Assembly (NCBI GenBank): GCA_019058315.1
Contig: JAHPZH010000002.1
Location: 320,001 to 384,000, forward strand
Length of the DNA: 64,000 nucleotides
From: Candidatus Helarchaeota archaeon
Lineage (GTDB): Archaea; Asgardarchaeota; Lokiarchaeia; Helarchaeales; RDOG01
Direction: 5' to 3'
The notes below the pieces were generated by a model. That model had not been told where the DNA came from. It worked only from the letters and a program-made list of their open reading frames with translations, and did not search any database. How positions within the stretch are numbered: the stretch's first letter is position 1; the number at the start of each line of letters is the position of its first letter. Shown here one piece after another: positions 1 to 64,000 of this stretch. The position numbers and the translations under genes were made by a program.

Positions 1-129
1 AAGGGATTTGGAAATGGCGAAATATATTCATATACCGGACCAGATCTTGATTATTCCAACCCAATTGGCTATTTTGGGGGTTCTTTAGCGTATTTTATGA
101 CACATCCCGAAAAGATAAACGAAAAATAG
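1..129 (+). CDS. 3' end of a CDS running in from the left edge (…KGFGNGEIYSYTGPDLDYSNPIGYFGGSLAYFMTHPEKINEK*)
   Basis: Frame 1 is open from base 1 to TAG at 127-129; product not identifiable. Confidence 0.55.
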   Translation, partial: KGFGNGEIYSYTGPDLDYSNPIGYFGGSLAYFMTHPEKINEK

Positions 130-201
130 AAGGACTATTAAAATACACAAAATAGTATTTTTATTTTTAAGGGAATAGTAAAATATAGTGGATGATAAAT
201 T

Positions 202-1341
202 TTGAACATATTGATTGTAGGTTTGGTTTTTCTTGTATTGATATTTTATAGTTCAACCTTTCTCATCTCAATAGTAGAAAATATAAAGCATTCAACCCAG
301 CTTAATCAATTTATAATGATTTTTATTTCATTGTTAGGATATGGAATTATTTTTGACTGTTATAGGGTTATAACGATCAGTATTATTGGGTTTGTTCCCG
401 AATTCATTGATAAATTTAATTATATTGTAAAAACCATCACTATTTTTTTAAGTATAATTATGGCAGTTCAGATTGCGGTTATTATGGGTGAACAAAGTGG
501 TCATAAAATAAAAAATAAATTACTTTTAAGGATTATGATAAGTTTTTATATTGTGTTATCTTGTTTCATTTCCATTTTAAATTTATTTACTCTCTCTAAA
601 ACCGAGACTAATGAAATGGGGTTTTATACTTATCAAATTAACTTCAATTTATATCTTATTATCTTTATATTTGCATTTATTTTTGCTATTTTTACATCAA
701 ATCAGACTATTATTTTTTTAAAAGGGGTCAGAAATGAAAAGTTATTAATTCGAATGATACTTTTTGCATTAATCTATGTCTCTCTCTTAATTGAGAGATT
801 TGCAAATATTGGTATTTACTTTGTTTTCGGGAACACTCCTGAAATATTCATAATAGGGATATTTTTGTTAACTTTAATTGTTGCATTTGCCTTCTTTTTT
901 ACAATTAGATACCCAGATTATTTAGAATCCCTCAGTGCCTATTTTAGTGTAAAATCAATCTATTTAATTAATAATAATGGGCTATTATTATATGAATTCG
1001 ATTTACAAAAGGAGTTTTATTTAAGTCCACTGGCATCCAAAAAAATTTTAGTAGGAGGATTTATCTATGGTTTAGCAAGAGGATTACCAGAAGTTTTGAA
1101 ATTAGGAAGAGATGTTAATTCTATAAACTTTGGGGATCTTAACTTATTATTTAAACATGGGAAATATGTAATTGGATTATTATTTATTACGGATTATACA
1201 CCCATTATTTCTGTAAAATTGAATAAATTTATTGAGATTTTTGAAGATAAATTTAATGTTCAACTTGAGAATTGGGATGGACGTATTGATATTTTTGATT
1301 CTAAAATAGTTGAAGATTTGATATTTAAGATATTTAGATAG
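202..1341 (+). CDS. Multi-pass (~7 TM) membrane protein with C-terminal longin/roadblock-like domain
   Basis: Hydrophobic N-terminal 235 aa, then SIYLINNNGLLLY…LVGGFIYGL…SINFGDLNLLF…FEDKF…WDG, a pattern typical of Asgard longin-like domains. Confidence 0.7.
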   Translation: MNILIVGLVFLVLIFYSSTFLISIVENIKHSTQLNQFIMIFISLLGYGIIFDCYRVITISIIGFVPEFIDKFNYIVKTITIFLSIIMAVQIAVIMGEQSGHKIKNKLLLRIMISFYIVLSCFISILNLFTLSKTETNEMGFYTYQINFNLYLIIFIFAFIFAIFTSNQTIIFLKGVRNEKLLIRMILFALIYVSLLIERFANIGIYFVFGNTPEIFIIGIFLLTLIVAFAFFFTIRYPDYLESLSAYFSVKSIYLINNNGLLLYEFDLQKEFYLSPLASKKILVGGFIYGLARGLPEVLKLGRDVNSINFGDLNLLFKHGKYVIGLLFITDYTPIISVKLNKFIEIFEDKFNVQLENWDGRIDIFDSKIVEDLIFKIFR

Positions 1342-1491
1342 ATAGAGCTGTTCATCATCTTTGTTTAAAGGAAATAATTAATTAAAAATCTATATTCTTT
1401 AAAATGCTAGATCATAACTTGTTATAATCTATAAAAAAAGCTAGTATATTTTAAAAAAGCTTATAATAAAAAAGATAAAGAAAAATTTAGA

Positions 1492-2646
1492 TTAATATTC
1501 ATGTTGAGCATGGAGAAGTCTATCTGGTATTTTCTTTTCGCCGCGGATTTCAAGCTCAAAACCCGCACCGAATCTAGCATTTTCAACAGCAAAACCAGAC
1601 TTAGCTATACTACGTGCAATTCGTTCAGCACTCTTTCGATCTATAAAAGTTGATGTTTCATCCCAGGTCAGTAGCCATTTGCTTTCTTGCGCGTCAATTG
1701 TTAACACTATTCCTGCTTGTGGGACCTTATCTTGTCTAACAAAATCTTTTCCCTCGTATATTAGATATATTTTAGGAATTTTGCCTGCATCTTTTTTCAC
1801 AAAGCTCGCTACTTCTGTTGCTTTATCGGTTACAGCGACATGTTCTTTAGGAGTCATATCCTCGATTGTTTGATCTAATTCTGCAATTTTTTCCTCATGT
1901 GTAGATTTTAAATCTTTAACTTTTGAGTCATATTCTTCTTTTATTTTAGAGATTTCATTTTGATGAGAATCTTTAAGTTGGGTAATTTCATTAGCATGAT
2001 TTCCCTTGATTTGGTTAATTTCGTTTTTTAATTGTTCTATCTCGTTAATTTTGGCCTCTACAGCGTTTGCAGCAGCTTCTTCTTTCTCAGTTTTTAAAAT
2101 CTCAATTTGATTTTCCAATTCATTTACTTTCTGACCAATTTCGTTTTTATCTCTTGCAATATTTTCCATTTCAAGGTCTTTTTCGTTTAATTTTTTTTCC
2201 AATTCTCCGATTTTTTCTTTAGTATCGTTCAATTGAGTTTCGATATCGCTTATTTCAGAATTTTTTACCTCAACTTGTAAGCTTAACTCAGCTTTTTCAT
2301 TATTTACAGCCTCTATTTGAGAATCGAAATTTGCGACTTTTGATTCATTTTCGGCTATTTTATTTTCTAGCTGAACTATTTGTTGAGATAATTCTTGTAA
2401 TTTATTCTCTTTATTTCCAATTTGAGCTTTTAAATCTTCTTTTTCATCATTATATGACGTAATCGTATCTTCTAATGTAGATTTTGCTTTAGCTAGTTGT
2501 TCAATCATTTTCTTTAATTCGCCTTCAAGTGATTCTATTGTTTTTGTTTGTTCTTCAATTTTTTTGCGTTGATCTAAGAGAAATTTTCCTGGCACTTTAT
2601 GATCTTTATCGGGTTTGGATTGTATTTCATACCATTTAATTGACAA
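1492..2646 (-). CDS. Long coiled-coil protein with C-terminal globular, possibly gelsolin-like, domain
   Basis: About 240 aa of E/K/Q heptads, then IYLIY…VLTIDAQESKWLLTW…STFIDRKSAERIARSI. Confidence 0.6.
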   Translation of the reverse strand: MSIKWYEIQSKPDKDHKVPGKFLLDQRKKIEEQTKTIESLEGELKKMIEQLAKAKSTLEDTITSYNDEKEDLKAQIGNKENKLQELSQQIVQLENKIAENESKVANFDSQIEAVNNEKAELSLQVEVKNSEISDIETQLNDTKEKIGELEKKLNEKDLEMENIARDKNEIGQKVNELENQIEILKTEKEEAAANAVEAKINEIEQLKNEINQIKGNHANEITQLKDSHQNEISKIKEEYDSKVKDLKSTHEEKIAELDQTIEDMTPKEHVAVTDKATEVASFVKKDAGKIPKIYLIYEGKDFVRQDKVPQAGIVLTIDAQESKWLLTWDETSTFIDRKSAERIARSIAKSGFAVENARFGAGFELEIRGEKKIPDRLLHAQHEY

Positions 2647-2874
2647 AGGCTCGCCTCATATATTTCATAGTTTTTTTTATGAAAATTACTTAATTTTTTA
2701 TTTTTTAGGAATTTCTGATTTTAAAACGTACTGAATTTTAAATTAATACCTTTATTTCAGTCTTTTGATTCAATAAATATTTTTGTTATCAATAAAATTT
2801 CATCATCAATAAATATTTCGAAAATTATATTTCCATTTGTTTTTCTAAATTCAATATAGCAATTAAAAATTAGA

Positions 2875-3324
2875 TTATGTATAATAATTTGAATTTCTTT
2901 GTTGTTGTAGCCGTTTTTTCAAACATTTTTCCAAATTTTCTTTGACTTTTCCAATTGTTTCAACTTCTTTTTCGGCTTGGGCTGTGTAGTAATTTTCTAT
3001 TAAATCATTTTTTTGTTCAATAATTTTTTTAGTTCTTTCAAATTGTTCTTCCGAGACATCGTCTGTAGTTACCATTACCATTAATTCTTGAAAGAATTGA
3101 CGATAAAATATAACATAGGGTTTTAATTTCTTTTGTAATTCTTTATTTTTATGATAACTAGATAATAGTGAATTTAATTCTCGATTATAGCTTGCAACTA
3201 ATTTTGAAAAATGTTCTATATCAAAAGTATTTAATGCATCAGAGATTTCTTCAAAAAGTCTATCCATTTGCTCAAGGTACTTTTTAATTTCAAGATCTTT
3301 TTCTTCCATTTTGAACCAAATCAT
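2875..3324 (-). CDS. Hypothetical helical protein
   Basis: 149-aa ORF, charged and helical, no motif recognised. Confidence 0.6.
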   Translation of the reverse strand: MIWFKMEEKDLEIKKYLEQMDRLFEEISDALNTFDIEHFSKLVASYNRELNSLLSSYHKNKELQKKLKPYVIFYRQFFQELMVMVTTDDVSEEQFERTKKIIEQKNDLIENYYTAQAEKEVETIGKVKENLEKCLKKRLQQQRNSNYYT

Positions 3325-3493
3325 CTATTTTATTTTTAAAATATTCTTGATTTCTTCACTTAAACTTTTTAAAGTATGTATGATTTAATAAGGTGATGAT
3401 CGCTTTGAATTCAAATTCAGATAATTGACGAAATTCCGAGAGGTCGTCCTGCTAATTTTTATTTTATTAATAACTAATTATAAGGTTTTATTA

Positions 3494-4759
3494 TTGAGTG
3501 ATCTTACACCAAAAGGTTCTTTTGAAAGGTATAAATTAAGAAGAATGTTAAAAATATTGAAGTCTAAAAAAGGCTATCATACGGAACTTACATCTTTATA
3601 TATACCAGCTGATAAGCCAATTAGTGATACTACCAATTATTTGAAACAAGAACAAGGACAAGCTGCAAATATTAAATCTAAAACGACTCGTAAGGTTGTC
3701 CTTGATTCGATAACGAAGCTTATTCAAGTTCTAATAAAATACGGAAGAGAAGTACCACCAACTGGATTAGCTTTATTTAGTGGAGCTATTCCTCAAAATG
3801 GACCTGGCTCTGAAAAAATGGAAATGTACACTGTTATTCCACCTGAAAAAATAGAAACAAGGCAATATTATTGCGCTTCAGAATTTTATATCGAACCTCT
3901 TGAAGATATGCTAATTGAGAAAGATGTCTATGGTTTAATTGTAATTGATAGATCTGGACTTACTTTAGCTACACTTTCAGGAAACAAAAAAAATATTATA
4001 GAAAATATGGGTGCAAATATCCCCAGCAAACATCATGCTGGAGGTCAATCCCAACGACGTTACGAACGACTTATTGAGCAAGCTGCTCATGAGTTCTATG
4101 TTCGTGCAGGAGAACATATTAATAACCAATTTTTAGATCTTCCCATACAAGGAATAATTATTGGTGGAGGAGGTCCAACTAAAGAGTATTTTGCCAATGG
4201 TGATTATTTAGATTATCGGCTGAAAGAAAAAATTATAGGTATTATCGATATAGGCTATTCGGATGAGCAGGGAATAAATGATTTAATAAGAAAATCGCAA
4301 GATCTACTCCATAATGTTCAATTAATAAAAGAAAAACAAATTATCCAAAAATTTCTAAGCCATTTGGCAAGAGATACAGGACTTGTTACTTATGGAGAAA
4401 AAGAAGTAAGAAGAGCTTTACAAATGGGTGCTGTTGATATTCTTTTACTTTCGGATAAAGTGGACATTGTTCGTGTTTCAGTTAAATGTAGCAATTGTGG
4501 AAATATAGAAGAAAAAACGATTAAAAATGAGGACCTAGAGGCTTACGAGAAAATGGTTTCAAACATGACTTGTGAAAAATGTAACAGCTCTAATATGTAT
4601 TTTGAAGATACTATAGACCTAGTTGAAGAATTAGGAGAACTAGCAAGAGTATCCGGAGCAGATGTTGAAGTTTTTTCAACAGATTCAGAAGAAGGTGCAC
4701 AATTTTGGAGTGCATTTAAGGGCATAGGAGCAATTTTAAGGTATAAATTTGATAACTAA
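3494..4759 (+). CDS. prf1: Peptide chain release factor aRF1
   Basis: NIKS, YYC and GGQS motifs and a CxxC…CxxC insert. Likely start is TTG 3494 after AAGGT; the ORF track opens at 3425. Confidence 0.97.
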   Translation: MSDLTPKGSFERYKLRRMLKILKSKKGYHTELTSLYIPADKPISDTTNYLKQEQGQAANIKSKTTRKVVLDSITKLIQVLIKYGREVPPTGLALFSGAIPQNGPGSEKMEMYTVIPPEKIETRQYYCASEFYIEPLEDMLIEKDVYGLIVIDRSGLTLATLSGNKKNIIENMGANIPSKHHAGGQSQRRYERLIEQAAHEFYVRAGEHINNQFLDLPIQGIIIGGGGPTKEYFANGDYLDYRLKEKIIGIIDIGYSDEQGINDLIRKSQDLLHNVQLIKEKQIIQKFLSHLARDTGLVTYGEKEVRRALQMGAVDILLLSDKVDIVRVSVKCSNCGNIEEKTIKNEDLEAYEKMVSNMTCEKCNSSNMYFEDTIDLVEELGELARVSGADVEVFSTDSEEGAQFWSAFKGIGAILRYKFDN

Positions 4760-4880
4760 TAATTAATTAAACGTATTCATTTAATTAAAAGAAAATAAGG
4801 AAAATTTTACTTTTTTTGTCGGGTAGAATGGTTAAATAAAAATCTAATTTTGAATATTTAATTAATAGTTTATTTTTTGT

Positions 4881-6914
4881 ATGATTGAGAATATATCGAA
4901 GGTATTTTTAATGGCATTTACAAAGGGTCAACTAGAACTGCTTAAATCTATTTTTCCTTATGACCCTTATCCTCCACAAACTGAATATATGAAAGATGTA
5001 TTTTCAATTATTAAGAACAACAAAATTGGTTTATTAGAAGCACCATCCGGATTTGGAAAAACAAGTGCTTTGCTAACAGCTGCATTAAGCGGTTTTCCTT
5101 ATCAAACTTATTATTATTCTAGAACTCATGCTCAAATGAAACAAGTAGCTCAGGAATTGGACAGAATTAATAAAAAATCAGGAAATTCTTTTTCCTGCGT
5201 TGTAAGAGGGTCTCGAAATCAATTATGCCTTGATAATGATCTGAAGAAAATAAGAGATTATAGGATAATAGCTGAAATTTGTTATTCTAGGATTAAATAT
5301 ACTAGAAATAACAAAGATTTTTTTGAAGAATTTTACTCAAAGGCAGAAAACACGCTTAATGAAAATGAAGAGCTGTTTTTGGGAAGAAACTTATATTGTG
5401 ATTCAAAATTCGGTAAAATAAATATTCCTTCCTCAATTCCTGATGATGTACCTTTAGTATCAGATATAGAAAGTCTTAAAAAATTTGGCCTAAAACACAA
5501 AATCTGCCCATATTTTTTATCCCGTCTTTTAGCTCAATCGTTTGATGTAGTTGTGGGGTCTTATAAGTACTTATTTTTTGATAATTTTTATCAAGATCAA
5601 ATTATGGTTTTGGACGAGGCACACAATATCGAACAAATTTGCAAAGATGGAGTTTCTTTTACCTTATCCCAATCCACAGTAAATCAAGCATTAGACGAAA
5701 TAAATGAAATAGAAAGTTCATGGGCTTCAGAATTACAAGATTTATTAGTTAATCTTCTTATGTTTTTTAAACATACAGAATTTAAAGATGGAGAGCTTTT
5801 ATCAAGTTCCCAATTTCTTACAGAGCTAGATAAATTTGGGGTTTATCTTGAACATTTAAGGGATTTTTTAAACGATTGGCAGATAATACAGAATTGCTGG
5901 AGCGAATTAAAAAAAATACGTAAAAAATTTATTCTATTAGAAAATTTAAAGATTGTTTGGGTATACAGGTTTCTTTATAATTTTGTATATTCTGCCGAGG
6001 AATCCTATAGAGGTATTTGGAGTATTAGAGGTAAAAATAATCCAACCATTGCTTGGTTTTGTCTTGACTCTCAAGTTGCTTTTGATCAAATAAGAGCCAG
6101 GACACCCAAAGCAATTATTTTAACAAGTGGCACTCTATCTCCTCAAGAGAGAATTGCTCAAAGGTTAGGTGTTGAAGCATCTTTTATTAAAAGCTATCCT
6201 GCAATATTTCCCGAAGAAAATATACAAATTTTGGTGCTAACTAAAGGTCTAAAAGGAAACACCCTCACAACATCATATAGAGAGAGAAGTAACCAAGATA
6301 TAATAATAGATTATGGAAAAACTGTTGTCAAAATTATCAATAATGTCCCTAATGGATCTGTAGTCTTTTTTCCATCATATTTTCTTATGGATAATATGCT
6401 AGGGTTATGGAATAAGAAAGAAATCTTAAATGATTTAGAAGCTGAGATTTTTATTGAATCAAAAGGTAGTGGTTCTAATATACTAGAATTATATAATGAG
6501 GCAGCTACAAAAAAAAGAGCTGCTCTCTTTGCTGTAATCCGAGGGAAACTTAGCGAAGGTCAAAATTTTCCTGATGAAATAGGGCGAGCAGTTATAATAG
6601 TTGGAATTCCTTATCCCAATATACAAGATCCTAAATTACAAGCTCAAAGAGAATATTATGAAAGAAAAAAGAAGGGAATGGGAAGTAATTGGTATTACGA
6701 CGAGACTTTTAATGCTGTTAATCAAGCAATAGGAAGGGCATGGAGACATAAAGATGATTATGCAATGGGTTTTTTATTAGATTATAGATATAGATCAAAT
6801 CTTAATAAACTGCCCTTTTGGAGCACTAAAAAAACATCAGTAATTGAGCCATATACCCCATTTTCAACAATAGAAAAAATAATTCAAAATTTCTTTGAAA
6901 AAAGAGAAAACTAA
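4881..6914 (+). CDS. xpd: XPD/Rad3/DinG-family Fe-S DNA helicase
   Basis: APSGFGKT, SRTHAQ, Fe-S Cys (QLC, CPY), DEAHN, TSGTL, LSEG, QAIGRAWRH. Confidence 0.9.
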   Translation: MIENISKVFLMAFTKGQLELLKSIFPYDPYPPQTEYMKDVFSIIKNNKIGLLEAPSGFGKTSALLTAALSGFPYQTYYYSRTHAQMKQVAQELDRINKKSGNSFSCVVRGSRNQLCLDNDLKKIRDYRIIAEICYSRIKYTRNNKDFFEEFYSKAENTLNENEELFLGRNLYCDSKFGKINIPSSIPDDVPLVSDIESLKKFGLKHKICPYFLSRLLAQSFDVVVGSYKYLFFDNFYQDQIMVLDEAHNIEQICKDGVSFTLSQSTVNQALDEINEIESSWASELQDLLVNLLMFFKHTEFKDGELLSSSQFLTELDKFGVYLEHLRDFLNDWQIIQNCWSELKKIRKKFILLENLKIVWVYRFLYNFVYSAEESYRGIWSIRGKNNPTIAWFCLDSQVAFDQIRARTPKAIILTSGTLSPQERIAQRLGVEASFIKSYPAIFPEENIQILVLTKGLKGNTLTTSYRERSNQDIIIDYGKTVVKIINNVPNGSVVFFPSYFLMDNMLGLWNKKEILNDLEAEIFIESKGSGSNILELYNEAATKKRAALFAVIRGKLSEGQNFPDEIGRAVIIVGIPYPNIQDPKLQAQREYYERKKKGMGSNWYYDETFNAVNQAIGRAWRHKDDYAMGFLLDYRYRSNLNKLPFWSTKKTSVIEPYTPFSTIEKIIQNFFEKREN

Positions 6915-6972
6915 TTCTAATTTAAAGTGAAGTTTATTAAAGAAATATTATATAAGAAAAAAGAATCTAAAG

Positions 6973-7536
6973 TTATGTTCGGAATACAAATTTCCGAGGT
7001 TCGTTTGTTATCTCAAGATTCTCTGATTTACATTGATCACATGCCTTTGCATCATACTGATTTATACGTCCACAATCCTTGCAAGTTTTTCTTAGGACAA
7101 CTGGGCACGTACCAGTTTCTAAAAGCACACATTCTTCACAACCTATACAAACTTCCTCTGTAGTGCCCATTCCGTATACAATTCCCATAAATTTTGTGTT
7201 ATTTCCCGGGATGACTTTCTTTCCGGTTAATCTGGCTATACTTTGAGCTCCAAGTCCACAAGTCATTACTAATAATGCGTCTGCAGCATCAATATCTTCC
7301 TTAACTCTCTGTAAATCTCTTTTTGATACTCTCTGGTCGCAAGGGGCTTGGATTACTATTGATTTATCTATATTAATCCCATCTTCCTTAAATTTTTCAA
7401 TAAGAGCTTTAACTTCTTCAGTTCCTCCAGTTTTACAAACGGCACAACAGTCACCGCAACCTATAACAAACACATTCTTATATTTTTTTACGTTCTCTTC
7501 AATCTCTTGAACGGGTTTTTGCTCTGTTATTATCAA
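6973..7536 (-). CDS. MetV-like (methylene-THF reductase small subunit family) Cys-rich protein
   Basis: IITEQKP…GCGDCCAVCKTGG…PCD…MTCGLGAQ…CIGCEECVL…CPV…C. Confidence 0.8.
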   Translation of the reverse strand: MIITEQKPVQEIEENVKKYKNVFVIGCGDCCAVCKTGGTEEVKALIEKFKEDGINIDKSIVIQAPCDQRVSKRDLQRVKEDIDAADALLVMTCGLGAQSIARLTGKKVIPGNNTKFMGIVYGMGTTEEVCIGCEECVLLETGTCPVVLRKTCKDCGRINQYDAKACDQCKSENLEITNEPRKFVFRT

Positions 7537-7665
7537 AAAACCACTCTCATAAATAAATTTGTTAATCTTGACAACATTATTTAAAAAATTAATATAAATT
7601 TTCTCATGAATTAAGATAAAAAATTAGTCCACTTCGAATACGATTAAAAATAAAAATAAAAAAGA

Positions 7666-8841
7666 TTAAAAATCTATGTCTTTACCATCCCACATGTATT
7701 GAATTATTTTAGCCAAGTCTTCTGTTTCAGGTATTGGTTTATTGGTAGTACTACATGGATCATCATCTGCAAATTTTACAAATTTATCAAAATTAGCTTT
7801 AAAATCTTGTTCACTAATTCCCAAATCTTTAAATGTCATAGGAGCTCCAATTCGTTGATATAAATCTTTAATAGCATTAAGCAATCCTCTATATGCTTTG
7901 TCATCATCTGGTTCCCAAATATCCAGAGCTCGTTGTGCAATTTCTGCCAACCATTTTTTAGCATCAGGTTCCCTATTTGCATTAAATTGAATTATGTAGC
8001 GAAGTGCTAAGCCAACACATTGTCCATGAGGTTTATGAAAGACCGCTCCACACGCATGCCCTATTGAATGCCCAATCCCTGCTTGAGAATTTCCAAATCC
8101 TAATCCCGCAACTGTGGCTGCAATATGAACTTTATTTCGAGCTTTCATATCGTCCCCATTTTTCACAGCTTGTTCTAAATTCTCAAAAATTAATCGAATC
8201 GCATTCAGACAGTGTCCATCTGAAATTTCATTTTTAAAACTCGAAATATAAGCCTCAACTGCATGGGTTAATACATCTAGACCAGTTCCCATAGTGAGTC
8301 TTTGAGGCATATTTTTTGGAAAGACTGGATCTAAAAGTGCTACTATAGGTACTAGGTCTCTAGAACCATATGCAGTTTTTACACCATCCGCATTGGTATC
8401 TGTATAAACAACAGCCCATGTAACATCAGAACCAGTTCCACTTGTAGTAGGAATACAAATATATTCTGCTTTTTTCATATTTAATTTTGCTGTAAAACTA
8501 ATATTTCTTATATCTTTGTCGGGAAATTCGTACAAAAACCAAATACCCTTCCCAGCATCCATAACACTGCCGCCACCTAGCCCAATTATCAAATCAGGTT
8601 CAAATTCTTGGCATATTTTCCCACCTTCCTCTACAACTTTCATAGTGGGATCAGGCATAATTTTATTGAATATTTGAATCTCAGGCTTTGATCTTAAATT
8701 CTTTACGACTAAATCTATAAATCCGAGTTCCTGACAGACTTGATCTGTAACTATTAAGACTTTTTTCGGTTTAATTTGTCCTAAATATTTTAAGGAATTT
8801 GGTCCAAAAACAATTTTCCTAGGTGAAGAATAAAACCACAT
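7666..8841 (-). CDS. Iron-containing alcohol dehydrogenase
   Basis: GGGSVMD, PTTSGTGS, DVLTHAVEAY, GHSIGH, PHG. Confidence 0.93.
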   Translation of the reverse strand: MWFYSSPRKIVFGPNSLKYLGQIKPKKVLIVTDQVCQELGFIDLVVKNLRSKPEIQIFNKIMPDPTMKVVEEGGKICQEFEPDLIIGLGGGSVMDAGKGIWFLYEFPDKDIRNISFTAKLNMKKAEYICIPTTSGTGSDVTWAVVYTDTNADGVKTAYGSRDLVPIVALLDPVFPKNMPQRLTMGTGLDVLTHAVEAYISSFKNEISDGHCLNAIRLIFENLEQAVKNGDDMKARNKVHIAATVAGLGFGNSQAGIGHSIGHACGAVFHKPHGQCVGLALRYIIQFNANREPDAKKWLAEIAQRALDIWEPDDDKAYRGLLNAIKDLYQRIGAPMTFKDLGISEQDFKANFDKFVKFADDDPCSTTNKPIPETEDLAKIIQYMWDGKDIDF

Positions 8842-8876
8842 ATTATCATCTCAAAAAGAAAAAAATAAATATATAT

Positions 8877-9275
8877 TTAAAATTCTACGCCTTCGACTAA
8901 AGTTATCGTATTTACTAATTCTAAAGCAGCTTTAGTTGCTCTCATAATCTTTGACATGTCACCATCAAGCATTAATTCGCCTTCCATCAATGCTCTAATG
9001 GGATCTAGTTCTTTTTTGGCTATTTTTACATAAGTCTCATATGTACCTTCAATTTTAAATTCAGCTTCTTTATTTTCATCTGCTTCTTCTACTCCACGGC
9101 AATTTCCGTGCCAAAGATCAATATACATAAAAAATTTATCGTCACCCATGTCGCATATAAATAGAAAATCGCCTTCCCATGTTGAAGACACCTTTGCATA
9201 TTCTGGATTATTATTTAAAGCAGCACAAAAGGCGTTAGCCCACTCGGGCGTCATATATTTCATTACTATCACCAT
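8877..9275 (-). CDS. SCP2 sterol/lipid-binding domain protein
   Basis: EWANAFCAALN…WEGDF…DLWHG…ELDPIRALMEGELMLDGD. Confidence 0.88.
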   Translation of the reverse strand: MVIVMKYMTPEWANAFCAALNNNPEYAKVSSTWEGDFLFICDMGDDKFFMYIDLWHGNCRGVEEADENKEAEFKIEGTYETYVKIAKKELDPIRALMEGELMLDGDMSKIMRATKAALELVNTITLVEGVEF

Positions 9276-9387
9276 CTATTAGTTTAATTTCTTTTTATTT
9301 TTTAACAATAAAAAGTTTCTTTAAAAAGACAAATCATTCGATTTAAAAAAATTAGAATTAGAAAAATGAAAAGAGATTGAAAAAGTT

Positions 9388-9891
9388 TTATTTTTCATAA
9401 GCTAGTACAGCAAACTCGCCTACAAATTTCTTCTTTTTCTGGTATGCTTCTTCATCTGGTGAGACCACCTTTAATGCTTCATGAGGACACACTTTTACAC
9501 ACTGAGGTTCTTTATAACCTATATCAGTACACATCTCACATTTATGGATATAACCTTGGTCACCTACTCCAATAGCACCAAAAGGACAAACTTTCACGCA
9601 TGTACGGCAGTGAAAACATTTATTGTAATCTATTTTTATAATATGAGTTTTTGGATCTCGAGATATTGCTTCAACAGGACAAGCAGAAATCGGTAAGCAG
9701 TCTTCACACTGCATACAAAAAACTGGATAATTATATTTCCAGCTAAAGTCAATAACTTCAATCCTAGAATTTATCATATTTACGTCCCCTGAATTTACTA
9801 TACTACATGCTAACATACAAAGTTTGCAATCTGTACACTTTTCGGGATCCGCCCAAATTATATTCTTTTCTGCCATTTTTATCCTCCCCAA
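9388..9891 (-). CDS. 4x[4Fe-4S] electron-transfer subunit (AOR partner)
   Basis: CTDCKLCMLAC, CMQC…ACP, CFHCRTCVKVCP, CEMC…CVKVCP; overlaps the aor stop. Confidence 0.9.
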   Translation of the reverse strand: MGRIKMAEKNIIWADPEKCTDCKLCMLACSIVNSGDVNMINSRIEVIDFSWKYNYPVFCMQCEDCLPISACPVEAISRDPKTHIIKIDYNKCFHCRTCVKVCPFGAIGVGDQGYIHKCEMCTDIGYKEPQCVKVCPHEALKVVSPDEEAYQKKKKFVGEFAVLAYEK

Positions 9892-11723
9892 ATATCCTTT
9901 ATTACAAATTCTAAATTTAATTCTTTCAATAATTCCTTTGTTGGTCTCCCTGTTGCTTCATCCCATTTGCGATATTGGTAATATTCTTTTAGATGTCTCG
10001 GAAAATCTGGAACATTTCCTTCAGTTCCTCCTTCTAGAGGTGTTAGGAACATTTTAGGTAGATAATCATCTTCATTTGTGATTCCCATTTTATTATTAAA
10101 AGCACGTTTTAAATTGAAGCTGCGTTTACCAATTAATCTCAAAGTCTCAATTGGAAAATCAATACCTGTTCCATATTTGAGCAGTTTAGAAATATGTTCT
10201 CCTGTTGGATGGGCAAAGTTGCAGAATATTAATGAGCTATATATTGTACGGAAATCTTGTTCATTTGCTATAATTTCACCAATTTTATTATCATCAAATC
10301 TTTCATGGAATGGCACTCCAAATTCAGGTGCTGCATTTCCATAACAAACTTCATAATCATCTTGTGCCATATGGCAAGCACCGCGGGTCGCAGTGGCATA
10401 GCCTATACCCATTCCAAAAAATGCTCTTGGATCATGCATAGGAATTTCCAATCCTTTTATTACAGCCATTTCATCACGAGGAACTTTGAACTTTTCTCCA
10501 GCTCTCAATGTTCCCTCTGCCAATATATTTCCAAATCCTTTTCTTTTAGCAATTAAGTCTACTAATTGAACTATCATATCTGCATCTCCCCATTTAATCT
10601 CCAGACCTTCTGTTTCGACTTTTGTTATATATTCTTTTTCATACATATACATGGCAAATGCAATAGTTGAACCCCCTGTGATTGTATCTATTCCATGGAG
10701 ATTACATAATTCATTACTTTTTAATATTGATTCGAGATTATCATTTAAAGTAAGTGCTCCAAAGGTGCCTAGAGTCTCATATTCTGCACATTCATGAACA
10801 GGTGTTTTAAATTTGCCCTCTTTAACTTCAATAAGTTTCCTACAACGAATTGCACAGCTAAAACATGCATCATGTTTTATTACATATCTGTCATGTTGTT
10901 CGCTACCACTAATTTTTTGGGCTCCGTCCCATTCCCCTTGTGAATAATATTTTGACACTAAATCACCGAATGCATAACCTGTATCTAGATATCCAGCAGT
11001 TCCCAATTCTTTGAACATCTTAGAAGTAAATTTCTTCATTTGATGTTCATTAGCTTCATTACAAACTTTTAAAAATTCTAGAGAATCAGCCAATTCAACT
11101 TTTCCTCTTGCTTTAATAGCAATAGCCTTTAGATTTTTACTACCCATAACTGCCCCCATACCAGTTCTTCCAGCAGCTCGAATGTTATCATTCATTATAG
11201 CAGCAAATCTAACTTGATTGACTCCGCCAAGCCCAATAGAGGCGACTCTAAATCGATTATCCTCTAATTCTTTTCGGACTTGCTGAAGTGTCTGTTCTGT
11301 ATTTTTTTTCCAAATTTTTTTTGCAGGACGTAATTCTGTGTCAGGACCGGATATTACTAAATAAACAGGTTTTTCAGCTTTTCCAGTAAATAATATCCCG
11401 TCATATCCTGCGTGTTTAAGTTCTGCACCCCAAACTCCAGAAGATGTAGACTCACCCCAAATTCCCGTTAACGGTGATTTTGCACAAACGACATATCTTC
11501 CACTTGTAGGTGCTGGGGTACCCGTTAAGGGACCTACCATGAATAAGAGCGGATTTTCAGGACCTAAAGGATCAGTATCTTTGTTAATCATGTCATAAAG
11601 TAATCGAGAGGCATAACCAGACCCACCTAAATATTCTTTAGCCCATTCTAGATTTAATGAATCAGTTGAAATCTTTTGAGATGCTAAATCAACTTTAAGA
11701 ATCTGACCTTGATAACCAAACAA
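9879..11723 (-). CDS. aor: Tungsten-containing aldehyde:ferredoxin oxidoreductase
   Basis: KSPLTG, AAGRTGMGAVMGSKNLKA, CFSCAIRC, EYET, GIDTI, HDPR, RGACH. Confidence 0.95.
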   Translation of the reverse strand: MFGYQGQILKVDLASQKISTDSLNLEWAKEYLGGSGYASRLLYDMINKDTDPLGPENPLLFMVGPLTGTPAPTSGRYVVCAKSPLTGIWGESTSSGVWGAELKHAGYDGILFTGKAEKPVYLVISGPDTELRPAKKIWKKNTEQTLQQVRKELEDNRFRVASIGLGGVNQVRFAAIMNDNIRAAGRTGMGAVMGSKNLKAIAIKARGKVELADSLEFLKVCNEANEHQMKKFTSKMFKELGTAGYLDTGYAFGDLVSKYYSQGEWDGAQKISGSEQHDRYVIKHDACFSCAIRCRKLIEVKEGKFKTPVHECAEYETLGTFGALTLNDNLESILKSNELCNLHGIDTITGGSTIAFAMYMYEKEYITKVETEGLEIKWGDADMIVQLVDLIAKRKGFGNILAEGTLRAGEKFKVPRDEMAVIKGLEIPMHDPRAFFGMGIGYATATRGACHMAQDDYEVCYGNAAPEFGVPFHERFDDNKIGEIIANEQDFRTIYSSLIFCNFAHPTGEHISKLLKYGTGIDFPIETLRLIGKRSFNLKRAFNNKMGITNEDDYLPKMFLTPLEGGTEGNVPDFPRHLKEYYQYRKWDEATGRPTKELLKELNLEFVIKDIWGG

Positions 11724-12051
11724 ATTAATTCTTCCTTATTTCTTAATTTTCAATAATTTTTTCAATAATAACAAAAAAGATACCAAATTAATTAAGTTTT
11801 TTTTAATAAAGGTCTGTATTTTTAAGTTTATAAACCATCATTTAGGAATAATTTCCCTTGATGGAAATGTTAAATTCAATAATTGATAAAGATACAGGCA
11901 AAATTACATTTGATAGAATAGTCTACATTGGAATAGGAAATTATACTGAATTTCTTAAATAAAAAAAAGAAATTAATTTATTTTAATTATCAATAAATTA
12001 ACATAATAATTCGAGAAATGTTTTATTCCCTTTTATATTATTTTTTAGGAA

Positions 12052-12153
12052 TTATTTCTTATCTACTTTTATCTCTTTAGACTTTTTTATCACTGCTTGA
12101 TATATTTGTCTAGAGATTGTCGATTTATATCTTTTCGATCTTTCTACTTTCAT
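12052..12153 (-). CDS. Possible 33-aa basic microprotein (MKVERSKRYKSTISRQIYQAVIKKSKEIKVDKK)
   Basis: ATG preceded by GAAGGT; below the ORF-track size cut-off. Confidence 0.3.
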   Translation of the reverse strand: MKVERSKRYKSTISRQIYQAVIKKSKEIKVDKK

Positions 12154-12363
12154 TGTCTCTACCTTCAAAGATTATGATGATTTCTAAGCACAATCACTTC
12201 TGTAATTAGTCCTTTGGGAATCACTTTTTCTCTTTTGATATCATTTTATTTTTTAATAATAAAACGAGCATTGGACTTTTTAAAATCCAAAGAATGAATT
12301 CAATAAGAGAATGATAATTACTGTTTTTAAATGTTTCAAAGATATTTAAAAACTTTGAAAATA

Positions 12364-13044
12364 TTAAATTATTTTTCTCGCCAAATTATGAATTATTTTT
12401 TCCTTATCTTTTACACATAATATTAAATCTTTATCTTTTTTTTTGAATATTACACCTTCCATAAATTCAGGCCATTTAAAGTCTTCAGAGAATACATCAA
12501 ATAACACTGCTTTGAAAAGAATAATATTCAAATCGTGAGAAACATGTAAATCGATCTCTTTTGAATTATTTTGGTTACATTGAATTAACGAATTTATCAT
12601 ATCATTCCTTGCCCTTTTTGGAGGATGTAATATAGTCTTATCAAATCCTCCTCTAAACCACTTTTCAACAAATCCCGAAACTCCATGATCAGTAAAAAGA
12701 TCAAAAATTAAGTGACCTTTTAGGATATATGTGCCCCCTAAGAAATCCCTTTCACCAATCATTAATCCAGAACCATGACTATCTCGAATCCCTTGATATA
12801 TTAATTCTGCTGTATCCTTACATCTAGATATTGGACTATGAAATATACGGATTAATCTATCCTTTGGAAGTAGTTTTCCAAATTCATAAGCTAATTTTTC
12901 TCCTTCGGGTGTTAGCTGGGCATTTCGTAGTGAGTCTCTATTAATTATATTTTCACGAATAGAATGACGAAGGAGGACTGAAATTATATTACTCCTACTG
13001 TACTCATAAATTCTATCTGCGAATTCGTTTATATCCAATTTCAT
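12364..13044 (-). CDS. Histidine phosphatase (phosphoglycerate mutase-like) family protein
   Basis: LLRHS, LTPEG, SPISRCKDTA, VSHD. Confidence 0.85.
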   Translation of the reverse strand: MKLDINEFADRIYEYSRSNIISVLLRHSIRENIINRDSLRNAQLTPEGEKLAYEFGKLLPKDRLIRIFHSPISRCKDTAELIYQGIRDSHGSGLMIGERDFLGGTYILKGHLIFDLFTDHGVSGFVEKWFRGGFDKTILHPPKRARNDMINSLIQCNQNNSKEIDLHVSHDLNIILFKAVLFDVFSEDFKWPEFMEGVIFKKKDKDLILCVKDKEKIIHNLARKII

Positions 13045-13164
13045 TATTTTCAGATCTAAAATAAATTTATTAGACGATTATAAAAATCCAATATTAAATT
13101 TACCTAAAGTCTTGCAGAATACTCCCAATTAAGAACTGCTTACATTATAACAACTTTGTAAAAG

Positions 13165-13830
13165 CTAAGTATTTTCTAAAACTTCATATAATTTATTTAA
13201 TTTTTCTTTAAGATATTGATAATCTGCCAATTTTAATCCATTTTGATTAAGTAATTTCTCTATTCTCTTTATCTTATTAACAAGTTCATCGATCTTGGCT
13301 TTTCCAGGAAATAGGACTTCCCAAATCATAGAATTAAAAGTTTCCGTAACGTTATGTTTTGTTTTTGCTGAAGTTTCAATGTATGCATATTTAATTTTAT
13401 CTGCATATTCTTGCCCTTCTTTGGTTGATACCACTCTCTGGTCCACGAGATCTATTTTAGTCCCAACTAAAATCCCAGGAACAACCTTTTTGACCTGCTT
13501 TTTGATTTCATCGTGTAAATAAGCGAGGTCATCAAATGTTTTCCTTCTTGTAGTATCAAAAATTAGCATGACTCCACTCGTGCCCTTGAAATGGATCTTG
13601 TTATACCACCCGTTTATCCCTAAAAATGCTCTATAAACTATTTCCCAGAAAAAAAATCGAGCCTCATCATTTGTTCCTGGAATTTTAACCCTCTTATCAT
13701 ACATTTTTATCGCTAGTCGTGTAGGGGGAGGGTCAAAATTTCCGTAAATATATCTATTAAGGAGGTTACTCATTCCTACTTGAGGCTCTCCGACCAAAGT
13801 TATTTTATATATTAAGGTCTTTTCACTCAT
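13165..13830 (-). CDS. Rab/Ras-like small GTPase homologue with degenerate G1/G3 motifs
   Basis: YKITLVGEPQVGMS (G1), WEIVY at the G3 position, GTKID (G4), ETSAK (G5). Confidence 0.88.
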   Translation of the reverse strand: MSEKTLIYKITLVGEPQVGMSNLLNRYIYGNFDPPPTRLAIKMYDKRVKIPGTNDEARFFFWEIVYRAFLGINGWYNKIHFKGTSGVMLIFDTTRRKTFDDLAYLHDEIKKQVKKVVPGILVGTKIDLVDQRVVSTKEGQEYADKIKYAYIETSAKTKHNVTETFNSMIWEVLFPGKAKIDELVNKIKRIEKLLNQNGLKLADYQYLKEKLNKLYEVLENT

Positions 13831-13851
13831 CTTATTTTCCTTTACCTTTTT

Positions 13852-13938
13852 CTAAACAAATTTGAATTTCTCGTTTAAATTATCCAGTTCTTCATTTAAG
13901 TATTTATAATCCTTGAATAATCCCTTTAAATAATATTT
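13852..13938 (-). pseudogene. Possible relic 3' tail of a paralogous GTPase gene
   Basis: Reads DYKYLNEELDNL versus DYQYLKEKLNKL at the C-terminus of the adjacent Rab; no start codon. Confidence 0.3.
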
Positions 13939-14040
13939 TCATTTCATATTTCCTAATTTTTAATATAGAAAAGATGGAGTATAAATAGGACTGGTAGAAA
14001 ATAATAGACCTAGACTATAAATAGCGCATATTAAAAGATA

Positions 14041-16749
14041 TTAGAAGCTTTCGAACTGATATCTATCTATAATATCGTCTTGTACTGGTTTTCCTAGGTC
14101 AATGAAGTAAGCATTATAACCAGACACTCTTACAACTAAGTCTCGATGGTTTTCGGGATGCTTTTGTGCATCAATTAAATCTTCTTGATTTACAACATTA
14201 AATTGAACTTGTTGTCCACCAATCTTTAGATAAGTCAATAAAAGATCTGCAAATTTTTCTCTATCTTCTGGATTTTGTATTAATGAGGGTAATAATCTCA
14301 TATTCAAAGCTAAACCATTACTTATTTTAGTGGTATCAATCTTTGCTAAACTCTTGAATACTGCTGTCGGACCGTTTCTTTCTGTATTATTTGATGGAGA
14401 GAGTGAATTAGAAACTGGCACACCTGCGTTTCGACCATCTGGAGTAGCTCCCAAGAAGTAACCATCAACAATATACATACCATAGGAAAAGAATCCTGGC
14501 CGAAATATTCCAGAATTCCTTATACAAGGATGGCTCATTACTTCATCACAAAATATATTTACAATATCCTTAGCTATAGAATCTACATAATCATTGTCAT
14601 TTCCAAATTTAGGCAATTTATTTTTTAGTTTAATTTGGAATAGTTCTTCCCCTTTGAAATTACTGTTTATGATTTTAATGAATTCTTCCAAAGTGAGTTC
14701 TTTATCTTCAAATACTAATTTTTTTAATGCACAAAGAGAATTTGCCGCAGTTGCCAACCCTCGACCAGAAATTGAATCGAAATCATATTTTGCTCCTCCT
14801 TGGGTCATATCAAGTGCATTTTCTATACATCCGTCTAGGGTCATCGAAATGAATGGATTAGGATAATATTCAGCATATAATACGTTTTTAACATTTACAC
14901 ATTTGGCAATATGATTGATCATATGTTTTAATTGTCTTACATATGCATCCCATACTTCATCGTAGGATTTGAACTTATTTGGGTCACCAGTGTTTACACC
15001 ATATGGTTTTCCCATGAGTTTTATCATTCCATTAGTCAAAACCATCTCAAGTAAACCAACCAGTGAAATATCGTTTCCACTTGTACAACTAAATGTATTT
15101 CCTTGAGATGATGGTTCAACACATCCAATAATTCCATAATCTCTCGCATCTTCTAATAAAACTCCAGTTTTTTGGATAGCTGGTATTACAATGTCATCAT
15201 TATATACAGCAGGTCCACTAGTTTTGGAAAAAATTTCGATAGTCCTTTCAACCCATTTTTTAGGATTTTTTTCAGGTGCAATACGAATAGAAAAGGAATT
15301 TGTCATTGATTTAATATTTTGTATGGCATCCATAAATAAAAAAGACAATTCATTAACTGCATCATTTCCATCTTTATCTACACCACCAACAGTAATTGCC
15401 GCATTATCTGCACCCAGTTCAGAGGCTGTGTCCTTACCGTAGGTGGGTATCATTAAAAGATTGTAACTTAATTTAATTAGTAAATCTTCTAAAAGCTCAG
15501 TCACTTCATTAGGAGTAATTACGCCTTTTTCTATATCAGACTTAAAAAAGGGATAAAGATATTGATCCGCTCTACCAACTGCTAACACTCCAGCCAAACC
15601 ATGAGAAATTGTTGCGATAACGTGATTAAACCAAACTAATTGTATAGCTTCTCTAAAATTCCGAGGTTTATTGGCTGAAATCCAACTACAATTTTCTGAT
15701 ATTTGTTCAAGTTCAGCAGCTCTTTTTGGATTATCTTCTTTAATTGCTTTTTCTTTTGCTAATTTGGCAAATCGTTTTATAAATCTAATACTTGAATCGC
15801 AACTTATTATAGCAGCTTCTAAAAAAGCCTTGTTATCAATGGTAAAACCATTTTTGGAAAATCTATCTTGAAAATAATTGGTCGGATCTGAATATTTTTG
15901 AATGATATGATTGATATCTCTTGAACCTGATAAGTTTCCGTCATGAATTTCAATTGAATTAGATAATTCTTTATTAACTTCATTCAATTTCTCAGTTGCA
16001 AGTTTTTTTATACCCTCATAACCCCATTTTAAAATATTTTTATGCCCTAAAATTAAATGGCCTTGAACATCAAATACGTTATTAACAAAGTTTGGGTTAT
16101 TCGCCATCAACGCGTCAAACCCTCTAGAAATTACATTTTCTAGTGCTGAAAGAGTAGGCAATAAGGTTTCTTCGAGTTGTGAATAATCTTTATTTTGTTT
16201 CTCTAGGATTTCCTTAAGAGTTGGAGCTCCAGCTCCTCTAACTAATCTATCATAAAATTGTTCTATCCATTCATTTCCAAATTGCTTAAAACGCTTTTTC
16301 CAACTTTCTAAATCCCAATTACCCCTCCAAAATAAGCCATTTTCTTTCCAATATTTTACTTTCATTTCTCTAATTGTCTTACCTTTCCAATAAGGCAGAA
16401 TCTCTTTTTTTAATAACTTTTCATCGGATTTTTCTATCTTATAAGGCTGAAATTTTCGTTTTTTAAGTCTTTTTAGATCTGCCTTAATAACCATATTCAA
16501 ATCCCCTCTTTCAACGGGAATAAATGCCCCTACTAGTTTACTAGACCTATTTCCAACAATTTGTTCATGCTCTAATATATAAATTGTCATATTTTCTAGA
16601 GTTTTTTTAAGTGCTCTAGCAGCACGAATTGCAGGATGTTGGCCTTCTGTTTCCTTATAAGATTCTGTATAATATTTTGCCCTCTCAATACAAATCTCGT
16701 AAGGAGCCTCATAGATCATTTTTCGATAGGAATCCGTATGATCAGACAT
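14041..16749 (-). CDS. Glycyl radical enzyme, eliminase/PFL2-like class, substrate unknown
   Basis: ICIERA, GRADQY, GCVEP Cys loop, ATPDGR, C-terminal VRVSGY. Confidence 0.93.
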   Translation of the reverse strand: MSDHTDSYRKMIYEAPYEICIERAKYYTESYKETEGQHPAIRAARALKKTLENMTIYILEHEQIVGNRSSKLVGAFIPVERGDLNMVIKADLKRLKKRKFQPYKIEKSDEKLLKKEILPYWKGKTIREMKVKYWKENGLFWRGNWDLESWKKRFKQFGNEWIEQFYDRLVRGAGAPTLKEILEKQNKDYSQLEETLLPTLSALENVISRGFDALMANNPNFVNNVFDVQGHLILGHKNILKWGYEGIKKLATEKLNEVNKELSNSIEIHDGNLSGSRDINHIIQKYSDPTNYFQDRFSKNGFTIDNKAFLEAAIISCDSSIRFIKRFAKLAKEKAIKEDNPKRAAELEQISENCSWISANKPRNFREAIQLVWFNHVIATISHGLAGVLAVGRADQYLYPFFKSDIEKGVITPNEVTELLEDLLIKLSYNLLMIPTYGKDTASELGADNAAITVGGVDKDGNDAVNELSFLFMDAIQNIKSMTNSFSIRIAPEKNPKKWVERTIEIFSKTSGPAVYNDDIVIPAIQKTGVLLEDARDYGIIGCVEPSSQGNTFSCTSGNDISLVGLLEMVLTNGMIKLMGKPYGVNTGDPNKFKSYDEVWDAYVRQLKHMINHIAKCVNVKNVLYAEYYPNPFISMTLDGCIENALDMTQGGAKYDFDSISGRGLATAANSLCALKKLVFEDKELTLEEFIKIINSNFKGEELFQIKLKNKLPKFGNDNDYVDSIAKDIVNIFCDEVMSHPCIRNSGIFRPGFFSYGMYIVDGYFLGATPDGRNAGVPVSNSLSPSNNTERNGPTAVFKSLAKIDTTKISNGLALNMRLLPSLIQNPEDREKFADLLLTYLKIGGQQVQFNVVNQEDLIDAQKHPENHRDLVVRVSGYNAYFIDLGKPVQDDIIDRYQFESF

Positions 16750-16860
16750 TTAAGTTCCTCAAAAATATGTTTTATTTGTATAAAATAAAATAAAAGAAAT
16801 TAATTAATCTGACTTTTTAGTCATTTTTCTAATCAACATTAGATTTTCTTTTGAACAAAT

Positions 16861-17913
16861 TTAATCAATTGGATATTTACCGTATTTTTTTGGGGCGTTG
16901 ATTAATGCTTGAATATTCTCAACTGGGGTTCCTACCCCTATATCACAACCCGAACTTAAAATATACTTTCCATCTCTTGCAGCTTGCTCTATACAATGTT
17001 TTGCTTCAAGTTCTACTTCTTTAGGAGTTCCCCTCATCAATAATTGGGTGGGTACATTTCCTAATGTGATAATAAATTTCTTTCCAATCGCTTCCTTTAT
17101 TTTTTTAAGATCTACACGGTCACAGCTGAAGATAAATAATCTCGGTAATTTTACGATTTGGTCTACAATTTCTTCAGACTCACCACAGACGTGGAGTAAC
17201 CAGGCAGGAATATTGACTTTCCTTACGATTTTTTTTATATAAGGAACCACAAATTCTTTAAAATGTTCAGGTGAAATACAAGATACCGAAGCAGTTGGTT
17301 CAGTAATTCCGAATATATTAGGTAATCCTTGTTCTATCAATGCTTTATAATATTCAATAATTGTATCTGTACAAATATCAATGACCTTATGGACTAATTC
17401 TGGATTCCTTATTATATTTCTCATTAAATTCTCAGCTCCCATGACGGCTCCAGCAGCTGTAAAGGGTCCTTCTGAACCACCAAATGCAAAAATTTTTTCC
17501 TCATCAAATTTTTTAGAACAGATGTTTGCTGCTTCTAAATTAATAGGCATTCTTCCTTCTTTATAGGGATCTAAAACTTCCAGATTTTCCAATTTTTCAA
17601 TATCAGTAATACCTTTCTCAAGCATTGGAACGGAATCTATTGGATAACTTAATTCAGTTCCATATGCTTCACCAATTACATTCAAATCTAGACAGCTTAT
17701 CAAAAATTTTATCCCTAACTTTTTAGCTATGAATAATTGTGCTTGGGCTATCTTTTTACCATCTCGCATAATTTCAGGAGCTTTTATTCCACTCTTTTTG
17801 TAAAATTCATTCACAGAATAACCCAAAACTATTGGAACACTAGGCACATAAGCTCCTTCTTTTGCTAGCAATCCATCTGCAAGATCTTGTGAAAGCTGGA
17901 GGATTTCCATCAT
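16861..17913 (-). CDS. MtaA/CmuA-like methylcobamide:CoM methyltransferase (URO-D family)
   Basis: GPFTAA, EPTAS, Zn ligands HVCG and SSGC, GNVP. Confidence 0.88.
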   Translation of the reverse strand: MMEILQLSQDLADGLLAKEGAYVPSVPIVLGYSVNEFYKKSGIKAPEIMRDGKKIAQAQLFIAKKLGIKFLISCLDLNVIGEAYGTELSYPIDSVPMLEKGITDIEKLENLEVLDPYKEGRMPINLEAANICSKKFDEEKIFAFGGSEGPFTAAGAVMGAENLMRNIIRNPELVHKVIDICTDTIIEYYKALIEQGLPNIFGITEPTASVSCISPEHFKEFVVPYIKKIVRKVNIPAWLLHVCGESEEIVDQIVKLPRLFIFSCDRVDLKKIKEAIGKKFIITLGNVPTQLLMRGTPKEVELEAKHCIEQAARDGKYILSSGCDIGVGTPVENIQALINAPKKYGKYPID

Positions 17914-18551
17914 TTCGTTTTTACCTCCAAAATATGACGATTGAGAGTTTCAACTGCTGCATTTGCATCAGCTGCATACCAATCTGCTCCTATTTGAGCA
18001 GCAAATTTGTCATCAGGAGCAGCACCCCCTAATATAATTTTTACTTGGTCACGTAGCCCCTCTTTTTTGATCAATTTTACAAGATCACTCATACTATTTA
18101 ACGTTGAAGTCATCATAGTTGAAAGGGCAACTATATCTGCATTGTTATTTTTAATGCTTTCTATAAATTTTTCAGCTGGAACATTTCTTCCCAAATCAAT
18201 TACTTTAAAACCTGCTGCTTCTATAAAGCATTTCACGATATTTTTTCCTATATCATGAACATCGCCTCTAATAACACCTATAACGACCGTTGCTTTAGTT
18301 TCCATGCCTTTTAAATGTGGTTGGAGTACTTGGAATGCCGAATAGAACGCATCACTGCTTACTACAATTTCAGGTAGGAAATATTCTTTTTTTTCGTATT
18401 TTTCACTGACTTTTTTCATCCCTAGATTCAGACCATTTATAATAGCATCTTTAATGTCTATTTTTTGTTCTATAACCTTTTGTGCTAATTGAACGGCTTT
18501 CTCATCATCGCCTTCAATTACTGCTTCAGCTAATTCATCAATTATTGTCAT
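17910..18551 (-). CDS. Methyltransferase cognate corrinoid protein
   Basis: Cap domain (YFLPE), GDVHDIGKNIV, ALSTMM, GGA. Confidence 0.95.
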   Translation of the reverse strand: MTIIDELAEAVIEGDDEKAVQLAQKVIEQKIDIKDAIINGLNLGMKKVSEKYEKKEYFLPEIVVSSDAFYSAFQVLQPHLKGMETKATVVIGVIRGDVHDIGKNIVKCFIEAAGFKVIDLGRNVPAEKFIESIKNNNADIVALSTMMTSTLNSMSDLVKLIKKEGLRDQVKIILGGAAPDDKFAAQIGADWYAADANAAVETLNRHILEVKTK

Positions 18552-18678
18552 TTGAACTACTCAAAATTATTCATTTCAATAATAAACCTTGACTAAAAAA
18601 TTACATAATTTTGTTAAATTAAGTTTATTTACGTCATGAACCTAATATAAAAAAACTAATTATATTGGACGTGATTTA

Positions 18679-20289
18679 TTGGCACAAACACTACAAATTA
18701 AAACTGACCTTAAAAATGTAAATGAAGCAATCGATAAAGCAGTTTCACAATATCCTAATAATATTGCAATTCGTTTTGGAGGAGAAGAAATTACATACAA
18801 GGCTTTCTCAGAAACTGTAATGCAGGTCGCTAGTGCTTTGAAAAAACTAGGTGTTAAAAAAGGAGATAAAGTTGCGGTAGTCTTGGCTAATGTTCCAGAA
18901 TATATTTATTCCTTCTATGGAGCATTAAGAATTGGGGCTGTCCTTGCTCCAATGATTAGAATGCTGAAACCTGATGAAATAGCATCTAATTGTACAGAAG
19001 CAGAATGTAAAGTGTTAATTATTTCTGATGACGGTAAAAGAACGGTGAAGAAAACAAGAAAACAAGATAAGCAATTAGAACATGTAATAATCGTTGGAGA
19101 TAAAGAAATAGAAGAAACAATAAATTGGAAAGATTTCATTGCAACGGGGACAAAGGATTATATTTCTCCTGGTGACATTGGTCTTGATGATTGGGCAACA
19201 ATTAATTTCACTAGTGGAACTACTGGAAAGCCTAAGGGAACAATTCATAGCCATAAGAATTATGTATATGCTGCCATAGGGCAACGCTTGGCTACAAAAG
19301 GAAGTCCTGAAGATTCTGCTGTTCTTGTCTTACCAATGTATCATATCTTTGGATTATCTGTTATGAATGCCAGTCTTAATATTGGTTCCATGTTAAATAT
19401 GCTTCCTGGATTTCTTGTTCAAGATGCGCTTAAAGAGCTTTGTCATCCTCGAACATCAACTTTTTACGCAGTTCCAGCAATGTATGCCATAATATTGGCG
19501 CAGGAGAATATTAATGAATTTGTTGGGAAGTTTAGTCCCAATTTAAAATTTGTTTTAAGTGGTGCTGCACCTTTACCAATGGGACTTATTAAGAGAATGG
19601 AAAAAATATTTATTGATACAAATGGTAGACAAATACCAATAGTAGAAGGTTGGGGCACAACGGAAGACGCAGTTTATGGTACTGTAAACCCGTGGGATGA
19701 GCCAGACAAAATTAAATATGGTTCAATTGGAAAACCATTCCCTGATTGCAAAATTTTAATAGTTGATGATGATGGAAAACCAGTTCCGAAAGGAGAACGT
19801 GGTGAAATGGCAGTACAAAATCCTGGAGTGATGCTTGGCTACTTAAATATGCCTAAAAAAACAAAAGAAGTATTAAAACCAGTGAAAGGAGAAGAAGGAA
19901 TCTGGTATTATACTGGAGATATTGGTATTATAGATGATGATGGTTATTATTACATTGTTGACCGTAAGAAAGATCTCATAATCGTCGGTGGAAGAAATGT
20001 AATTCCGAGGGATGTTGAGGAAGTTCTCTTTAAGCATCCAAAAATTCATGAAGCTACCGTTGTTGGAGCACCACACGAAAAGATGGGTGAAACAGTTCGG
20101 GCTATTATTGTTCTTAAAAAGGATGAGGAAATGACAGAACAAGAAGTTATGGATTATTGTAAGGAGAACTTAGCAGATTATAAATGTCCCAGGATAGTGG
20201 AATTCGAAAAAATGTTAAAGAAAACTTCAACTGGAAAAATCTTGAAGAAGGATTATCGAGCAAGCTTCAAGGAAATTAGAGGAGATTAA
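18679..20289 (+). CDS. Long-chain fatty acid--CoA ligase (AMP-forming)
   Basis: FTSGTTGKPKG, LPMYHIFG, SGAAP, GWGTTE, TGD, DRKKD, TGKILK. Confidence 0.93.
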   Translation: MAQTLQIKTDLKNVNEAIDKAVSQYPNNIAIRFGGEEITYKAFSETVMQVASALKKLGVKKGDKVAVVLANVPEYIYSFYGALRIGAVLAPMIRMLKPDEIASNCTEAECKVLIISDDGKRTVKKTRKQDKQLEHVIIVGDKEIEETINWKDFIATGTKDYISPGDIGLDDWATINFTSGTTGKPKGTIHSHKNYVYAAIGQRLATKGSPEDSAVLVLPMYHIFGLSVMNASLNIGSMLNMLPGFLVQDALKELCHPRTSTFYAVPAMYAIILAQENINEFVGKFSPNLKFVLSGAAPLPMGLIKRMEKIFIDTNGRQIPIVEGWGTTEDAVYGTVNPWDEPDKIKYGSIGKPFPDCKILIVDDDGKPVPKGERGEMAVQNPGVMLGYLNMPKKTKEVLKPVKGEEGIWYYTGDIGIIDDDGYYYIVDRKKDLIIVGGRNVIPRDVEEVLFKHPKIHEATVVGAPHEKMGETVRAIIVLKKDEEMTEQEVMDYCKENLADYKCPRIVEFEKMLKKTSTGKILKKDYRASFKEIRGD

Positions 20290-20340
20290 CAACTTCTTTT
20301 TCTTTTTATTATTTTTCTTTTAAAAAGTTTCTTTTTTTTA

Positions 20341-20979
20341 TTATGGATTTTCAAATTTATTAATAATTAAATAGCTTATTCCAAGACTTAATGTTATTGT
20401 TCCCATAATTATCAATCCGGTCTCTATGTTAGGACCAGACTCCATTAGTAATGAAGCAATAACCACAAAATAAAATATTTCTCTTGAAGCTCCAGTCATC
20501 ATCCAATAAATAACTGCGCCAAATTTTAAAGATTCGTCAGAACGATGAGGTATTACGAATATTGCTACAAAAAATCCAATCCCAAGAATTATCAACATGA
20601 CCCCATTTACCTTTGTTTGTCTCTTCATATCCATTCTCATTAATCTTAAATGTGGTTTAGATGTTGGTTTTCTGAATATCCTAAAAATTAGACCTATGAC
20701 GATTATTAAAACTCCTAAAATTAATAAAAGAACTCCCATCTCAGCTAAATCACGAACAGCTGCTACAAAAGTTACAGTAAACCCCATCATACATATAGCA
20801 AAACCTATAAGAGGACACGCTGGTAAAAGAAAATCTCTTAAAACTTCAATCTTCATGTTATCTATTTCTTTAATATAATCCCTCTCAGGAAGATCTTCTT
20901 GACAATTCTCGCAAAATCCATTAAAATGCTCATTTTGACGTTCTGAAATTTCCTTTCCACATTTTCTGCAATATGGCAA
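20341..20979 (-). CDS. Membrane protein with N-terminal zinc ribbon
   Basis: CRKCG…FCENC followed by 4-5 hydrophobic segments. Confidence 0.7.
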   Translation of the reverse strand: MPYCRKCGKEISERQNEHFNGFCENCQEDLPERDYIKEIDNMKIEVLRDFLLPACPLIGFAICMMGFTVTFVAAVRDLAEMGVLLLILGVLIIVIGLIFRIFRKPTSKPHLRLMRMDMKRQTKVNGVMLIILGIGFFVAIFVIPHRSDESLKFGAVIYWMMTGASREIFYFVVIASLLMESGPNIETGLIIMGTITLSLGISYLIINKFENP

Positions 20980-21104
20980 ATATCTCCACCTAATTTACCT
21001 TTATTTTATATTTTTTTATTTTTTTCTTTTGAGGCAATAAATACCTAATTCCTAGCTCTTACTATAATGCTTAAATAAAAATAAAAGATTTAGTAAATTT
21101 AATT

Positions 21105-21222
21105 GAGTATAGATGTCCACGAATTGTGGAATTCGAAAAAAATGCTAAAAAAGACATCCACTAGAAAAATCTTGAAGAAAGATTATAGGGCTAGCTTTAA
21201 AGCGATTAGAGGTGAAGAATAA
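21105..21222 (+). pseudogene. Diverged, frameshifted duplicate of the acyl-CoA ligase 3' end
   Basis: EYRCPRIVEFEK(+1 A)MLKKTSTRKILKKDYRASFKAIRGEE* versus DYKCPRIVEFEKMLKKTSTGKILKKDYRASFKEIRGD* at 20176-20289. Confidence 0.85.
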
Positions 21223-21288
21223 CGCATTTTTTAATTTAAAATAAATTTTTTATTTCCTTTTTTTCTTTATTATAATGGAAGTATTTTA

Positions 21289-21438
21289 ATGCTTAGACCA
21301 TTACCTGGTGGACCTAAAGAATGTATTTGCCCAATGTGCGGGGAAAGAGTTTTAGAAGCAAGAGGAATTCCTTGTAGATCCAAAAAATGTCCTAAATGTG
21401 GTTCTTACTTGATAAAATCTCCTCTAAAACGATTTTAA
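21289..21438 (+). CDS. 49-aa Cys-rich zinc-finger microprotein
   Basis: MLRPLPGGPKECICPMCGERVLEARGIPCRSKKCPKCGSYLIKSPLKRF; not in the ORF track. Confidence 0.75.
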   Translation: MLRPLPGGPKECICPMCGERVLEARGIPCRSKKCPKCGSYLIKSPLKRF

Positions 21439-21484
21439 TAAATTCATTGGGTCAATTTTTCCAATTTTATTGAGAAAAAATAGT

Positions 21485-22294
21485 TTATAAATTAATTATA
21501 TCAGGGGAGAGTCCAGTTCTAAAAAAAATTATTTTTTCATAAATTCTCTGAAACCAATTTATAGGTCTCCCTTCTAATAAATGAGCAAGAAAAGATTGAG
21601 GAGGATCTTTAGGTTTTGCTCCACCAACAAAATCTGCACCAGCTTTAAAAAATGGATCTGGAAACATAGTACAAGAAGGACCAATAATACCTCGCAATTT
21701 TGCATTTTTACAAGTATCTAACAACTCTTCTGTTGAATGATATAATAGACTAGCCCCAGTTGCAATAAGAATATCCGCTTCTGCCAGATCCTTAATTGAC
21801 TCCGCTATTGTTATCCTTTTATCATAGTCATCTTTTAAATTCTTTTCTAATACAATAACTTTTCCTGCATTTTCAACCCAATATTTTATATATGGTGTAA
21901 TATATCCGACTTGCGCTACAATATCCTTATCTTTTGGCTTAATTATCGCCATTGGGTCGTATTCTTCTCCAAAATAAATTTGTTTATTTTTCCAGAAATC
22001 AGTTTTATCAAACCACCACAATGAATACGCGTTGATTAGAGCTATCCCTAAAGAACGTTCTGCGTTTAGTGCCATGTTTGCTGCTTTTATTGCATTTAAT
22101 ATTTCGTTTTTATTATGTGGGACTTTAATATCACCTTCCATTTCTGGATCTATAAAACAAGCTCCACTATTTCCAGTTTCTAGTAAAACTGTAACAAAAT
22201 GACCGGTTTTTCCTACCGCAACAACATTTGGTGGTTCATTTTCCTTAAAAATCTTCGATATTAAATTAATTTCATTTTTTAAAATTTCAGACAT
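21485..22294 (-). CDS. DUF364-type Rossmann-like (putative metal/pterin-binding) protein
   Basis: ERSLGIALINA, VAQVGY, ADILIATGASL, IIGPS, GADFVGG. Confidence 0.8.
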   Translation of the reverse strand: MSEILKNEINLISKIFKENEPPNVVAVGKTGHFVTVLLETGNSGACFIDPEMEGDIKVPHNKNEILNAIKAANMALNAERSLGIALINAYSLWWFDKTDFWKNKQIYFGEEYDPMAIIKPKDKDIVAQVGYITPYIKYWVENAGKVIVLEKNLKDDYDKRITIAESIKDLAEADILIATGASLLYHSTEELLDTCKNAKLRGIIGPSCTMFPDPFFKAGADFVGGAKPKDPPQSFLAHLLEGRPINWFQRIYEKIIFFRTGLSPDIINL

Positions 22295-22309
22295 AAATAA
22301 AACTCCATT

Positions 22310-23191
22310 TCAAATTATTTTTATAAAAAATATTTCTAATTGACAACTTCCATTAAGTTTAAAAAGCCAATAATCAAAGATTGAAATACCATAGCCCCAA
22401 AAATTATAATCTCGTATATATGGGCAACACATCACGAAAAACACGGAAATACTAAATAATATAGTTAAAATTAGAACCAGCACATCTAAAATAGAGATTG
22501 AGATTTCATGAAAATAGGTTCTTTCGCCTTTAATACGAAATCCTCTTGCTTGAAGGGCCATCGCCATATTATTAGTATTTAAGATGAAATTAAATAATAT
22601 AGTAGTTAATAAAACTTTCAAATTTGATAATCTGGTTCTGATACCACCATGTGTAATACTAATTCCCTTTGCCTCCATAGCCATTTGAATTTCATCACTT
22701 TCCATTAGAATCAGTGGTAAAAAATAAAGCGCAAGACTAACCATAAAAGAAATTACATACGGAATTTTCATTTTTGTTAATGCTAAAAGAAAATCCTTAC
22801 GATTAGTAGTCATAGCAAATATAGAACCTGCAAAAATGAGAATCATAAATCTAAAACTAATCAAAAGACCATAAAAAATACCATCCCAACTTAGAAGTAT
22901 CCAACCTCCAAAAATCGGGATATTTTGGGGTATTATGTAAATCGGGAAAAGAGGATTATAATATAATATAGTTTGAAAAAAAATAATTGGAATAATCATT
23001 GAAATAAGCTTTCTTAAATACATAAATGGGCTGAATTTTTTGGATTTTAAAAAGATGAAAAAAAGAAATTCAGAAATAAAAATTACAAATAAGATAATAA
23101 GATTCTGTACTAAAACAGAAATTGTCGAAACACAAAGTAAAATAATGAACTTAACTCGTGGATCCGTACTTTTTTCTGAATTAGTTTGCAT
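22310..23191 (-). CDS. ecfT: ECF transporter T component
   Basis: DPRVK, TM segments, AMEAKG and ALQARGF. Confidence 0.92.
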   Translation of the reverse strand: MQTNSEKSTDPRVKFIILLCVSTISVLVQNLIILFVIFISEFLFFIFLKSKKFSPFMYLRKLISMIIPIIFFQTILYYNPLFPIYIIPQNIPIFGGWILLSWDGIFYGLLISFRFMILIFAGSIFAMTTNRKDFLLALTKMKIPYVISFMVSLALYFLPLILMESDEIQMAMEAKGISITHGGIRTRLSNLKVLLTTILFNFILNTNNMAMALQARGFRIKGERTYFHEISISILDVLVLILTILFSISVFFVMCCPYIRDYNFWGYGISIFDYWLFKLNGSCQLEIFFIKII

Positions 23192-24005
23192 TTTTGAGTT
23201 TTTCCTCTAAATAATCAATTAAATTTTCATAATTAGTTAAAGATGGAAAATTTTTGAATTTTTTAAGTTGGTCAAATAATTTTAGCATGAATGGTAATCT
23301 CAAACCCACTTCAAGAAGTCTCTTAGGATCTTCTCTCAATTTAGTTATAGAATCATCAAAAATTTTTCTTCCTTTATCTAATATTATTATTCTATTACAA
23401 AAATTAAGAATTGAGTCAATATCATGTGAGATCAAAATTAAAATGTGGTCTTTTTTTAATTTGATTAGAAATGATAATAAATTTTCTTTTCTATTGTAAT
23501 CTAAACCAGCAAATGGTTCATCTAATATTATGACCTTTGGTCTGCTAGCTAAAATAAAACCTAAATTTACTCTTTTTTTTTCTCCTTGGCTTAATCTTCT
23601 TGGATGAAACTTTTGAATTGTATATAACCCTAAAAATCTTAAAATATTCTTTGTAATTCGTTCAAGGTTTTCTAAAGACACTTTTTTTCGTTTTAAACCA
23701 ATAGAAACCTCATCATAAATACTACTAGTGCAAAGCATTACATCTGGGTTCTGAAATAAATAACCAACTTGTTCAGAAATATTAAAAATGGATAATTTTT
23801 TATAATCTATTTCATTTAATAGCATTTTACCGGAATTAGGTTTGATAAATCCTGCAATTATTTTTGCTAAAGTTGACTTTCCTGCTCCATTTGGACCAAT
23901 TAACCCAATAACTTCATTTTTTTCAATATCTAAATTTAAATCCTGAATTGCGGGAATTTTACCACGATATTTAAAATTAATATTTTCAATTTTTATTATC
24001 GACAT
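23181..24005 (-). CDS. ecfA: ECF transporter ATPase
   Basis: GPNGAGKST, FQNPD, LSQGE, LDEP, SHD. Confidence 0.92.
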   Translation of the reverse strand: MSIIKIENINFKYRGKIPAIQDLNLDIEKNEVIGLIGPNGAGKSTLAKIIAGFIKPNSGKMLLNEIDYKKLSIFNISEQVGYLFQNPDVMLCTSSIYDEVSIGLKRKKVSLENLERITKNILRFLGLYTIQKFHPRRLSQGEKKRVNLGFILASRPKVIILDEPFAGLDYNRKENLLSFLIKLKKDHILILISHDIDSILNFCNRIIILDKGRKIFDDSITKLREDPKRLLEVGLRLPFMLKLFDQLKKFKNFPSLTNYENLIDYLEEKLKNAN

Positions 24006-24847
24006 ATAATATCACTTAAAATACTGATTCCATCAGAAAATTTTACTGGAATCTCAAAATCAAAATCAATTCTTTTCTTCAAATCTAAAAATAATTTCGT
24101 TATAGGTGGAGGGATTAATTTATATTTATTTAAAAATTCAATATTTGAAAAAATCATATTTGGTTTATCGTTACCGATGATTTGTCCTTTATCTAAAACG
24201 ATGATACGTTCTGCTAATTCGCCTAAAATTTCTGCATTATGTGAGACTAAAATTATTGTAGTTCCTGATTGATGAATTTTTTTTAAGATATTGAAAATCC
24301 GGTTTGAATAAATAGGATCAAGATATGAAGTAGGTTCATCTAAAACTAATATTTGTGGTTTCATTATTAATATGGAAGCTAAAGATACTAATTGTTTTTG
24401 CCCACCTGATAGTGCTGTAGTATCTCTATTAATTAATTCAGTAATGCCAATTTCTTCTAGAATTATATTTAACCTTGTAGACATTTCTTTTTTAGGAATA
24501 GCTAAATTTTCCAACCCAAAAACAATCTCACTTTCTACATCAGGAGAAAAGATTTGGAAGTCTGGATTTTGAAAGAGAAATCCTACTTTGTCTGCAAAAT
24601 CTTGAATTTCATAATCAAGTGTATTATTACTAAGAACTTCTACTGATCCCTCGAAATCTCCTTTAAAAAAATGAGGAACTAATCCATTTAATAAATATAT
24701 TAATGTAGATTTTCCAGAACCAGATTCTCCCATAACTCCAATAAATTCCCCTTCATTAATTTCAAGATTAATATTTACTAAATTCAAAATTGGTGATGTT
24801 GCATATCTAAAATTGACATTTTTTAATTTTATTATTTTATATACCAT
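23996..24847 (-). CDS. ecfA: ECF transporter ATPase
   Basis: GESGSGKST, FQNPD, LSGGQ, LDEPT. Confidence 0.92.
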   Translation of the reverse strand: MVYKIIKLKNVNFRYATSPILNLVNINLEINEGEFIGVMGESGSGKSTLIYLLNGLVPHFFKGDFEGSVEVLSNNTLDYEIQDFADKVGFLFQNPDFQIFSPDVESEIVFGLENLAIPKKEMSTRLNIILEEIGITELINRDTTALSGGQKQLVSLASILIMKPQILVLDEPTSYLDPIYSNRIFNILKKIHQSGTTIILVSHNAEILGELAERIIVLDKGQIIGNDKPNMIFSNIEFLNKYKLIPPPITKLFLDLKKRIDFDFEIPVKFSDGISILSDIICR

Positions 24848-24867
24848 GGTAATCGAAAAAAACTGTT

Positions 24868-25452
24868 TTATATATTAATTTCAACACTAATTACATACTT
24901 TGCACAAAGTCTGCCGTTATAATCATCTCCAAATTTAAATATACAATATGCTTGACTTGTAATAGTCCGAACTGGTCCTTCTCCACCTAACTCTTTTTTT
25001 AATATTGGCAGACCATCTTCTAAATAGACTAATAGAATTTCTTCGTTCCAAGTATCAATATCAGCTTTTGGATAACTTATTGCCCAACCATCTTGTGCTT
25101 TTATTGAAACTTCAGAATATGTTGACACGTTCATTATATCATAGACTAAATGTTTCAAAGAAAAGCCCTTATAAGCATGTGTCGATTCACCTGTACTTGT
25201 CTTATAAACAAAGGCTTTTGTTACATTCGAATGACGATCGAATTCTTGAATTGTAAAAGTTCTAGAACTATTAACTGCAGATCCTCCAATTTTAACCGTC
25301 CATAAAAAAGGTAATAATAATAAATTACGTTGTGTGCTCTGGGTTTGATTTTTTTGATATTGATAATAATAAAAATAATAGATTAATGAAGGAACCAAAA
25401 TTAAAATTAGAACAATATTAATTATTAAAAAAATTTTTACATCTCTCTTCAA
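24868..25452 (-). CDS. Membrane-anchored molybdopterin-oxidoreductase-like domain protein (paralogue 3)
   Basis: N-terminal TM; WTVKIGG…YKGFSL…AQDGW…LLVY…DG…GP.R…KYVISVE. Confidence 0.72.
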   Translation of the reverse strand: MKRDVKIFLIINIVLILILVPSLIYYFYYYQYQKNQTQSTQRNLLLLPFLWTVKIGGSAVNSSRTFTIQEFDRHSNVTKAFVYKTSTGESTHAYKGFSLKHLVYDIMNVSTYSEVSIKAQDGWAISYPKADIDTWNEEILLVYLEDGLPILKKELGGEGPVRTITSQAYCIFKFGDDYNGRLCAKYVISVEINI

Positions 25453-25477
25453 TTCTATCTTGCCTTTATCGTTTAAT

Positions 25478-26095
25478 TTAAGAATTTATTTGAAAAGCTA
25501 TAACATGCCTTACACACCATATGCCATTAAATTGACCCAAATTCCCATATTTTGTAATAGTATAATTCTGGGTAACAACATTATATACGGGTTTATAATA
25601 ATCAGTTAAATTTTGCCCCTCTCTTTTATATGCTAAGAAAAGATCATCCCAAAATACTGGATTATCAATGTCAGTTTGTTGAAAAGTCATAGAATATCCA
25701 TCAGAGGCTATGATATTTACGCTAGAATATGAACTTACATTCATTATATCATAAATTAAACGTCTAAATGGAATTCCCGTATAATTGACAATATCACTAA
25801 CTAAAACACTTCCCTCTTTTCGTGTTATATTAACATATCTAGTTAAATTTGACCATGTAACAAAATCTGAGTAATTCAATTTTAGAATATCTACTGCAGA
25901 TCCATTTACTGTTAAAGGGAAATCTGGTATATTCTCATAAGTACCTGAATTTTGCTTCAAAGTTATAAGTAATAATTCATATGGTTGATTATTTGGATTT
26001 ACTAATATGTACCCAATTGGTATAACTATTCCAATTCCTATTATTATTGAAATTATTGATATTTTAATTGAATTTTTCAATTTTCTTCTTCTCAT
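25478..26095 (-). CDS. Membrane-anchored molybdopterin-oxidoreductase-like domain protein (paralogue 2)
   Basis: N-terminal TM; LTVNGSAV…YTGIPF…ASDGY…LAYKREG…VRHV. Confidence 0.72.
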   Translation of the reverse strand: MRRRKLKNSIKISIISIIIGIGIVIPIGYILVNPNNQPYELLLITLKQNSGTYENIPDFPLTVNGSAVDILKLNYSDFVTWSNLTRYVNITRKEGSVLVSDIVNYTGIPFRRLIYDIMNVSSYSSVNIIASDGYSMTFQQTDIDNPVFWDDLFLAYKREGQNLTDYYKPVYNVVTQNYTITKYGNLGQFNGIWCVRHVIAFQINS

Positions 26096-26125
26096 TAATT
26101 AAAAAAATTTAAAAAAAATAAAAAA

Positions 26126-26734
26126 TTAAGTTATTTCAATAGTTTCTACCAGTCTTACAGTGTTAAAACCATTAAAGTTAGTACCAAAAACTGCAAGGCT
26201 GAATTCCTTAGTAAACACTGATCTTACAATTTCTTGACTTGTTAGATAATGACCATCCCTTTTATATGCTAACATAATATCATCTGCAAAGGTGGCATTA
26301 TCGATATCTGTTTGATTATATGTCTTAGCCCAAATGGGATTGTCTGATGGAATTAATGTAATGTTTGTATAAGAAGTTACATTAGCAATATCGTAGATCA
26401 AGTGAGTAAAAGGAATTCCAACCCAAAATTCTGTATAATTCAGCAGATCTGCAGCTCCACCCCACCTTTTTTCCATGACAACAATATATCTAGCAAGATA
26501 TGAGTGTTGTTCGAAATCTTCTAAAGTCAAATTAAACTCAACCGGAACTGCTGAACCATTAACTTTAATATTAATTAACGGTGGTGAAGGTGTTTCTTGC
26601 ATCATTGCAAGAGCAATGACAATTGGTCCAGTATCAACTCGACTTTGTATATTCAGAAAATAAAAAGTTGGAACTATTATTCCTGTTGCAACAACAAAAC
26701 CCAAGATAAAACTTATTCCAATATTCTTATCCAT
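26126..26734 (-). CDS. Membrane-anchored molybdopterin-oxidoreductase-like domain protein (paralogue 1)
   Basis: N-terminal TM; IKVNGSAV…WVGIPF…PSD…LAYKRDG…VRLVETIE. Confidence 0.72.
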   Translation of the reverse strand: MDKNIGISFILGFVVATGIIVPTFYFLNIQSRVDTGPIVIALAMMQETPSPPLINIKVNGSAVPVEFNLTLEDFEQHSYLARYIVVMEKRWGGAADLLNYTEFWVGIPFTHLIYDIANVTSYTNITLIPSDNPIWAKTYNQTDIDNATFADDIMLAYKRDGHYLTSQEIVRSVFTKEFSLAVFGTNFNGFNTVRLVETIEIT

Positions 26735-26747
26735 TCATTTTCACCTC

Positions 26748-27365
26748 CTATTCCAATATTTCGTAATATTTATCTGTTTTAGCACAAACAGGGCATAACT
26801 TCTTCCCATCTATCTCCTCAACTGCGTAATCTAATATACTTTCGCCACAATTTTCACATAAAAATTCATTATGCTTAATTGATGCATTTTCAATTAATGA
26901 ATTATCCGTAATTTTTACCTTTTTAACAATACAAATCTCCTGCATCTTCATATCTAAAATTTCTTTTCCAAAATTTTTAGTTATTTCCAAAATCTTTTTT
27001 CTATCATTTATTTCAAATAATTCTCTGATTTTATTGGATATTTCAGTCATTCTTTCTTGAAAATTCGATTTTACTGTAACCCTAACTGCATTTCCTGTTT
27101 TTTTATCTAGCATTGTTAGAGCTAATTTACCATAATTCTTTATTATTAAATCTCCACAGCCATATGTAGCTTTTGAGACTACTTGAATACCGTCCATAAA
27201 ACAATGTCTTGTTTCTGATATAACAAATAAATCCTTAATTTTTGGATTTTTAATACCAAGTTTATCTAATGCTGCTAAAGTTAATTTAATTCCAAGAGCA
27301 TAAGGAGCACTTATTACTCCATCATGAAAATATCTTGCAAATTCTAACATTTTGTTCTCGTTCAT
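26748..27365 (-). CDS. FmdE-family protein with C-terminal zinc finger
   Basis: YFHD…ALG…ETRHCFMDGIQVVSKATYG…YGKLALT…CENCGE…CPVC. Confidence 0.88.
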   Translation of the reverse strand: MNENKMLEFARYFHDGVISAPYALGIKLTLAALDKLGIKNPKIKDLFVISETRHCFMDGIQVVSKATYGCGDLIIKNYGKLALTMLDKKTGNAVRVTVKSNFQERMTEISNKIRELFEINDRKKILEITKNFGKEILDMKMQEICIVKKVKITDNSLIENASIKHNEFLCENCGESILDYAVEEIDGKKLCPVCAKTDKYYEILE

Positions 27366-27383
27366 AGCGATAACTCGCGAACT

Positions 27384-28103
27384 TTATAATAGATTTTCTT
27401 TAATTTCTTCCTCACTATCTAGATGTAAGTCATACCATTTATCATCTTTATCTAATGTTAATATTTGAACTTGGGATAGTTTATCATATTCAATAACTAT
27501 TCCTCGAGCGATTAACCCTCCTAAACCTCCTGATATAAATGCAATAATAATAACAATTATTAAAAGAATCATTGGAAGATCTAAAATAACAATATTTACT
27601 AAATAAGTGCCAACAACATTTGCCGCTGCCCCCTCAAAATAGTAGCCAATGTAATTTCCTTCGCCTAATTTATGCATAATAAATGCAACTATATCAACTG
27701 CTATTCCTGGGGCTGAATATGTTAGGAATGAAAAAATTCCATGAGATCCGAATGGCATCAATAAAATCATAAATGTTTGAATAACTGCTGCGATAGTTGC
27801 TGCTCCATTTTTTTTAGTTAATTCCCTTGCTAATATTAACCACATCATATATAATCCACCTGCAACCGAACCTCCTGGTATATTTACAGGTCGTAATATA
27901 AAGGATAAAGCAGGTAGAATTAATTGTTTTGAGCCTATTCCCAAAGCTGCCATTAGAGGGATAATGATAAAATCTTTAATTTCAAATTTTGATTTCTTTT
28001 TCTTTATTTTTTTATCAATTTTTTCTTCATTATTTCCATTTTGTTCATTAATTCTGTCTTTTTCATTAATTTGGCTCTTTTCATTAATTCGACTTTCTTC
28101 CAA
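27384..28103 (-). CDS. ECF transporter substrate-specific S component
   Basis: About 6 TM, AALG, PGGSVAGGLYMMW, ISGGLGG; first gene of the ECF operon. Confidence 0.82.
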   Translation of the reverse strand: MEESRINEKSQINEKDRINEQNGNNEEKIDKKIKKKKSKFEIKDFIIIPLMAALGIGSKQLILPALSFILRPVNIPGGSVAGGLYMMWLILARELTKKNGAATIAAVIQTFMILLMPFGSHGIFSFLTYSAPGIAVDIVAFIMHKLGEGNYIGYYFEGAAANVVGTYLVNIVILDLPMILLIIVIIIAFISGGLGGLIARGIVIEYDKLSQVQILTLDKDDKWYDLHLDSEEEIKENLL

Positions 28104-28140
28104 TTTTTATCAAATCCAAAAATGAATGCGAATAAGATTT

Positions 28141-28178
28141 TTTAAACCGATATGAATAATTATACATATCAGTTTAAA
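28141..28178. promoter_or_regulatory. 38-bp near-perfect palindrome containing a ModE-box-like core
   Basis: TTTAAACCGATATGAATAATTATACATATCAGTTTAAA, with two mismatched pairs, between the divergent ECF operon and mobB. Confidence 0.7.
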
Positions 28179-28231
28179 TTCTTTACTCTAAATGTAAAAA
28201 TTAAAAATATGATAAGGTGAAATGATCTATC

Positions 28232-28972
28232 ATGTTAACGAAATATTTTTCAATTGTAGGTTATTCAGATTCTGGAAAAACTTTTGTAATTGAGAAAATA
28301 ATTAAACATCTAGTTAAAAAAGGATATAAAGTAGGAGTATGTAAATATATCCATCATTCAGGATTTGGCATTGATATTCCAGACAAGGATACAACAAAAT
28401 TTTATGAAAATGGAGCTAAAATCATTTCATATGTTTCTCCAGATGCAAATGGTATAATAAATATTGAAAAAGAAGGCACAAGTTCAACTTTAAGAAATAT
28501 TGAGAATAAAGTTGATTATTTAATCCTAGAAGGATTTAGAAATTTAACTGGAGTGCCTAGAATGGCAATTATTAAGGAGGAATCAGACCTAAAAAGCCTT
28601 TTAGACGAATTTACTATAGGAATAACCAGTCATCTAATAGATCTATCCAAACATAATTTATTTATCAAGGATGAGAATATCCCATCTTTTGTTGAGAAAA
28701 GAGCTCTTCCACCTATGACTTCATTAAATTGTCAAAAATGTGGCTATGATTCATGCAAGGCATTCTACAAAGCTTTACTAATGGAAAAAGAAGATAGATC
28801 TAAATGTGTTCTTCAAATTAGAAATATAAAATTATTTGTTAATAAAAAATTACTCCTAATTAACCCATTTGTAGAAGATGTGTTTAGAAATGTAATATCG
28901 GGTATTGTTGAGACCTTACAAAGACCAGATGAAAAAATTAATTCAATTGATATCAATATTAAAATTGAATAA
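28232..28972 (+). CDS. mobB: Molybdopterin-guanine dinucleotide biosynthesis protein B with Fe-S domain
   Basis: GYSDSGKT, KYIHH, DT, ILEGF, LNCQKCGYDSC…C, NPFV. Confidence 0.88.
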   Translation: MLTKYFSIVGYSDSGKTFVIEKIIKHLVKKGYKVGVCKYIHHSGFGIDIPDKDTTKFYENGAKIISYVSPDANGIINIEKEGTSSTLRNIENKVDYLILEGFRNLTGVPRMAIIKEESDLKSLLDEFTIGITSHLIDLSKHNLFIKDENIPSFVEKRALPPMTSLNCQKCGYDSCKAFYKALLMEKEDRSKCVLQIRNIKLFVNKKLLLINPFVEDVFRNVISGIVETLQRPDEKINSIDINIKIE

Positions 28973-29051
28973 AAATTAAAATTTTGTAATAATATTGAAT
29001 TAATATTATATTTTTTACTAAATTTTTAAAAATAAATGGAAGATCCATAAA

Positions 29052-30182
29052 ATGCCCAAAGGAATTTTTATATTTAGTAATGGTGCTCAAGATATTACAA
29101 AAGTTGAAGCTAAATATCCCGAAGATTTAATAATATCAGATAAAATTCTTAATATAATAAAATTATCTCATGAAATTAAAGAAGGTTATAGTTTTTCAAC
29201 CATAATTATTGGTAAATCTAAATTTGCATCTCTTTATACAGGTCCGGAATTTAATCATTTTATTAATTTATATTTGACCGATGAGGATGATTCTGTAATT
29301 TTTGAAAATGCACTCTCATATTATAGTAATAAAATAATGAAGAACATCTCAACTGATAAATTTGAAGAAGTTCTTCCAGGAATTTACGAAGAAATTTCAT
29401 TATATCCAACTTTTGATGAAGAACAAAAATTAGCAATTGCTTATAATAATGAAATTAAACGTTTAATTATGCAAAAATTAATTGTAAATGCATTTATTTC
29501 AAAAAAAGATTTATTAGATTGGTTAAAAGAAGAATTACAAATAAAAGGGCTCAATATAGATCCTATTCTTGATTCCTTAATGAAACTTGATTTAGTAAAA
29601 AAATCGGGTATTAAAGACATATCAGATGAATATGTATTTTGTACAGGGGATTTTTTTATAACCCGTTTACCACCGTCAGAAATAGTTGAATTAGTTGATA
29701 AAAAAAAGATACCTGAATCAATAGCTTCGGAATTTTTTTCTAAAGTAAAGGATTTTTTTCAAAATTATTCACCTACATCAGAAGATGCAGAAATAATAGC
29801 AGAAATAATTAGTGATTTAGATTGTTACAATACTTTAAAATTATTAAGATTATCTCCAGCAACTAAGAAAGGGTTTTCAAGTGTAGGAAATAAAATAAAA
29901 GATTTGGATTTAACTCTACAGAAATTTCAATCAAACAAAATTTCAGATATAATAAAGGATGAAAAGGGTCGTGAATATCATTTCTTAATAACTGATATTC
30001 GTATAAAAAAATTCTTTCCAGAATATTTACTGAAAATAATATTAAAAAGTTATAATGAGAAATCTGTTCCTAATTCCGTTGTATTGGATAATTTGGAACT
30101 TTTAATAAATACATATGATGATGAAATGGAACGTATTAAAGAAGAAGAGAAAAGGAAAGAAATGGAAGGAGAAAATGAATAA
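29052..30182 (+). CDS. Asgard-type conserved protein with N-terminal longin/uDENN-like domain
   Basis: MPKGIFIF…AKYPE…SH…ASLYTGPE…FPEYL resembles a recurrent Lokiarchaeia family (recognised from memory). Confidence 0.55.
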   Translation: MPKGIFIFSNGAQDITKVEAKYPEDLIISDKILNIIKLSHEIKEGYSFSTIIIGKSKFASLYTGPEFNHFINLYLTDEDDSVIFENALSYYSNKIMKNISTDKFEEVLPGIYEEISLYPTFDEEQKLAIAYNNEIKRLIMQKLIVNAFISKKDLLDWLKEELQIKGLNIDPILDSLMKLDLVKKSGIKDISDEYVFCTGDFFITRLPPSEIVELVDKKKIPESIASEFFSKVKDFFQNYSPTSEDAEIIAEIISDLDCYNTLKLLRLSPATKKGFSSVGNKIKDLDLTLQKFQSNKISDIIKDEKGREYHFLITDIRIKKFFPEYLLKIILKSYNEKSVPNSVVLDNLELLINTYDDEMERIKEEEKRKEMEGENE

Positions 30183-31266
30183 TGAGAGGACGTTTAAATT
30201 GAGAAGAAAAACCAAAATATTATTCATCGCAAATCTTTTAATCATTTTTATGATTTTTTCAATTCAAAACTCATCTAATACTTGCACTTTGGAGAATTTT
30301 CAGAAGCAATATGCTTATAATGGTATAGATAAGTCAAAAGAAGTAAAATTAATCTATAATGCTGATAATGCGACTCTTATAAACGGAAGTTTAGTCAGTC
30401 TTTATGAGATCGATTTATATAGATTTGAAAGCTGCAATATCACTTTCAATTATACTGATGCAATAAATAATAAGACCATTGATGGTGCAGATGCAAATTT
30501 TACGTGGTATAAAAAAAATGATCCATCTGTTATATACAATGGGACTTTAATAAATAGTAGCAGTGGGATTTACATTCTAGATTTTAATACTTCATCAAGA
30601 GAAATTGGAGATTATATTATTGATGTTTATATTAAAATTACTAATTATACAAAACCGACTTTAATTGTTAAATTGTCGATCAACCGTAGATCCACTAAGT
30701 TATTAACTCTAACAGGTACAACCCTTAAAATCGAAAGAGGGACCATATTCCCTATTCTATTTTTCTTAGAGGATTCTATAAATGGAACAAATTTGGAGGA
30801 TTTTCCTCTTAAATGGATTATGGGCTATTTTTCAGGTGAATTGATTTCTTTAAAAGATGGGTTATATATGTTTCCTATTCCTACTTCATTATTTGAAATA
30901 GGCTCTAATATTTTTATTTTAGACTCATCATCCGTCAATGACTATAATATAGAAAGTTCAACTGTAATACTTGATATAACATGGGAAAAAATATTGGGAA
31001 TAGATGCTCCAATATTTTACGCAATTTTAATTATATCTATAATAGTTTGTGTTTGTATTTTGTTATATATTTTTATAAAAAGATTATCTAAGCCAAAAGC
31101 TATTAGAAAAATTCATGATAGCATTAAAAAGATTGAAAAAGATATAAGACCAATATCCATTACTGAAATAAGGAGTCGTGAGGAGATCTATAACAGTTTA
31201 TTCAAAAAAGACTGGGAAAAAATTAATAAACACCCCAAAATTACTCCTAAAAAACCAGTTGATTAA
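30175..31266 (+). CDS. Cell-surface glycoprotein with Ig-like beta domains and C-terminal TM
   Basis: Signal-like N-terminus, many N-x-S/T sequons, TM near the C-terminus; likely start ATG 30175. Confidence 0.7.
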   Translation: MNNERTFKLRRKTKILFIANLLIIFMIFSIQNSSNTCTLENFQKQYAYNGIDKSKEVKLIYNADNATLINGSLVSLYEIDLYRFESCNITFNYTDAINNKTIDGADANFTWYKKNDPSVIYNGTLINSSSGIYILDFNTSSREIGDYIIDVYIKITNYTKPTLIVKLSINRRSTKLLTLTGTTLKIERGTIFPILFFLEDSINGTNLEDFPLKWIMGYFSGELISLKDGLYMFPIPTSLFEIGSNIFILDSSSVNDYNIESSTVILDITWEKILGIDAPIFYAILIISIIVCVCILLYIFIKRLSKPKAIRKIHDSIKKIEKDIRPISITEIRSREEIYNSLFKKDWEKINKHPKITPKKPVD

Positions 31267-31313
31267 AGATATTAAATATTAAAAAAAAATTACTTAATTT
31301 ATTGTGATTATAA

Positions 31314-31721
31314 TTGTCAAAATGGTACGAGGAAGAAGCAATAAAAGAATGGATTGAAATTGCAATAAAACTTCACAGAAATTTTATCAATATCGGACTT
31401 GCACTTGGTATTAGGGCTTCCGTTGTTGGGATGAAAGCGTTAGGGGTCGATAGGAGTAAAATTGAGAAGGCAGAAGTGTGGGGAGTAAAGTGTTTTGGTG
31501 AAGCTGTTGAAGTAATGACTGGTTGTAAACTAATTAGGGAAAAATTAGTTTTTCATGAAATATATGAACCACCACTTAAACCAAAATTAATTTTATGGAC
31601 AATTAATAATAAAGCTATATTAGAATTACTAGCAAGAGAATTTAAGAACGAAGATGAAGTTTTTAACGCTCCTGAAGAAGAAGTTTTTGAAAATGTGACA
31701 ATATCAAATATAAATTTGTAA
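31314..31721 (+). CDS. Short FmdE-like protein
   Basis: LH…GLALGIRA…KCFGEAVEVMTGC. Confidence 0.72.
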   Translation: MSKWYEEEAIKEWIEIAIKLHRNFINIGLALGIRASVVGMKALGVDRSKIEKAEVWGVKCFGEAVEVMTGCKLIREKLVFHEIYEPPLKPKLILWTINNKAILELLAREFKNEDEVFNAPEEEVFENVTISNINL

Positions 31722-31847
31722 GTCCAGTCATAAGAAAATTCCAAATAAACATCTTAGTCTCTAATGATTTCAATTACTTTATCAATACCAAAAGCTTTAA
31801 TTGAAATTTAAATTTGTTTTTTAGTAAAAAAAATATGAAAATTTTTT

Positions 31848-31915
31848 GATTTGGTGAACTTTGGCTAAGTTTAAAGAATAAAATTTTCCTTTTTTATTTT
31901 ATTCCATACCAAATC
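31848..31915 (-). promoter_or_regulatory. Branched stem-loop immediately 3' of the selenoprotein gene (candidate SECIS-equivalent or terminator)
   Basis: Complementary arms 31848-55/31908-15, 31876-84/31896-904 and 31857-61/31867-71. Confidence 0.4.
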
Positions 31916-31916
31916 T

Positions 31917-32393
31917 TTAATTTTGAAGTTTTTCAAGCTCTTCGAATAATTTTATATTTTTAGGAATGTCTTTCATTGAATTACCATAATAGGCATACTG
32001 AATTATTCCTTCTTTATCTAATATTAATAATGCTGGCATTCTTCCTAACTTTGTCCAATTGACTTCTTGCTTTAACATTTTTAGAACTGTTTTTTTTGGA
32101 TCATAATATATTGCAAATTTATTTTGGGCATATTTAGTTTCAAGTTTTTTAGCATTTTTCTCTCTATCCGGAGTGATTGGATATAAAACAGTATTCAACT
32201 CTTCAAATTTCTCAATATCTCTTGCTAATCTCCTAATATGTGCTCTACAATATGGTCACATAATACCTCGAAGCATTATTACAATTACATTTTTCTTTCC
32301 ATAGAATTGATTGATATTGATTGTTTCTTCTCTTGAACTTGGTAGATTAATTTCTGGAATTTTCTTCCCAATCATGTCGAACTTATCTTTCAT
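31917..32393 (-). CDS. Peroxiredoxin-like (AhpC/TSA) selenoprotein, 158 aa, UPYC motif
   Basis: In-frame TGA at 32256-32258 (codon 46) in LRGIM-U-PYC. The upstream part, GKKIPEINLPSS…GKKNVIVI, is a normal thioredoxin-fold N-terminus. Confidence 0.88.
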
Positions 32394-32590
32394 CCTTTTC
32401 TTACTCACTTTTTATGATGATCTTATATGTTCTTAAAACCCCAAAGAGAAAATTTCAATAAAAATATGTTTGATTATTTTTTACCTAAAATGAATGTGTA
32501 GGATAAATGGAATAATTTAAGCAATATTAAATAAGATTTTAAAGAAAAATAGAAGGTAAGAATATTAAAATAATAAAAAAATTATATAAA

Positions 32591-33241
32591 TTAAGAAAGT
32601 GCTTTCTTACCAGCTTCATAACCTGTCATTAAAGCTTTTATATTAGTTTCAACTGCTCTTGGCCATTGTTTTTCTAAAGTTTTTTTCATGATTTCAATAG
32701 AAATTGGAAAGTTAGGAACACAACCGATGCTAAAACCTAATAATACGATGTTCATCTGTAAAAAGGTTCCAAATAATTCCTTTGATTTCATATTTGCATT
32801 ATACGTGAAAACTTTTGGAGAAAATTGTTTCATACTCTCAATATATTCTTCTTTTGTAGGATAGTGTAAATCTCCAGAAAAATGTTCTTTTAAAGGCATG
32901 GGATATTCGTTCACAACAATTGTGGTTTCAGGCCCTGCATAATTTAAATATCGAATCCCTTCTAAAGGTTCAGATGCAATTAAGACATCTGCTGAACCGC
33001 TCAAAAGTCTTACAGCATATAATGCATCTCTTTCGCTCGATGCACTTATATCTTTATCACTTTGTTCGGGTACTCCATATCTGACAGTAGCTGTTACTGA
33101 TCCTTCTCTCTGGGTCGCTCCCCGCATCTCTGTACCAATCACCCGAATATCTGCATCAATTGCTGCCATTTTTAGAATTTGCCCAAGAGTTACTATACCT
33201 TGACCTCCCACACCACAACAAAATATATTAAATTTCTTCAA
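32591..33241 (-). CDS. iorB: Indolepyruvate:ferredoxin oxidoreductase beta subunit
   Basis: GVGGQG, GATQREGSV, SEPLEG.RY, NIVLLG. Confidence 0.88.
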   Translation of the reverse strand: MKKFNIFCCGVGGQGIVTLGQILKMAAIDADIRVIGTEMRGATQREGSVTATVRYGVPEQSDKDISASSERDALYAVRLLSGSADVLIASEPLEGIRYLNYAGPETTIVVNEYPMPLKEHFSGDLHYPTKEEYIESMKQFSPKVFTYNANMKSKELFGTFLQMNIVLLGFSIGCVPNFPISIEIMKKTLEKQWPRAVETNIKALMTGYEAGKKALS

Positions 33242-33256
33242 TTCAAATCTACCTCT

Positions 33257-35167
33257 TTAATGAATTAATATATCCGCCTCAACAATTGCTGAATTTGGAC
33301 ATACATCTTTACAGACTCCACAATTTGTACACTTGGCATCCTCAATGTAATAGTATTTCTCACCATTTTCGTCAAATCCAACCCTAATCGCAACACAACC
33401 AAAGATTAATAGACATTCGTCGCATTGTTGGCATCGTTCAGGAATGATTCGATAATAACTTTGTAATGGTTTTATAATGCCCCTAGCGGCTTCTCTCTTT
33501 TCTCTTCTATCGACTTGAATATTACATTCTCTAGAAGAAATTATGACTTTTGGTCCTTTTACATTAAAGGTTTGACGATAAACCCTTTCAAGAGTCTTAA
33601 TGTTATAGGCATCTACTACTCGAATAAATTTAACTCCAAATGCTCGACAAATATCTGCAATTTTTATTGGATCAAAAGGTTCTCCTAAAGAATTAACCCC
33701 CGAATGTGGGAGTGGCTGATGTCCAGTCATTGAAGTCCATCTATTATCCATAATTATTAAAGTTATATTTGCTTGTGTGTATACTGCATTTAGTAATGCT
33801 TGCATTCCGGTATGGAAAAATGTAGAATCTCCCATAAATGTAAAAACGGGTCTATCATCTCTATGAGCAATTCCTTGTCCAATTCCTAGTCCTGAACTCA
33901 TGCAAACCATCCACTCTCCCATACCATATGTTGTGACAAGTGCATTACACCCAATATCTGCTCCAATTATTACATCTTTACCTTCGGTTGCTTTTCTTAA
34001 AGCATAAGCAGTGGCACGATGAGGACAGCCTGCACAAAAAGTTGGTAATCTTGTGACGAGAGATCCTCTTACTTTTCCGTGCATTTTTGAAATAGAATCA
34101 ATATCATATCTCGATTTCACACCTTCTACCGCTTTCATTATGCCTTTAATAACAATGTCTGGTGAAAATTCATCAACACGAGGAAAAACGTCTTTTCCAA
34201 AGACTTTAAATTTCAAACCTCCATCAAAGGCTATTTGTTTAATGTAATTTTCTAAAAATGGTTCCATCTCTTCAAGTACTATTACTGTTTCTAAATCGTT
34301 ACAAAAATTTAATACTTGTTCTTCATCTAGAGGAAATTGGATTCCTGGACGAAATATAGGAACGTCATTTAAATCACAAGCATTTAAAGCTTCCAAAGCA
34401 TATCCAAAAGACATTCCGCCAGCAATTACGCCAATTTTAGAGTCTCCAGGTATTATTTTATTAAAAGGCGATTTAGCAGCATATTTTTTGATTTTTTTGT
34501 GTCTTTTAAAAAGCCGCTTGTGATTTTGGAGGCCGATCATCGCCCCTAATAGAAATCTAGTCTTATCAGGTTTGAATTTACCTTTTCCTTCAATAACTCC
34601 AAGAGGACCTAGTTCTATGTCACCCATGGAATGAGCAATTCGGGTATTAAAATTAATTGTAATGGGGATATCATTTTTCTTTGAAACTGGAAAAGCTTCT
34701 TTAGTAAAATCTTTCAATTCTTGAATAGATGATGGTTCAAAAATGGGAATTCCCATATGTCTAAAAACATCTCTGTTATCTGCCTCGTTAGTAGAGCTTA
34801 TAAGCCCTGGATCACCAGCATGAGCGATGACAAGTGCACCAGGTTTTGTTCCTCCATAAGTGGCGCATTGCATATAATCTGCTGCGACATTTAACCCTAA
34901 CATTTTAAAGCAAACAAGTGCATTTGCTCCACTCCAAGCACCACCAAATGCACTTCCAGCAGCCATAGCTTCATTTGTTGAATATTCGAAATAAATTTCT
35001 GGTATCTCTTTAACTACTTCAGCATAGGCATCTGCAACTTCAGAGGCAGGAGCACCAGGATAAGTTGTAACATAATTACATCCCGCCTCAAGTGCACCTC
35101 GAACGATAGCTTCATCTCCCAGTACTAAAATACGCTTCCCAGGAGAGTCCAACATTATTCTCTTCAT
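33257..35167 (-). CDS. iorA: Indolepyruvate:ferredoxin oxidoreductase alpha subunit
   Basis: GDEAIVRGA, YPGAP, STNE, FCAGCPHR, DIGC, GDSTFFH, MTGHQ, C-terminal ferredoxin. Confidence 0.93.
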   Translation of the reverse strand: MKRIMLDSPGKRILVLGDEAIVRGALEAGCNYVTTYPGAPASEVADAYAEVVKEIPEIYFEYSTNEAMAAGSAFGGAWSGANALVCFKMLGLNVAADYMQCATYGGTKPGALVIAHAGDPGLISSTNEADNRDVFRHMGIPIFEPSSIQELKDFTKEAFPVSKKNDIPITINFNTRIAHSMGDIELGPLGVIEGKGKFKPDKTRFLLGAMIGLQNHKRLFKRHKKIKKYAAKSPFNKIIPGDSKIGVIAGGMSFGYALEALNACDLNDVPIFRPGIQFPLDEEQVLNFCNDLETVIVLEEMEPFLENYIKQIAFDGGLKFKVFGKDVFPRVDEFSPDIVIKGIMKAVEGVKSRYDIDSISKMHGKVRGSLVTRLPTFCAGCPHRATAYALRKATEGKDVIIGADIGCNALVTTYGMGEWMVCMSSGLGIGQGIAHRDDRPVFTFMGDSTFFHTGMQALLNAVYTQANITLIIMDNRWTSMTGHQPLPHSGVNSLGEPFDPIKIADICRAFGVKFIRVVDAYNIKTLERVYRQTFNVKGPKVIISSRECNIQVDRREKREAARGIIKPLQSYYRIIPERCQQCDECLLIFGCVAIRVGFDENGEKYYYIEDAKCTNCGVCKDVCPNSAIVEADILIH

Positions 35168-35349
35168 GTTTAGCTTACCTTAACATTGTTTTATTATATT
35201 AAATAATCAAAATTCTTTTCAATATAGAATATTTCAATTTGAATTATTTTTATCTTTTCCAATTAAAAATTATTCTCAATTAACAAAAATACAAATTTTA
35301 TTTAATAATAATGCATGTAAATATGATATGAGTTTTCATTAAGTAGGTA

Positions 35350-38300
35350 ATGAATATGATAGGGAATAAATTAACAAAAGCATTCACGTTATTAACTTTA
35401 CTTTTTTTATTAAGTTCGAGTATGCAATTTATATTTTCGCATGAATCTAGCAATTTATCATATATCTACTCTTCAAGTTCTTATACTGAACCAACTGTGG
35501 CAATAGCTAATGAAAATCCTCCTACATTGACTAATGGACAGGTTTATCCGACGATAGGGTACAAAAAGGCCACAAGGTTTACTTTTTCGGTTAATTATAC
35601 TGATGCTGATAATAATACACCTGATTATGTAAATGTGACAATAAATGGGACATCTCATATCATGAATAAGCAAGATGGATTTGATAGTAATTATACGGAC
35701 GGTTGTATATATGAATCTATTATATTATTAAATGAAACCGGGTCTTATACTTATCATTTTACTTGTTCAGATGGTATTTTTCCAGCAAGTCTTGGAACGC
35801 AAGTTGGTCCAACCGTAGAAAATTGCTCCTTATTTGAGAGTATGTACATAAATCATACCTTTACAAATTCTACTGGTGGAAGTGGTCCTTCGAGTTTTGT
35901 TTATTCATTTAACTCAGGACATAGTTTTAACGCGACTTGGACTTATTGGGGAGAAACATGGGATGTAGATGTTCGAAATAGAATCATAGAAAACACCACA
36001 AGTTGGTTTGGTAATAATAATCACACTCCAGCATGGATTTTTACAAATATTTCACTTGGAGATTCGGTCTTAATTGCTGTTAATAGTGAAGGTGACCATA
36101 CATTTAATGTTTCAGACGAATTTGAATATCAACTTTCGGGATTTGGTCCCATAGAGGTCTTGGTGTTGGAAGATCTGACTACTCCAGGCGGAATAGCTTG
36201 GTATGAGAAGAGCACAGGAATTCTTCTAAATGGGACTTTTTATTACAATGGAACGTCACAAAATTATACTTATGATTTTGTAAATACAAATGTTGAGTTC
36301 TCTTATATACCAAACTATCCACCAGAATTGACTCCAGGATTTATCGCACCATTAATTTACAATCAAACCAGTCTTTTAAATTTCACTGTTAATTATACAG
36401 ATAAAAATAATGATGTTCCCGAATATGTGAACGTGCTAATTAATGGAACTTCTTATCCAATGGAAAAACAAAACTCATCGGATGAATACTACATAGATGG
36501 TTGTTTATATCGATATCTTATTTATTTACAACCAGGAACTTATAATTATTCATATGAATGCTCTGATGGAGCTCTTTATAATTCAACAAGCACTTATTTT
36601 GGGATAAATATTGTGGGAATTAATTCCAATTCTCCTACATTAATTAATGGGCAGGTAGATCCAGTTACAGGTTGGAATGGGGTGACATATTTCGCATTTA
36701 CGGTGAACTACACCGATACAGATAATAATGCTCCTAATTATATGAATGTGACAATCAATGGAACATCCTATTCTATGACCCAACAAGATATATATGATAG
36801 CAATTATTCCGATGGTTGTTTGTACTTATATAATACAACATTAAACGTAGTTGGTAATTATTCTTATTACTTCAATTGTTCGGATGGATCTTTTCCGGCA
36901 AGCATTGGTCCATACAGCAATTTAATGGTCGAGGAAGTAGAACAACTTGTAATTTTAATGCCAACACCTTCAAAATATGTAGACCCTTATGTAGATAAGT
37001 TTAAAATTTGGTATTATAACGAGACAAATAAACCAATTGATGTCACACATGTTCGTAAGGGAGGAGTTGAATGTATTGAATATGTTGAAGAACAAGGAGG
37101 GAATCCTAATGAGGATGTTATTGCAAGTATGGGATATAACGATATGGATCGTCTTAGGTTGGGGGGTTATCTAGATCCTTATCAGAGCCCAAACGCAATA
37201 TTTATTAATGATACTTATCTTGAAACAATTCCTGGAAAAAATCCTGATGGGTATTTCACCGGATTTAGTTATAATGCCTTAGGAATTATGGTGAATAATG
37301 ATACTCTTCAAAATAATAATCTATCATATCCTACGGGATATAGGGACTTAGCGTTTAACCATAGTTATAAGGATTTCATTATTATGGGCTCTCCTGTTTT
37401 AGGCACAATTGCCCATACTAATATACAATTAATACTTTTTCACTATGGTTGGATTCAAGGATGGAATATAACCCTTCATTTGGCTTCATTAATAGACGAT
37501 TTCACTGACACAACTGGAACTGCAAATAGTTTAACTGCTGCTGGAGATTATGCTGCAGTTTTGACTAAAGACTCCTACTGGTGGGAATATACTGTTCAAA
37601 ATTACTCTGTTGGTTGGGTATGGCCAGATGAGGGTTCATATTTCCGAATTTTGCATACTGGCATATTGAGTGGAGCGAAAAATGAACAAAACGCTCAATT
37701 TTGGGTGGATTGGATGCTTAGTAAAGAAGGACAAGAAGCATGGATTGACTGTCGTTATGAAGGTGTGTTAAGATCTGACATTACATTGCCACCTGGAATG
37801 CATAGTATGAATGATTTGGCTAATATTACAGAAGCTGAACCAAATTATAGGCAAGATATTGAAGAAGCCCGATATGATACAGTAACTGATATATGTACGA
37901 ATATTATAGGATACCATGGTGAGTTAAAGAACAATTATGATGATGAGGAAGTTCTTGAATATTACCTTAATCTATGGGTAATAAAACCTCAGCAGGAAGC
38001 ACAAAAAGCAATAGAATTAGCAAAAGACACTATAAACTTAGCTTTTATGATGCCATTATCTGATCAAGGGCTAGATTTTCTTATTGTTTCAATAAATTTA
38101 TTTAATCATGCTAAAGAAAAGTACAGCTCAGAATATAACTATGAACAGGCAGCCTCAATAGCAAAAGATGCTGATTACTACGGAAAAATAGCAATGTTAT
38201 TCCCTGTTCAACCTCCAGTTTGGTTATATTACGTAATTATAACAATTATAGTCATAGCGTCATTTGTAATTATACTAAGTGTTTATTTAAAAAGAAGACA

Positions 38301-39414
38301 ACTAGAAAAACATAGTAAAGAGCTAGAGGTAAAGGTTAAAGAACGAACAAGTGAGTTATCTAAAGAAAAACAAAGAATTGAAACTATTATTGAGACTGTT
38401 CCAAATGGAATACTGGTATTGGAGTCAGATGGATCTTTATATTTATCTAATAGGATCTTTAGAAGATATTACCAAAAAATTTTACAAGAAAAGATACATC
38501 AAGACTTTAATATTAATGAAACTCCAAGTATTCAATTGTTTGATACTATAAGAAAGCTAATCACTTCAAAAGATCCGGAACCGATAACTATTGAACCATA
38601 TAAGGGGTTATATTTAAAATTATATTCGGCCCCGCTAGAATCTCGAACGAAAAAACCATTCGGTTTTATAATTGAACTTAATGATGTTACTCCATTTGTT
38701 GAATTTGATAATCAAAGAAAACAATTTGTTTCAACTGTTTCCCATGAATTACGTACACCTATCTCAGCAATTATTCAATCATTGAATAATATAAAGAAAT
38801 ATGGAGATCGAATGCAAGTTGATACGCGAAATAAATTAATGAACATATTAGATCTTAATGCAGATCTACTGGCACAGATGATTGAAGACCTATTATTGGT
38901 TTCCAGAATTGATGAAAAGAGAATTAAGCTTGAATGGAAGAAATATAATCTTAAAGATCTTCTAAATGAGGTTTTGTACGTATTAGAACCTAAAAGAAGG
39001 GAAAAAGAAATCGAAATAACTCTTGAGGCTGATAATGATATTTTATTATTTGGAGACCAAAAAAGAATTGGTCAAATATTCAGAAATCTAGTCGATAATG
39101 CAATAAAATATTCACCCAAAGGAAGTAAAATAGTGGTTAAAACAATTGATAATTATTTAGGTAAATATAACCAATTAAAAAAAGAGGGTGTCTTAATACA
39201 AGTTATTGATAATGGAAGAGGTATTCATAAAGATGAAATTTCCCACCTTTTTCAAAGGTTTTTTAGATCTGACGAAATAAGAGAGATAAGCGGTACAGGA
39301 TTGGGGCTATCAATAGCCAGAGATTTAGCCCGTAATCACCAAGGAGAAATATTCGTTGATAGTGAGTATGGGAAAGGATCAACATTTTCTGTTTTCCTTC
39401 CCAGAATACCTTAA
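35350..39414 (+). CDS. Membrane sensor histidine kinase: three extracellular repeats, ABC-type substrate-binding domain, TM, PAS, HisKA, HATPase
   Basis: SHELRTP, NLVDNAIKY, DNGRG, GTGLGL, GSTF; SBP-like region (GIMVN…P…Y.DL…WPDEG…AQFWVDWMLSKEGQ). Confidence 0.92.
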   Translation: MNMIGNKLTKAFTLLTLLFLLSSSMQFIFSHESSNLSYIYSSSSYTEPTVAIANENPPTLTNGQVYPTIGYKKATRFTFSVNYTDADNNTPDYVNVTINGTSHIMNKQDGFDSNYTDGCIYESIILLNETGSYTYHFTCSDGIFPASLGTQVGPTVENCSLFESMYINHTFTNSTGGSGPSSFVYSFNSGHSFNATWTYWGETWDVDVRNRIIENTTSWFGNNNHTPAWIFTNISLGDSVLIAVNSEGDHTFNVSDEFEYQLSGFGPIEVLVLEDLTTPGGIAWYEKSTGILLNGTFYYNGTSQNYTYDFVNTNVEFSYIPNYPPELTPGFIAPLIYNQTSLLNFTVNYTDKNNDVPEYVNVLINGTSYPMEKQNSSDEYYIDGCLYRYLIYLQPGTYNYSYECSDGALYNSTSTYFGINIVGINSNSPTLINGQVDPVTGWNGVTYFAFTVNYTDTDNNAPNYMNVTINGTSYSMTQQDIYDSNYSDGCLYLYNTTLNVVGNYSYYFNCSDGSFPASIGPYSNLMVEEVEQLVILMPTPSKYVDPYVDKFKIWYYNETNKPIDVTHVRKGGVECIEYVEEQGGNPNEDVIASMGYNDMDRLRLGGYLDPYQSPNAIFINDTYLETIPGKNPDGYFTGFSYNALGIMVNNDTLQNNNLSYPTGYRDLAFNHSYKDFIIMGSPVLGTIAHTNIQLILFHYGWIQGWNITLHLASLIDDFTDTTGTANSLTAAGDYAAVLTKDSYWWEYTVQNYSVGWVWPDEGSYFRILHTGILSGAKNEQNAQFWVDWMLSKEGQEAWIDCRYEGVLRSDITLPPGMHSMNDLANITEAEPNYRQDIEEARYDTVTDICTNIIGYHGELKNNYDDEEVLEYYLNLWVIKPQQEAQKAIELAKDTINLAFMMPLSDQGLDFLIVSINLFNHAKEKYSSEYNYEQAASIAKDADYYGKIAMLFPVQPPVWLYYVIITIIVIASFVIILSVYLKRRQLEKHSKELEVKVKERTSELSKEKQRIETIIETVPNGILVLESDGSLYLSNRIFRRYYQKILQEKIHQDFNINETPSIQLFDTIRKLITSKDPEPITIEPYKGLYLKLYSAPLESRTKKPFGFIIELNDVTPFVEFDNQRKQFVSTVSHELRTPISAIIQSLNNIKKYGDRMQVDTRNKLMNILDLNADLLAQMIEDLLLVSRIDEKRIKLEWKKYNLKDLLNEVLYVLEPKRREKEIEITLEADNDILLFGDQKRIGQIFRNLVDNAIKYSPKGSKIVVKTIDNYLGKYNQLKKEGVLIQVIDNGRGIHKDEISHLFQRFFRSDEIREISGTGLGLSIARDLARNHQGEIFVDSEYGKGSTFSVFLPRIP
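35509..36935 (+). repeat. Three ~100-aa intragenic repeats in the kinase ectodomain (start ~35509, ~36313, ~36622)
   Basis: Each has P.L..G…F.VNYTD..N..P.Y.NV.INGTS..M..Q…D..Y.DGC.Y…G.Y.Y…CSDG. Confidence 0.85.
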
Positions 39415-39492
39415 ATATTATCCGAAAAAGTCTAAATTATAATATAATATAAATGATAATTATAAAAAATTGAGAAAAATAGAGGAATATAG

Positions 39493-40371
39493 ATGAAACC
39501 TATGATATTGGTCGTTGAAGACAAGGAAGATATTTTGTTAAATTTGAAAATTACTTTAGAATTTAACGAATTTAATGTAACTACAGCAAGAGATGGAGTG
39601 GAAGCGTTAGAAAATCTTTCAAAACTTGAAAAACCACCTAATCTCATCTTAAGTGATATAATGATGCCTAGAATGAATGGCTATGATTTTTTCGAAGAGG
39701 TTTCTAAAAACCCCCTATGGAATTCAATTCCTTTTATTTTCTTAACGGCTAAAACCTCTCCTGATGAGGTTCGTTTTGGTAAAATGTTAGGTGTGGATGA
39801 CTATATCAAGAAACCCTTTAAAGAAGAGGATTTACTTGCCAGTATTTCTGGAAAATTAGCTAAGAGTGAAAAAGTTAAATCAATTAATAAAAAAATTGAA
39901 GAATATTATTCTGCTTTGAAATTAGACTTTATTCCTTCAATAGATGAAAAGGAAAAAAAATCAATTATTTTATTATTAGTAATCTGGGATGATAAAGTGG
40001 GACCTGAATTGAAAATTTCCTATCCACATCAAATACAACTACCTGTACCCCTCGCAAAGGTAGGATTTCAATTATTTAATAGTGTGTCGTCTATTTACGG
40101 ACAAAGTGAAATCCAAGAAGCAGAAGGTATTCTGATAGATATTAAAAATATACAAAAGCAAGGGTATATTTATTTTAATGCAATTCCTAATTTAGAAATA
40201 AGAGGATTTGAACAACCATTCATGTTAGGAGTAATAACTTCACAGATCTCTTACTTTGAATCATTAAAGATAAAAGAAGTTCTTCAAGAAATATCAATAG
40301 AAATTAAAGAGTGTCGACAATGGAATATAGAAAAATATTGGGAGCAGATTTCAAATCTCCTTTCTACATAA
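39493..40371 (+). CDS. Response regulator (REC) with C-terminal longin/uDENN-like domain
   Basis: VVED, LSDIMMP, FLTAK, KPF; C-terminal LLVIWDDKVGPEL…YP. Confidence 0.85.
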   Translation: MKPMILVVEDKEDILLNLKITLEFNEFNVTTARDGVEALENLSKLEKPPNLILSDIMMPRMNGYDFFEEVSKNPLWNSIPFIFLTAKTSPDEVRFGKMLGVDDYIKKPFKEEDLLASISGKLAKSEKVKSINKKIEEYYSALKLDFIPSIDEKEKKSIILLLVIWDDKVGPELKISYPHQIQLPVPLAKVGFQLFNSVSSIYGQSEIQEAEGILIDIKNIQKQGYIYFNAIPNLEIRGFEQPFMLGVITSQISYFESLKIKEVLQEISIEIKECRQWNIEKYWEQISNLLST

Positions 40372-40919
40372 ATTCTGCCCTAAAAATCCTTTAATTTCTT
40401 TTATTATATATTCTTAAATACCCATTTGGAATAATTTTTTCCGCTCTGGAAAATTAGTAGATAAATCTTGCTGGTTTTTATTAAGTTCTGTCATGAAAAT
40501 TTCCCTATTTATATTTTTATTTCATCTCTTCTTATTAAAAAATTTATAAAAATAAAATTTATTGATTAAGAATTCAGTTAATTTAATAATAGTCTTTTTC
40601 CACTTTCGTAAAAATCTAAAAATTTATTGAAATTAATTTATTCAAAAAATTTATTTTAATAATCGAGATTTTTTTTATTGATAAAATTAAAATTTATAAG
40701 GTATTCAGCTTATTGGCATTTTATAATAATTCTATTATAAAATAAAATATGATTTCTATTATTTTCCTTTTATAAATATCAAGAAATTGCTTTCTTCATC
40801 CCATACATTTATAAATTTAACAGTCATCAGTAAAAGTGAAATTTCATTTATACGAAAAATAGCTATAAATATCAATTTCAACTGGAAAATATGTTTTTAC
40901 GAGAGGCGGATAAAAAAAT

Positions 40920-41846
40920 ATGACCTCAAGAGCATTTGAATCACTAGACGAAGTTTTTAGCAAATTTTTACAAAATAAAGATAGCATTTTTAAAGATAGA
41001 GAAGCATTAAGTCATGGTTATGTTCCTTATAAACTCTATCATAGAGAAAAGCAATATAAATCTATTTTTGAAGCGTTATTAACAGGATATAAAAATAAAA
41101 ATTCATTCATTTTATGTTACGGAGATGCAGGAACTGGAAAGACTTCTTTAATAATGTCCTTATTAAACAAAATCTCTAAAAAATGTGAGGAGATTGGCTG
41201 TAATGACATATTTACTTCTTTAATTAATTGTCGTCTGACGACCACTAAATATCGAATACTCGTCAACTTAATTAGCCAAATTGGATTACCGATCCCTTCT
41301 AGACTTAATTTTAATAAATTATTTCAAAGATTTAAAAAAGAAATTGATACGAAAAATCGATTTATAATATTAGTCTTAGATGAAATTGATAGAATCTTTG
41401 GTAATAGTTCCAAAAATGCAAAAAATATTGCTAATCTATTAATAAGTCTGAGCAATCAGTTAAAAAATACAAAATTATGTATTATTGGAATATCTAAAGA
41501 TTTGAATTTTAAAAATCATTTATCTGCAGAGTTTTTATCAAATATAAGTATTTATTTGTGTGAATTTCAGCCATATAATGCAAACGAAATGCGATACATT
41601 TTGAGTGAAAGAGTCATTTTAGGATTTTGTCCTGGTGTTGTATCTGAAAGAGTATTAAATTTAATCGCTGTTTTTTCAGCAGAAGCGGGGGGAGATGCTA
41701 GATATGCATTATGTTTATTACAAAAAGCAGGAGAACTTGCTGAAAGAAATGGTGAGAAAACTATAACTGAAGAACATGTAAAAAATGTCCGTAAAATATT
41801 AAAAAACAGTAATAGTAAATATAATGGATATTGTAAAATAAATTAG
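40920..41846 (+). CDS. cdc6: Orc1/Cdc6-family AAA+ protein lacking the winged-helix domain
   Basis: YVP.KL.HRE, GDAGTGKT, INC, VLDEID, F.PY, GDARYA; ends at 308 aa. Confidence 0.85.
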   Translation: MTSRAFESLDEVFSKFLQNKDSIFKDREALSHGYVPYKLYHREKQYKSIFEALLTGYKNKNSFILCYGDAGTGKTSLIMSLLNKISKKCEEIGCNDIFTSLINCRLTTTKYRILVNLISQIGLPIPSRLNFNKLFQRFKKEIDTKNRFIILVLDEIDRIFGNSSKNAKNIANLLISLSNQLKNTKLCIIGISKDLNFKNHLSAEFLSNISIYLCEFQPYNANEMRYILSERVILGFCPGVVSERVLNLIAVFSAEAGGDARYALCLLQKAGELAERNGEKTITEEHVKNVRKILKNSNSKYNGYCKIN

Positions 41847-41867
41847 AGAATAATAAAAAAAATTTCA

Positions 41868-42968
41868 TTAATTTTTTTCAAGATTTTCAAGAAATCTAGC
41901 TGCTCTTTCTGCTTTCCAATTTGAATATTTTGAAATTTTGGAAATTATATCTTGTTTCTCATCTTTTTTAAGGGATTTTTCCTTTATATACCCTTGACGA
42001 ACGGCTCCATTAAAAATTTCTTCCCCGTTTGGTCTTCTTATTACTACTGTTGTAAATCCATCAGGTGCACCAAGTCCTCCAAAAGATAAATCAGAAAAAT
42101 GATTTGAGTAGTCTTTGCAGGCATGACATGCAGGGCGCATATAATCTTCTAATTGTTCAAATTTAATATTTATTCTTTTACCATTTATTAAGTCGATTAT
42201 CAAATTTTCTTTGATATTAATTTTCTTAATATCTTTAAGCTTGATTTTTAATTGATTTTCTAGTTTTTCCTTAAGAAATTTATCAAAAGAAAAATTTTCA
42301 GTACAAAATAGACCAAATACATAACTTATATTATTTGAGGGAACAACTCCAAGTTCTTGCATTTTTCTAATTGTAGTAATTTGGCAAGGAGTCCCAACTA
42401 CCGCCAATTTCTTAAATTCCTTTTCTTCACTTTTCTTTAAAGATGTTATTGTAGGGGTATAAGTAGAATATTTACTTGTCTCATAGATACTGTGAGAAAC
42501 ATCATACGTTGAACCTGCAGATTCAAGAATATCTTCTTTAGTGGTTGCAATTATAGCTTCTCTTGAAAATGGACCAATCTTTTTAGATAGAATTGCACCA
42601 TCTATTAATCCTTTATCTAATAAATAAATCAACAGAGATGTTACAACTCCACCATCAGTTGCAATTCTTAGTATATTTTCATCTGTAGTTTGAGCTTGGG
42701 TAATTCTTTTATAATATCCTAGAGGATAATCAAACTTATATTTAGCTTTTAATTCGTCCTTAAAAGCTATAATTTGAGGACAAATAAGATAGCAAATTCC
42801 ACATTCTAAACATTTATCTTTATTTATGTAAACTGGAGGTCCGTCAGGAGACATTTCAATAACGCCAAAATCTCCTGCAGAACAAAAACTTACGCAGCCT
42901 CCACATCGTCCACACAGTCCTTTTTCATGAACTTCTTTTATTAAATCAGCAAATGTCTTTTTTGCCAT
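41868..42968 (-). CDS. F420-binding FrhB/FdhB/FpoF-like subunit with N-terminal 2x[4Fe-4S]
   Basis: CGRCGGCVSFC, CLECGICYLICP, DGGVVT, GTPCQ, GLFCTE, CHAC.D, DLSFG. Confidence 0.9.
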   Translation of the reverse strand: MAKKTFADLIKEVHEKGLCGRCGGCVSFCSAGDFGVIEMSPDGPPVYINKDKCLECGICYLICPQIIAFKDELKAKYKFDYPLGYYKRITQAQTTDENILRIATDGGVVTSLLIYLLDKGLIDGAILSKKIGPFSREAIIATTKEDILESAGSTYDVSHSIYETSKYSTYTPTITSLKKSEEKEFKKLAVVGTPCQITTIRKMQELGVVPSNNISYVFGLFCTENFSFDKFLKEKLENQLKIKLKDIKKINIKENLIIDLINGKRINIKFEQLEDYMRPACHACKDYSNHFSDLSFGGLGAPDGFTTVVIRRPNGEEIFNGAVRQGYIKEKSLKKDEKQDIISKISKYSNWKAERAARFLENLEKN

Positions 42969-43059
42969 TTAAAATACTTCCTTTTTAGCTTTGGTTTAAA
43001 TTAATGCTAAAATACAATCAAGAAAAAATAATACAAAAATTATGGATGAAATCCTAATT

Positions 43060-43872
43060 TTAAGAATCCACCTTTTTTTCACGTTCCATTTTCTTTTTAA
43101 CTTTTTTTGCGTGACTTTTACCACCATAAGCATCAAATAGACCAGGGGTAGGGTCTATTTCTGCTCCATAAAAGGGTATAGGGTATCTTATTCCCTTTTT
43201 ATAAAGTTCCTCTAGACCATTTACAGCTTTTTCATACATATCAGCAGGAATCGCTATAGCCAATTCATCATCTTGAAGGCCACCATACCGTCTTTCTCCA
43301 TAACATGGAATTGATATTTGTGGTTTCTTATTTATAAAACATCTAGCTATAACATCAGCACAACTCGATTCTCCAACACAAAACATTTCCATAACTTTGT
43401 AATCCTCATATTGTAAAGCGTTAATTAATACAATCATTTGAGCTGGATTTGCATATATTAGAATAATATCCGGATCAAATGGATTATATACTAAAGGAGC
43501 CATAATAAGAGCATTATATTTACCGAAAGGTAAAGTTGGGAAGGTTTCTTCAAATTTCTTTGATTCTTCAATTGTCTTAAACCACTTGATTGCCCGATAT
43601 GTTCCAGTCTTAACCATTTGCGGCTTTTCAATAAAACCAAGCATATAAGCACATATTGGAGTAGCTAAATTTTCCTCTGTAATCCCCACAGTCCAATCAT
43701 GTGTGCGAACTTTAGTAATAAATTGACAAAGAGTCTGTTTAGTCTTTGAAATACGTACCCAAGGATTTTTAGTTAAACCCTCTTTATTTTCTAGAAGTTT
43801 AAAAGCTACAGGAAAATCTTTTAAGCGTAATAATCGTTCAATTCTTTTCGTTAATTTTGTCCAATTTGGCAT
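43060..43872 (-). CDS. DUF169 family protein
   Basis: L…PVA.K, CQ, C, PDIILIYANPAQM, SSCAD, PCYGER…DEL. Confidence 0.82.
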   Translation of the reverse strand: MPNWTKLTKRIERLLRLKDFPVAFKLLENKEGLTKNPWVRISKTKQTLCQFITKVRTHDWTVGITEENLATPICAYMLGFIEKPQMVKTGTYRAIKWFKTIEESKKFEETFPTLPFGKYNALIMAPLVYNPFDPDIILIYANPAQMIVLINALQYEDYKVMEMFCVGESSCADVIARCFINKKPQISIPCYGERRYGGLQDDELAIAIPADMYEKAVNGLEELYKKGIRYPIPFYGAEIDPTPGLFDAYGGKSHAKKVKKKMEREKKVDS

Positions 43873-43881
43873 AATATTTCC

Positions 43882-44511
43882 TCATTTTCTAAATTTCTTT
43901 ACTTCAAAATTACTTGCATGTAATTCTTTAACAAGATCATTTTCATTTTTTATTTCATTTTGGAATTCGGTCACAACTTTTCCAATTTCATATAATTCGT
44001 GGGCATCAGATCCTCCAATTCCTATCAGTTGCAGTTTTTTATTAACTTTAAATGCAAATTTATTGGCTTGATCTGAAACACGTCCATTATTTATTTCAAT
44101 TCCATCCATAAATTTGAATATAGGTCTATTTGCACCATCTTCAATAGATAGTTTTAAAGCTCCAATTCCAACAACTAAAAATTCTCTAAATGGATGTGCT
44201 GCTGCAACAAAAACCCCATCATTTCCCACAAATTCCCTTAATTCTTGAACAGAAATTATGTCATCCGTATTATTATTAGAGCCATATACCAAAACATCGC
44301 CTTGTAAAGTTGTAAACTCATTTCCCTGTAAAATTAATAAATCATGTTTTTTTTGCAGTTCACTTATTTCCTCTTTGGATCTTATTTTATTATGTTCGGT
44401 GAAGACTATACCATCTAATCCAATTTTTTTAGCTTCATTGATGGCTTGTTCTGGGCTTATATTTGAACAAGGGGAAATGGGTTTTGTATGAATATGCAGA
44501 TCAATAATCAA
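43882..44511 (-). CDS. PHP-domain metal-dependent phosphoesterase
   Basis: DLHIHT…SPCS, TEH, AHPFR, GGSDAH. Probable start is TTG 44511; the ORF track opens at 44559. Confidence 0.9.
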   Translation of the reverse strand: MIIDLHIHTKPISPCSNISPEQAINEAKKIGLDGIVFTEHNKIRSKEEISELQKKHDLLILQGNEFTTLQGDVLVYGSNNNTDDIISVQELREFVGNDGVFVAAAHPFREFLVVGIGALKLSIEDGANRPIFKFMDGIEINNGRVSDQANKFAFKVNKKLQLIGIGGSDAHELYEIGKVVTEFQNEIKNENDLVKELHASNFEVKKFRK

Positions 44512-44965
44512 ATTCGTTAAATTCCTTACAAAAGTTCTTAATTTGTGGATATTTTTCAACCAAACCCTTTAAAAATTCTTCCTGGGAGAGGTTTGGATTT
44601 TTCTCAATGGCTTCTCGCCAATTTAATGTAATTAGAGCTGGTATTAATGAGTCACAACATTCATTAATTATGTTAGCATAATGGCGACAGCCGGGTCTAC
44701 CTATCATTCTTCTTATTTTGCTTGAAAATCCTGGTTCAATTTTTAATCCCAATGCTAAATCTAATTTTTCAGTGGCTTTGGGACATAAAGGGGTTGTATA
44801 TCTTTTCATTTTACCCTCTATGGAAGTAATCTCAAATTCTGGTAATTTAACATGCATTTCAACTTCATGTGCATAAAGATTATCCTCTAGAACACCACTG
44901 ATGAGATATTCCTCATCGTTGATTTTTTCATAGCCCACAAATTTATTACGACAAAAATTTAACAT
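44501..44965 (-). CDS. DUF2889-like protein
   Basis: LED…H…I..I.G.M.RY…CP…L.GL.I.PGF…GC.H. Confidence 0.72.
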   Translation of the reverse strand: MLNFCRNKFVGYEKINDEEYLISGVLEDNLYAHEVEMHVKLPEFEITSIEGKMKRYTTPLCPKATEKLDLALGLKIEPGFSSKIRRMIGRPGCRHYANIINECCDSLIPALITLNWREAIEKNPNLSQEEFLKGLVEKYPQIKNFCKEFNEFDY

Positions 44966-44978
44966 ATGACTATCTCCG

Positions 44979-45476
44979 TTATTTTTTTTCTTCCATGAAT
45001 GCTATACAAGTATTTTTTAAATTTGGCATCATTCTTATCAGCTTTTTTGTAGTTACGTCTTTCATTTTCTTTATTTGTGGAACAGCGTTGTATAATGGAC
45101 CAACAGTAAGCCCTAAAATAGCCGCTTCACAACATTCGACTGCTAAACTTGCTAAATAATCACAACCTTTAGTCTTTCCAAGGACACTATAGGCAATTTT
45201 AATGATTCCAGGTCCAATTCGTAATCCCACTAATTTTTCAAGTTTAGAAAGAGCCCCTTGACATCCCTCGAAATAAGTTCTCTTTATATTGCCTTTTATA
45301 GATAAAATTTCCATTTGCGGAACTTTAACCTCTAATTCCAATTCTCCATCAAAAAAATAATCTTCAAGAGTAGCACGAATTTTAAGATTCTTTCCATCTT
45401 GTTCAATGACATCGACATATTTATGCTTGCTATAGAATAAAACCAACTTTAAATCTCCAGCTCTTACTATAAACAT
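44979..45476 (-). CDS. DUF2889-like protein (paralogue)
   Basis: LED…I..I.G.I.R…C…L.GLRIGPG…GC.YL…NTCIAF. Confidence 0.7.
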   Translation of the reverse strand: MFIVRAGDLKLVLFYSKHKYVDVIEQDGKNLKIRATLEDYFFDGELELEVKVPQMEILSIKGNIKRTYFEGCQGALSKLEKLVGLRIGPGIIKIAYSVLGKTKGCDYLASLAVECCEAAILGLTVGPLYNAVPQIKKMKDVTTKKLIRMMPNLKNTCIAFMEEKK

Positions 45477-45616
45477 AAAATTATTTCAAAATATAAATTA
45501 GACTTGTGAAATAATTTCAATTTGCAACTATTTAGTTATTCAAAAAATATCTGAAAAATAGGAATTGTAAGTGTGTTCTTAAGCTTAAAATTCAAAAATA
45601 AGAAAAAAAAAGAAAA

Positions 45617-46828
45617 TTATATTATAAGTTCATTAACTAATTCTACAATGTCCTTAAATACTAATTTTGATCCGCTTTCTTTAATTGCATCCATTAGATT
45701 ACGTTGACAGAATGGACATGATGAAACTAAAATTTCCGCACCAGTGTCTTCAGCTTCTTTTATTCGGTCGATTGCAGTTTCTAAAGCCATATCTTTAAAT
45801 GCAGCCTTCACACCACCACCAGCACCGCAGCACCAAGCATTTTCCTGATTTCTTACCATTTCAACAAGCTTCAGTCCAGGAATGGCTTTTAAAATCCTTC
45901 TAGGCTGTTTATAAAGACCTCTACGCCTCGGCCTTGAATCGGACATTATACCTCTACCGATATGACAAGGGTCGTGGTAAGTAACCGTCTTATTTAATTC
46001 CTTAAGTTTTATCTTTCCATCTTTAATCAGTCTGTCTAGAAACTGTGTTATATGTATCAATTCAATATCTAATTTCTCTCCCAATAACTCAGGATAGTCA
46101 ACTAAAATAGTTCGATAACAACCTGCACAAGAAAAAATAAGCTTTTTTATACCTGCTTTTTTTATAGCTTCCATATTCTTTTTTGCTAATTCCATTGCTT
46201 GCTTTTGCATACCAGTTCGTAATAACGGACTTCCACAACAAATTTCTTCAGAACCAAGGATACGAAAGGGAGTATTTGTTTTATTTAAAATTTCTACAGT
46301 ATCTTTTGCAAGCTCTTTTTCTCTATAAGCCGATGTACATCCCACAAAATATGCAAGTTCTGCATTTGGGTCAATTTTTACATCTTTTGATAGCCAATCA
46401 AATCGTTGTCCATGTGGGTCTCCATAAGGGTTATTATTTTCAGCAGTACTCTTTGCAAAACCTAGATGTTGGGGCATAGGTCCCCATTCCATTTCTGCTA
46501 GCTTAGTCCTTAATGCTTCAATTATAGCAACATTATCCATACCTTTGAATTCTTTACAAGTAAGTGCACATGCACCGCAAGTGGTGCAAGCCCAAACAAG
46601 CTCTTTTAATGCTTCTGATGGTTCTTTTATTTCACCCTCGATGATAGCTCTCGCAATTTCCATACGTCCAACTGCATAATATGAGATAAAACCAAATTTT
46701 TTACCGCTTGGGCAACATTCTAGCCATTCATCTAGTGTCCAGTAATTAAATTGGTTACAGCCCATACAATGACCGCATGTTATAACATCATCTCTATATT
46801 CATCTAATTTTTTAACTTTTATTGTCAT
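45617..46828 (-). CDS. HdrD/GlcF-like Fe-S oxidoreductase with two CCG domains
   Basis: CTTCGACALTC, FVGC, ICCG, SCAGC, YHDPC, CCGAGGG, SCPFC. Confidence 0.9.
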   Translation of the reverse strand: MTIKVKKLDEYRDDVITCGHCMGCNQFNYWTLDEWLECCPSGKKFGFISYYAVGRMEIARAIIEGEIKEPSEALKELVWACTTCGACALTCKEFKGMDNVAIIEALRTKLAEMEWGPMPQHLGFAKSTAENNNPYGDPHGQRFDWLSKDVKIDPNAELAYFVGCTSAYREKELAKDTVEILNKTNTPFRILGSEEICCGSPLLRTGMQKQAMELAKKNMEAIKKAGIKKLIFSCAGCYRTILVDYPELLGEKLDIELIHITQFLDRLIKDGKIKLKELNKTVTYHDPCHIGRGIMSDSRPRRRGLYKQPRRILKAIPGLKLVEMVRNQENAWCCGAGGGVKAAFKDMALETAIDRIKEAEDTGAEILVSSCPFCQRNLMDAIKESGSKLVFKDIVELVNELII

Positions 46829-46829
46829 T

Positions 46830-48290
46830 TTACCAAGTCAACTCCTTTTCCTCTGGAAATACTTTTCCTGGGTTCATTATTTCATTTGGATCAATTAACT
46901 TCATGATCTTGTGCCAAATTTCACCGTAAGTTCCTAATTCGTTGATTATCAATTTCATAGGATTTAAGAACGGTCTGAACCAGCCATAGATATGATATTC
47001 CTTAGTAATTAATTTTTTCAAAACGGCGTAATGGAAATTCTTGACCATTTCAACAGATTTCGGGTCTGCGCTAGTATAAGGGACTTCTGCCTCATAGTAG
47101 CAAGCTTGACCCCAAAAACCCGCAATAGGGGCATTTAATAAATCGACATTTTTTGCTTCGTATCCTGCTTTCACTCCAAGTTCTTTCATCATAGGTACAT
47201 ATTTGGGATATTGATATAAAGGACCTAAGAAAGCTAAAGCATGATAAGAACCCTCTCTTAAGAACCCAAAGATGTTACGAGGATATTTAAATTCCCTTGC
47301 TTGTTCTTCTGGAAGGGGAATGGCATTTGCCTTGTTTAAAGGCGATGATGTTTTATTTATAATCTCAAGTGCTAATTCTTTTTTGGCATCAACGATTTTT
47401 TGATGCCCTTCAATTACAATTGGAATTGTCCATTCTGGAAATGATCCACGCATCGACTCTAGGTCTTTTCTTGATCTTGCAAACAATTTAATTATGGTAT
47501 ATTGTGGTAAAATCCACAAAAGTGCTGGTATTTTATTCCACATGAGTTGTGGGACGGGTTTGATAGCTTCTTCGATTGAATTAAAACCAATACCTATAAA
47601 GGCTTCTGCTTCAGGGAGTGGGTAGAGTTTAACAGTCATTTCAGTGCATATTGCCATACTACCAGGCATACTTTGAAAGAGTCCTACAAAATCTGGGCTA
47701 CATGTGAATCTAAAGTGAGGTGGTGCATTAGGAAAAGCTACGGCACCTGTCTTCAAAATTCTGCCATCTGGAAGGACGAACTCAGCAGAACAGACGTGAT
47801 CAATACCATCTCCAGCATTTGTATGATAGACACCTCTTAATAAGTAGTTTGCAAGCAATGAGCCTGTTGCAGGAGCACCGGGAATACATGGACGCATACC
47901 ATATTTCCGAACTGCGATAGCCACTTGTCCATGAGTCACTCCTGGCTGAATGGTGGCTGTCATCATATCATGATTTATTTCAAGAATCTTGTTCATTCTT
48001 CTCATATCAAGCAAAATACTTCCATCTTTAGCTGGTGTACATAATCCTCTTACGTTTACACCGCGACTTAAAGGAACTACAGGAATCTTATTTTGATTAG
48101 CGAATTTTACTATTTCTTGAATTTCTTCTGTTGAAATTGGACGTACTATGACCGCAGGACGCTTTGGTACTACAAAAGGCCAATGCTGATCTCTGCTATA
48201 AGGTATTAACACTGCTTCTTCGTCTGAAACATGTTGATCTCCGACAATTTTTACTAAATTATCAACTAAACTTGCCAAATTTATACACAA
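46830..48290 (-). CDS. FAD-binding oxidoreductase (GlcD/D-lactate dehydrogenase family)
   Basis: YSRD…P..IVRP.STEEIQ…LDMRRMNKI…QPGVT…DPNEIMNPGK. Confidence 0.88.
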   Translation of the reverse strand: MCINLASLVDNLVKIVGDQHVSDEEAVLIPYSRDQHWPFVVPKRPAVIVRPISTEEIQEIVKFANQNKIPVVPLSRGVNVRGLCTPAKDGSILLDMRRMNKILEINHDMMTATIQPGVTHGQVAIAVRKYGMRPCIPGAPATGSLLANYLLRGVYHTNAGDGIDHVCSAEFVLPDGRILKTGAVAFPNAPPHFRFTCSPDFVGLFQSMPGSMAICTEMTVKLYPLPEAEAFIGIGFNSIEEAIKPVPQLMWNKIPALLWILPQYTIIKLFARSRKDLESMRGSFPEWTIPIVIEGHQKIVDAKKELALEIINKTSSPLNKANAIPLPEEQAREFKYPRNIFGFLREGSYHALAFLGPLYQYPKYVPMMKELGVKAGYEAKNVDLLNAPIAGFWGQACYYEAEVPYTSADPKSVEMVKNFHYAVLKKLITKEYHIYGWFRPFLNPMKLIINELGTYGEIWHKIMKLIDPNEIMNPGKVFPEEKELTW

Positions 48291-48382
48291 TCCATTTTTT
48301 TATTGTATTTTTCTTTTATTTCTGAAAAAAACAGATTTTGATTATTGTTAAGTTATCCTTAGAAAATATAGATAAAAATTAA

Positions 48383-48401
48383 AATGTCGAAATTCGATAT
48401 T
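48383..48401. promoter_or_regulatory. Palindromic operator copy 1 (AATGTC-N7-GATATT)
   Basis: Lies between the divergent glcD-hdrD operon and padR; same arms and spacing as the sites at 53289 and 56261. Confidence 0.55.
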
Positions 48402-48422
48402 AATAATATAAGATACTAATGA

Positions 48423-49256
48423 GTGTTAATTATGTTTAAAAAAAAGCACAAAAGAGCACCAGTCAATAATTTTCAACTACAAATCCTAAGATTATTAAGA
48501 TATAGACCCATGTATGGGTATGAAATTTTAAATATATTCGAACAAAAAGGGTGGAGACCAAGTACAGGGACGTTATACCCTGCCTTAAAACAATTGGAAA
48601 AAAAAGAATTTATAGAATCATATAAAACTGAAGATCAAATACGTGGAGCCAACCCACGCACTAATTATAAATTAACAAAAAAAGGATTCGATTATGTCCA
48701 GACTACTTTTAATATTGATATAAGGCATCCTGAGCTCTATATTGAACCATTTATAGAATTACAGAATATGTATCTCAATGAAATATTTCGAGCCAAAGCT
48801 CTAGTGCTTGATTTTTTAAATTTCATTAATCCAGAAAATGTATTTAAAACCATGGCGGCTGGAAAAGTTCCTTCAAATATTGAATTTAAGAAAGTATACG
48901 ATTTTAACCTTGAGAATCCAAAATCTAAACTTTATGATTATATCGTATTATTTCTACCATTTTCATTTACTTTTCAAGATTTTTATAGTAATCCTGCTCG
49001 AAACCACCTAAAAGTTTTAAAAGATGTTAAATTAGCATTGAAACCAGATGGAGGCATTTTAATTATAGATATTGAATGGACTAAACATGCTCTTGTAGAT
49101 GTTTTAAGTTTTATGGCTACGGGTGAAGTAATGGAAATGGCTTACACAGAAGAACAAATAAAAACACTTTTAACAAATTCTGGATATGTTAACATTAATA
49201 TATTGAAGAAACAACGAGGAATAATAATAATATTGGCTGATAATAAATCTAATTAA
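48423..49256 (+). CDS. PadR-family transcriptional regulator with C-terminal methyltransferase-like domain
   Basis: IL.LL…PMYGYEI…PSTGTLYPALKQLE…Y.LT.KG; C-terminal YDYIV…LKPDGGILIID. Confidence 0.88.
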   Translation: MLIMFKKKHKRAPVNNFQLQILRLLRYRPMYGYEILNIFEQKGWRPSTGTLYPALKQLEKKEFIESYKTEDQIRGANPRTNYKLTKKGFDYVQTTFNIDIRHPELYIEPFIELQNMYLNEIFRAKALVLDFLNFINPENVFKTMAAGKVPSNIEFKKVYDFNLENPKSKLYDYIVLFLPFSFTFQDFYSNPARNHLKVLKDVKLALKPDGGILIIDIEWTKHALVDVLSFMATGEVMEMAYTEEQIKTLLTNSGYVNINILKKQRGIIIILADNKSN

Positions 49257-49294
49257 AAGATATTTTGAATTTCATTTACCGAGAAGATTGAAAT

Positions 49295-50677
49295 ATGTTT
49301 CAAAAAAAACAAACCATATTAAAAAAGATTCTAAAAAAAATTGGAAAGTTTTTTAAGTGGTTTGGTGTTTTTCTCATTCTTCTTTTTTCCATGTTATTGG
49401 GTATGATAATTTATTGGGTCATAAGACCAAATACTTCTGAAGTAAATTATACTCTCAGCACGGAATATTGGGTAGCAATGGGGTTGAAAATAGAAGGCCA
49501 TTCACATAACTCCAATACTGATATGATATATTGGAATGGTTCATTTTACCTAGTTCACCAAAATTCTCCTTATCATCTTACAAGTAAGCAAAGTAAATTG
49601 ATAATTTGGCGTTCTTCTGATGCGATAAGCTGGGATTTAGTTAAAATCATTTATTATCAAGAAGATATTAGAGATCCAAAGTTCGCTGTTATCGGTTCAA
49701 GACTCTATATGTATGCTCTCGTTAATTTCGGAGAGTTTATCGCGTCACCTGAAACCACTGTTTATACATATACTGAAGATGGGCAATCGTGGAAAGATTT
49801 CAAATTTATTGAGCCATACGGATGGTTATTCTGGAGGCCTAAAACCAGAGATAATAACACCTGGTACGTCCCAGCTTATTGGCGGGGACATGGAGCTTCA
49901 ATTTTATTGAATTCTACCGATGGTATGCATTGGGACTTTGTCTCACCAATATATTATGGTGAAAGAAATGATGAGACTGATATAGAATTTTTTCCAGATG
50001 GTAGAATGCTCTCAACTGGACGTTTAGAAGGTGAATCAGAATTTTTGTTTGGAGACAATAGAGGATCAACTGTCATTGCCGTTTCAAAACATCCTTATAA
50101 AAGTTGGACTTACATAAAATCCCAACTTACACGTTTAGATGGTCCTTGCCTCTTCGAATATGCAGGTAAAATTTTTGCGGTTGGGAGATATGAGACTCAA
50201 AATGATCCAGTATTTCATCAACAAGGAAGCTTTTTTAATCGAAAAAGAACGTCGTTATTCCTTGTTTCAGAAATTGGACTCGTTCACTTAGCAGATTTAC
50301 CTAGTGCAGGTGATACTTCATATGCAGGAGTTGTTATAAGGGGTGATCAAGCCTATATTTCCTATTATAGTAGCCCTATAAACCAAGATTGGCCATGGAT
50401 TCTAGGAGTAATCAGTGAAAGCGCAATTCGAATGGCAAAGATTGATCTCGATCGTTTAACATCTCTTGCGGAAATGAAACTATTGCAAGGAGTCAATAAT
50501 GATAAGAATATCGAACTTCCTTGGCAAGAATACATTGTCTTTTCCTTTATTATAATCATACAAAATTCAATTATCTATCTTCTAAAGAGATACAATCCTC
50601 TCTCTAAAAGAAAAAAGAAAATTAAACAAAAAATTACTCATATTCAAGTAATATTACTAATGGAATATATTAAATAA
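49295..50677 (+). CDS. Membrane-anchored Asp-box beta-propeller (sialidase/glycosidase-like)
   Basis: SSDAISW, TEDGQSW, STDGMHW, DIRDPK, GDTSYAG; TM at both ends. Confidence 0.75.
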   Translation: MFQKKQTILKKILKKIGKFFKWFGVFLILLFSMLLGMIIYWVIRPNTSEVNYTLSTEYWVAMGLKIEGHSHNSNTDMIYWNGSFYLVHQNSPYHLTSKQSKLIIWRSSDAISWDLVKIIYYQEDIRDPKFAVIGSRLYMYALVNFGEFIASPETTVYTYTEDGQSWKDFKFIEPYGWLFWRPKTRDNNTWYVPAYWRGHGASILLNSTDGMHWDFVSPIYYGERNDETDIEFFPDGRMLSTGRLEGESEFLFGDNRGSTVIAVSKHPYKSWTYIKSQLTRLDGPCLFEYAGKIFAVGRYETQNDPVFHQQGSFFNRKRTSLFLVSEIGLVHLADLPSAGDTSYAGVVIRGDQAYISYYSSPINQDWPWILGVISESAIRMAKIDLDRLTSLAEMKLLQGVNNDKNIELPWQEYIVFSFIIIIQNSIIYLLKRYNPLSKRKKKIKQKITHIQVILLMEYIK

Positions 50678-50693
50678 AAGAAGTCGAGACTGA

Positions 50694-50804
50694 TTATTCA
50701 AGCGAAAAAGTCACCAACTTATTTTGAGTTAAATCTAAAGAACCTCTTTTCTCAACATACCCAATTCCAGTTTTAAATAGGACTATTTTGCGTATAATTA
50801 ACAT
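50694..50804 (-). pseudogene. 36-codon fragment resembling the N-terminus of DUF4139/DUF4140-type proteins
   Basis: MLIIRKIVLFKTGIGYVEKRG then an early stop. Confidence 0.45.
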
Positions 50805-50916
50805 TCGAATCAATCTTCTTCTTAAAAAATTTATAAAATAAATCATTTTTCTATTGTTTTTCAGATGAATAAAATATATAATATACCAATAATAATAATA
50901 ATCTAGGGCGAAAATT

Positions 50917-51714
50917 ATGCAAATCAATTTCGAATATGGGGTTTTTTTCACGCTGAATAAAATAACTGGCTTTTCAATTTTTACAGATCCGTTGAATCTT
51001 TTCCAATTGCTAATATTATTGTCTGCAATGATATTTGGGATTTATGTTCTACATATTATATGGAAAGAATATAAAAGAACGAATAGTACCAATTCATTAA
51101 TCTTCTACGTTGCCGGAGTAATTATGTTAATTTCCGGTATTAGCATAACAACTGCAAAATTATGTTATGCAACGTTCGGGTGGCCTGAAATTGGAAGAAT
51201 ATTTGTTGGAATAAGCTGGGGCATAGCTATTTCAGGAATGATCTTTTATAATATATTTGCTTTACGTTCCACATTTCCAAAAAGGGTTAATGTATTAACT
51301 TCAATTATTATAGCAATATCATTTCTTTGTATATTAGTTCTGAATTATGCTATTTATATAGAACCGCCATTAGTATACACTGATCCAATTGATTTTGAAG
51401 ATCGATTCAGCTTAATAGTTTTATTGGTAATTTATTGCACTTTTATACCTGTTTCATTACTTCCTCCTTTGGTTTTTTCCTATTATTCAATAAAAATAAG
51501 AAATGAAGATAGAGCAAAAAGTAATTTGGCAATTTTCTTTGTAATAGGACTTCTTTGTATAGCTCTGGGTGTAATAAATGAGATAGGGCTTATTTATATC
51601 TTTATATTAGAAGTTATTTTCCGGTTCTTTATCTTGGCATATCCTATAGTGTTTTATTTTATCTTTGCTATGCCTGATTGGTTCAGAGAAAAACTTGGAT
51701 TAAAAAAAGAGTAA
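50917..51714 (+). CDS. Multi-pass (~7 TM) membrane protein
   Basis: About seven hydrophobic segments, C-terminal MPDWF. Confidence 0.75.
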   Translation: MQINFEYGVFFTLNKITGFSIFTDPLNLFQLLILLSAMIFGIYVLHIIWKEYKRTNSTNSLIFYVAGVIMLISGISITTAKLCYATFGWPEIGRIFVGISWGIAISGMIFYNIFALRSTFPKRVNVLTSIIIAISFLCILVLNYAIYIEPPLVYTDPIDFEDRFSLIVLLVIYCTFIPVSLLPPLVFSYYSIKIRNEDRAKSNLAIFFVIGLLCIALGVINEIGLIYIFILEVIFRFFILAYPIVFYFIFAMPDWFREKLGLKKE

Positions 51715-51892
51715 CCCTACTAAGCAGCAGAATATATCAAATTTTCTAAATTATTTTCTTATACATGACTTAGATATTCTTGATTCATTATTAGTTTTGC
51801 TAATGTCTATCATCGAATTTTCTGATATCTTTTTATTCGCTTTTTTTTTTGTTTATTAAAAAAAGGTTTAAAAATTAAAAGATGTGAACTAA

Positions 51893-53185
51893 ATGACAGA
51901 AAAGGTAGATCATTATCCTATGTGGAAAAATTTAGGTCTTGATCTTGAAAAACATGATCAATTATTAGCAATATTGCCTGATATTTACAAAAAAATTTAT
52001 ATCGAGACTCAAAAAAATCGTCCCGACATGAGTTTCTGGGACTTTGTTGTCGGAGATATACATGGAATTAGAATCAAAGAATTAAAAGAAGCAAAAGAAA
52101 AAGGTCAAAAAATTCTAGGTACATTTTGCCTTTATGTTCCAGATGAATTAATATTTGCAGTTAATGCAATTTCGGTAGGGCTTTGTGGGGGAACGAATTT
52201 CTCTAATTATGCTGCAGAAGGAATAGTTCCACCAAACCTTTGTCCATTAATAAAATCTGCCTTAGGTTTTGCTCTAGGAAATATTTGTCCCTATTTCAAT
52301 TCTCTAAACTTATTGGTTGGAGAAACAACATGTGATGGAAAGAAAAAAGCTTGGGAAGTTATGGAAAAATATTTCCCTTGTGAGTTATATGTTGTGGAAA
52401 TTCCCCAATGCAAAGACCGACCACAAGCAAGAGAGCATTGGATTGCAGAACTAAAAGCATTAGTTAAAAAGTTGGAAAATCTGACTAGTAATAAACTTAC
52501 GTTTGAGAATCTAAAAGCGGCAATGGAAAAAATAGAAAATAAAAGAAATCAAATTAGAAGAGTTTATCAAGCAAGAAAAGCCGATCCTCCTCCTATATCT
52601 GGAAAAGACGCCCTTTTAGTATCACAAGTTGCGTTCTATGATGATCCCGATAGAGAAATTCAAATGGTTGGGAAGCTTGCAGATGAATTGGAAAAGAGAA
52701 TAAGAGATGGGGTTGGTGTAGTTAAAAAAAGTACTAAAAGAATTTTGATTTCTGGAACTCCTATGGCGATACCAAACTGGAAATTACATCAAATAATAGA
52801 AACTAGTGGGGCTATTGTGGTTTGCGAAGAAACTTGCACTGGAACAAGATATTTTGACGCTAAACTGGAAATTACTGGAAAAACGTTAGAAGGATTGATC
52901 GGAAATTTGGCTGAGAGGTATTTAAATATTAATTGTGCTTGTTTCACTCCTAATGAAGCAAGAACTGAGGATATAAAAAGACTTGTAAAAGAATACAAAG
53001 CCGATGGTGTAGTTCTATATTCATTATCATTCTGTCAGCCTTATATAATCGAATCAATCGCCATTGAAAAAAAATTAAAAGAAATAGGAATCCCAACAAT
53101 CTCAATTGAAACCGATTACTCAAGCGAAGATGAGGGACAATTAAAGACCCGAATAGAAGCATTCCTAGAAATGATTAAAAAATAA
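51893..53185 (+). CDS. Double-cubane cluster protein (DCCP; 2-hydroxyacyl-CoA dehydratase family)
   Basis: MW..LGLDLEKHD, IHG.RI.EL, GTFC, LCGG, LCPLIKS, CPYF, ETTCDGKKK, EETCTG, INCACF, FCQPY. Confidence 0.88.
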   Translation: MTEKVDHYPMWKNLGLDLEKHDQLLAILPDIYKKIYIETQKNRPDMSFWDFVVGDIHGIRIKELKEAKEKGQKILGTFCLYVPDELIFAVNAISVGLCGGTNFSNYAAEGIVPPNLCPLIKSALGFALGNICPYFNSLNLLVGETTCDGKKKAWEVMEKYFPCELYVVEIPQCKDRPQAREHWIAELKALVKKLENLTSNKLTFENLKAAMEKIENKRNQIRRVYQARKADPPPISGKDALLVSQVAFYDDPDREIQMVGKLADELEKRIRDGVGVVKKSTKRILISGTPMAIPNWKLHQIIETSGAIVVCEETCTGTRYFDAKLEITGKTLEGLIGNLAERYLNINCACFTPNEARTEDIKRLVKEYKADGVVLYSLSFCQPYIIESIAIEKKLKEIGIPTISIETDYSSEDEGQLKTRIEAFLEMIKK

Positions 53186-53288
53186 AATTATTATTTTTTT
53201 TCTAATTTTTCTAATATTTCTTGTTCAGTAAAAACAAATTTATCTGGAATCTTATTTTTCTGTTTCCTATTTTTTAGATTATTGTGTT

Positions 53289-53309
53289 TTATATCTTAAT
53301 TTGACATAA
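53289..53309. promoter_or_regulatory. Palindromic operator copy 2 (TTATATC-N7-GACATAA)
   Basis: About 110 bp upstream of the first unknown paralogue. Confidence 0.6.
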
Positions 53310-53414
53310 ATTTTTAAAAATTTAGAAATAATTCAAGAATTGTTAATAATTTGAGTTATATCTAAAATTTACTAATATTTTAAAATTCTAAATTATTCAA
53401 AATCAATATTTAAG

Positions 53415-54665
53415 GTGTTTTTATTGGCTTGGCATGAAAAGGTAAAAGAAATAAAAGAAAGAAGACTTAAGGAATTGGAAGGTGTTGATATAAAAAGTAT
53501 ACTAGCCGCTGGTGATAAAGAAATTTATAATACAATCCCAGATAGTGTATTTTCCAAACCTTATCTACCTTTATGTACACAAGTTTGGAAATTTTTTAAG
53601 TATATGGATTGGCATTACTTTGATAGTATCTATGCCGATTTTGCAGAAGCATGCCTTGATGAACTAGTTTTGCGGATGGAGGAAGCAATTGAGGTCTCTA
53701 AAGCTTACTCAGAAGGTAAATTGAAAGATCCTAAGAAAACAATATGTTATTGGATTTTACCACCAGTTCTAGTTGTCAGGGCAGATTTAATACAGGGTGC
53801 GATCAGGCTTGTGTATGGAAACTCGGCTGATATAACCTTCATGGGTGTCTCAGACTTCGATAAAGAAGTTCTTTTTGGAATAAACTTTCATTTCGAAAAT
53901 GGGCTTGCAACAAACTATTGGTATATGAAACCTGGTGATGAATTTCTCGATAAACGGCATATGAAACTGGGAACTAAACTTAAAGATTTGCCAAAAGAAA
54001 TACCCGACTTTCATGAAGCAGCAGGTAAAATCCGTGATATTTTATTAGATGTAAGAAATATTCAAGATCCTAATCATGCTCAATCTGCATACAATGTATG
54101 TTTATTTTTAATGTCAGCAGGTCCAAATAATGGTGTTTTTGTAAGTAATTTCGATGAATACAGCTTCATGTGGGAGGGAATTAACAGTTATAAATTGAAT
54201 GAGGAATGTAAAACTGACATTTTAAAAGACACTATCCAATTTTATGAGCCATGGCCACCAATTTTCCTTCAGCTTACCCGTTTAAAAAGAGATCTCTGGA
54301 TAAAACGGATTTCAGGTCTTCTAATTGACAAACAACTCTATTGTCAATACGTATTGAACAAGAAACTCTTTGATATTTTACCAGTAAAAGAAGTACTTGA
54401 AAAAGATTGGGAAGAAGGTGTTCCTACTCCCGCTCAAACTATTGCCCATGAATTCTCAGATTATAAAAATTGGCGATTTGGTTATAAATTACCAGAAGGA
54501 CCTCGTATTCACTATGAAGATTTCGGTTTATCTCTTAAAGAAGCTATGGGAGGTTTTTTAACAGATATAACTTGGCAAACTGAACCACCCTTTACAAGAG
54601 ATAATTTAATTTCCATTGGTCATGGATTAAATACAAAAATTATAAAAAAGGATGAAGAGACTTAA
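53415..54665 (+). CDS. Uncharacterised soluble protein, paralogue A (probable start TTG 53424)
   Basis: Aligns end to end with 54918..56084; no family recognised. Confidence 0.85.
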   Translation: MFLLAWHEKVKEIKERRLKELEGVDIKSILAAGDKEIYNTIPDSVFSKPYLPLCTQVWKFFKYMDWHYFDSIYADFAEACLDELVLRMEEAIEVSKAYSEGKLKDPKKTICYWILPPVLVVRADLIQGAIRLVYGNSADITFMGVSDFDKEVLFGINFHFENGLATNYWYMKPGDEFLDKRHMKLGTKLKDLPKEIPDFHEAAGKIRDILLDVRNIQDPNHAQSAYNVCLFLMSAGPNNGVFVSNFDEYSFMWEGINSYKLNEECKTDILKDTIQFYEPWPPIFLQLTRLKRDLWIKRISGLLIDKQLYCQYVLNKKLFDILPVKEVLEKDWEEGVPTPAQTIAHEFSDYKNWRFGYKLPEGPRIHYEDFGLSLKEAMGGFLTDITWQTEPPFTRDNLISIGHGLNTKIIKKDEET

Positions 54666-54917
54666 TTTTTTTCAGGTATTATTCTGTAATAATCCTTCTA
54701 GCATATATCACAGAATGTAAAATTTATTAATAGAAATTATAATGATAATAAAATTCTTAGGATGAAAAAATATATTTTTTATATAGAGTTTAAATAATAA
54801 GTTTTATTAAATTCAAAAAAACACTATTTAATCAAAATAAAAAATCGAAAGCCACTCACATAAAAAATATAAATTTTAATTAGAATACATAAAAAAAATA
54901 AAAAGGAGATAGTATAA

Positions 54918-56084
54918 TTGACTCATACTTATGGAGAGATACCAGATGACGTTGTGACGAAACGTTTCGTTCCCTTGGCAGAAAATTTATATTCATTATT
55001 TCAGGAACTAGGTTGGGATTATTTCTATGAAGAATTTACAGATAAAGGCACTCAATTTTTCGAGAAAGTCCCAGATTTTTTAAGTGATAAATTTCAAAGG
55101 GCAGTAACGACAGCTAAAAAGGTTATAGACGGATCAATACCAACACCTGAGAATGTATTTACAACATTCTTCTTTCCCCCTGTGTTATATGTACGAACTG
55201 ATCTACAAATGGGCAGTACTAAACTTATCTATGGAAATTCGACTGACATTACATTTATTGTCATGAATGATATGAATTATAATTTGGAACTCTTAATAAA
55301 TGCACACATGGAGGATGGAATTCCAGTAGATTATTGGTTCATTAAAAGTGGTGACGAAGTCTTTGATAGAAGACATATGAAGCTTGGTTTTAGACTTGCA
55401 GAGATTCCTTCAAAAACAAAGGACTTTTTCAAAAGTGGGCTTCGTATATTGGATATTTTAAGAGATGTTAGAAATGAACGAAGTCCACAATGGTCCGATT
55501 CTGCATATTCCATGGCAATGAATTGGGCTGGTGGATCAACCAACATGTTCATGGAGTCATCAAGTTACAATGTACTCGGACAACTTTGGGATGGTGTAAA
55601 CGCTAAAAAGGAATATGGTATGCCCGATATGTACTTTGGATACATCCCTTACCCTCCGATATTGAAGATGCTACTATCAATGGGACGTCCAGAGTTCATG
55701 ATAAGAATTGAAGGTTTGCTAAGTCATAATCGCTTATTTATTCATGCATATGAACCTGAACACTATGAATTTATGAAATTCATCTCACCAGAAGCATTAG
55801 AATGGAGCTTTAGGAAAATGAAGGAAGAAGGTGTGCCAACTCCTAGACAGTCTTTAGGTTGCCATGTACCTAAATTAAAAGATAAAAAAACATATAAAAA
55901 TGAAGAGTTCGGATTTGTATACCCCGAAGGAACAAGAATAATGCCTTACGAATGGGGCCTAACAGATGATGAAGCATTCAGCGGAATTTATACCGATATT
56001 TCACATGAAACTCCGTCGGAACCATTTTATGGGAAGGAACATGTAGTCAATATAGGCGTCGGTAAAGACGTGAGACCAATTTAA
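54918..56084 (+). CDS. Uncharacterised soluble protein, paralogue B
   Basis: Shares PPVL.VR.DL..G…L.YGNS.DITF, YW…GDE..D.RHMKLG and EEGVPTP.Q with paralogue A. Confidence 0.85.
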   Translation: MTHTYGEIPDDVVTKRFVPLAENLYSLFQELGWDYFYEEFTDKGTQFFEKVPDFLSDKFQRAVTTAKKVIDGSIPTPENVFTTFFFPPVLYVRTDLQMGSTKLIYGNSTDITFIVMNDMNYNLELLINAHMEDGIPVDYWFIKSGDEVFDRRHMKLGFRLAEIPSKTKDFFKSGLRILDILRDVRNERSPQWSDSAYSMAMNWAGGSTNMFMESSSYNVLGQLWDGVNAKKEYGMPDMYFGYIPYPPILKMLLSMGRPEFMIRIEGLLSHNRLFIHAYEPEHYEFMKFISPEALEWSFRKMKEEGVPTPRQSLGCHVPKLKDKKTYKNEEFGFVYPEGTRIMPYEWGLTDDEAFSGIYTDISHETPSEPFYGKEHVVNIGVGKDVRPI

Positions 56085-56260
56085 TTAATTCTATATTTTA
56101 ACAACCAATATTTTTTCTTTTAATTATTTAATTCCTTGGAAGAGGACTTAGTATTTCTTTATTAGGAAAAAGATCTTTTTATTTACTTATCTATTTATTA
56201 AAAAATTTAATAAAATAATAGCTATTTTCTCTTGTCCTAGTTTTTTATCATTTATTTTTA

Positions 56261-56281
56261 TTATGTCTATATTTGACATAA
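56261..56281. promoter_or_regulatory. Palindromic operator copy 3 (perfect TTATGTC-N7-GACATAA)
   Basis: About 130 bp upstream of mcrA. Confidence 0.65.
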
Positions 56282-56413
56282 ACATTTTTGAAAAAAAAAT
56301 CGTCTAAAGATTAACCAAGATTTAGTTTAATAGTCGGAATTTTCATTTATTATTGTTAAAAAATAATGAAGTTAGAGCAATTTATCTAATTTAAATAATT
56401 TTAAGGCGATTGT

Positions 56414-58213
56414 ATGTCAAAAGAAGGAAAAAAATCTGAGAAAACAATTCGAGAGATAGATTATGGCTATGATCTTTTCTCAATAGCAAAAAAATTTCTT
56501 CCAGTTGAACAGGAACGTGTTGTTTATAAGACAATGCAAAAGGTCTTTGGCGTAAATCCATTAGCTCCTAGAGACAACTCTATGTATCGCAGAGGTGGAT
56601 TTAAACAAAATAAAAGAAAAGTAGAATTCATGAAAGCTGCTAAAAAAATTGCCAAAGAGAGAGGAATTCCCATGTATAATCGTGCAGTCGGAATTCCACT
56701 TGGACAAAGAGCGTTAGAGCCATATCTAATATCTGGTACAGATACTTTTGTTGATTTTGATGATGTTCATCATGTTAATAACGCTGCCATCCAACAGATG
56801 GTAGATGATATTAAAAGAACCGTAATTATCAATCTTGATATTCCACATCGTGTTCTCCAAGTTAGAGCAGGAAAGGAGATTACACCTGAAACTGTAAATC
56901 TTTACTTAGAAACTATTCAGCACACCATGGCAGGAGGTGCTGTAGCCCAAGAGCATATGGCTGAAATAAATCCTGGATTAACATTTGATGGATATGCGAA
57001 GGTAATCACAGGAGATGATGAAATACGGGACATGCTCGACAAGAGATTTTTATTAGATATTGATAATTTATTCCATCCAAGTCGGGTTGAACAATTAAAA
57101 AGAGCAATTGGTAGCACAATGTTTTTACTTGCCCGAGTTCCAACCATAGCGGTTCGGATGGCAGATGGTGGAGTTGTATATCGATGGGCTGCAATGCAAT
57201 CTACTATGGCATTTGTTGCAAGTTACCGATTAACAGGAGAAAGCATTATCTCAGATTTAGCTTATGCTGCAAAAAGTGCACAGCTTGTCCAGATGGGTGA
57301 AAGAACGTGGTTTGCGAGAGCAAGGAGTCAAAATGAAATAGGTGGAATACCATTTGGCTATATGAATGACTTTATGCAATCAGATTCTCGACTTCCAGCA
57401 AAACCGTTCCTAAGGGTCATACATGAAGATGGCGTTGATGTGGCAAGAGAATATATAGGTGCATTAACAAAAGGCCTTGGTGCTATTGGGGCAGTTTTGA
57501 CTGAACAATATTGGTTAAGTTTTTATATGTCTGGAGGTATTGGATTTGCCACCACAGTTGCAAGCGCAGGATATTGTGGTAATGTATTAGAAGAATTCAC
57601 TGACCAAACTACGGAAATTCTTGCAAAATATGGCAAGGTGCTTAAAGTCAAACCAAATTGGGATACAGTCCGTTGGGTTATTGATCTTATTATACAATAT
57701 TGCATGGAGACCTATGAAAAATATCCATCATTGACCGAATATCATTGGGGTGGTGCACATAGAATATCAGTAATTGGGAACCTTTCAGCGACTGTAGCTT
57801 CTTTATTAACAGGCTCTTCAACTTTAGGCTGTATGGCTATGCATTATTCAATAGGTTTGTTAATGAAGGAAGGTTGGTTAAGAACGGGTTGGGCAGGTCA
57901 AGAAGTCCAAGATCACGTGGGTATCGCTTATCTTTGTAGTCCCAGAATAGAGGAAGGAGTCTTTCCAGAACTTAGAGGCATGAATTATCCTGTTGCAAGC
58001 TTTACTGCTGGTCATGCTAGCGGATATATTGGCGCTGCGGCAGGAACTGCTCTTCATAGGGGTCAACCTTGGTCAACTTCTCCTATAGTCAAAGCCGCAT
58101 TTGCAGATCCTCATTTAATATTTGATTTCGCAGAACCAAGGCTAGCAATTGCTAAAGCGTGTTTGAGAGAATTCAAACCCGCAGGTGAACGAGATCTAAT
58201 TATTCCAACATAA
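56414..58213 (+). CDS. mcrA: Alkyl/methyl-coenzyme M reductase alpha subunit, divergent ACR type
   Basis: GIPLGQR, HHVNNAAIQQM.DDI.RT, GGAVAQEHM, YMSGGIGF, ELRG.NYP, AFAD, PAGER. Confidence 0.97.
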   Translation: MSKEGKKSEKTIREIDYGYDLFSIAKKFLPVEQERVVYKTMQKVFGVNPLAPRDNSMYRRGGFKQNKRKVEFMKAAKKIAKERGIPMYNRAVGIPLGQRALEPYLISGTDTFVDFDDVHHVNNAAIQQMVDDIKRTVIINLDIPHRVLQVRAGKEITPETVNLYLETIQHTMAGGAVAQEHMAEINPGLTFDGYAKVITGDDEIRDMLDKRFLLDIDNLFHPSRVEQLKRAIGSTMFLLARVPTIAVRMADGGVVYRWAAMQSTMAFVASYRLTGESIISDLAYAAKSAQLVQMGERTWFARARSQNEIGGIPFGYMNDFMQSDSRLPAKPFLRVIHEDGVDVAREYIGALTKGLGAIGAVLTEQYWLSFYMSGGIGFATTVASAGYCGNVLEEFTDQTTEILAKYGKVLKVKPNWDTVRWVIDLIIQYCMETYEKYPSLTEYHWGGAHRISVIGNLSATVASLLTGSSTLGCMAMHYSIGLLMKEGWLRTGWAGQEVQDHVGIAYLCSPRIEEGVFPELRGMNYPVASFTAGHASGYIGAAAGTALHRGQPWSTSPIVKAAFADPHLIFDFAEPRLAIAKACLREFKPAGERDLIIPT

Positions 58214-58294
58214 TTTCAAAGTTTATTTAATCATTTTAATTTATTTAGCATAGAAATAACCTAGAAATGTGATTTAAAAAAAAGATGATAAAAA

Positions 58295-59896
58295 ATGGAA
58301 GATTTTATTGTTGTTAAAAACCTATTTAAAGAGTTTGAAAGAGGCTCCCCTGCTTATATTGATATAAGCTTTACAATTAAAGAAGGAGCCTCATTTGGTA
58401 TTTTGGGTAAGTCAGGATCTGGAAAAAGTGCTTTAATGCATGCACTTCGTGGCACTCCAGAATATAAACCGACGAAAGGAACAGTCATATATAGGATTTC
58501 TGCATGTCCTAATGATGATTGTCTTTATATCGATTACCCCTCATTAGCAAATTCAAGTTGCCCAAATTGCAACTCAACTTTGGAATTGAAAGAATTCGAT
58601 TTTTGGAAAGAGGCAGAAACTAACTCTCCCCTTTTTCGCGCACTTTATAATCGAATATCAATTATGTTGCAACGTACGTTCGCACTTTACGGAGAACTAC
58701 CCGTATTAGCAAATCTAACTGAGGCTCTAGAAAAAGCAGGCGTTCCTGAAAGACGAAGAGAGGGTAAAGCAGCATTATTACTATCAAAAGTTAATTTAAC
58801 ACACCGTTCAATGCATATTGCCCGTGACTTATCAGGAGGAGAAAAACAACGTGTAGTTTTCGCTATGAGTCTGGCGAAAAATCCACTTCTTTTCCTTGCA
58901 GATGAACCCACTGGAACACTTGATGTAATAACAAGTAAAAAAATCCATAAAACAATGAAGACGGCTGTTAATAAGGATAAACTTACGCTTATTGTGACTT
59001 CACATTGGCCACTTGCCGTTGAAGAATTAACATCAGAAGCAATATTATTAGAGGATGGAAAAATTACGATGCATGCTGATTCTTCTGAAGTGGCTAAGAA
59101 GTTTTTAAGTCAAGTAGAAAAAGTAGAGAGGACAAAAAGAGAGTTTAAAAATAAAATTATGAAAGTTGAGAATTGTATTAAACATTATTACACATTTGAT
59201 AGGGGAATTATTAGAGCTGTAGATGGTGTCTCTCTTGATATTTATGAAAATGAGATTTTTGGGCTTGTTGGTCTTTCAGGTTCTGGAAAAACAACTCTGT
59301 CCCTAATGATGTGTGGTTTGAAAGATATTACAATGGGAAAAATCTGGGTCAATATAGGGGATGAATGGGTCGATATGAGCATCCCAGGTCCATATGAACG
59401 TGGTAGAGCTACAAATTATATGGACATTCTTCACCAAGAATATGCTCTCTATCCTCATTTGATAGTTCTACAAAATCTAACTGGGGCAATAGAATATCCG
59501 ATTCCAGAGGAAATGAAAACCAAAAAAGCTTATGACTCATTAAAGGCAGTAAATTTCACAAATGATGAAATTGAAAATATTCTCTATAAATTTCCAGAAC
59601 AAATTAGTGAAGGAGAACGACACCGAGTTGCCATTTCTCGAATTTTAATAAAAGAACCGAAAATTTTGTTTTTTGATGAGGCAACTGGAACTGCAGACCC
59701 ATTAACTCGGATGGAAATAGTACGTTCAATAAAAAAATCCCGTGATGACCTTAATCAAACATATGTCATAATAAGTCATGATATTGATTTTGTCTTAGCT
59801 GCTTGTGATAGAGCAGCATTAATGAAAGATGGTCACGTTTTAAAAGTTGGAGAACCCGCGGAGATCATAGAATATTTTAAAGAGGTAGAGAAATAA
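58295..59896 (+). CDS. atwA: MCR system component A2 (double ABC ATPase with Zn site)
   Basis: GKSGSGKS, C.{4}C…CPNC, RISIMLQRTFALY, HIARDLSGGEKQR, WVDM..PG…RGRAT. Confidence 0.95.
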   Translation: MEDFIVVKNLFKEFERGSPAYIDISFTIKEGASFGILGKSGSGKSALMHALRGTPEYKPTKGTVIYRISACPNDDCLYIDYPSLANSSCPNCNSTLELKEFDFWKEAETNSPLFRALYNRISIMLQRTFALYGELPVLANLTEALEKAGVPERRREGKAALLLSKVNLTHRSMHIARDLSGGEKQRVVFAMSLAKNPLLFLADEPTGTLDVITSKKIHKTMKTAVNKDKLTLIVTSHWPLAVEELTSEAILLEDGKITMHADSSEVAKKFLSQVEKVERTKREFKNKIMKVENCIKHYYTFDRGIIRAVDGVSLDIYENEIFGLVGLSGSGKTTLSLMMCGLKDITMGKIWVNIGDEWVDMSIPGPYERGRATNYMDILHQEYALYPHLIVLQNLTGAIEYPIPEEMKTKKAYDSLKAVNFTNDEIENILYKFPEQISEGERHRVAISRILIKEPKILFFDEATGTADPLTRMEIVRSIKKSRDDLNQTYVIISHDIDFVLAACDRAALMKDGHVLKVGEPAEIIEYFKEVEK

Positions 59897-59897
59897 A

Positions 59898-60395
59898 ATG
59901 AAAGATTTAGATTCAGAACTGGAATATGAGTATAAAGAACCTTCAGGAAAATGGTGGGAAGAACTCGAATGGATTTTTCCTCCAGAAGAAGACCGAGAAC
60001 CCACATGTTATGAAATGGTTCAGAGTTTTATTATAAATAAAGTTGTTCCTTGTGCTAAGTGTGTGGAATTATCGGGACGGTTTTTACCTCGTGTAATTAC
60101 CATTGAAGCTGAACACCCGATTCGAGGAAATGAGTACTCACGAATAATTATAAGTCCAGTCGATGTAGCAGACGGAGCTCCAACAGTAGAACCCGACCTC
60201 TTAATCCATATTAAATATTACGACTTGTTAAGAGTATTAGATGGAGAATTAGATATAATGAAACCATTATTTTTTGGAGAAGGCTGGTTAATCGGTAATA
60301 CAACAACTGGTTTTGATTTGAAAGATTTAGTCGATGTAGCAAATGGAAAAGAATTAGTTGAGAGACCTAAAGCTTGGCCAATAGGTCACCCATAG
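59898..60395 (+). CDS. SCP2-like (sterol/lipid carrier) domain protein inside the ACR operon
   Basis: V.DG…EPDLLIHIKYYDLLRVLDGELDIMKPLFFGEGWLIGN matches the SCP2 C-terminal pattern also seen at 8877..9275. Confidence 0.62.
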   Translation: MKDLDSELEYEYKEPSGKWWEELEWIFPPEEDREPTCYEMVQSFIINKVVPCAKCVELSGRFLPRVITIEAEHPIRGNEYSRIIISPVDVADGAPTVEPDLLIHIKYYDLLRVLDGELDIMKPLFFGEGWLIGNTTTGFDLKDLVDVANGKELVERPKAWPIGHP

Positions 60396-60406
60396 GAGAG
60401 TTTAAT

Positions 60407-61801
60407 ATGATTAAAGATAAAGTTGACGTTTATAATGATGAGGGTGAATGCATAGGAGAAGATTTACCCATAAAAGCATTCTCTCCCTTATATAATCCGT
60501 ATATGGTAAAAGTTTATAATATGATCAAGAGAACCGCATTTATTTCACTAGAAAAATTAGAACAAAATATACGTAAAGGTCGTTTTGGTGAAATGACAAC
60601 CTTACGTCAGGACGAAATACAGATGCCTCAATTTGAACGGAAATGGAAGCTTGTTGATATGGGGCCTGAAATTGCGGAAAAAATGAATAAAATCATTTCT
60701 ATGGACGAAGGATTTAATGGTAAGGATGATGGTTCGAATGTAGATCTGATAGCGGGTGGTAAAATGCTAAGAGTATCCTTACCACAAAGAAGAATAGATA
60801 TTGCAGCTTCCATTGCCCCACTTTATACAATAACTGGGACTGCACTCGCTCAATCTCTTATTGATCTTCTTGATTTAAACCCAATGAATGATATTGATGG
60901 TTGTAATATAGTAAAAACGGCAATTTTTGGTCGTTTTCCACAAACCAGAGAATTTGGATCTTCATGTCCTATTTTTGCTTTTTGTAAACCTCCTCAATTG
61001 GAAGAAGGCATAGGAACTCTGTTCCGTGGTCTCATGATAAACCATATAGTTGCTTTGTCCAATTTTCGGACTTTCGATGCAGTAGCATTAGCAACTTTAT
61101 TAGAACAAGCAGGACAAACAGAGATGGGAAATGCTATAGGGTGGTATGAGCGCTATAATTTATTGACAACCGCATATCAAGGATTTAATGGAAATAACTT
61201 AGTGTTAGATTTAATTAAAGAATACGGTACTGATGGGACAGTTAGTGATGTTGTACATGGTCTAATTGAAAGATCTTTAAATGATGGGGTTATATATCCT
61301 AAAGGAGATAAATTCCCACACACTCAACCTTCTGGATATAAAATTTATTCAACTAAAGATTATCCGCTTTGGAATGCATATTCATGTGCTGGGTTGTTAG
61401 CTGCTGTTTGTGTAAATGTAGGTGCATCTCGTGCTGCACAAGGTTGTGGCGCAGTAATGTCTAGTTTTAGTGATATTCTTTCATTTGAAACTGGGGGTCT
61501 TCCAGATCCAGATGCTGGAAGGATTTTTGGGACTGCACTCGGTTTTACATTTTATACACATTCAATTTATGGTGGGGCTGGACCTGGGGCTTTTACGATG
61601 GACCATGTTATAACTCGCCATACTAGTGGCTTTTTTACACCATGTGTTGCTGCAGCGATGTGTCTAGATGCAGGAACCCAAATCTTTACTCCAAAATTGA
61701 CTTCTGGAAATTATTTTACGCTTCGAAAAGAAATACCACTGCTCACTGATGTTGTTGTTAAGACCACTGAGGCTGCAAAGGAGATAAAAAATAAATTTTA
61801 A
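60407..61801 (+). CDS. mcrB: Alkyl/methyl-coenzyme M reductase beta subunit
   Basis: DKVDVY, SPLYNP, KRT, EMGNAIG.YER, AYQG.N.NNLV, WNAY, HSIYGGAGPG, HVITRH, LDAGTQ; start ATG 60407 after AGGAG. Confidence 0.97.
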   Translation: MIKDKVDVYNDEGECIGEDLPIKAFSPLYNPYMVKVYNMIKRTAFISLEKLEQNIRKGRFGEMTTLRQDEIQMPQFERKWKLVDMGPEIAEKMNKIISMDEGFNGKDDGSNVDLIAGGKMLRVSLPQRRIDIAASIAPLYTITGTALAQSLIDLLDLNPMNDIDGCNIVKTAIFGRFPQTREFGSSCPIFAFCKPPQLEEGIGTLFRGLMINHIVALSNFRTFDAVALATLLEQAGQTEMGNAIGWYERYNLLTTAYQGFNGNNLVLDLIKEYGTDGTVSDVVHGLIERSLNDGVIYPKGDKFPHTQPSGYKIYSTKDYPLWNAYSCAGLLAAVCVNVGASRAAQGCGAVMSSFSDILSFETGGLPDPDAGRIFGTALGFTFYTHSIYGGAGPGAFTMDHVITRHTSGFFTPCVAAAMCLDAGTQIFTPKLTSGNYFTLRKEIPLLTDVVVKTTEAAKEIKNKF

Positions 61802-61811
61802 GGTGAAAATT

Positions 61812-62687
61812 ATGGAAGAAGATGTTTTTGCAGTTGCAGATATTGAAAAATTCAAGAGAAAGAAAAAGAAAGTAGAAAGAAAAGAAGTAGAGAAAAAAGT
61901 TGAAGTTATAGAGGGTAAATATGAACCTCAATTTTACCCAGGACAAGGTCCGGTATCGGAAAGAAGGCGAAAATTATTAAATAAAAATAAAAAGTTATTG
62001 AAATTACGAAGTATTCCAGATGATGATGTGGTTAAATTACTCGGACATCGTCTACCGGGCAGTTTATATCGTAGTATTCATCCCCCTCTAGACGAATTAA
62101 TCCAAGAATATGATCCTATTAAAATGCTTGTAAAACCTACCCCAGGAGCACGTGCAGGTGATCGTGTCCGCTTTGTCCAATTCACTGATAGTTTTTGGAG
62201 ACCTCCTTTTGCCCCTTGGTTAAGAGCAAGGTATTATTTCAATCGTCTACGAGGTGTGGATACCGTTATTTACTCGGGACGTGAAATTTTAGAAATGAGG
62301 GAACGTGATCTAGAGGCAGCCACAAAAATACTAATTGAAACAGAACTTTTCGATCCAGCTAGAACAGCTCTTAGAGGAATTACTGTTCATGGTAGTTCAT
62401 TGAGATTAGATACTGATGGATTAATGTTTGACGCTCGACGTCGATATGTATTGGATAAAGACGTTAATGAAGTTGTTTATATTAAAGATATGCATGCAAA
62501 GATGTTAGATAAACCTATCCCGGTAGGAAGACCTTTCAACGAAGATGAATTAGTTGAGTTTGACGTGACTTATAGATGGGATGCTTCGATGTATAAATCA
62601 CGTACTGAAATTTTAACAGTAATTAATAGAATTGCAAAAGGTAGATTATTAGCAGGTTTTAGACCAGAATTAGTAAATGATTTTTAA
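61812..62687 (+). CDS. mcrG: Alkyl/methyl-coenzyme M reductase gamma subunit with charged N-terminal extension
   Basis: YEPQFYPG, LGHR.PG, HPPL, GDRVR.VQF.DS, RGVD, SGR, RG.TVHG.SLRLD; ATG 61812 after AGGTGA (the ORF track uses GTG 61803). Confidence 0.96.
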   Translation: MEEDVFAVADIEKFKRKKKKVERKEVEKKVEVIEGKYEPQFYPGQGPVSERRRKLLNKNKKLLKLRSIPDDDVVKLLGHRLPGSLYRSIHPPLDELIQEYDPIKMLVKPTPGARAGDRVRFVQFTDSFWRPPFAPWLRARYYFNRLRGVDTVIYSGREILEMRERDLEAATKILIETELFDPARTALRGITVHGSSLRLDTDGLMFDARRRYVLDKDVNEVVYIKDMHAKMLDKPIPVGRPFNEDELVEFDVTYRWDASMYKSRTEILTVINRIAKGRLLAGFRPELVNDF

Positions 62688-62706
62688 TAAAAAGGATTGA
62701 AAATTT

Positions 62707-63570
62707 ATGACAGAAGAAATTGATGTTGAATTAACAGAAAAAATAAAAGAATTATGCCTGAAAGCAGGTGCAGACAAAGTAGGAATTGCAGATGCTGATA
62801 AAGCGGTAGGATCATCACAAGGTCATGCAAATCCAAGGGATATTCTCCCTAATGCGCGGTCAATAATTGTTTTAGCTTCAAAAATCCCCGATAGTGCCAT
62901 CGAATGTAAACATTCTGATGAATTAATCCACGCAAACTTTGTTGCCGTGCAACAAGCAATGAATATGGAACTTGTAAGAATAGGTTATAAACTCTCTCGA
63001 TTTTTAGAAAAATTAGGATATGATTCTATTCCAATTGCACCAGATATTCCTCGAGAAGAAAGTAGGAATATTTGGGTAGGAACTATATCTCATAAATATG
63101 TGGCACAACTCGCTGGTTTAGGTGAAATTGGTCTTGCGAACCTATTTCTTACACCTGAATGGGGTCCAAGAGTCAATTTATGTTGTATACTTACTGATGC
63201 ACCCCTACAACCAGATGGACCTAAATTAGTTGATAAAGTTTGTACAAAATGTAATAAATGTATAGAAGCATGTCCAACTAGAGCCTTAACTTCGAATAAT
63301 TATCCACCATTTAACTTCAATTTAAATCGGTGTCTATGGGCTACTCTTGGATTTTATCGGTTAACAAAAGTTGAGGAACCACCCGAAGACTGGATAGATG
63401 CAAAACCAAGCGCAAATATTGTTCTTCCCAAATATGAGGAAAAATACCCACAAATTCGCACTTTTGAAAATTGGGCTTCTAGATTGGGCGACTTTCCCCA
63501 ATGTATTGCATGTATGGCTGCATGTCCAATAGGAAAGGAGACTCATCAAAAAAGAATTGAGGGCGAATAA
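62707..63570 (+). CDS. Epoxyqueuosine reductase/reductive dehalogenase-like cobalamin- and 2x[4Fe-4S]-binding protein
   Basis: GADKVGIA, SHKYVAQLAGLGEIG, TPEWGPRV…LTDA, CTKCNKCIEACP, C…CIACMAACP. Confidence 0.88.
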   Translation: MTEEIDVELTEKIKELCLKAGADKVGIADADKAVGSSQGHANPRDILPNARSIIVLASKIPDSAIECKHSDELIHANFVAVQQAMNMELVRIGYKLSRFLEKLGYDSIPIAPDIPREESRNIWVGTISHKYVAQLAGLGEIGLANLFLTPEWGPRVNLCCILTDAPLQPDGPKLVDKVCTKCNKCIEACPTRALTSNNYPPFNFNLNRCLWATLGFYRLTKVEEPPEDWIDAKPSANIVLPKYEEKYPQIRTFENWASRLGDFPQCIACMAACPIGKETHQKRIEGE

Positions 63571-63604
63571 TCTCTTTTATTTTTGTTAAAAAAATAAAAA
63601 AAAA

Positions 63605-63826
63605 TTAAGATTCATGATCTCTTGGCATATAGTATATTACCGCCATTAAAATAAGGATTATCGTGAAAAAAACCAAAACAAACATCACATTAAGTGCATT
63701 TGGTGGAACTAAGTATGATGGGGTCATGCTTAATTGACAGAAATTATAAAAAACTAGTCCTATCATTCCTCCTATCAAAGTCATAAAGACAAAAACCGAT
63801 TTTTGATGATTTTTCAAGGACATCAT
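63605..63826 (-). CDS. Small 2-TM membrane protein
   Basis: 73 aa, two hydrophobic segments. Confidence 0.55.
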   Translation of the reverse strand: MMSLKNHQKSVFVFMTLIGGMIGLVFYNFCQLSMTPSYLVPPNALNVMFVLVFFTIILILMAVIYYMPRDHES

Positions 63827-63952
63827 TTTTTTACACTAGATTATAATCGACTCTAATGTATAAAATCTAATGATTGCGGCAAAGGGGTTAAAAAATCTTA
63901 CTAATATGGCAAAAACCTTAGTAGCAAGCATAAAAAAATTTTAAAAATAAAT

Positions 63953-64000
63953 CTATAAGGCTAGTTCAATTTTGGTTGCTTTCTTTTCATCTGGAAATTT
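63953..64000 (-). CDS. Possible 3' end of a CDS entering from the right edge (…KFPDEKKATKIELAL*)
   Basis: Open frame from 64000 to TAG at 63953-63955. Confidence 0.3.
   Translation of the reverse strand, partial: KFPDEKKATKIELAL

Follow-up and report, generated by a model that had tools for sequence, protein, structure and literature searches.

Genome comparison suggests that a corrinoid protein, an MtaA-like methyltransferase and a glycyl radical enzyme (GRE) encoded next to each other in the genome of an alkane-metabolising Asgard archaeon (Helarchaeales) are juxtaposed modules, and that they do not supply the step still missing from alkane oxidation in archaea. The genes lie in a stretch of 64,000 nucleotides (C5:320001-384000; the window) from a 5.8-Mb assembly that encodes three ACR operons, one of which starts 38 kb away from the GRE cluster (56414..62687, plus strand; MCR-like, with alpha, an A2-type ATPase, a small ORF, beta and gamma). 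The explanation that we prefer, tentatively and with slightly less than even confidence, is that two or three separate modules have become neighbours in a single Helarchaeales lineage, and that the GRE is a functional eliminase- or dehydratase-type enzyme forming an aldehyde that feeds an aldehyde:ferredoxin oxidoreductase (AOR), an alcohol dehydrogenase (ADH) and an acyl-CoA ligase (ACS).

As the preliminary description had reported, the three ORFs are co-oriented on the minus strand, and the genes for the corrinoid protein (17910..18551) and the MtaA-like protein (16861..17913) share 4 nt, with the GRE gene following at 14041..16749. Pfam and NCBIfam matches also confirmed the divergent AMP-forming acyl-CoA ligase (18679..20289, plus strand; best model long-chain-fatty-acid-CoA ligase), which is better conserved than any other cluster gene (88% identity in the L020 copy). 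The intergenic region between the ligase and corrinoid genes (18552..18678) has an AT-rich core, TGAyrTAAATAAAyTTAATTT, that is conserved in L020 and L117. The cluster extends beyond the three genes first described. On the minus strand, the GRE gene is followed by a gene similar to Ras-family small GTPases (13165..13830), an insertion found only in the window's version of the cluster, and by genes for a histidine-phosphatase-like protein of 226 aa (12364..13044), a W-AOR family protein (9879..11723), its 4Fe-4S ferredoxin-like partner (9388..9891), an SCP2 lipid-carrier-fold protein (8877..9275) and an iron-containing ADH (7666..8841). The histidine-phosphatase-like gene is conserved in the cluster and always adjoins the GRE gene, on either side. 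The description of the three genes as an operon is less certain for the GRE gene, which follows the overlapping corrinoid and MtaA-like pair after 111 nt and is preceded by an AT-rich region of its own; in relatives, other genes stand between it and the methyltransferase gene.

The predicted GRE has the features of its superfamily, with a ten-stranded PFL-like barrel (PF02901, 560 bits), a glycyl radical domain (PF01228, 104 bits), a catalytic cysteine and an activase in the genome. A motif scan, alignment with glycerol dehydratase (GDH) and an AlphaFold model (pLDDT 89.7) bore out the reported GCVEP motif, length of 902 aa and insertion in the N-terminal half. The Cys loop (residues 542-546, 15112..15126, minus strand) contains C543, aligned with GDH C433 and HypD C434 and by analogy the putative thiyl radical site, and two residues further E545, the probable general base, in the Cys-x-Glu arrangement of eliminase GREs. 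The glycyl radical loop RVSGY (residues 874-878, 14116..14130, minus strand) carries G877. Residues ~137-303 (15841..16341, minus strand) correspond to ~57 residues in GDH, a clade-specific helical insertion of ~110 residues that holds the invariant motif FDxQGHLxxGH and was modelled as extra helices with a disordered stretch at 267-283. Foldseek gave a TM of ~0.9 for the model against GDH, propanediol dehydratase (PD), CutC and HypD.

The earlier assignment to the eliminase-type (Cys-x-Glu) GREs was upheld, and the enzyme falls outside the characterised classes: scores to NCBIfam equivalogs reached about half their cut-offs, GDH, CutC and HypD are equidistant (448, 443 and 440 bits; IslA 357-408, BSS/MAS 247-260), and class residues are replaced. 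The broader PFL2/glycerol dehydratase family model TIGR01774 scored 593.9 bits, under its cut-off of 678.2, in a match split in two by the insertion. GDH of C. butyricum (1R8W) and 1,2-propanediol dehydratase (5I2G) are the best match (448 bits, Foldseek TM 0.91) and share the GIIGCVEP Cys loop and the Gly loop, but they lack the ~110-residue insertion, and the GRE described here has no activase alongside. H164, H281, S282, Y339, D447 and Y640 of GDH are, we assume, the residues that handle the leaving group and bind the diol. At the aligned positions H281/S282 are replaced by G387/V388, Y339 by A447, D447 by S557 and Y640 by F754, and just H164 is plausibly kept, with H231 of QGHL, outside the HMMER alignment, as its probable counterpart. 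These replacements argue against a diol dehydratase, and the mappable pocket residues are more apolar than those of that class. CutC, HypD and IslA belong to the same eliminase subgroup, with a C-x-E loop and comparable scores, and catalyse 1,2-eliminations that yield a carbonyl product. A choline TMA-lyase was rejected on the TIGR04394 score (491 against 1050) and on the CutC segment TSTGY, which is TSGND here, and a hydroxyproline dehydratase on the NF043068 score (556 against 1100) and on the general acid D278 of HypD, which aligns with G387. IslA presumably binds sulfonate through an Arg/Gln/Arg triad; its R678 aligns by offset with G752, two residues after an invariant R750 on the same strand, and the N-terminal positions were likewise mapped just by offset. 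On the positions mapped, which cover part of the CutC pocket, the GRE shows no complete residue set specific to CutC, HypD or IslA, the last being the least certain. A methylated or sulfonated GRE substrate, the other option in the preliminary description, is neither favoured nor disfavoured by these comparisons.

The first gene of the cluster encodes a 213-aa protein with the B12-binding_2 cap (PF02607, 67 bits) and Rossmann-type B12-binding domain (PF02310, 94 bits) of MtaC/MtbC/MtgC-type corrinoid proteins, including the DxHxxG motif (DVHDIG, residues 97-102, nt 18246-18263). Its best NCBIfam model, TIGR02370, gave 191.4 bits, under the cut-off of 215.3. The 350-aa MtaA-like protein belongs to the URO-D/MtaA-CmuA family (PF01208, 214 bits) and combines the URO-D fold with the His-x-Cys-x(n)-Cys zinc site of MT2-type enzymes (H241, C243 and C323, in HVCG 241-244 and SSGCD 320-324), which is invariant across the family alignment. 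It scored under all curated cut-offs (TIGR01463, 190.8 against 235.4; NF040654 for MtaA, 163.4 against 400; NF041608 for MtbA, 111 against 600). The pair resembles MtaA/MtbA/MtsA and MtaC/MtbC/MtsB of Methanosarcina in its fold, zinc motif, cognate DxHxxG corrinoid protein and translational coupling, but forms an Asgard-specific clade, with homologs 44-56% identical in Hel-, Loki- and Sigynarchaeota, present also in ACR-free lineages. The homologs always occur as a corrinoid protein and URO-D pair with the 4-nt overlap, in other contexts and with no GRE; in two cases the pair adjoins a 430-aa MT1-like URO-D protein. The reported absence of an MT1 and an activase was correct within the window, where no match to the TIGR02494 activase, MttB or MtaB was found, but not genome-wide. 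The search elsewhere in the genome yielded two TIGR02494 matches above the cut-off, an orphan with no GRE nearby (C3:1290562-1291425) and one adjoining two other GREs (C8:30919-31794), as well as a RamA-like activator and 17 URO-D paralogs, all beyond the window; 14 of the paralogs (355-430 aa) are longer than the MtaA-like protein and match MT1-like URO-D proteins in size.

The linkage of the three genes does occur in other genomes, but is limited to four contigs, all from close relatives, where the cluster order is repeated and the GREs are 67-90% identical. None of the six other species genomes in the order, of which five carry ACR, has it, and a corrinoid protein and URO-D gene beside a GRE gene was found at none of ~190 other loci of the GRE's own and neighbouring clades. 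The GRE clade is large and made up mostly of solitary genes, and its sister clade has GRE genes alone, adjoining response regulators. The motifs FDxQGHLxxGH, GRxDQY, SELGxDN, GCVEP, TSGND, FRP[GS]FFSYG, SNSLSP and RVSGY are kept from the cluster GREs to members in Desulfobacterota and Hydrogenedentota. AOR lies downstream of the GRE in every relative with enough downstream sequence (L020, L112 and L117). Additionally, a Desulfobacterales operon (L058; FadR-V4R-GRE-ACS-ECH-AOR-ACAD-GRE2) links a GRE from this clade, with 47% identity and the same motifs, to an acyl-CoA ligase and AOR; it differs in being bacterial, in having no corrinoid protein or URO-D gene and in containing beta-oxidation genes. 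The GRE-AOR(-ACS-ACAD) arrangement is repeated in other GRE clades; since the clade of our GRE is mostly solitary, few independent cases support the AOR link. The AOR-ferredoxin/SCP2-ADH module occurs without the corrinoid protein, MtaA-like, GRE and ligase genes in five of the order's six other species genomes, one of which, G001, shows just the SCP2-ADH part, on a short contig.

In the modular explanation that we prefer, a radical-SAM activase encoded elsewhere, with the contig 3 orphan as the obvious candidate, would place the glycyl radical on G877. C543 would then take a hydrogen from a hydroxyl-bearing carbon while E545 deprotonates the hydroxyl, and expulsion of the neighbouring leaving group would give an aldehyde. 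This could be oxidised by the W-AOR and ferredoxin or reduced by the Fe-ADH, with SCP2 as carrier should the aldehyde be hydrophobic, and the divergent ligase may convert the acid to an acyl-CoA for beta-oxidation. The corrinoid protein and the MtaA-like zinc enzyme would be the corrinoid protein and MT2 half of an Asgard-wide methyl-transfer system, in which a methyl group, or perhaps a short alkyl group, passes between a thiol and the cobalt (Co(I)/Co(III)). The adjacency of this pair to the GRE is lineage-specific, and we infer that the two are independent. The conserved divergent promoter region common to the ligase and corrinoid genes counts against this explanation, and the corrinoid protein-methyltransferase-GRE-AOR order is kept on one strand on five contigs, despite insertions and altered flanks (ECF versus ABC transporter side), a co-location that may reflect selection.

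Alternatively, the pair and the GRE could act on one O- or S-methyl hydroxy compound, unrelated to ACR, with the aldehyde passing to AOR, ADH and ACS, which we consider unlikely. The pair might demethylate the substrate and so expose a vicinal hydroxyl for the GRE, or the GRE might expel a methylated group, such as methanethiol from a 2-(methylthio)alcohol, for demethylation by an MtsA/MtsB-like system. The co-orientation on five contigs fits such coupling, the His-Cys-Cys zinc motif is compatible with a thiol substrate, and MtsA/MtsB, an MtaA homolog and a corrinoid protein functioning without a separate MT1, provide a precedent. Furthermore, URO-D-family genes lie within unrelated GRE operons of bacteria (L173, GRE-AE-GRE-GRE-URO-D-aldo/keto reductase; L067), and GRE-methyltransferase coupling may therefore be a real recurring theme. 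However, these URO-D proteins show just ~24% identity and have no corrinoid partner, none of the ~190 loci has such a pair beside its GRE gene, clade members with the same active-site motifs manage without the pair, and unrelated genes, either toxin-antitoxin (TA) modules or the phosphatase-like gene, are inserted between pair and GRE in relatives.

A role after ACR, as proposed in the preliminary description, appears less probable again. Here the MtaA-like enzyme would move the alkyl group from alkyl-CoM to the corrinoid protein, an alcohol or aldehyde would leave with or without the GRE, and the Fe-ADH, AOR, SCP2 and ligase would lead to acyl-CoA. [quoted passage not shown] In addition to the ACR operons of the host, both published candidates, MtaAC of Ca. 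Syntrophoarchaeum and the W-AOR of Ca. Ethanoperedens, have family members here that are co-located with an ADH, a lipid carrier and a long-chain-type ligase in an ACR-bearing archaeon. These published routes are hypothetical, though, and the association seen here is confined to one lineage, while the AOR/ADH module is found throughout the order, including G006 (94% complete), which has no ACR match. An alkyl-CoM role for the cluster is thus disfavoured: the linkage is missing in the five ACR-bearing genomes, the GRE motifs are common to bacteria without ACR or CoM, and the MtaA-like family, which includes Lokiarchaeia, is not common to other alkane-oxidising archaea (next homologs beyond Asgard ~30-31% identical). 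The relatives' 88.7-kb and 52.8-kb cluster contigs are the longest contig of no listed ACR alpha homolog, the window holds no MtaB-type partner for alcohol release, and a redox-neutral GRE would have no obvious part in a four-electron oxidation.

Lastly, fumarate addition by the GRE as an alkyl- or benzylsuccinate synthase, giving the host a second alkane-activation route, is very improbable even in a hydrocarbon degrader and with Asgard GREs annotated as such synthases (PMC8163825), since no small-subunit genes adjoin the GRE gene, its Cys loop carries the eliminase Glu, and BSS/MAS are its farthest PFL2-type PDB relatives.

The window holds three adjacent reverse-strand genes and, divergent from them, an AMP-forming acyl-CoA ligase (18679-20289). 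The first gene encodes a corrinoid protein of 213 aa (17910-18551) with a B12-binding cap and a Rossmann domain (DVHDIG at 97-102). It shares a 4-nt overlap with the gene for a URO-D-fold protein of 350 aa (16861-17913; MtaA/CmuA family; H241-x-C243 ... C323), and an AT-rich gap of 111 nt separates the latter from the gene for a glycyl radical enzyme (GRE) of 902 aa (14041-16749), with the Cys loop GCVEP at 542-546 and the glycyl loop RVSGY at 874-878. Every detail of this set in the preliminary description (ORFs, domains and motifs) was correct. Downstream of the GRE lie six further genes on the same strand: a Ras-like gene (13165-13830), a histidine-phosphatase-like gene with its RHS and SHD motifs kept (12364-13044), a tungsten-type aldehyde:ferredoxin oxidoreductase (AOR; 9879-11723), its ferredoxin (9388-9891), an SCP2 lipid-carrier protein (8877-9275) and an iron alcohol dehydrogenase (Fe-ADH; 7666-8841). 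The presence of eRF1, an XPD helicase and Ras-family GTPases, together with a G+C content of ~31%, is consistent with an Asgard archaeon, and for every gene the nearest homologs carry the label Helarchaeota or Promethearchaeota.

The analysis confirms these genes and motifs, and it places the GRE among the eliminase GREs as a new member without an assigned class. It missed all curated class thresholds, with NCBIfam scores of 594 for the PFL2/GDH subfamily (cut-off 678), 556 for HypD (1100), 518 for HpsG (1000) and 491 for CutC (1050). Glycerol dehydratase, CutC and HypD were equidistant from it among solved structures, with 448-440 bits for the part from residue ~300 onward, and the AlphaFold model of the GRE (pLDDT 89.7) gave a TM of about 0.9 to these three. 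In HMMER alignments, GDH residues H281, S282, Y339, D447 and Y640, which we take to form the diol-dehydratase pocket, were replaced by G387, V388, A447, S557 and F754, respectively. HypD D278 also aligned with G387, and IslA R678 mapped by offset to G752, two residues away from an invariant R750. The Cys-x-Glu loop was kept, as in GDH, and GDH H164 is probably kept as H231 in QGHL; the region of this residue and of the IslA R189-Q193 equivalents lies outside the HMMER alignment, where correspondences are by offset only. Since the Cys-x-Glu loop is retained and the residues defining diol dehydratases and HypD are replaced, the GRE is predicted from its sequence to be of the eliminase type with a rather apolar pocket, and its placement in no characterised class bears out what had been proposed for it.

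The GRE belongs to a large clade with an insertion of ~110 residues, whose archaeal members come from Hel-, Loki-, Thor-, Frey- and Jordarchaeia and whose bacterial members come from Desulfobacterota, Hydrogenedentota, Phycisphaerales and others. Segments near the active site (FDxQGHLxxGH, GRxDQY, SELGxDN, GCVEP, TSGND, FRP[GS]FFSYG, LGATPDGR, SNSLSP and RVSGY) are shared by the cluster-linked GREs and the bacterial members, and an adjacent activase is usually absent. A Desulfobacterales member (L058:8423-21695, CAZWCS010000002.1), 47% identical to the window GRE, stands in a co-directional operon of a GntR/FadR-type regulator, a V4R protein, the GRE, an acyl-CoA ligase, an enoyl-CoA hydratase, an AOR, a FadE-like acyl-CoA dehydrogenase and a second GRE (1096 aa, GCVEP-type). 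In a Desulfosudaceae genome (L031), V4R and enoyl-CoA hydratase genes flank the GRE, beside a MerB-like gene. The clade is widespread among sediment anaerobes, and to know its substrate would close a considerable gap in the picture of anaerobic carbon turnover. To our knowledge, all characterised eliminase GREs yield a carbonyl product, mostly an aldehyde; this, and the recurrence of GRE-AOR(-ligase-dehydrogenase) sets in other GRE clades, points to a flow in which the GRE would form an aldehyde that passes through AOR/ADH to the ligase as the best-supported functional link. We lean, if tentatively, towards a reading of the cluster as juxtaposed modules, in which a trans-activated, aldehyde-forming GRE would feed AOR, ADH, SCP2 and ligase beside an independent pair of corrinoid protein and MtaA-like methyltransferase (MT2).

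The host genome (5.79 Mb in 12 contigs, 94% complete), in which the window is C5:320001-384000, encodes five GREs, and two proteins exceed the TIGR02494 cut-off as true GRE activases: one on contig 8, adjoining two GREs, and one orphan (C3:1290562-1291425) whose neighbours encode a cupin, a Ras GTPase, a CLP1-like kinase and an enoyl-CoA hydratase. The search for an activase elsewhere in the genome was thus successful, and the earlier statement that neither activase nor substrate-specific methyltransferase (MT1) is present holds for the window but not for the organism, which also has MT1-sized URO-D paralogs. There are 17 URO-D paralogs in the genome, most of 355-430 aa, about the size of the MT1-like URO-D proteins found beside related pairs. 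Tandem arrays of ~390-410-aa paralogs occur at C5:67892-74678 and C3:1310858-1319957 which, together with the single RamA-like reductive activator (C3:876475-877248), suggest a large repertoire of corrinoid-dependent demethylation in an archaeon bearing the MCR-like alkane-activating enzyme (ACR). No MtaB was found in the genome. Two MttB-like genes lie outside the window; the MttB-family matches at C11:106589-108031 and C3:325026-326429 have one in-frame stop each, reported as TAA and TGA, where TAG is the stop expected for pyrrolysine in MttB genes, and may reflect split genes, recoding or artefacts of the match.

Regarding the pair itself, the URO-D gene follows the corrinoid gene in every context examined, with the 4-nt overlap wherever this was checked (L020, L114, L117, L120 and L212), and the zinc ligands do not vary within the MtaA-like family. 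Orthologs of the URO-D protein (74-82% identical) are confined to relatives that carry the cluster; Helarchaeota, Lokiarchaeia and Sigynarchaeota have homologs that are 44-56% identical, and those further out are at about 31%. A 430-aa URO-D protein, of the size expected for an MT1, adjoins the pair in two Helarchaeota contexts, and in Lokiarchaeia its place is taken by transporters or beta-oxidation genes. Because the closer homologs come from Asgard archaea and stand in such contexts elsewhere, the pair appears to supply the corrinoid protein and MT2 of a corrinoid methyl-transfer system spread across the Asgard archaea; judged by these homologs, the MtaA-like family does not seem to be common to alkane-oxidising archaea. 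Methanosarcina MtsA/MtsB provide a precedent for such a pair working without a separate MT1.

A coupling of the GRE with this pair, acting together on a methylated hydroxy compound, is possible, although we consider it rather unlikely. In its favour, the order corrinoid, URO-D, GRE, AOR outlasts insertions and changes of flanking transporter genes in close relatives. L020 has a tightly packed arrangement of divergent ligase followed by corrinoid, URO-D, GRE (75% identical), AOR, ferredoxin, SCP2 and ADH. L117 has the same set with a phosphatase-like gene between URO-D and GRE (70% identical), L114 has 3.4 kb of toxin-antitoxin genes parting URO-D from GRE, and L112 (GRE, 90% identical, then phosphatase-like gene, then AOR) and L113 are partial copies. 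Only the version in the window includes the Ras-like gene. Moreover, ligase and corrinoid genes share a divergent intergenic region (18552-18678) with an AT-rich core, TGAyrTAAATAAAyTTAATTT after a T-run, which the window, L020 and L117 have in common and which is a candidate shared promoter or operator. URO-D-family genes also occur inside unrelated bacterial GRE operons, in L067 and in L173:3901-14939 (metagenome contig SDBU01002074.1; GRE, activase, GRE, GRE, URO-D of 367 aa, aldo/keto reductase). Methanosarcina MtaABC is able to move ethyl groups, but roughly a thousand times less efficiently than methyl groups (PMC12450230). On the other hand, an ORF of 187 aa and the XPD helicase, both outside the cluster, are also common to the window and L020, so conservation among close relatives is partly plain descent. 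Additionally, among the GRE-relative loci examined (80 species-genome and 80 metagenome loci, plus other genomes of the order), no corrinoid protein or related URO-D adjoined a GRE, and a weak URO-D match beside a Hydrogenedentota GRE (L047) was not similar to the MtaA-like protein. In a quick maximum-likelihood tree (IQ-TREE) the cluster-linked GREs grouped together, and their sisters, another Helarchaeota set at 62-65% identity, are solitary, between an RsmB-type methyltransferase and response regulators. A literature search found no description of a GRE-corrinoid-MtaA cluster.

The phosphatase-like gene is a conserved GRE companion that changes side, after the GRE in the window and L112 and before it in L117 and L113; it was sought and not found beside other GREs of the clade. 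Its protein falls in an unnamed His_Phos_1 cluster of Promethearchaeota in the Atlas, with neighbours from Thermodesulfobacteriota and Thorarchaeota, and may hint that the GRE substrate has a phosphorylated precursor. The ligase side (21485-28972 in the window) varies: the window and L114 have DUF364 and an ECF-type transporter with several ~200-aa paralogs, and instead a molybdate/tungstate-type ABC transporter is found in L020 and L117, MobB being kept in the window, L020 and L117. These transporter genes and MobB fit cofactor supply for the tungsten-type AOR.

[quoted passage not shown] The genome has three ACR alpha genes, with one operon inside the window (56414-62687). The whole cluster, from ligase to Fe-ADH, could be a lineage-specific route in which the MtaA-like enzyme would strip the alkyl group from CoM and the others, possibly with GRE radical chemistry, would yield aldehyde, acid and acyl-CoA; we regard this as improbable. 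The main argument against it, as far as the GRE is concerned, is that its active-site segments are kept in bacterial clade members without ACR or coenzyme M, which are unlikely to retain an alkyl-CoM enzyme, and the proposed reading as an alkyl-CoM processing unit was not supported. Furthermore, ACR occurs in five of the six further species genomes of the order and the linkage in none of the six, and the 88.7-kb and 52.8-kb cluster contigs of the relatives are given as longest contig for no close homolog of the window ACR alpha. The ferredoxin-AOR and SCP2-Fe-ADH pairs form a conserved module across Helarchaeales (L214-L219), present in five of these six genomes, one of them without an ACR match, and with SCP2-ADH alone on a short G001 contig; no ligase, corrinoid protein, URO-D or GRE was found near it in those five genomes. 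Several of these genomes have a second, convergent Fe-ADH. Beta-scission of the thioether, from alkyl-CoM to alkene, was rejected as unfavourable by rough thermodynamics. Lastly, we reject a fumarate-adding synthase as almost certainly wrong, the GCVEP Cys loop being of the eliminase type. The alkyl-CoM idea is thus tempered by the comparative evidence and the finding is a useful lead rather than a discovery, though the candidates for the post-ACR step at one locus make up a small, defined set of proteins for expression and assay.

Two further AORs are encoded on C3 of the host genome, a paralog 44% identical to that of the cluster (C3:208523-210337; L211:4521-6347), ~9.6 kb from the second ACR alpha (C3:198869), and a third at C3:275149-277026. 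In addition, forward-strand genes at 35350-40371 in the window encode a histidine kinase of 1354 aa, which carries a domain resembling solute-binding proteins, and a response regulator of 292 aa (39493-40371), whose C-terminal domain of ~170 residues is without family assignment. Along its whole length this regulator shares 53% identity with its counterpart beside the solitary GREs of the sister clade (L021), in a family that may have many paralogs.

Follow-up and report, generated by a model that had tools for sequence, protein, structure and literature searches.

The window, a 64,000-nucleotide stretch of a Candidatus Helarchaeota archaeon contig (JAHPZH010000002.1, positions 320,001 to 384,000), contains nine minus-strand genes that are separated by intergenic gaps of at most 30 nt or overlap (ecfA' and ecfA by 10 nt, ecfT and ecfA' by 11 nt). 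A mobB-FeS gene is divergently oriented from this operon. The initial annotation had described the same arrangement (i.e., S component, FmdE, three paralogues, EcfA, EcfA', EcfT and DUF364, with mobB divergent), and every gene was recovered in its place with Pfam support:

27384..28103, minus strand: ECF S component, 239 aa (PF09819, 30.7 bits, E 3.8e-7)
26748..27365, minus strand: cytoplasmic FmdE-family protein, 205 aa (PF02663, E 8.8e-26)
26126..26734, minus strand: paralogue A (ParA), TM anchor and PruR-like Cys-free SUOX-fold ectodomain, 202 aa
25478..26095, minus strand: paralogue B (ParB), TM anchor and PruR-like SUOX-fold ectodomain, 205 aa
24868..25452, minus strand: paralogue C (ParC), TM anchor and PruR-like SUOX-fold ectodomain, 194 aa
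23996..24847, minus strand: EcfA ATPase, 283 aa (PF00005, E 1.1e-27; NCBIfam TIGR04520 ECF_ATPase_1, E 2.5e-69)
23181..24005, minus strand: EcfA' ATPase, 274 aa (PF00005, E 1.5e-29; TIGR04520, E 6.2e-58)
22310..23191, minus strand: EcfT transmembrane coupling component, 293 aa (PF02361 CbiQ, E 8.6e-26)
21485..22294, minus strand: cytoplasmic DUF364/DUF4213 protein, last gene of the operon, 269 aa (PF04016, E 3.6e-22)
28104..28231, no strand: divergent promoter region, read from the sequence, with a 38-bp palindrome inside
28232..28972, plus strand: MobB-like P-loop NTPase with a Cys4 'FeS' domain, 246 aa (PF03205, E 3.5e-21; PF04060, E 1e-7)
29052..31721, plus strand: three genes 3' of mobB, possible members of the ECF system, with products of 376, 383 and 135 aa

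The EcfA-EcfA'-EcfT module is complete and is co-encoded with an S component of a distant YkoE-like clade of PF09819 (family cut-off, 25.2 bits). This S component has an N-terminal tail rich in Lys and Glu and shares with its homologues (n = 95, PF09819 in 95/95) an IPGG(S/A)xAGGxYMxW motif whose columns are nearly invariant. In composition the operon resembles YkoEDC, the group I ECF transporter for HMP/thiamine of Bacillus subtilis, as both comprise an S component, two ATPases and a T component. However, homology to YkoE (PDB 5edl) is remote, since it was matched by the S-component family profile only at E 5.6e-6, was not retrieved by a single-sequence search with the S component, and does not align with the N-terminal IPGG(S/A)xAGG motif. 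Moreover, YkoEDC has no extracytoplasmic partner protein, whereas the Asgard operon encodes three SUOX-fold ectodomains, and the genomic links of the Asgard module are to Moco rather than to thiamine. The FmdE-family protein ends in a Cys4 zinc ribbon (CxxC...CxxC; Cys170, 173, 191 and 194; zf-dskA_traR, E 3.3e-4) and is 89% identical to its counterpart in a related MAG (L023). Within the S-component/mobB promoter region, the near-perfect palindrome at 28141-28178 is a candidate operator; its dyad (GAT.TG-N10-CA.ATC core with flanking arms) is retained in the related MAG with changed letters.

ParA, ParB and ParC are 32-39% identical to each other and are membrane-anchored, degenerate, Cys-less SUOX folds that are closest to the PruR periplasmic pterin-binding proteins. 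All three have a single TM helix, at the N-terminus, and carry 4-8 N-glycosylation sequons, compared with 0-1 in the cytoplasmic proteins of the operon; the ectodomains are probably glycosylated. Their resemblance to the SUOX/MsrP domain and the loss of the Mo-ligand Cys, both proposed from the sequence in the initial annotation, were confirmed. Specifically, the family profile matched SorA at E 1.2e-11 and PruR (7kom) at E 1.7e-11, and a Foldseek search with the AF2 model of ParB (pLDDT 84.6) returned 7kom first (E 3e-7, TM 0.73 by target length), followed by SorA, sulfite oxidase and YedY (SUOX enzymes, E 6e-6 to 1e-4). On inspection of the sequences, no Cys was found at the Mo-ligand position of any of the three; ParA has no Cys at all, while those of ParB and ParC are confined to the vicinity of the C-terminus. 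In the profile alignment, the Cys-bearing hairpin of SorA corresponds to 18 residues that are missing from the paralogue family. The pterin-stacking Tyr104 of PruR aligned with the conserved Y/W of an SDG(Y/W) motif, and a nearly invariant Asp takes the place of PruR Asn102. Among the three, ParC is the most conserved (87% identity to the orthologue in the related MAG, versus 61% for ParB and just 49% for ParA, whose orthologue has a precomputed PF00174 match), and in tblastn it is matched best by the lone SUOX-like gene that adjoins the S component in Heimdall-type loci.

The nearest known counterpart of these proteins, PruR of Agrobacterium (Atu3496; PDB 7kos/7kou, 7kom, 7kp2, 7rkb; PMC11194511), is likewise a small, non-catalytic, extracytoplasmic protein in which the Cys-bearing hairpin is truncated and the stacking aromatic conserved. 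On the other hand, identity is just 14-16%, the paralogues lack the PW motif, and they are tethered by a TM helix or by fusion to a transporter subunit whereas PruR is released by a cleaved Sec signal. PruR binds monapterin and partners a DcpA-type c-di-GMP enzyme; the paralogues partner an ECF S component and would bind a molybdopterin-type ligand. The Moco-binding domain of the SUOX molybdoenzymes (SorA, 2ca3/2blf; chicken sulfite oxidase, 1sox; YedY/MsrP, 1xdq) is homologous to the paralogues, which are single domains of ~150 residues without a dimerisation or haem domain and without a conserved Tat signal.

In many other Asgard lineages the C-terminus of the S component is fused through an extra TM helix to a SUOX-like domain (e.g., P0238, S component + TM + SUOX-like domain). 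A phylum-wide search found matches to both the S and SUOX profiles within the same 350-390-aa frames in three families (f16, f19 and f31). In L045 the fused S-SUOX gene follows a MobB fusion, and in the Heimdall-type order (SUOX-EcfT-MobB/FeS-SUOX-S) mobB is itself part of the module and shares its strand. The repeated covalent fusion argues for one machine, and thus against a reading in which the paralogues are catalytically active molybdoenzymes outside the cytoplasm (reductases of the MsrP/YedY kind) or serve in signalling as PruR does, and the ECF transporter is unrelated to them. We regard that reading, which draws on SUOX-family homology and on the faintly twin-arginine-like start of ParB (MRRRK), as very improbable: besides the missing Mo-ligand Cys and hairpin, no conserved twin-arginine motif was found in ParA, ParC or homologues, and the operon contains neither a partner haem or membrane subunit nor a GGDEF/EAL protein.

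The gene neighbourhoods of the S component in other Asgard genomes place the module beside moaC/moaA/moaE/moeA, MobB, DUF364 and AOR. Where moa genes exist, it often lies inside a moaC-moaA-moaE-moeA cluster, and in two genomes (G174 and G276) it abuts MoaC-MoaA-MoaE-MoeA-MoeA. A SUOX-S-EcfAA'-EcfT module adjoins DUF364 and AOR in G168, and DUF364 also adjoins the module in G167.

The module is thus tied genomically to Moco genes, and it also replaces them phyletically. Among 400 Asgard genomes, AOR (aldehyde:ferredoxin oxidoreductase) tungstoenzymes were found in 394, MoaC in 177 and the S component in 170, and the latter two were almost mutually exclusive (S+MoaC-, 150; S-MoaC+, 157-164; both, 13-20; neither, 73; contingency tests without correction for phylogeny). 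Of the 73 genomes with neither, 29 belong to a family (f13) that carries a different SUOX-linked ABC system, and others are incomplete MAGs. The pattern flips repeatedly within genera, as seen in the counts of the four S/MoaC classes (in unlabelled order) for g25 (1/10/38/5), g26 (0/20/10/12), g78 (0/15/9/4) and g79 (0/6/10/1). MoeA was absent from all 11 S+MoaC- genomes tested, four of which are closed (G134, G137, G142 and G067), and both MoaA and MoaE were absent from the eight of these that were searched for them. All 11 nevertheless had AOR matches, with 5, 5 and 12 genes in the three that were fully counted.

This distribution bears on the possibility of a metal importer, in which the SUOX-like ectodomains or the S component would bind tungstate or molybdate while DUF364, FmdE and MobB handle the metal inside. 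DUF364 genes are characteristic neighbours of the molybdate and tungstate ABC transporters modABC and wtpABC (PMC2954201; bioRxiv 10.1101/2024.03.05.583561), the module adjoins moeA and moa genes in the two genomes mentioned above, and no ModA/WtpA-type binding protein was found in G087 or G082. However, a metal importer would be useless without molybdopterin, and the S component occurs almost only where MoaC is missing. Furthermore, the S component is of the vitamin type (YkoE-like) rather than the CbiM/NikM metal type, the deleted hairpin is exactly the metal-touching part of the SUOX fold, and the source genome already encodes two PF13531 ModA/WtpA-like proteins. A metal substrate therefore appears unlikely, albeit the most credible of the alternatives. 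ModABC, WtpABC and TupABC share the Mo/W context of the Asgard module (DUF364, moa/moe genes and the Moco riboswitch; PMC2954201, PMC2408646) but are type I ABC importers with an oxyanion receptor of the periplasmic-binding-protein fold, in contrast to an ECF system with pterin-fold ectodomains found mainly where no molybdopterin can be made.

Homologues of the S component with 35-46% identity to the Asgard one were examined at 41 bacterial loci, 25 of which are preceded, in the same orientation, by a Moco/Wco riboswitch (RF01055). Moco riboswitches also control molybdate and tungstate transporters (PMC2408646); like DUF364 and the moa-operon context, which likewise go with such transporters, they do not separate metal from cofactor uptake. 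The riboswitches of the bacterial homologues are of Moco rather than TPP type, which counts against a thiamine/HMP importer, i.e., a functional YkoEDC orthologue with unrelated neighbour genes. This reading would explain the Pfam family, the database name of some homologues ('ABC-type thiamin/hydroxymethylpyrimidine transport system permease') and an APH/ThiK-like small kinase adjoining the bacterial homologues. Yet the similarity to YkoE is distant, and ThiC followed phylogeny independently of the S component: it was present in 37 S+MoaC- genomes, in 35 S-positive and 54 S-negative genomes of one family (f6), and in 0/86 genomes of another (f31) regardless of S status. A thiamine/HMP substrate, which the initial annotation had named as incompatible with its proposal, was thus negative by this control and is the least probable of the readings considered.

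The initial annotation had inferred that non-catalytic surface proteins of pterin-binding fold feed the ECF module and thereby supply Mo/W-pterin enzymes. Our computational evidence from fold, fusion, context, distribution and riboswitch supports this, and we consider it reasonably probable that the operon encodes a dedicated ECF-type (group I) ABC importer that salvages a molybdopterin-type cofactor from outside the cell. The substrate would most likely be the ready-made Mo/W-molybdopterin cofactor or metal-free molybdopterin. The ectodomains would bind the pterin and hand it over to the S component, which would topple and release it inside upon ATP hydrolysis by EcfAA'. MobB-FeS, FmdE and DUF364 could then accept the cofactor, shield it, add the metal or load it into apo-enzymes, for example the 15 AOR-family proteins of the source genome. 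That genome has a full de novo molybdopterin pathway, so the importer would supplement synthesis there and a need for salvage is not evident; in ~150 other Asgard genomes it would, if this reading is true, be the only cofactor source. We found no description in the literature of prokaryotic uptake of a ready-made pterin cofactor of Mo/W enzymes. Moco is very oxygen-labile, which counts against cofactor import, and we know of no documented free extracellular Moco pools.

PruR binds small non-Moco pterins, and its truncated cleft is described as not long enough for whole Moco (PMC11194511). This also counts against import of the intact cofactor, and given the PruR-like hairpin deletion the ectodomains may have room for the pterin ring alone or for a smaller pterin. 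It speaks for an importer of another pterin or heterocycle (a folate or methanopterin precursor, a monapterin-like pterin or an unknown vitamin) with an indirect link to Moco, as does the fact that PF09819 is otherwise known for HMP/thiamine. Such a substrate ranks next after metal and is likewise unlikely, since the complementarity is specifically with MoaC, MoeA too is missing from every MoaC-negative carrier tested, moa clusters enclose the module, which also co-occurs with MobB, AOR, FmdE and DUF364, and the riboswitch of the bacterial homologues is Moco-specific.

Compared with the bacterial loci, the archaeal version of the proposed molybdopterin importer lacks a surface pyrophosphatase, a kinase and a riboswitch (none was found at the archaeal operon), adds FmdE and DUF364, has TM-anchored, glycosylation-rich ectodomains and is distributed across the phylum as an alternative to the Moco pathway. 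As for the genes 3' of mobB, the 376-aa product is cytoplasmic, belongs to no family and is encoded after mobB in the related MAG too (75% identity). The 383-aa product, a surface protein, is glycosylation-rich and has two TM helices, and the 135-aa product is FmdE-like.

The window lies in a 5.8-Mb Asgard genome, and one close MAG bears the label Promethearchaeota. Nine minus-strand genes run head to tail from 28103 to 21485, with gaps of 13-30 nt and two overlaps of 10-11 nt. These genes and their divergent neighbor are as follows.

27384-28103, minus strand: ECF S component, first gene of the operon (PF09819, 30.7 bits, above the cut-off)
28103-21485 (within), minus strand: FmdE with a Cys4 zinc ribbon (Pfam/NCBIfam)
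26126-26734, 25478-26095 and 24868-25452, minus strand: paralogues A, B and C, three proteins of about 200 aa with no significant Pfam or NCBIfam match on their own sequences
28103-21485 (within), minus strand: EcfA, EcfA' and EcfT (PF00005 twice plus the ECF_ATPase NCBIfam family, and PF02361)
Last gene of the operon, minus strand: DUF364 protein (Pfam)
Divergent from the operon, plus strand: MobB P-loop protein with a fused Cys4 'FeS' domain (Pfam)

Gene positions and the Pfam/NCBIfam matches bear out the initial annotation, which had described a single operon of S component, FmdE, three paralogues, EcfA, EcfA', EcfT and DUF364 divergent from mobB. EcfA, EcfA', EcfT and the S component are encoded together in one tight operon, which places the system among the group I ECF importers. 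Whereas the Mod, Wtp and Tup importers combine an oxyanion receptor of the periplasmic-binding-protein fold with a type I permease, the operon has neither, and its Pfam matches included none of the molybdate/tungstate importer parts SBP_bac_11, PBP_like_2 and BPD_transp permease. No Rfam family was matched anywhere in the window, so there is no riboswitch here, as is expected for an archaeon.

The same gene order, divergent mobB included, was found in a second, related MAG (locus L023), in which identity to the proteins of the window is 86-93% for the S component, FmdE, MobB, EcfA and paralogue C. The paralogues diverge unequally between the two loci (window 24868-26734 versus L023:3100-5014), at 87% identity for C, 61% for B and 49% for A against 86-93% for the remaining operon, and selection on the outer paralogues may be relaxed or diversifying. 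The stretch that separates the divergent S-component and mobB genes contains a 38-bp near-perfect palindrome (28141-28178), and a dyad occupies the same site in L023 with its letters partly changed (core GAT.TG-N10-CA.ATC). We regard it as a candidate operator. On the other side of mobB, three plus-strand genes follow at its 3' end (29052-31721) and could be another arm of this system:

Within 29052-31721, plus strand: 376-aa cytoplasmic protein of no family, which adjoins mobB in L023 too (75% identical)
Within 29052-31721, plus strand: surface protein of 383 aa (two TM helices, 12 sequons)
Within 29052-31721, plus strand: second, short FmdE-like protein (PF02663, E 3e-5)

The three paralogues share 32-39% pairwise identity, with a single TM helix at the N terminus and 4-8 N-x-S/T sequons in each. 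The cytoplasmic proteins of the operon have 0-1 such sequons, and the pattern agrees with glycosylated surface proteins of archaea. When queried against the PDB, a profile built from 20 members of the family matched the sulfite dehydrogenase SorA (E 1.2e-11) and PruR, a periplasmic pterin-binding protein (7kom, E 1.7e-11), and several homologues reached PF00174 on their own sequences (E 7e-13 and 2e-11). Matches to the NCBIfam 'GEGP diheme' family (E ~1e-4, far below the cut-off) were dismissed, as the G-x-G-P segment is common to domains of the sulfite-oxidase (SUOX) type. An AF2 model of paralogue B built from 20 sequences had a pLDDT of 84.6, mostly above 90 in the ectodomain, and in a structure search it retrieved PruR first (E 3e-7, TM 0.62-0.73 by target), followed by SorA, sulfite oxidase, SoxC, nitrate reductase and YedY. 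The top matches and their order were unchanged from an earlier model of 7 sequences with a pLDDT of 66. For paralogue B, a word-seeded search yielded 5 homologous proteins and an exhaustive profile search 145, many of which are multi-repeat surface proteins; in P0009-P0030, metagenome proteins of up to 2625 aa, the Cys-less SUOX-like domain is repeated 3-12 times in tandem.

SUOX molybdoenzymes have a conserved cysteine ligand to molybdenum, which the paralogues are without. In the HMMER alignment, the SorA segment bearing this cysteine is an 18-residue insertion relative to the family; no cysteine occurs in the Mo-ligand region of any of the 20 aligned members, and paralogue A has none at all. 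The profile matches, the model, its structure search and the absent hairpin thus uphold the initial proposal of a SUOX-like molybdopterin domain lacking the Mo-ligand cysteine. Extracytoplasmic molybdoenzymes that are loaded with cofactor require Tat export, and those of the SUOX type have a Tat signal. In the paralogues the twin-arginine motif is not conserved, with an RRR run in paralogue B and none in paralogues A and C or the homologues; therefore, the paralogues probably leave the cell without cofactor.

PruR and the paralogues alike are small, extracytoplasmic proteins of a single SUOX-like domain, and they share the absence of the Mo-ligand cysteine and the truncation of the hairpin that bears it. 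In PruR, which has this truncated hairpin and no cysteine, the pterin ring is sandwiched by Tyr104 and Trp160 and hydrogen-bonded by Asn102 (PMC11194511). In the paralogue family, the Y/W of the SDG(Y/W) motif aligns with Tyr104, and a nearly invariant Asp with Asn102. The Pro-Trp motif that PruR-type proteins have where the Cys would be does not occur in the family, and the equivalent of the C-terminal Trp of PruR varies (W, C, A or T). PruR has a DcpA-type GGDEF/EAL partner; none is encoded in or near this operon, where the partner is an ECF transporter. The usual group I ECF importers, in turn, have no extracytoplasmic binding protein, whereas three genes for SUOX-fold ectodomains lie inside this operon; we infer that these ectodomains bind the substrate. 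That the paralogues act as enzymes or as PruR-like signaling proteins, as their fold might suggest, is disfavored by the lack of the cysteine, of a Tat signal and of partner proteins, and by the fusion of the SUOX domain to the S component.

This fusion was found in P0238, a single 385-aa protein that consists of an S component, one extra TM helix and a SUOX-like domain, and that is encoded between an upstream MobB fusion and downstream EcfA, EcfA' and EcfT. When 400 Asgard genomes were searched, the S-component and SUOX profiles matched the same open frames of 350-390 aa in families f16, f19 and f31 (for example G095:C23, G104:C8, G072:C5 and G336:C51), one of which matched PF09819 in its N-terminal half with an E value of 1.9e-21. 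When encoded separately, the two lie side by side. Specifically, the order is SUOX-EcfT-MobB/FeS-SUOX-S on one strand in MAGs labeled Heimdallarchaeota, and a 316-340-aa protein followed by SUOX(-SUOX)-S-EcfAA'-EcfT in Lokiarchaeia. Judging from these fusions and gene orders, we consider the S component and its ectodomain to be a single unit. A complex prediction for S-component residues 40-225 with paralogue B scored 0.00 and was counted neither for nor against.

Two other features of the Lokiarchaeia loci were observed. The 316-340-aa protein directly upstream of the SUOX-like gene (L038:8738-9688, L056:6188-6979 and L142:11052-12074) belongs to no Pfam family, is 27-41% identical between genomes and is absent from the operon of the window. 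In two closed genomes, EcfA, EcfA' and EcfT are one polypeptide of 867-869 aa downstream of SUOX-SUOX-S:

L145:7584-10187 (CP104013.1): EcfA-EcfA'-EcfT fusion
L147:6726-9335: EcfA-EcfA'-EcfT fusion

The distribution of the system was compared with that of the molybdopterin pathway across the 400 Asgard genomes, 394 of which have genes that belong to the family of aldehyde:ferredoxin oxidoreductase (AOR). MoaC was found in 177 and the S component in 170 of them. They nearly exclude each other: the S component occurs without MoaC in 150 genomes and MoaC without the S component in 157-164, with both present in 13-20 and neither in 73 (Fisher p 1e-31 to 1e-37, a value that ignores the relatedness of the genomes). 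The same either/or pattern recurs inside genera and thus implies many independent switches; the counts of both/S component only/MoaC only/neither are 1/10/38/5 in g25, 0/20/10/12 in g26, 0/15/9/4 in g78, 0/6/10/1 in g79, 0/13/2/0 in g54 and 0/17/2/3 in g49. Further pathway genes were checked in 8-11 of the S-positive, MoaC-negative genomes. MoeA was absent from all 11 tested, of which four are closed and several 99-100% complete, and MoaA and MoaE were both absent from all eight searched. Three of the 11 were fully counted and have 5, 5 and 12 AOR genes, and each of the other eight gave four AOR matches among four candidates scored. A cell that has Mo/W-pterin enzymes but can neither make nor metallate molybdopterin has to acquire the cofactor, and it is precisely in such genomes that the genes of this transporter are present.

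Gene neighborhoods and regulation also link the module to the Mo/W cofactors (Moco and Wco). MobB accompanies it in three independent arrangements, and in G168 its neighbors are DUF364 and an AOR gene. The ECF genes of G174 and G276 lead directly into MoaC-MoaA-MoaE-MoeA-MoeA, and in G216 a SUOX-like gene lies beside such a cluster. Relatives of the S component occur in 409 species genomes, mostly of anaerobic Clostridia. In 41 bacterial loci scanned over 3 kb, the Moco/Wco riboswitch RF01055 (52-88 bits) was found upstream on the same strand in 25. The bacterial modules and one archaeal module also include a small APH/RIO-like kinase (L046:10848-11561, L047:7170-7892 and L038:6473-7315) that has no counterpart in the window; it might trap or re-phosphorylate an imported pterin.

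On the one hand, the context, namely DUF364, the riboswitch and the moa genes, favors the import of tungstate or molybdate. On the other hand, the distribution contradicts it, as the system occurs in genomes unable to make molybdopterin; moreover, the S component is of the vitamin type and the metal-binding hairpin is deleted in the ectodomains. The S component belongs to the Pfam family of YkoE, which is linked to thiamine, but a phmmer search of it against the PDB found no match, its profile matches YkoE (5edl) with an E value no better than 5.6e-6, confined to the C-terminal two thirds, and it has no TPP riboswitch or ThiC link. Import of thiamine or its precursor HMP, an outcome the initial annotation had recognized as adverse to its proposal, is disfavored on two counts: the riboswitch of the bacterial homologues is of the Moco type, and ThiC follows phylogeny independently of the S component (89/96 genomes in f6, 0/86 in f31). 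ThiC is also present in 37 S-positive, MoaC-negative genomes, which synthesize HMP themselves. Another pterin is a possible substrate on structural grounds, but it would leave the specific Moco links unexplained. We therefore favor a group I ECF importer of a molybdopterin-type pterin, the closest known relatives of which are PruR (in fold, degeneration and extracellular site) and YkoEDC (in transporter type and Pfam family), although it is a full member of neither.

In such an importer, the ectodomains would capture the pterin outside the cell and deliver it to the S component, which would move it across the membrane by the toppling cycle typical of ECF importers, with EcfAA' providing the drive via EcfT. 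MobB-FeS, FmdE and DUF364 could serve as acceptors, protectors, metal-handling or insertion factors. As MoeA is missing from the MoaC-negative carriers, the imported species should already carry its metal, or an accessory protein replaces MoeA; and as MoaE is missing from the eight genomes checked, cPMP is excluded as the sole substrate there. With the cleft shortened as in PruR, the ectodomain might accommodate no more than the pterin ring, and the substrate is therefore named here as a class rather than as one species. The genome of the window has its own MoaA, MoaC, MoaE and two MoeA as well as 15 AOR genes, and there the importer would supplement synthesis.

In the textbook view, cells have to make the Mo/W-pterin cofactor themselves, as it is too labile to share. 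The most far-reaching interpretation, to which we give even odds, is that about 40% of the Asgard archaea sampled (150/400) would be molybdopterin auxotrophs that run their many Mo/W enzymes on the cofactor of their neighbors, acquired through an ECF importer of a new type, in which an extracellular SUOX domain that binds pterin is either part of the S component or recruited by it. The presumed auxotrophs include two closed Lokiarchaeia genomes, one of them CP104013.1, which we take to be that of the cultured Lokiarchaeum ossiferum. A literature search retrieved no ECF or other prokaryotic importer of Moco or molybdopterin; if true, this would be the first system dedicated to uptake of the Mo/W cofactor in prokaryotes, and would extend ECF transporters to another class of substrate and, with the extracytoplasmic binding domain, to a novel architecture. 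It would also explain the 'orphan molybdoprotein' organisms, without pathway and without Mo transporters, that were left unexplained in a survey of Mo utilization (Peng et al., PMC6147048). The cofactors predicted to be supplied to Asgard archaea by partners are B12, biotin, lipoate and TPP, with Moco unlisted (Imachi et al., PMC7015854). Moco/Wco would be added to these as a further metabolic dependency on syntrophic partners, with a bearing on the cultivation of Asgard archaea and on syntrophy models of eukaryogenesis.

A different arrangement was observed in genomes of family f13, in which AOR is present and both MoaC and the S component are absent (L049:7722-12716 in G033; L057 and L058). 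There, a 337-aa protein whose N-terminal domain is SUOX-like adjoins two exporter-fold ABC half-transporters (ABC_membrane and ABC_tran) and a solute-binding protein, a locus that may represent a different transporter serving the same need.

Follow-up and report, generated by a model that had tools for sequence, protein, structure and literature searches.

The window analysed here is a 64,000-nucleotide stretch of the genome of Candidatus Helarchaeota archaeon (Asgard), assembly GCA_019058315.1, contig JAHPZH010000002.1, positions 320,001 to 384,000 of the forward strand. The genome is 5.8 Mb in length with 30% GC content, and all positions are given in window numbering. The window contains an ACR operon and, on its 5′ side, the paralogues parA and parB, a PadR fusion gene (padR) and a divergent glcD–hdrD gene pair (Table 1). 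The padR gene lies in an island that is missing from relatives. Two other ACR operons are present in the genome, both without the motif shared by sites s2 and s3. Four palindromic sites had been noted between the genes, and their sequences and coordinates are exact.

Table 1. Coordinates of genes and sequence elements in the window.
Feature	Position	Strand	Description or basis
glcD-like FAD protein and hdrD-like CCG protein	45617..48290	-	divergent from padR
s1	48383..48401	.	19-nt near-palindrome AATG-TCGAAATTCGA-TATT (AATGTCGAAATTCGATATT)
s1 inner palindrome	48387..48397	.	perfect, TCGAA-A-TTCGA
padR fusion gene	48432..49256	+	Pfam, orthologue alignment, AlphaFold model, fold matches
"Weaker" site	51802..51820	.	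AATGTC-N7-GAATTT, 5′ of HGD-D/DCCP gene
Box 5′ of s2	53265..53277	+	TCCTATTTTTTAG, counterpart of box 5′ of s3; read from sequence
s2	53289..53310	.	TTATATC-TTAATTT-GACATAA(A)
Palindrome 3′ of s2	53310-53321		ATTTTTAAAAAT, counterpart of palindrome 3′ of s3
parA	53424..54665	+	~400-aa family without known function; likely start TTG 53424
parB	54918..56084	+	paralogue of parA (34% identity)
Box 5′ of s3	56235..56248	+	TCCTAGTTTTTTAT, common to s2 and s3 promoters; read from sequence
s3	56261..56282	.	TTATGTC-TATATTT-GACATAA(A)
Palindrome 3′ of s3	56284..56295	.	ATTTTT-G-AAAAA
ACR operon	56414..63570	+	acrA, A2-like ABC ATPase, 165-aa gene, acrB, acrG, 287-aa gene

Sites s2 and s3 precede parA and acrA, respectively. 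The s3 dyad is a perfect 7+7 inverted repeat (ATGT-N9-ACAT) centred at 56271, 143 nt 5′ of the acrA ATG. The s2 dyad carries one G>A change in its left half-site and is centred at 53299, ~125 nt 5′ of the likely parA start. The two share a 22-nt block, TTATRTC-TWAWTTT-GACATAAA, in which 19 of 22 nt are identical. ATGTC-N7-GACAT occurs only at s3 in the genome, and no further copy of the block was found at ≤2 mismatches in the 5.8-Mb sequence. Flanking boxes are common to both copies and equally spaced. The T-rich part of the 5′ box is centred ~26.5 nt from the s3 dyad centre and ~25.5 nt from that of s2, and the copy near acrA is, from its sequence, a candidate TATA region. A second small palindrome lies directly 3′ of s3, with a counterpart 3′ of s2. 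The s2/s3 element is genuine and unique, and it is confined to this ACR cluster. Contigs from four DNA sequencing runs barely covered s3 and, at ~3.5% divergence, would lack the power to test it.

The original prediction combined s1, s2 and s3 into the consensus WATRTC-N7-GAYATW, with three matches in the window against 0.19 expected, but this consensus was fitted to these same sites. Genome-wide it has 26 matches (6 non-coding), and spacers of 3–12 give 16–33 (0–7 non-coding). It is therefore at background frequency and fails as a regulon consensus by the measure the prediction had itself proposed. Further nulls were chosen independent of the fitted consensus. Sets of three sites of equal quality were found in 45 of 2,643 runs of six consecutive intergenic regions (1.7%), and the literature motif ATGT-N9-ACAT at ≤1 mismatch was present in at least three of the six regions in 55 of 2,643 (2.1%). 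The s2/s3 pair ranked 42 among 13,326 neighbouring intergenic pairs, those above it being mostly tRNA/rRNA pieces and repeats, and was equalled by 1 of 11,840 shuffled intergenic pairs. Its chance probability is ~1e-4 per pair and ~1e-3 over the 15 pairs of the island. By these nulls the likeness of s2 and s3 is more than chance, s1 falls short of that mark and the 51802 site is noise. The predicted shared palindrome thus stands for s2 and s3 and is weak for s1. On its own, the symmetry of s3 carries no significance, since intergenic DNA holds a perfect 7+7 palindrome with at least two G/C per arm about every 1.45 kb. Nor is there any non-coding enrichment of the half-site GACATAA. Sites within one mismatch of the s2/s3 motif are not commoner at spacer 7 (9 sites) than at other spacers (4–11).

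Site s1 has three mismatches to the motif built from s2 and s3 alone, a match equalled in 22% of intergenic regions of 100–200 nt, and its chance value is 0.07–0.22, depending on motif definition. Its right half reads ATA, which breaks the ACA core. The s1 centre is located 40 nt 5′ of the padR ATG and 102 nt 5′ of the glcD start. The inner palindrome matches in position a CGAAA-W-TTTCG sequence 5′ of glcD in two relatives without the padR block (G005 and G006), where the CGAA..TTCG core lies ~100 nt 5′ of glcD. Cores of this type are rare, with 4 + 3 non-coding copies in 659 kb. The centre of s1 is conserved in these relatives and its arms, the half-sites, are not, which is the opposite of what is expected of an operator. 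Membership of s1 in the s2/s3 motif is not established, and s1 is more likely an older glcD–hdrD promoter element with a CGAA..TTCG core. It may or may not also serve padR autoregulation; its predicted role as an autoregulatory and HdrD site loses ground on the match statistics and on the presence of the core in padR-less relatives. The 51802 site, proposed as a weaker copy before DCCP, has four mismatches to the s2/s3 motif, is matched equally well or better in 81% of intergenic regions and is indistinguishable from background.

The padR gene likely starts at ATG 48432 rather than GTG 48423. Its product had been described as a PadR–methyltransferase-fold fusion, and domain matches and the AlphaFold model (pLDDT 78.5) agree: as modelled, it is a true fusion of a PadR winged helix (residues ~11–99) and an O-methyltransferase-like Rossmann domain (~99–275) with a degenerate SAM loop. 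PF03551 was matched at 60.8 bits (cut-off 27), and matches to PDB PadR entries reached 5.6e-09. The best structural match of the N-terminal domain is hsRosR, the archaeal PadR/MarR-type regulator of Halobacterium salinarum that binds TGT-N10-ACA (DNA-bound 6qh0; Z 13.7, rmsd 2.2 over 83 residues, 30% identity). Bacillus subtilis PadR follows closely (BsPadR, 5x11; Z 13.4, rmsd 2.7 over 83 residues). In 12 aligned homologues, with identities down to 30%, the recognition-helix segment TGTLYPAL varies little or not at all (T48, L51, Y52, P53, A54 and L55), as expected of a recognition helix under selection. The DNA-reading domain is intact. In contrast to BsPadR, the fusion has Thr at the positions equivalent to His38 and Gln40, and unlike the fusion, hsRosR is a single-domain protein with an N10 spacer and an oxidative-stress regulon.

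The C-terminal domain (99–275) aligns with O-methyltransferases at Z 13.5–14.5 and rmsd 3.2–3.4 over 153–162 residues. In whole-protein architecture and in C-terminal fold the fusion matches COMT-type (family 2) O-methyltransferases, which also join a winged-helix dimerisation domain to a Rossmann domain (Foldseek E ~1e-10; 8bic, Z 14.5, rmsd 3.4 over 162 residues). Unlike these enzymes, with which it shares 9–16% identity, the fusion has as its winged helix a genuine DNA-binding domain of the PadR type (PF03551). The glycine-rich motif I (D/E-x-G-x-G-x-G) is missing from its SAM loop and replaced by the strand-loop LDFLNFINPE, which has no glycine and in which D130 and N133 are invariant. No Pfam methyltransferase family matches the protein. 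Its orthologues (P0001–P0008) are 64–93% identical, no full-length orthologue was found in 60 relatives searched, and the C-terminal domain was found in 0 of 160 other genomes of the class. A profile search of a genome-contig database with the C-terminal domain alone gave no match. Loci returned by a full-alignment profile search were only unrelated PadR genes, the search having keyed on the generic helix-turn-helix; around such loci, in Hadarchaeum and elsewhere, there are ABC ATPase genes but none for ACR, parA or glcD.

The genome encodes 13 PadR proteins, the fusion included. The divergent promoter of a 173-aa PadR gene (C1:539909-540430) holds three overlapping ATGT-N9-ACAT sites, all perfect, out of only 14 perfect intergenic sites in the genome. 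The middle site of this array encloses a TATA-like spacer, as s3 does, and the protein keeps the His that corresponds to BsPadR His38. Two tandem paralogues of the fusion, on the same contig (C1) as that gene, are flanked by genes unrelated to parA/B, and the promoter of their operon has no such dyad. Other sites within one mismatch lie 5′ of unrelated genes, among them one BcrAD/BadFG ATPase gene and one alkyl-sulfatase-like gene, and are leads only because site counts are at background.

PadR operators consist of ATGT/ACAT with a spacer of 8–10 nt (PMC3506622), and examples of TGT-N8-ACA and TGT-N10-ACA operators are known (PMC7145548). ATGT and ACAT are separated by N9 in s1, s2 and s3, within this range. 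Read as (A)TGT/ACA(T) inverted repeats, the half-sites are perfect in s3, ATAT/ACAT in s2 and ATGT/ATAT in s1. The s2/s3 dyad, TGT-N9-ACA, has a spacer one longer than in the published PadR operator (N8) and one shorter than in that of archaeal RosR (N10), in agreement with the operator class predicted for it. Like the operators of PadR/LmrR and of the 5x11 structure, it is an inverted TGT/ACA dyad of the kind read there by a dimeric winged helix, although the B. subtilis PadR spacer is 8 and that found here is 9. A PadR-type operator at acrA and parA is likely, and its assignment to the adjacent fusion is no more than plausible. The targets of those PadR/LmrR operators are detoxification or efflux genes, whereas the candidate target here is an archaeal ACR promoter.

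In relatives, acrA and a parA orthologue form a single operon. Within the ACR operon of G005, the gene next after acrA is 59% identical to parA, and in G006 an ORF of ~392 aa, a candidate counterpart, lies directly 3′ of acrA. Since the orthologue is in-operon there, a shared element would keep the separate acrA and parA units of the present genome co-regulated. At only 34%, the identity of parA and parB points to an old rearrangement and to selection having kept the block. In G005 and G006 the s2/s3 motif is absent from the orthologous acrA promoter, and no padR fusion was found in either. Both carry a [GA][AT]CATAAA box 5′ of acrA that resembles the right arm of s2/s3, with no inverted partner.

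Our preferred reading, to which we give roughly even chances, is that s2 and s3 are copies of one cis-element that co-regulates acrA and parA, probably through a PadR-family dimer, and that s1 lies outside it. In both promoters, inverted arms of 7 bp (TTATRTC/GACATAA) flank a 7-nt AT-rich spacer, within a longer architecture of a TCCTA-T-run box ~26 nt 5′ and a T5/A5 palindrome just 3′. Its TGT-N9-ACA shape is that of a PadR/MarR-type dimer operator. We infer the binder, repression as the mode of action and the ligand as follows. A PadR-family dimer would sit across the core promoter or transcription start of both units and repress them until a ligand releases it. The archaeal repressors MDR1, LrpA and Phr bind over the TATA box or transcription start and block recruitment of TBP/TFB or RNA polymerase. 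They belong to other protein families; the arrangement proposed here would be similar, with promoter elements read from sequence and a dyad that encloses a TATA-like spacer or is centred ~26 nt 3′ of a T-rich box. The adjacent fusion would be the leading candidate among the 13 paralogues, and this number makes the choice of neighbour only a guess. A more specific version, which we regard as unlikely, is that a lineage-specific PadR repressor with a degenerate O-methyltransferase-fold sensor switches the ACR operon and parA on or off according to a small-molecule signal, for which an alkyl-thioether or alkyl-CoM, an acyl-CoA, or SAM/SAH are candidates.

The full regulon originally predicted, in which the adjacent fusion binds s1, s2, s3 and weakly the DCCP site with its C-terminal domain as ligand sensor, is similarly doubtful. 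Consistent with it, padR lies 5–8 kb from s2/s3, relatives without the padR island also lack the dyad, and s1 retains one intact ATGTC half-site 40 nt 5′ of the likely leaderless padR start, adjoins a TATA-like TAATATAA and is among only 15 intergenic sites within one mismatch of ATGTC-N7-GACAT. A distant 283-aa PadR gene on another contig (C3) also has ATGTC-N8-GATAT at a similar position. Against this stand the s1 mismatches and ATA half-site, the conservation of its centre rather than its arms at glcD in padR-less relatives, and the background status of the DCCP site and of the consensus. We give no better prospects to a reading without a dedicated repressor, in which s2/s3 is homologous promoter DNA copied when parA left the operon and its core signals (TATA-like spacer, initiator and T/A tracts) are read by TBP, TFB and RNA polymerase. 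The likeness does run past the dyad into the 5′ box and the 3′ T5/A5 tract, the spacers are TATA-like, a box like the right arm precedes acrA in relatives, and s3 symmetry is unremarkable alone. However, with neither near copies nor half-site enrichment, the block does not represent a general promoter consensus, and both copies retain 6–7 bp of PadR-type inverted symmetry where relatives have only the right-hand box.

Accidental likeness between AT-rich palindromes in a 30% GC genome is very improbable. The consensus is at background, the triple-level p is ~0.02 and about one pair of s2/s3 quality is expected genome-wide, but that sole pair would need to land on acrA and on the orthologue of its operon partner. 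A role at the RNA level, as hairpin and T-run terminators for DCCP and parB or as 5′-UTR structures, is equally remote. Both s2 and s3 lie 3′ of a gene end, each with a T5 run after it, and the predicted folds are two adjacent hairpins. The stems are weak, however (-5.9 and -7.6 kcal/mol; z against shuffled controls, -1.0 and -2.3), the s2 mismatch disrupts its stem, and no Rfam match was obtained (E≤1). Archaeal termination relies on oligo-T, not hairpins.

In the literature searched, we found neither a regulator nor a promoter element described for an alkyl-CoM reductase operon; for regulators, this agrees with the original prediction. The ACR organisms concerned are uncultured, and a 22-bp candidate operator with a short list of regulators provides a concrete in-vitro entry point that could reveal the signal turning on archaeal alkane oxidation. 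The parA case would illustrate how a gene that has left its operon remains under common control with it by means of a copied promoter element. A ligand-responsive PadR would point to the physiological substrate or an intermediate of this ACR. If the reading with an O-methyltransferase-fold sensor is true, this would be the first ACR for which a transcriptional control circuit is defined.

The promoters of acrA, in the alkyl-CoM reductase (ACR) operon, and of parA, its partner from a ~400-aa family, share a real element, represented by sites s3 and s2, respectively. The two sites are identical at 19 of 22 nt, over the block TTATRTC-TWAWTTT-GACATAAA. In the whole genome (5.79 Mb, 30% GC, 12 contigs), this block is found with 0–1 mismatch only at s2 and s3, has no matches at 2 mismatches, and has seven at 3. 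When the whole site is scored, spacer included, s2 and s3 come 42nd among 13,326 neighbouring pairs; those outscoring them are mainly true repeats and fragments of tRNA or rRNA genes, and their score was equalled by 1 of 11,840 pairs from shuffled intergenic regions. Both sites have a TCCTA(G)TTTTTTA box, with a T-rich centre 25.5–26.5 nt upstream of the dyad centre, and an ATTTTT-(G)-AAAAA tract directly after the dyad. The symmetry of s3 alone is unremarkable, because 659 kb of intergenic DNA contain 454 perfect 7+7 palindromes whose arms each have two or more G/C. One low-depth contig from sequencing run X11 fuses positions 53216 and 56244 via 37 other letters, bypassing s2, parA, and parB, and some relative may have the HGD-D/DCCP gene directly upstream of the acrA promoter.

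Genes and candidate sites in the window
Feature	Position	Strand	Remarks
hdrD-like	45617-46828	minus	
glcD-like	46830-48290	minus	
Site s1	48383-48401		padR/glcD
PadR fusion	48423/48432-49256		ORF called from GTG 48423; ATG 48432 likelier start
Beta-propeller-like gene			460 aa; after PadR fusion
Unknown gene			265 aa; between 460-aa gene and HGD-D/DCCP gene
Fourth, weaker site	51802-51820		
HGD-D/DCCP gene	51893-53185		
Site s2	53289-53309/53310		parA promoter
parA	53415/53424-54665		
parB	54918-56084		
Site s3	56261-56281/56282		acrA promoter
ACR operon	56414-63570		

The original prediction placed three sites in one PadR regulon under the consensus WATRTC-N7-GAYATW and added a weaker fourth site ahead of the HGD-D/DCCP gene. 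All four sequences were re-read from the window, C5:320001-384000, and lie exactly where reported. The consensus has three matches in the window against 0.19 expected, and was fitted to those matches. Genome-wide it has 26 matches, 6 of them in non-coding DNA as defined by a crude, non-curated ORF mask, which served as the gene map for all genome-wide nulls. Identical half-sites at spacers of 3–12 nt give 16–33 matches (0–7 non-coding), so the consensus is not enriched and occurs at background frequency, which the prediction itself had named as grounds for refuting it. Further nulls left the half-site sequence free and let the spacer range from 0 to 12. Under these, 2.1% of neighbouring intergenic pairs match the closeness of s2 and s3 at the resolution of a shared G/C-containing 6-Nk-6 palindrome, 8–16% are as loosely alike as s1 and the other sites, and 45 of 2,643 six-region windows (1.7%) contain a triple as good as the one observed. 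The literature motif ATGT-N9-ACAT, which is not post hoc, is present at ≤1 mismatch in 11% of intergenic regions, and in at least three of six neighbouring regions in 2.1% of windows.

Measured against the motif from s2 and s3 alone (TATRTC-N7-GACATA), the fourth site has 4 mismatches, is equalled in 81% of intergenic regions, and amounts to noise. Site s1 has 3 mismatches, and a match as good is found in 22% of 100–200-nt intergenic regions and in 30% of all. It retains one intact ATGTC half-site; its right half has ATA in place of the family core ACA. The inner 11 nt of s1, TCGAAATTCGA (48387-48397), form a perfect palindrome. A closely similar CGAAA-W-TTTCG lies 98–121 nt upstream of glcD in the relatives G005 and G006, versus 102 nt here, and the CGAA(A)-W-(T)TTCG palindrome is kept in all three genomes (L021:11882-11892 in G005 and L022:1316-1326 in G006). 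Genome searches found no padR fusion in G005 or G006. Cores of the CGAA..TTCG type are rare, with 4 + 3 copies across 659 kb of non-coding DNA. At s1 the "spacer" is the conserved portion and the arms are lineage-specific, the opposite of what is expected of a PadR operator. This pattern suggests that s1 is an element of the glcD-hdrD promoter that is older and recognised by another factor, and the palindrome is a candidate site for a regulator of the glcD-hdrD pair. Autoregulation of padR through s1 is possible, because s1 has the ATGTC half-site, lies 40 nt before ATG 48432, and is next to a TATA-like TAATATAA.

Two sites elsewhere in the genome resemble s1. ATGTCGAATTTCGCCAT at C5:847215-847231 (L144:4215-4231) is much like s1, centre included, and outside coding DNA TGTCGAAWTTCG occurs nowhere else in the genome than at these two sites. 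A GNAT-SCP2 gene is followed by a metallo-beta-lactamase gene of the alkyl-sulfatase-like kind, and the site at 847215-847231 lies 47 nt upstream of the latter. At C3:654225-654242 (L140:3225-3242), ATGTC-N8-GATAT lies ~43 nt upstream of a distant 283-aa PadR gene beside a RuBisCO-like gene; its position and half-sites resemble those of s1 at padR.

Published PadR operators are ATGT/ACAT dyads 8–10 nt apart (PMC3506622), with TGT-N8-ACA in Bacillus subtilis PadR and TGT-N10-ACA in archaeal hsRosR (PMC7145548). Site s3 is TGT-N9-ACA. A PadR-type inverted-repeat operator, as in the original prediction, is likely at s2 and s3, whose dyad fits the published spacing. Site s1 has the same N9 spacing but a broken right half and is a doubtful member, and the 51802 site is at background. 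Perfect intergenic ATGT-N9-ACAT sites number 14 genome-wide, versus 5–12 for other spacers. Three of the 14 overlap with a 15-nt period, as ATGT..ACATGT..ACATGT..ACAT, at C1:540513-540559 (L139:3513-3559). They occupy the divergent promoter between a 173-aa PadR gene (C1:539909-540430, minus) and a pair of unknown genes (247 and 276 aa) without Pfam hits. This array has ATGTC/GACAT half-sites and a TATA-like spacer inside the middle dyad. It has the appearance of a classic PadR operator array, here in an Asgard archaeon, and provides the genome's own control for the PadR-type dyad. Both further ACR operons of this genome, and the acrA promoters at the orthologous loci in G005 and G006, lack ATGT-N8-10-ACAT, even allowing 1 mismatch, which is weakly consistent with a lineage-specific circuit.

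A perfect ATGT-N9-ACAT is also found at C11:81938-81956, where TATGTT-N7-GACATA differs from the s2/s3 motif at one position. One of the five BcrAD/BadFG-type ATPase genes in the genome lies 82 nt downstream. These ATPases are the activator class partnering HGD-D/DCCP proteins such as the one encoded at 51893-53185. As a further target this site is only a lead, because site counts are at background.

The padR gene encodes a PadR winged helix and a methyltransferase-fold domain, as predicted (PF03551, 60.8 bits; PDB PadR hits; O-methyltransferase superposition). In the structural model (pLDDT 78.5), residues 11–99 superpose on DNA-bound hsRosR and BsPadR, and residues 99–275 on O-methyltransferase Rossmann domains. 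The recognition helix is conserved among homologues. LDFLNFINPE replaces the SAM glycine loop, making a ligand-binding rather than catalytic role plausible for the C-terminal domain, which was found in no other of the 161 class genomes searched. The start at ATG 48432 is favoured because orthologues P0001, P0002, and P0004 begin at the matching residue (MFKK...). Two tandem full-length paralogues (45–46% identity) at C1:108303-109985 (L006:8303-9985) lie last in an operon that also encodes an FGGY kinase and two products resembling membrane proteins.

Assignment of s2 and s3 to this fusion is not firm, because the genome has 13 PadR genes, no dyad was found in the promoter of the FGGY-kinase operon, and the fusion has Thr at the position of His38, which contacts DNA in BsPadR. 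Unlike the fusion, the 173-aa PadR keeps His at this position. In the proposed mechanism, a PadR-type dimer would bind the acrA and parA promoters through the TTATRTC/GACATAA arms. Its footprint would cover either the spacer, which is TATA-like, or a transcription start some 26 nt beyond the T-rich box, and by analogy with other archaeal repressors it would block recruitment of TBP/TFB or polymerase. Ligand binding by the regulator would release it from DNA.

In G005 and G006, acrA is directly divergent from glcD-hdrD (L021, G005:C94, 9884-14673; L022, G006:C335, 2-4124) and the 8-kb padR-to-parB block is absent, so this block is specific to the present lineage. The parA orthologue of G005 (59% identity) is the gene that immediately follows acrA within the ACR operon, and in G006 the corresponding place is taken by a ~392-aa ORF. 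The paralogues parA and parB share 34% identity, and intergenic DNA of G005 and G006 is alignable in short blocks only. Given this divergence, the 19/22 match of s2 and s3 has probably been maintained by selection. Once co-transcribed with acrA, parA is now under its own promoter with the same element as acrA.

Follow-up and report, generated by a model that had tools for sequence, protein, structure and literature searches.

An Asgard alkyl-CoM reductase cluster of non-canonical gene order with SCP2-fold and QueG/RdhA-like companion genes

A 64,000-nucleotide stretch of contig JAHPZH010000002.1 from a Candidatus Helarchaeota archaeon, here called the window, holds six co-directional genes at 56414–63570 that an earlier note, made from the letters alone, took for an alkyl-CoM reductase (ACR) operon with an activation ATPase, a lipid carrier and a B12/Fe-S enzyme alongside the subunit genes. 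We asked which reductase this locus encodes, and whether the accessory genes belong with it. The six open reading frames and the identities given to them were borne out by Pfam and NCBIfam matches, and the cluster is laid out as follows.

56414–58213, + strand: acrA, McrA-like alpha subunit, 599 aa (PF02745, 3.9e-101; PF02249, 4e-24)
58295–59896, + strand: atwA, component A2, ACR-type ABC ATPase, 533 aa (TIGR03269, 672 bits, cut-off 517)
59898–60395, + strand: ACR-associated SCP2-fold protein, 165 aa (predicted fold and adjacency to ACR genes)
60407–61801, + strand: acrB, McrB-like beta subunit (PF02241, 3.6e-86; PF02783, 2.4e-30)
61812–62687, + strand: acrG, McrG-like gamma subunit (PF02240, 4e-91; TIGR03259, 279 bits, cut-off 172)
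62707–63570, + strand: QueG/RdhA-superfamily Fe-S protein, 287 aa, putative corrinoid protein (profile and fold matches)
63571–63605, + strand: T-rich then A-rich tract past the last gene, possible archaeal terminator (reading of the sequence)

The acrA product scored 560 bits against TIGR03256, below the cut-off of 767.75, and is thus divergent. AtwA carried two Walker A and two Walker B motifs, together with a variant zinc motif, CX4C-X12-CX2C, common to its orthologues in Hel_GB_A and the related genome G001. With acrB started at ATG 60407, which is preceded by GGAGAG (longest frame from TTG 60374), and acrG at ATG 61812 (longest frame from GTG 61803), we recovered the gaps of 81, 1, 11, 10 and 19 bp reported before; the longest frames gave 81, 1, −22, 1 and 19. 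This spacing suggests that the six genes may form one transcript; a look through RNA runs found none containing this DNA. The AT-rich 81-bp spacer between acrA and atwA may hold signals of its own, since relatives carry an extra gene at the same place. The next gene after the cluster, encoding a GH31 hydrolase, is convergent.

McrA homologues were found in all seven species genomes of the order of the window genome (Helarchaeales), two of these genomes being Helarchaeota Hel_GB_A and Hel_GB_B. The window genome has three ACR clusters; three ACR variants per Helarchaeota genome had been reported previously (PMC9723726). The window McrA was 76% identical to that of Hel_GB_A, 60% to that of Bathyarchaeota BA2 and 57% to that of Hadarchaeota, as compared with 43–47% to canonical MCRs. 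In the McrA tree the canonical MCRs formed a clade with 100/100 support and the window protein fell outside it, grouping with Helarchaeales, Bathyarchaeia BA1/BA2 and Hadarchaeota in a clade of 17 rows supported at 99/98. This phylogeny, which the earlier note had proposed as a check, agreed with its assignment to an Asgard ACR set apart from canonical methane MCR. The cluster is an ACR of the clade that has been named the putative long-chain-alkane clade; the Acr of hexadecane-grown Ca. Cerberiarchaeum belongs to that clade, and this archaeon forms hexadecyl-CoM (PMC10811742).

It is extremely improbable that the cluster instead encodes an MCR of the methane type, or that the contig joins DNA of unrelated organisms. 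In a phmmer search against the PDB, methane MCRs did score higher (up to 499 bits) than the sole solved ethyl-CoM reductase (405 bits), but the full tree support for the split from canonical MCR, the TIGR03256 score below cut-off and the higher identity to BA2 McrA all speak against a methane-type enzyme. Four of the five junctions (atwA/165-aa gene, 165-aa gene/acrB, acrB/acrG and acrG/QueG-like gene) were bridged by independent contigs from four sediment metagenomes of a different study, synteny was shared with Hel_GB_A, G001 and G002, and GC content was even throughout the window; a chimeric contig was thus rejected.

As expected from the earlier reading, mcrC and mcrD were absent from the cluster, and both were found elsewhere in the genome: an McrD gene at C11:299259-299567, an McrC-like gene at C11:299736-300050 and an Mmp7/McrC-family gene at C11:401255-402067, with Mmp17 and Mmp3 also encoded outside the cluster. 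The system therefore shares with methanogens, having mcrBDCGA and an activation complex of A2, McrC, Mmp7, Mmp17 and Mmp3 (PMC12176620), the enzyme superfamily, the A2 NCBIfam family and genes for McrC/Mmp7, Mmp17, Mmp3 and McrD. It differs in that its reductase cluster lacks mcrC and mcrD and contains A2, which methanogens encode in a separate activation operon, and in having two extra families without counterpart in the methanogen operons.

Comparison of operons across ACR clades showed the window order to be non-canonical even among ACRs, but other genomes have it too. The commoner arrangement is B-G-A-SCP2(-atwA), from which a conserved, lineage-specific rearrangement gives A-atwA-SCP2-B-G(-QueG-like); several Helarchaeales genera have the latter as the fixed order of their type-I cluster. 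The three clusters of the window genome have three different orders. The ACRs of Helarchaeota, BA1/BA2 and Hadarchaeota are otherwise alike in their three subunits, in McrA proteins 57–76% identical to that of the window and in their tree clade, the difference lying in A-atwA-SCP2-B-G as against B-G-A-SCP2. Only in the window genome was the QueG-like gene co-directional with acrG and abutting it; in G001 and G002, from two related genera, it lay 1–3 kb past acrG on the opposite strand, and in Hel_GB_A on another contig. Accounts of the 'putative long-chain alkane Acr' (Seitz 2019, PMC6478937; Zhao and Biddle 2021, PMC9723726; Benito Merino 2024, PMC10811742) describe mcrABG alone, the embedded A2 ATPase, SCP2-fold and QueG-like genes being unmentioned. 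Our literature search found no paper describing either the SCP2-fold or the QueG-like companion, or the package of ATPase, lipid carrier and B12/Fe-S enzyme that the earlier note had considered undescribed.

For the 165-aa protein neither Pfam nor NCBIfam gave a match, with E values up to 10 allowed. The label of lipid carrier was nevertheless supported by its predicted fold (model pLDDT 80), for which the 46 best Foldseek matches in the PDB were SCP2 proteins or SCP2-like domains of alkylsulfatases. Matches to SCP2 domains (PF02036; UbiJ-SCP2 and the SdsA1 C-terminal domain) reached a Foldseek probability of 1.0, with E down to 4e-5 and TM of 0.5–0.67 depending on target; such domains hold long alkyl chains, and SdsA1 solved with 1-decane-sulfonic acid was among the matches. 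Unlike them, the protein lacks a PF02036 sequence match, and its family, found at ACR loci only among the contexts checked, has its own Trp-rich N-terminal and W-P-x-G-H-P C-terminal extensions.

An exhaustive HMM search among 1.84 billion (1.84e9) representatives gave 19 clusters for this family, its named members being from Helarchaeota, Bathyarchaeota BA2 and Ca. Alkanophaga. Its gene adjoined ACR genes at about 25 loci in at least five class- or phylum-level lineages. These included 3/3 clusters of the window genome, 11 of the 12 further Helarchaeales clusters having a contig that extends beyond acrA (in G001:C383 a PIN-domain gene follows acrA in its place), BA2, two Hadarchaeota, two Syntrophoarchaeum, Alkanophaga and three further contigs. 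Syntrophoarchaeum has four McrA genes and one SCP2-like gene, beside the McrA of about 625 aa, and in the McrA tree a 100/100 branch of length 0.4 separated all ACRs that have an SCP2-like neighbour, which lay in the putative long-chain-alkane clade, from the MCRs and from the three Syntrophoarchaeum ACRs lacking such a neighbour. The Alkanophaga locus, B-G-SCP2, agrees with the reported separation of its highly expressed acrA from its acrBG (PMC10322722). Inherited or transferred along with this ACR clade across phyla, the SCP2-fold protein is its dedicated companion.

The 287-aa protein contained ferredoxin motifs and gave sub-threshold scores for RDH (69.6 bits) and QueG (54.7 bits), its family profile matched RdhA 8q4h (3e-25) and QueG 5d08 (1e-22), and the top fold matches of its model (pLDDT 86) were QueG, PceA and NpRdhA. 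The first Fe-S motif, CxxCxxCxxxCP, spans residues 179–190, and the second includes the family-invariant C266, C269 and C273. Its description as a B12/Fe-S enzyme holds at the level of the QueG/RdhA superfamily, with corrinoid binding suggested by homology. With QueG and RdhA/PceA/NpRdhA, which carry cobalamin and two [4Fe-4S] clusters, it shares the core fold and Fe-S motifs; it is, however, shorter than either, falls below the cut-offs of both NCBIfam models, shows no visible twin-arginine signal, aligns with QueG only up to the C-terminal part of the latter, and occurs in archaea that are not known to make queuosine.

Orthologues scoring at least 340 bits were present in all seven Helarchaeales genomes, BA2, two Syntrophoarchaeum and a Hadesarchaeon and in none of 150 other Asgard genomes (best score 200 bits), with a profile built from ACR-lineage sequences, so that proteins of these lineages score high by construction. 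The closest link was to atwA, which is directly followed by the QueG-like gene in BA2 (protein 47% identical) and in a Hadesarchaeon. The gene had no ACR gene beside it in Syntrophoarchaeum or Hel_GB_A, and the same was true of its second copy in the window genome. The QueG-like protein is a marker of ACR-bearing lineages, recurrently linked to atwA.

Further genes and sites lie directly upstream of the cluster.

53415–56084, + strand: two paralogues of unknown family, 416 and 388 aa, directly upstream of acrA (linkage of homologues to ACR genes)
56263–56279, no strand assigned: 17-bp palindrome ATGTC-N7-GACAT, candidate operator, 151 bp upstream of acrA

The paralogues, which had no Pfam or PDB match, are likely part of the same island: an orthologue of the 416-aa gene lies between acrA and atwA in Hel_GB_A and G001, the end of one gene of the family precedes atwA in G002, and further homologues lie beside the ACR genes of the C3 cluster, BA2, a Hadesarchaeon, Syntrophoarchaeum and L070. 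The degenerate form ATRTC-N7-GAYAT occurred four times in the window against 0.32 expected (46 times in 5.8 Mb genome-wide), and three of these sites are intergenic, one preceding padR (48384), one the 416-aa gene (53291) and one acrA (56263); the PadR protein may bind them.

As to function, the SCP2-fold protein could be an assembly or cofactor chaperone for the clade rather than a carrier of substrate or product, for example delivering an F430 variant or holding apo-AcrA open as McrD does for MCR. Its gene usually directly follows acrA, the cluster has no mcrD, SCP2-fold UbiJ, a chaperone of cofactor intermediates, was among the fold matches, and the conserved extensions beyond the SCP2 core, Trp-rich at the N-terminus and R-P-x-x-W-P-x-G-H-P at the C-terminus, look like docking elements. 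We nonetheless hold this to be somewhat unlikely, since a separate McrD is kept in the genome, the fold search returned SCP2 proteins and not the McrD chains present in the PDB, and restriction to the putative long-chain clade, with absence beside three of four Syntrophoarchaeum ACRs, better fits a role related to chain length. Still less probable is that rearrangement brought both accessory genes there as passengers, their housekeeping tasks in lipid handling and in RNA or cofactor modification having nothing to do with the ACR: Helarchaeales ACR clusters are frequently rearranged, with three orders in one genome, and that genome also has a generic SCP2 gene, several distant QueG-like paralogues and a second close QueG-like copy adjoining a tRNA intron endonuclease, yet the SCP2-like/ACR adjacency recurs across lineages, its family occurs nowhere else among the representatives as far as contexts were checked, and the QueG-like subfamily tracks ACR presence, not taxonomy. 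Archaea, moreover, have archaeosine in place of queuosine, and the tRNA-binding C-terminal part of QueG is missing from the QueG-like protein. We judge this reading very improbable.

The QueG/RdhA-like protein might also act in catabolism and not in activation, its cob(I)alamin attacking the thioether of alkyl-CoM, releasing CoM-SH and passing on the alkyl group, which would start conversion to acyl-CoA. Reductive C-X or C-O chemistry with cob(I)alamin is known from the RdhA/QueG fold, the gene is the last of the window cluster, and orthologues were confined to ACR lineages among the genomes searched. The Hadesarchaeon gene lies beside genes for HdrD-like and GlcD-like proteins, a CoA-transferase and an aldehyde:ferredoxin oxidoreductase, and the step from alkyl-CoM to acyl-CoA has been stated to be unknown (PMC10811742). 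The tightest and most repeated neighbour is, however, atwA and no catabolic gene. A more distant relative (33%) was found in Nezhaarchaeales, which are methane-type, and this also argues against catabolism, a reading that we consider unlikely.

Overall, the locus is probably a long-chain-clade ACR cluster of rearranged order with an SCP2-fold chain binder and a QueG-like activation partner. Judged by family membership, AcrA, AcrB and AcrG would form an F430 enzyme converting alkane and the heterodisulfide CoM-S-S-CoB to alkyl-CoM and CoB-SH. AtwA, as an ACR-type A2 ATPase, would act with McrC/Mmp7, Mmp17 and Mmp3 to drive the reductive activation of F430, and the QueG-like protein may be a low-potential corrinoid/[4Fe-4S] redox partner of this A2-dependent step. 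The SCP2-fold protein would bind a hydrophobic chain, and may thereby either supply the poorly soluble alkane to the enzyme or take up the detergent-like alkyl-CoM product.

The cluster at 56414-63570 comprises six co-directional ORFs and lies in a genome of 5.8 Mb in 12 contigs, with ~30% GC, a completeness of 94% and a contamination of 6.6%. Its products are, in gene order:

ORF 1 (acrA), McrA-like protein of 599 aa
ORF 2 (atwA), component A2/AtwA
ORF 3, 165-aa protein without family match
ORFs 4 and 5 (acrB, acrG), McrB and then McrG
ORF 6, 287-aa protein that has ferredoxin motifs and matches the reductive dehalogenase and QueG models below threshold

Taking the likely ATG starts of acrB (60407, preceded by GGAGAG) and acrG (61812), we reproduced the gaps of 81, 1, 11, 10 and 19 bp described in the earlier note. 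An AT-rich spacer of 330 bp is found upstream of acrA, and 3' of the last gene there is a T-rich tract together with a convergent GH31 gene. In contrast to the canonical mcrBDCGA operon, having mcrC and mcrD between mcrB and mcrG, the cluster contains neither of these two genes, as had also been reported from the sequence, and both are instead encoded on contig C11 of the same genome. The possibility that the contig is chimeric was rejected, because four of the five gene junctions are independently bridged, at 90–99% identity, by contigs that another study assembled from four sediment metagenomes, and because the gene order is shared with Hel_GB_A and with G001 and G002, two other genomes of the order Helarchaeales. 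The NCBI labels of near-identical proteins differ, with the nearest McrA proteins (P0177 and P0186) given as 'Hodarchaeota', and a Helarchaeales contig (G002:C15) is titled 'Candidatus Deferrimicrobium sp.'; we read these labels as labelling noise.

The acrA product matched MCR_alpha_N (PF02745, 3.9e-101) and MCR_alpha (PF02249, 4e-24) over the full length, and scored 560 bits against the NCBIfam equivalog for methane-type MCR alpha (TIGR03256), under the cut-off of 767.75, which fits a divergent alkyl-CoM reductase (ACR). Its identity was 76% to the McrA of Hel_GB_A, 60% to that of Bathyarchaeota BA2, 57% to that of a Hadarchaeon, 48% to one of the Syntrophoarchaeum ACRs and 43–47% to canonical MCRs. 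In a maximum-likelihood tree of 38 rows picked by hand, leaving out named Methanoliparia and Ethanoperedens or other ethane-oxidiser rows, the canonical MCRs formed a 100/100 clade, and the McrA of the window fell outside it, in a 99/98 clade together with Helarchaeales, Bathyarchaeota BA1/BA2 and Hadarchaeota, in agreement with the earlier claim of an ACR. Judged by its sequence, the alpha subunit belongs to the alkane-type ACR clade, outside the canonical MCRs, and would be a putative catalyst of alkyl-CoM formation, a reaction shown with a multi-carbon alkane for a Hadarchaeon having an Acr of a related clade (PMC10811742). McrA homologues were present in all seven species genomes of the order, two of which correspond to Helarchaeota Hel_GB_A and Hel_GB_B, and the genome studied here has three ACR clusters, a number also known from other Helarchaeota (PMC9723726). 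In the third cluster, on stretch L005 of contig C11, acrG and the convergent acrA are separated by a gene (9003-11408 of L005, minus strand) whose 801-aa product joins a CoA-disulfide-reductase-like domain to TusA and two rhodanese domains.

Comparing ACR loci, we found acrB-acrG-acrA followed by a relative of the 165-aa gene to be the common order, with atwA coming next in G002, in G006 (also of Helarchaeales) and on contig stretch L069, and being convergent in a Hadarchaeon. The order of the window, acrA-atwA-165-aa gene-acrB-acrG, was also found in Hel_GB_A and G001, there with a gene of a ~400-aa family inserted between acrA and atwA, while a G002 contig starting inside such a ~400-aa gene continues with atwA-165-aa gene-acrB-acrG, and a Hadesarchaeon has acrA-165-aa gene-acrB-acrG. 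The recurrence of the order shows that the arrangement is a conserved variant, and the insertion in the relatives that the boundary between acrA and atwA is a variable joint.

The 165-aa protein had no Pfam match at E ≤ 10 and none in NCBIfam, and thus did not qualify for PF02036 by sequence; distant members of its family in BA2 and on contig stretch L070 gave weak PF02036 matches, and its ESM Atlas neighbours carry PF02036. A model predicted from 16 homologues (pLDDT 79.7) had as its best 46 PDB structure matches either SCP2 proteins or alkylsulfatases, the latter through their SCP2-like domains, and the 'lipid carrier' reading of the earlier note is therefore right at the level of the predicted alpha/beta fold. 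When 1.84 billion representatives were searched exhaustively with the family profile, only 19 clusters were obtained, with named members from Helarchaeota, Bathyarchaeota BA2 and Ca. Alkanophaga, and its invariant residues are W19, E34-P35, P74, P87, G133 and D143, together with a conserved C-terminal end. An ordinary SCP2 protein, distinct from this family, is encoded at 8877-9275 on the minus strand (PF02036, 2.3e-10).

In every case opened, the context of the SCP2-like gene was an ACR locus. It was found in all three ACR clusters of the genome and at the other Helarchaeales clusters with G001:C383 as the sole exception, as well as at ACR loci of BA2, two Hadarchaeota, two Syntrophoarchaeum, Alkanophaga (in the order acrB-acrG-SCP2-like gene) and three further contigs. 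At G001:C383 (stretch L029, 2700-3447), the place after acrA is instead taken by a PIN-domain gene together with an ORF of 101 aa. Syntrophoarchaeum, having four McrA genes, has one SCP2-like gene, located beside the long McrA. In the 38-row tree, a branch with 100/100 support has all ACRs with an SCP2-like neighbour on the same side, which published work calls a putative long-chain-alkane clade. A Hadarchaeon whose Acr was grouped with the Bathyarchaeia, Helarchaeales and Methanoliparia enzymes forms hexadecyl-CoM (PMC10811742), and the highly expressed acrA of Alkanophaga has been assigned to the same putative long-chain group, apart from its acrBG (PMC10322722), a separation that the Alkanophaga locus found here matches.

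The most economical reading is that the SCP2-fold protein is a candidate carrier, binding either the alkane or alkyl-CoM with its surfactant-like character, its main rival being that of a McrD-like chaperone. Whether the protein could be a diverged McrD was considered and rejected, as it has the SCP2 fold and a true McrD is encoded elsewhere in the genome, where McrC/Mmp7, Mmp17, Mmp3 and a second component A2 are also found.

The component A2 encoded within the cluster scored 672 bits against TIGR03269 (cut-off 517) and has two nucleotide-binding domains, with Walker A motifs at residues 38 and 326 and Walker B motifs at 199 and 457. The zinc-binding motif of A2 has been described as CXXC-X12-CXXC (bioRxiv 10.64898/2026.03.18.712670); all four cysteines are kept here, as CX4C-X12-CX2C, with the two-residue insert being common to the Hel_GB_A and G001 orthologues and the second A2 copy of the genome having the standard spacing.

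For the 287-aa protein, proposed in the earlier note to be a B12/Fe-S enzyme, the scores of 54.7 bits against QueG (TIGR00276, cut-off 200) and 69.6 bits against reductive dehalogenase (TIGR02486, cut-off 160.35) were both below the NCBIfam cut-offs, so that the protein is neither by those models, while its placement in the wider QueG/RdhA superfamily was supported by profile, fold and cysteine motifs conserved in the family. The family profile matched RdhA at 3e-25 and QueG at 1e-22, aligning only with residues 32–279 of the 437-residue QueG chain 5d08, and the model (pLDDT 86) matched QueG, PceA and NpRdhA, with Foldseek E-values down to 1e-11 for QueG. We thereby place the protein in this superfamily, with two [4Fe-4S] motifs after a predicted cobalamin-domain fold and with the cofactors themselves being predicted; the two missed cut-offs and the lack of the C-terminal, tRNA-binding part of QueG indicate a separate subfamily.

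Close homologues (36–93% identity) carry the names of Helarchaeota, 'Lokiarchaeota', Hadesarchaea, Syntrophoarchaeum and BA2. The family profile scored 340 bits or more in seven of seven Helarchaeales, BA2, two Syntrophoarchaeum and one Hadesarchaeon, with 200 bits as the best score among 150 other Asgard genomes, a distribution to be taken as a pattern and not as proof since the profile favours its own members. The gene is located immediately 3' of atwA in BA2 and the Hadesarchaeon, 1–3 kb beyond acrG but on the other strand in both G001 and G002, and on a separate contig from the ACR cluster in Hel_GB_A, with no ACR linkage seen in Syntrophoarchaeum or on contig stretches L045 and L046. Because of its repeated pairing with the gene for the activating ATPase, our best guess is that this putative protein supplies low-potential electrons for activation; a bolder alternative is that its cob(I)alamin would cleave alkyl-CoM. 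In BA2, the Hadesarchaeon and Syntrophoarchaeum, as well as on L045 and L046, the QueG-like gene is followed by one for a ~73-aa double zinc ribbon, and none was found after 63570 in the window. The homologue of this genome is at C2:124651-124851, about 1 kb from Mmp3, and the gene abuts acrB in G006 and lies ~1.1 kb upstream of acrB in Hel_GB_B and G005 (another Helarchaeales genome).

Directly upstream of acrA are two paralogues of the ~400-aa family, in a region also having degenerate palindromes, ATRTC-N7-GAYAT:

24803-24819, palindrome
48384-48400, palindrome, intergenic, before padR (48423-49256)
53291-53307, palindrome, intergenic, before the 416-aa gene
53415-54665, ~400-aa family protein, 416 aa
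54918-56084, ~400-aa family protein, 388 aa
56263-56279, palindrome, intergenic, before acrA

The gene inserted between acrA and atwA in Hel_GB_A and G001 is an orthologue of the 416-aa gene. Using tblastn, more than 30 copies of the ~400-aa family were found in the genome, and weak but significant relatives flank ACR genes in BA2, the Hadesarchaeon, two Syntrophoarchaeum and L070. No PDB match was obtained by sequence or profile and no Pfam match for 13 members, and an ESM Atlas feature search gave only nameless clusters with low recognition. The four palindromes of the window compare with 0.32 expected, and 46 were found in the whole genome; only the degenerate form was enriched, the exact ATGTC-N7-GACAT occurring a single time. 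Their enrichment and positions suggest a candidate local PadR-type regulon. Further upstream, an HdrD-like (CCG) gene is paired with a GlcD-like (FAD_binding_4) gene (45617-48290, minus strand), a pair also seen near the ACR cluster on C11, near the second atwA (C7) and in the BA2 and Hadesarchaeon loci. The 265-aa protein encoded at 50917-51714 had no Pfam match and has ~30 paralogues in the genome, and next to it is a gene for a double-cubane-cluster reductase (51893-53185; NF040772, 474 bits).

It is conceivable, although we consider it improbable, that the SCP2-fold protein, the putative corrinoid protein of QueG/RdhA type and the ~400-aa family together constitute the machinery that is still missing for the oxidation of long-chain alkanes in archaea. 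In this scheme the alkyl chain would be bound by the carrier, alkyl-CoM would be split at its C–S bond by the cob(I)alamin enzyme, and the chain would be passed on towards acyl-CoA. Such a function, if true, would account for all three families following one ACR clade across phyla.

The package of activation ATPase, lipid carrier and B12/Fe-S enzyme looked undescribed in the earlier note, and SCP2-like and QueG-like genes were indeed absent from the ACR literature searched, subscription papers and supplements aside; queries combining SCP2, sterol carrier or epoxyqueuosine reductase with MCR or ACR gave nothing relevant within that scope. The ACR system as such is established, and what is new is the variant with the conserved accessory package, for which there are candidate functions. 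ACRs are, to our knowledge, the only way in which archaea oxidise alkanes other than methane anaerobically, and the findings touch upon the question of how very insoluble long chains get to the buried F430 site. The conversion of alkyl-CoM to acyl-CoA has been called unknown (PMC10811742). The cluster offers concrete candidates, namely a carrier-fold protein that goes only with ACRs of the putative long-chain clade and a putative corrinoid-type redox protein tied to the activating ATPase, both being obvious additions for ACR expression in another host. With regards to Asgard biology, three full ACR sets together with activation genes are confirmed in a large, nearly complete Helarchaeales genome.
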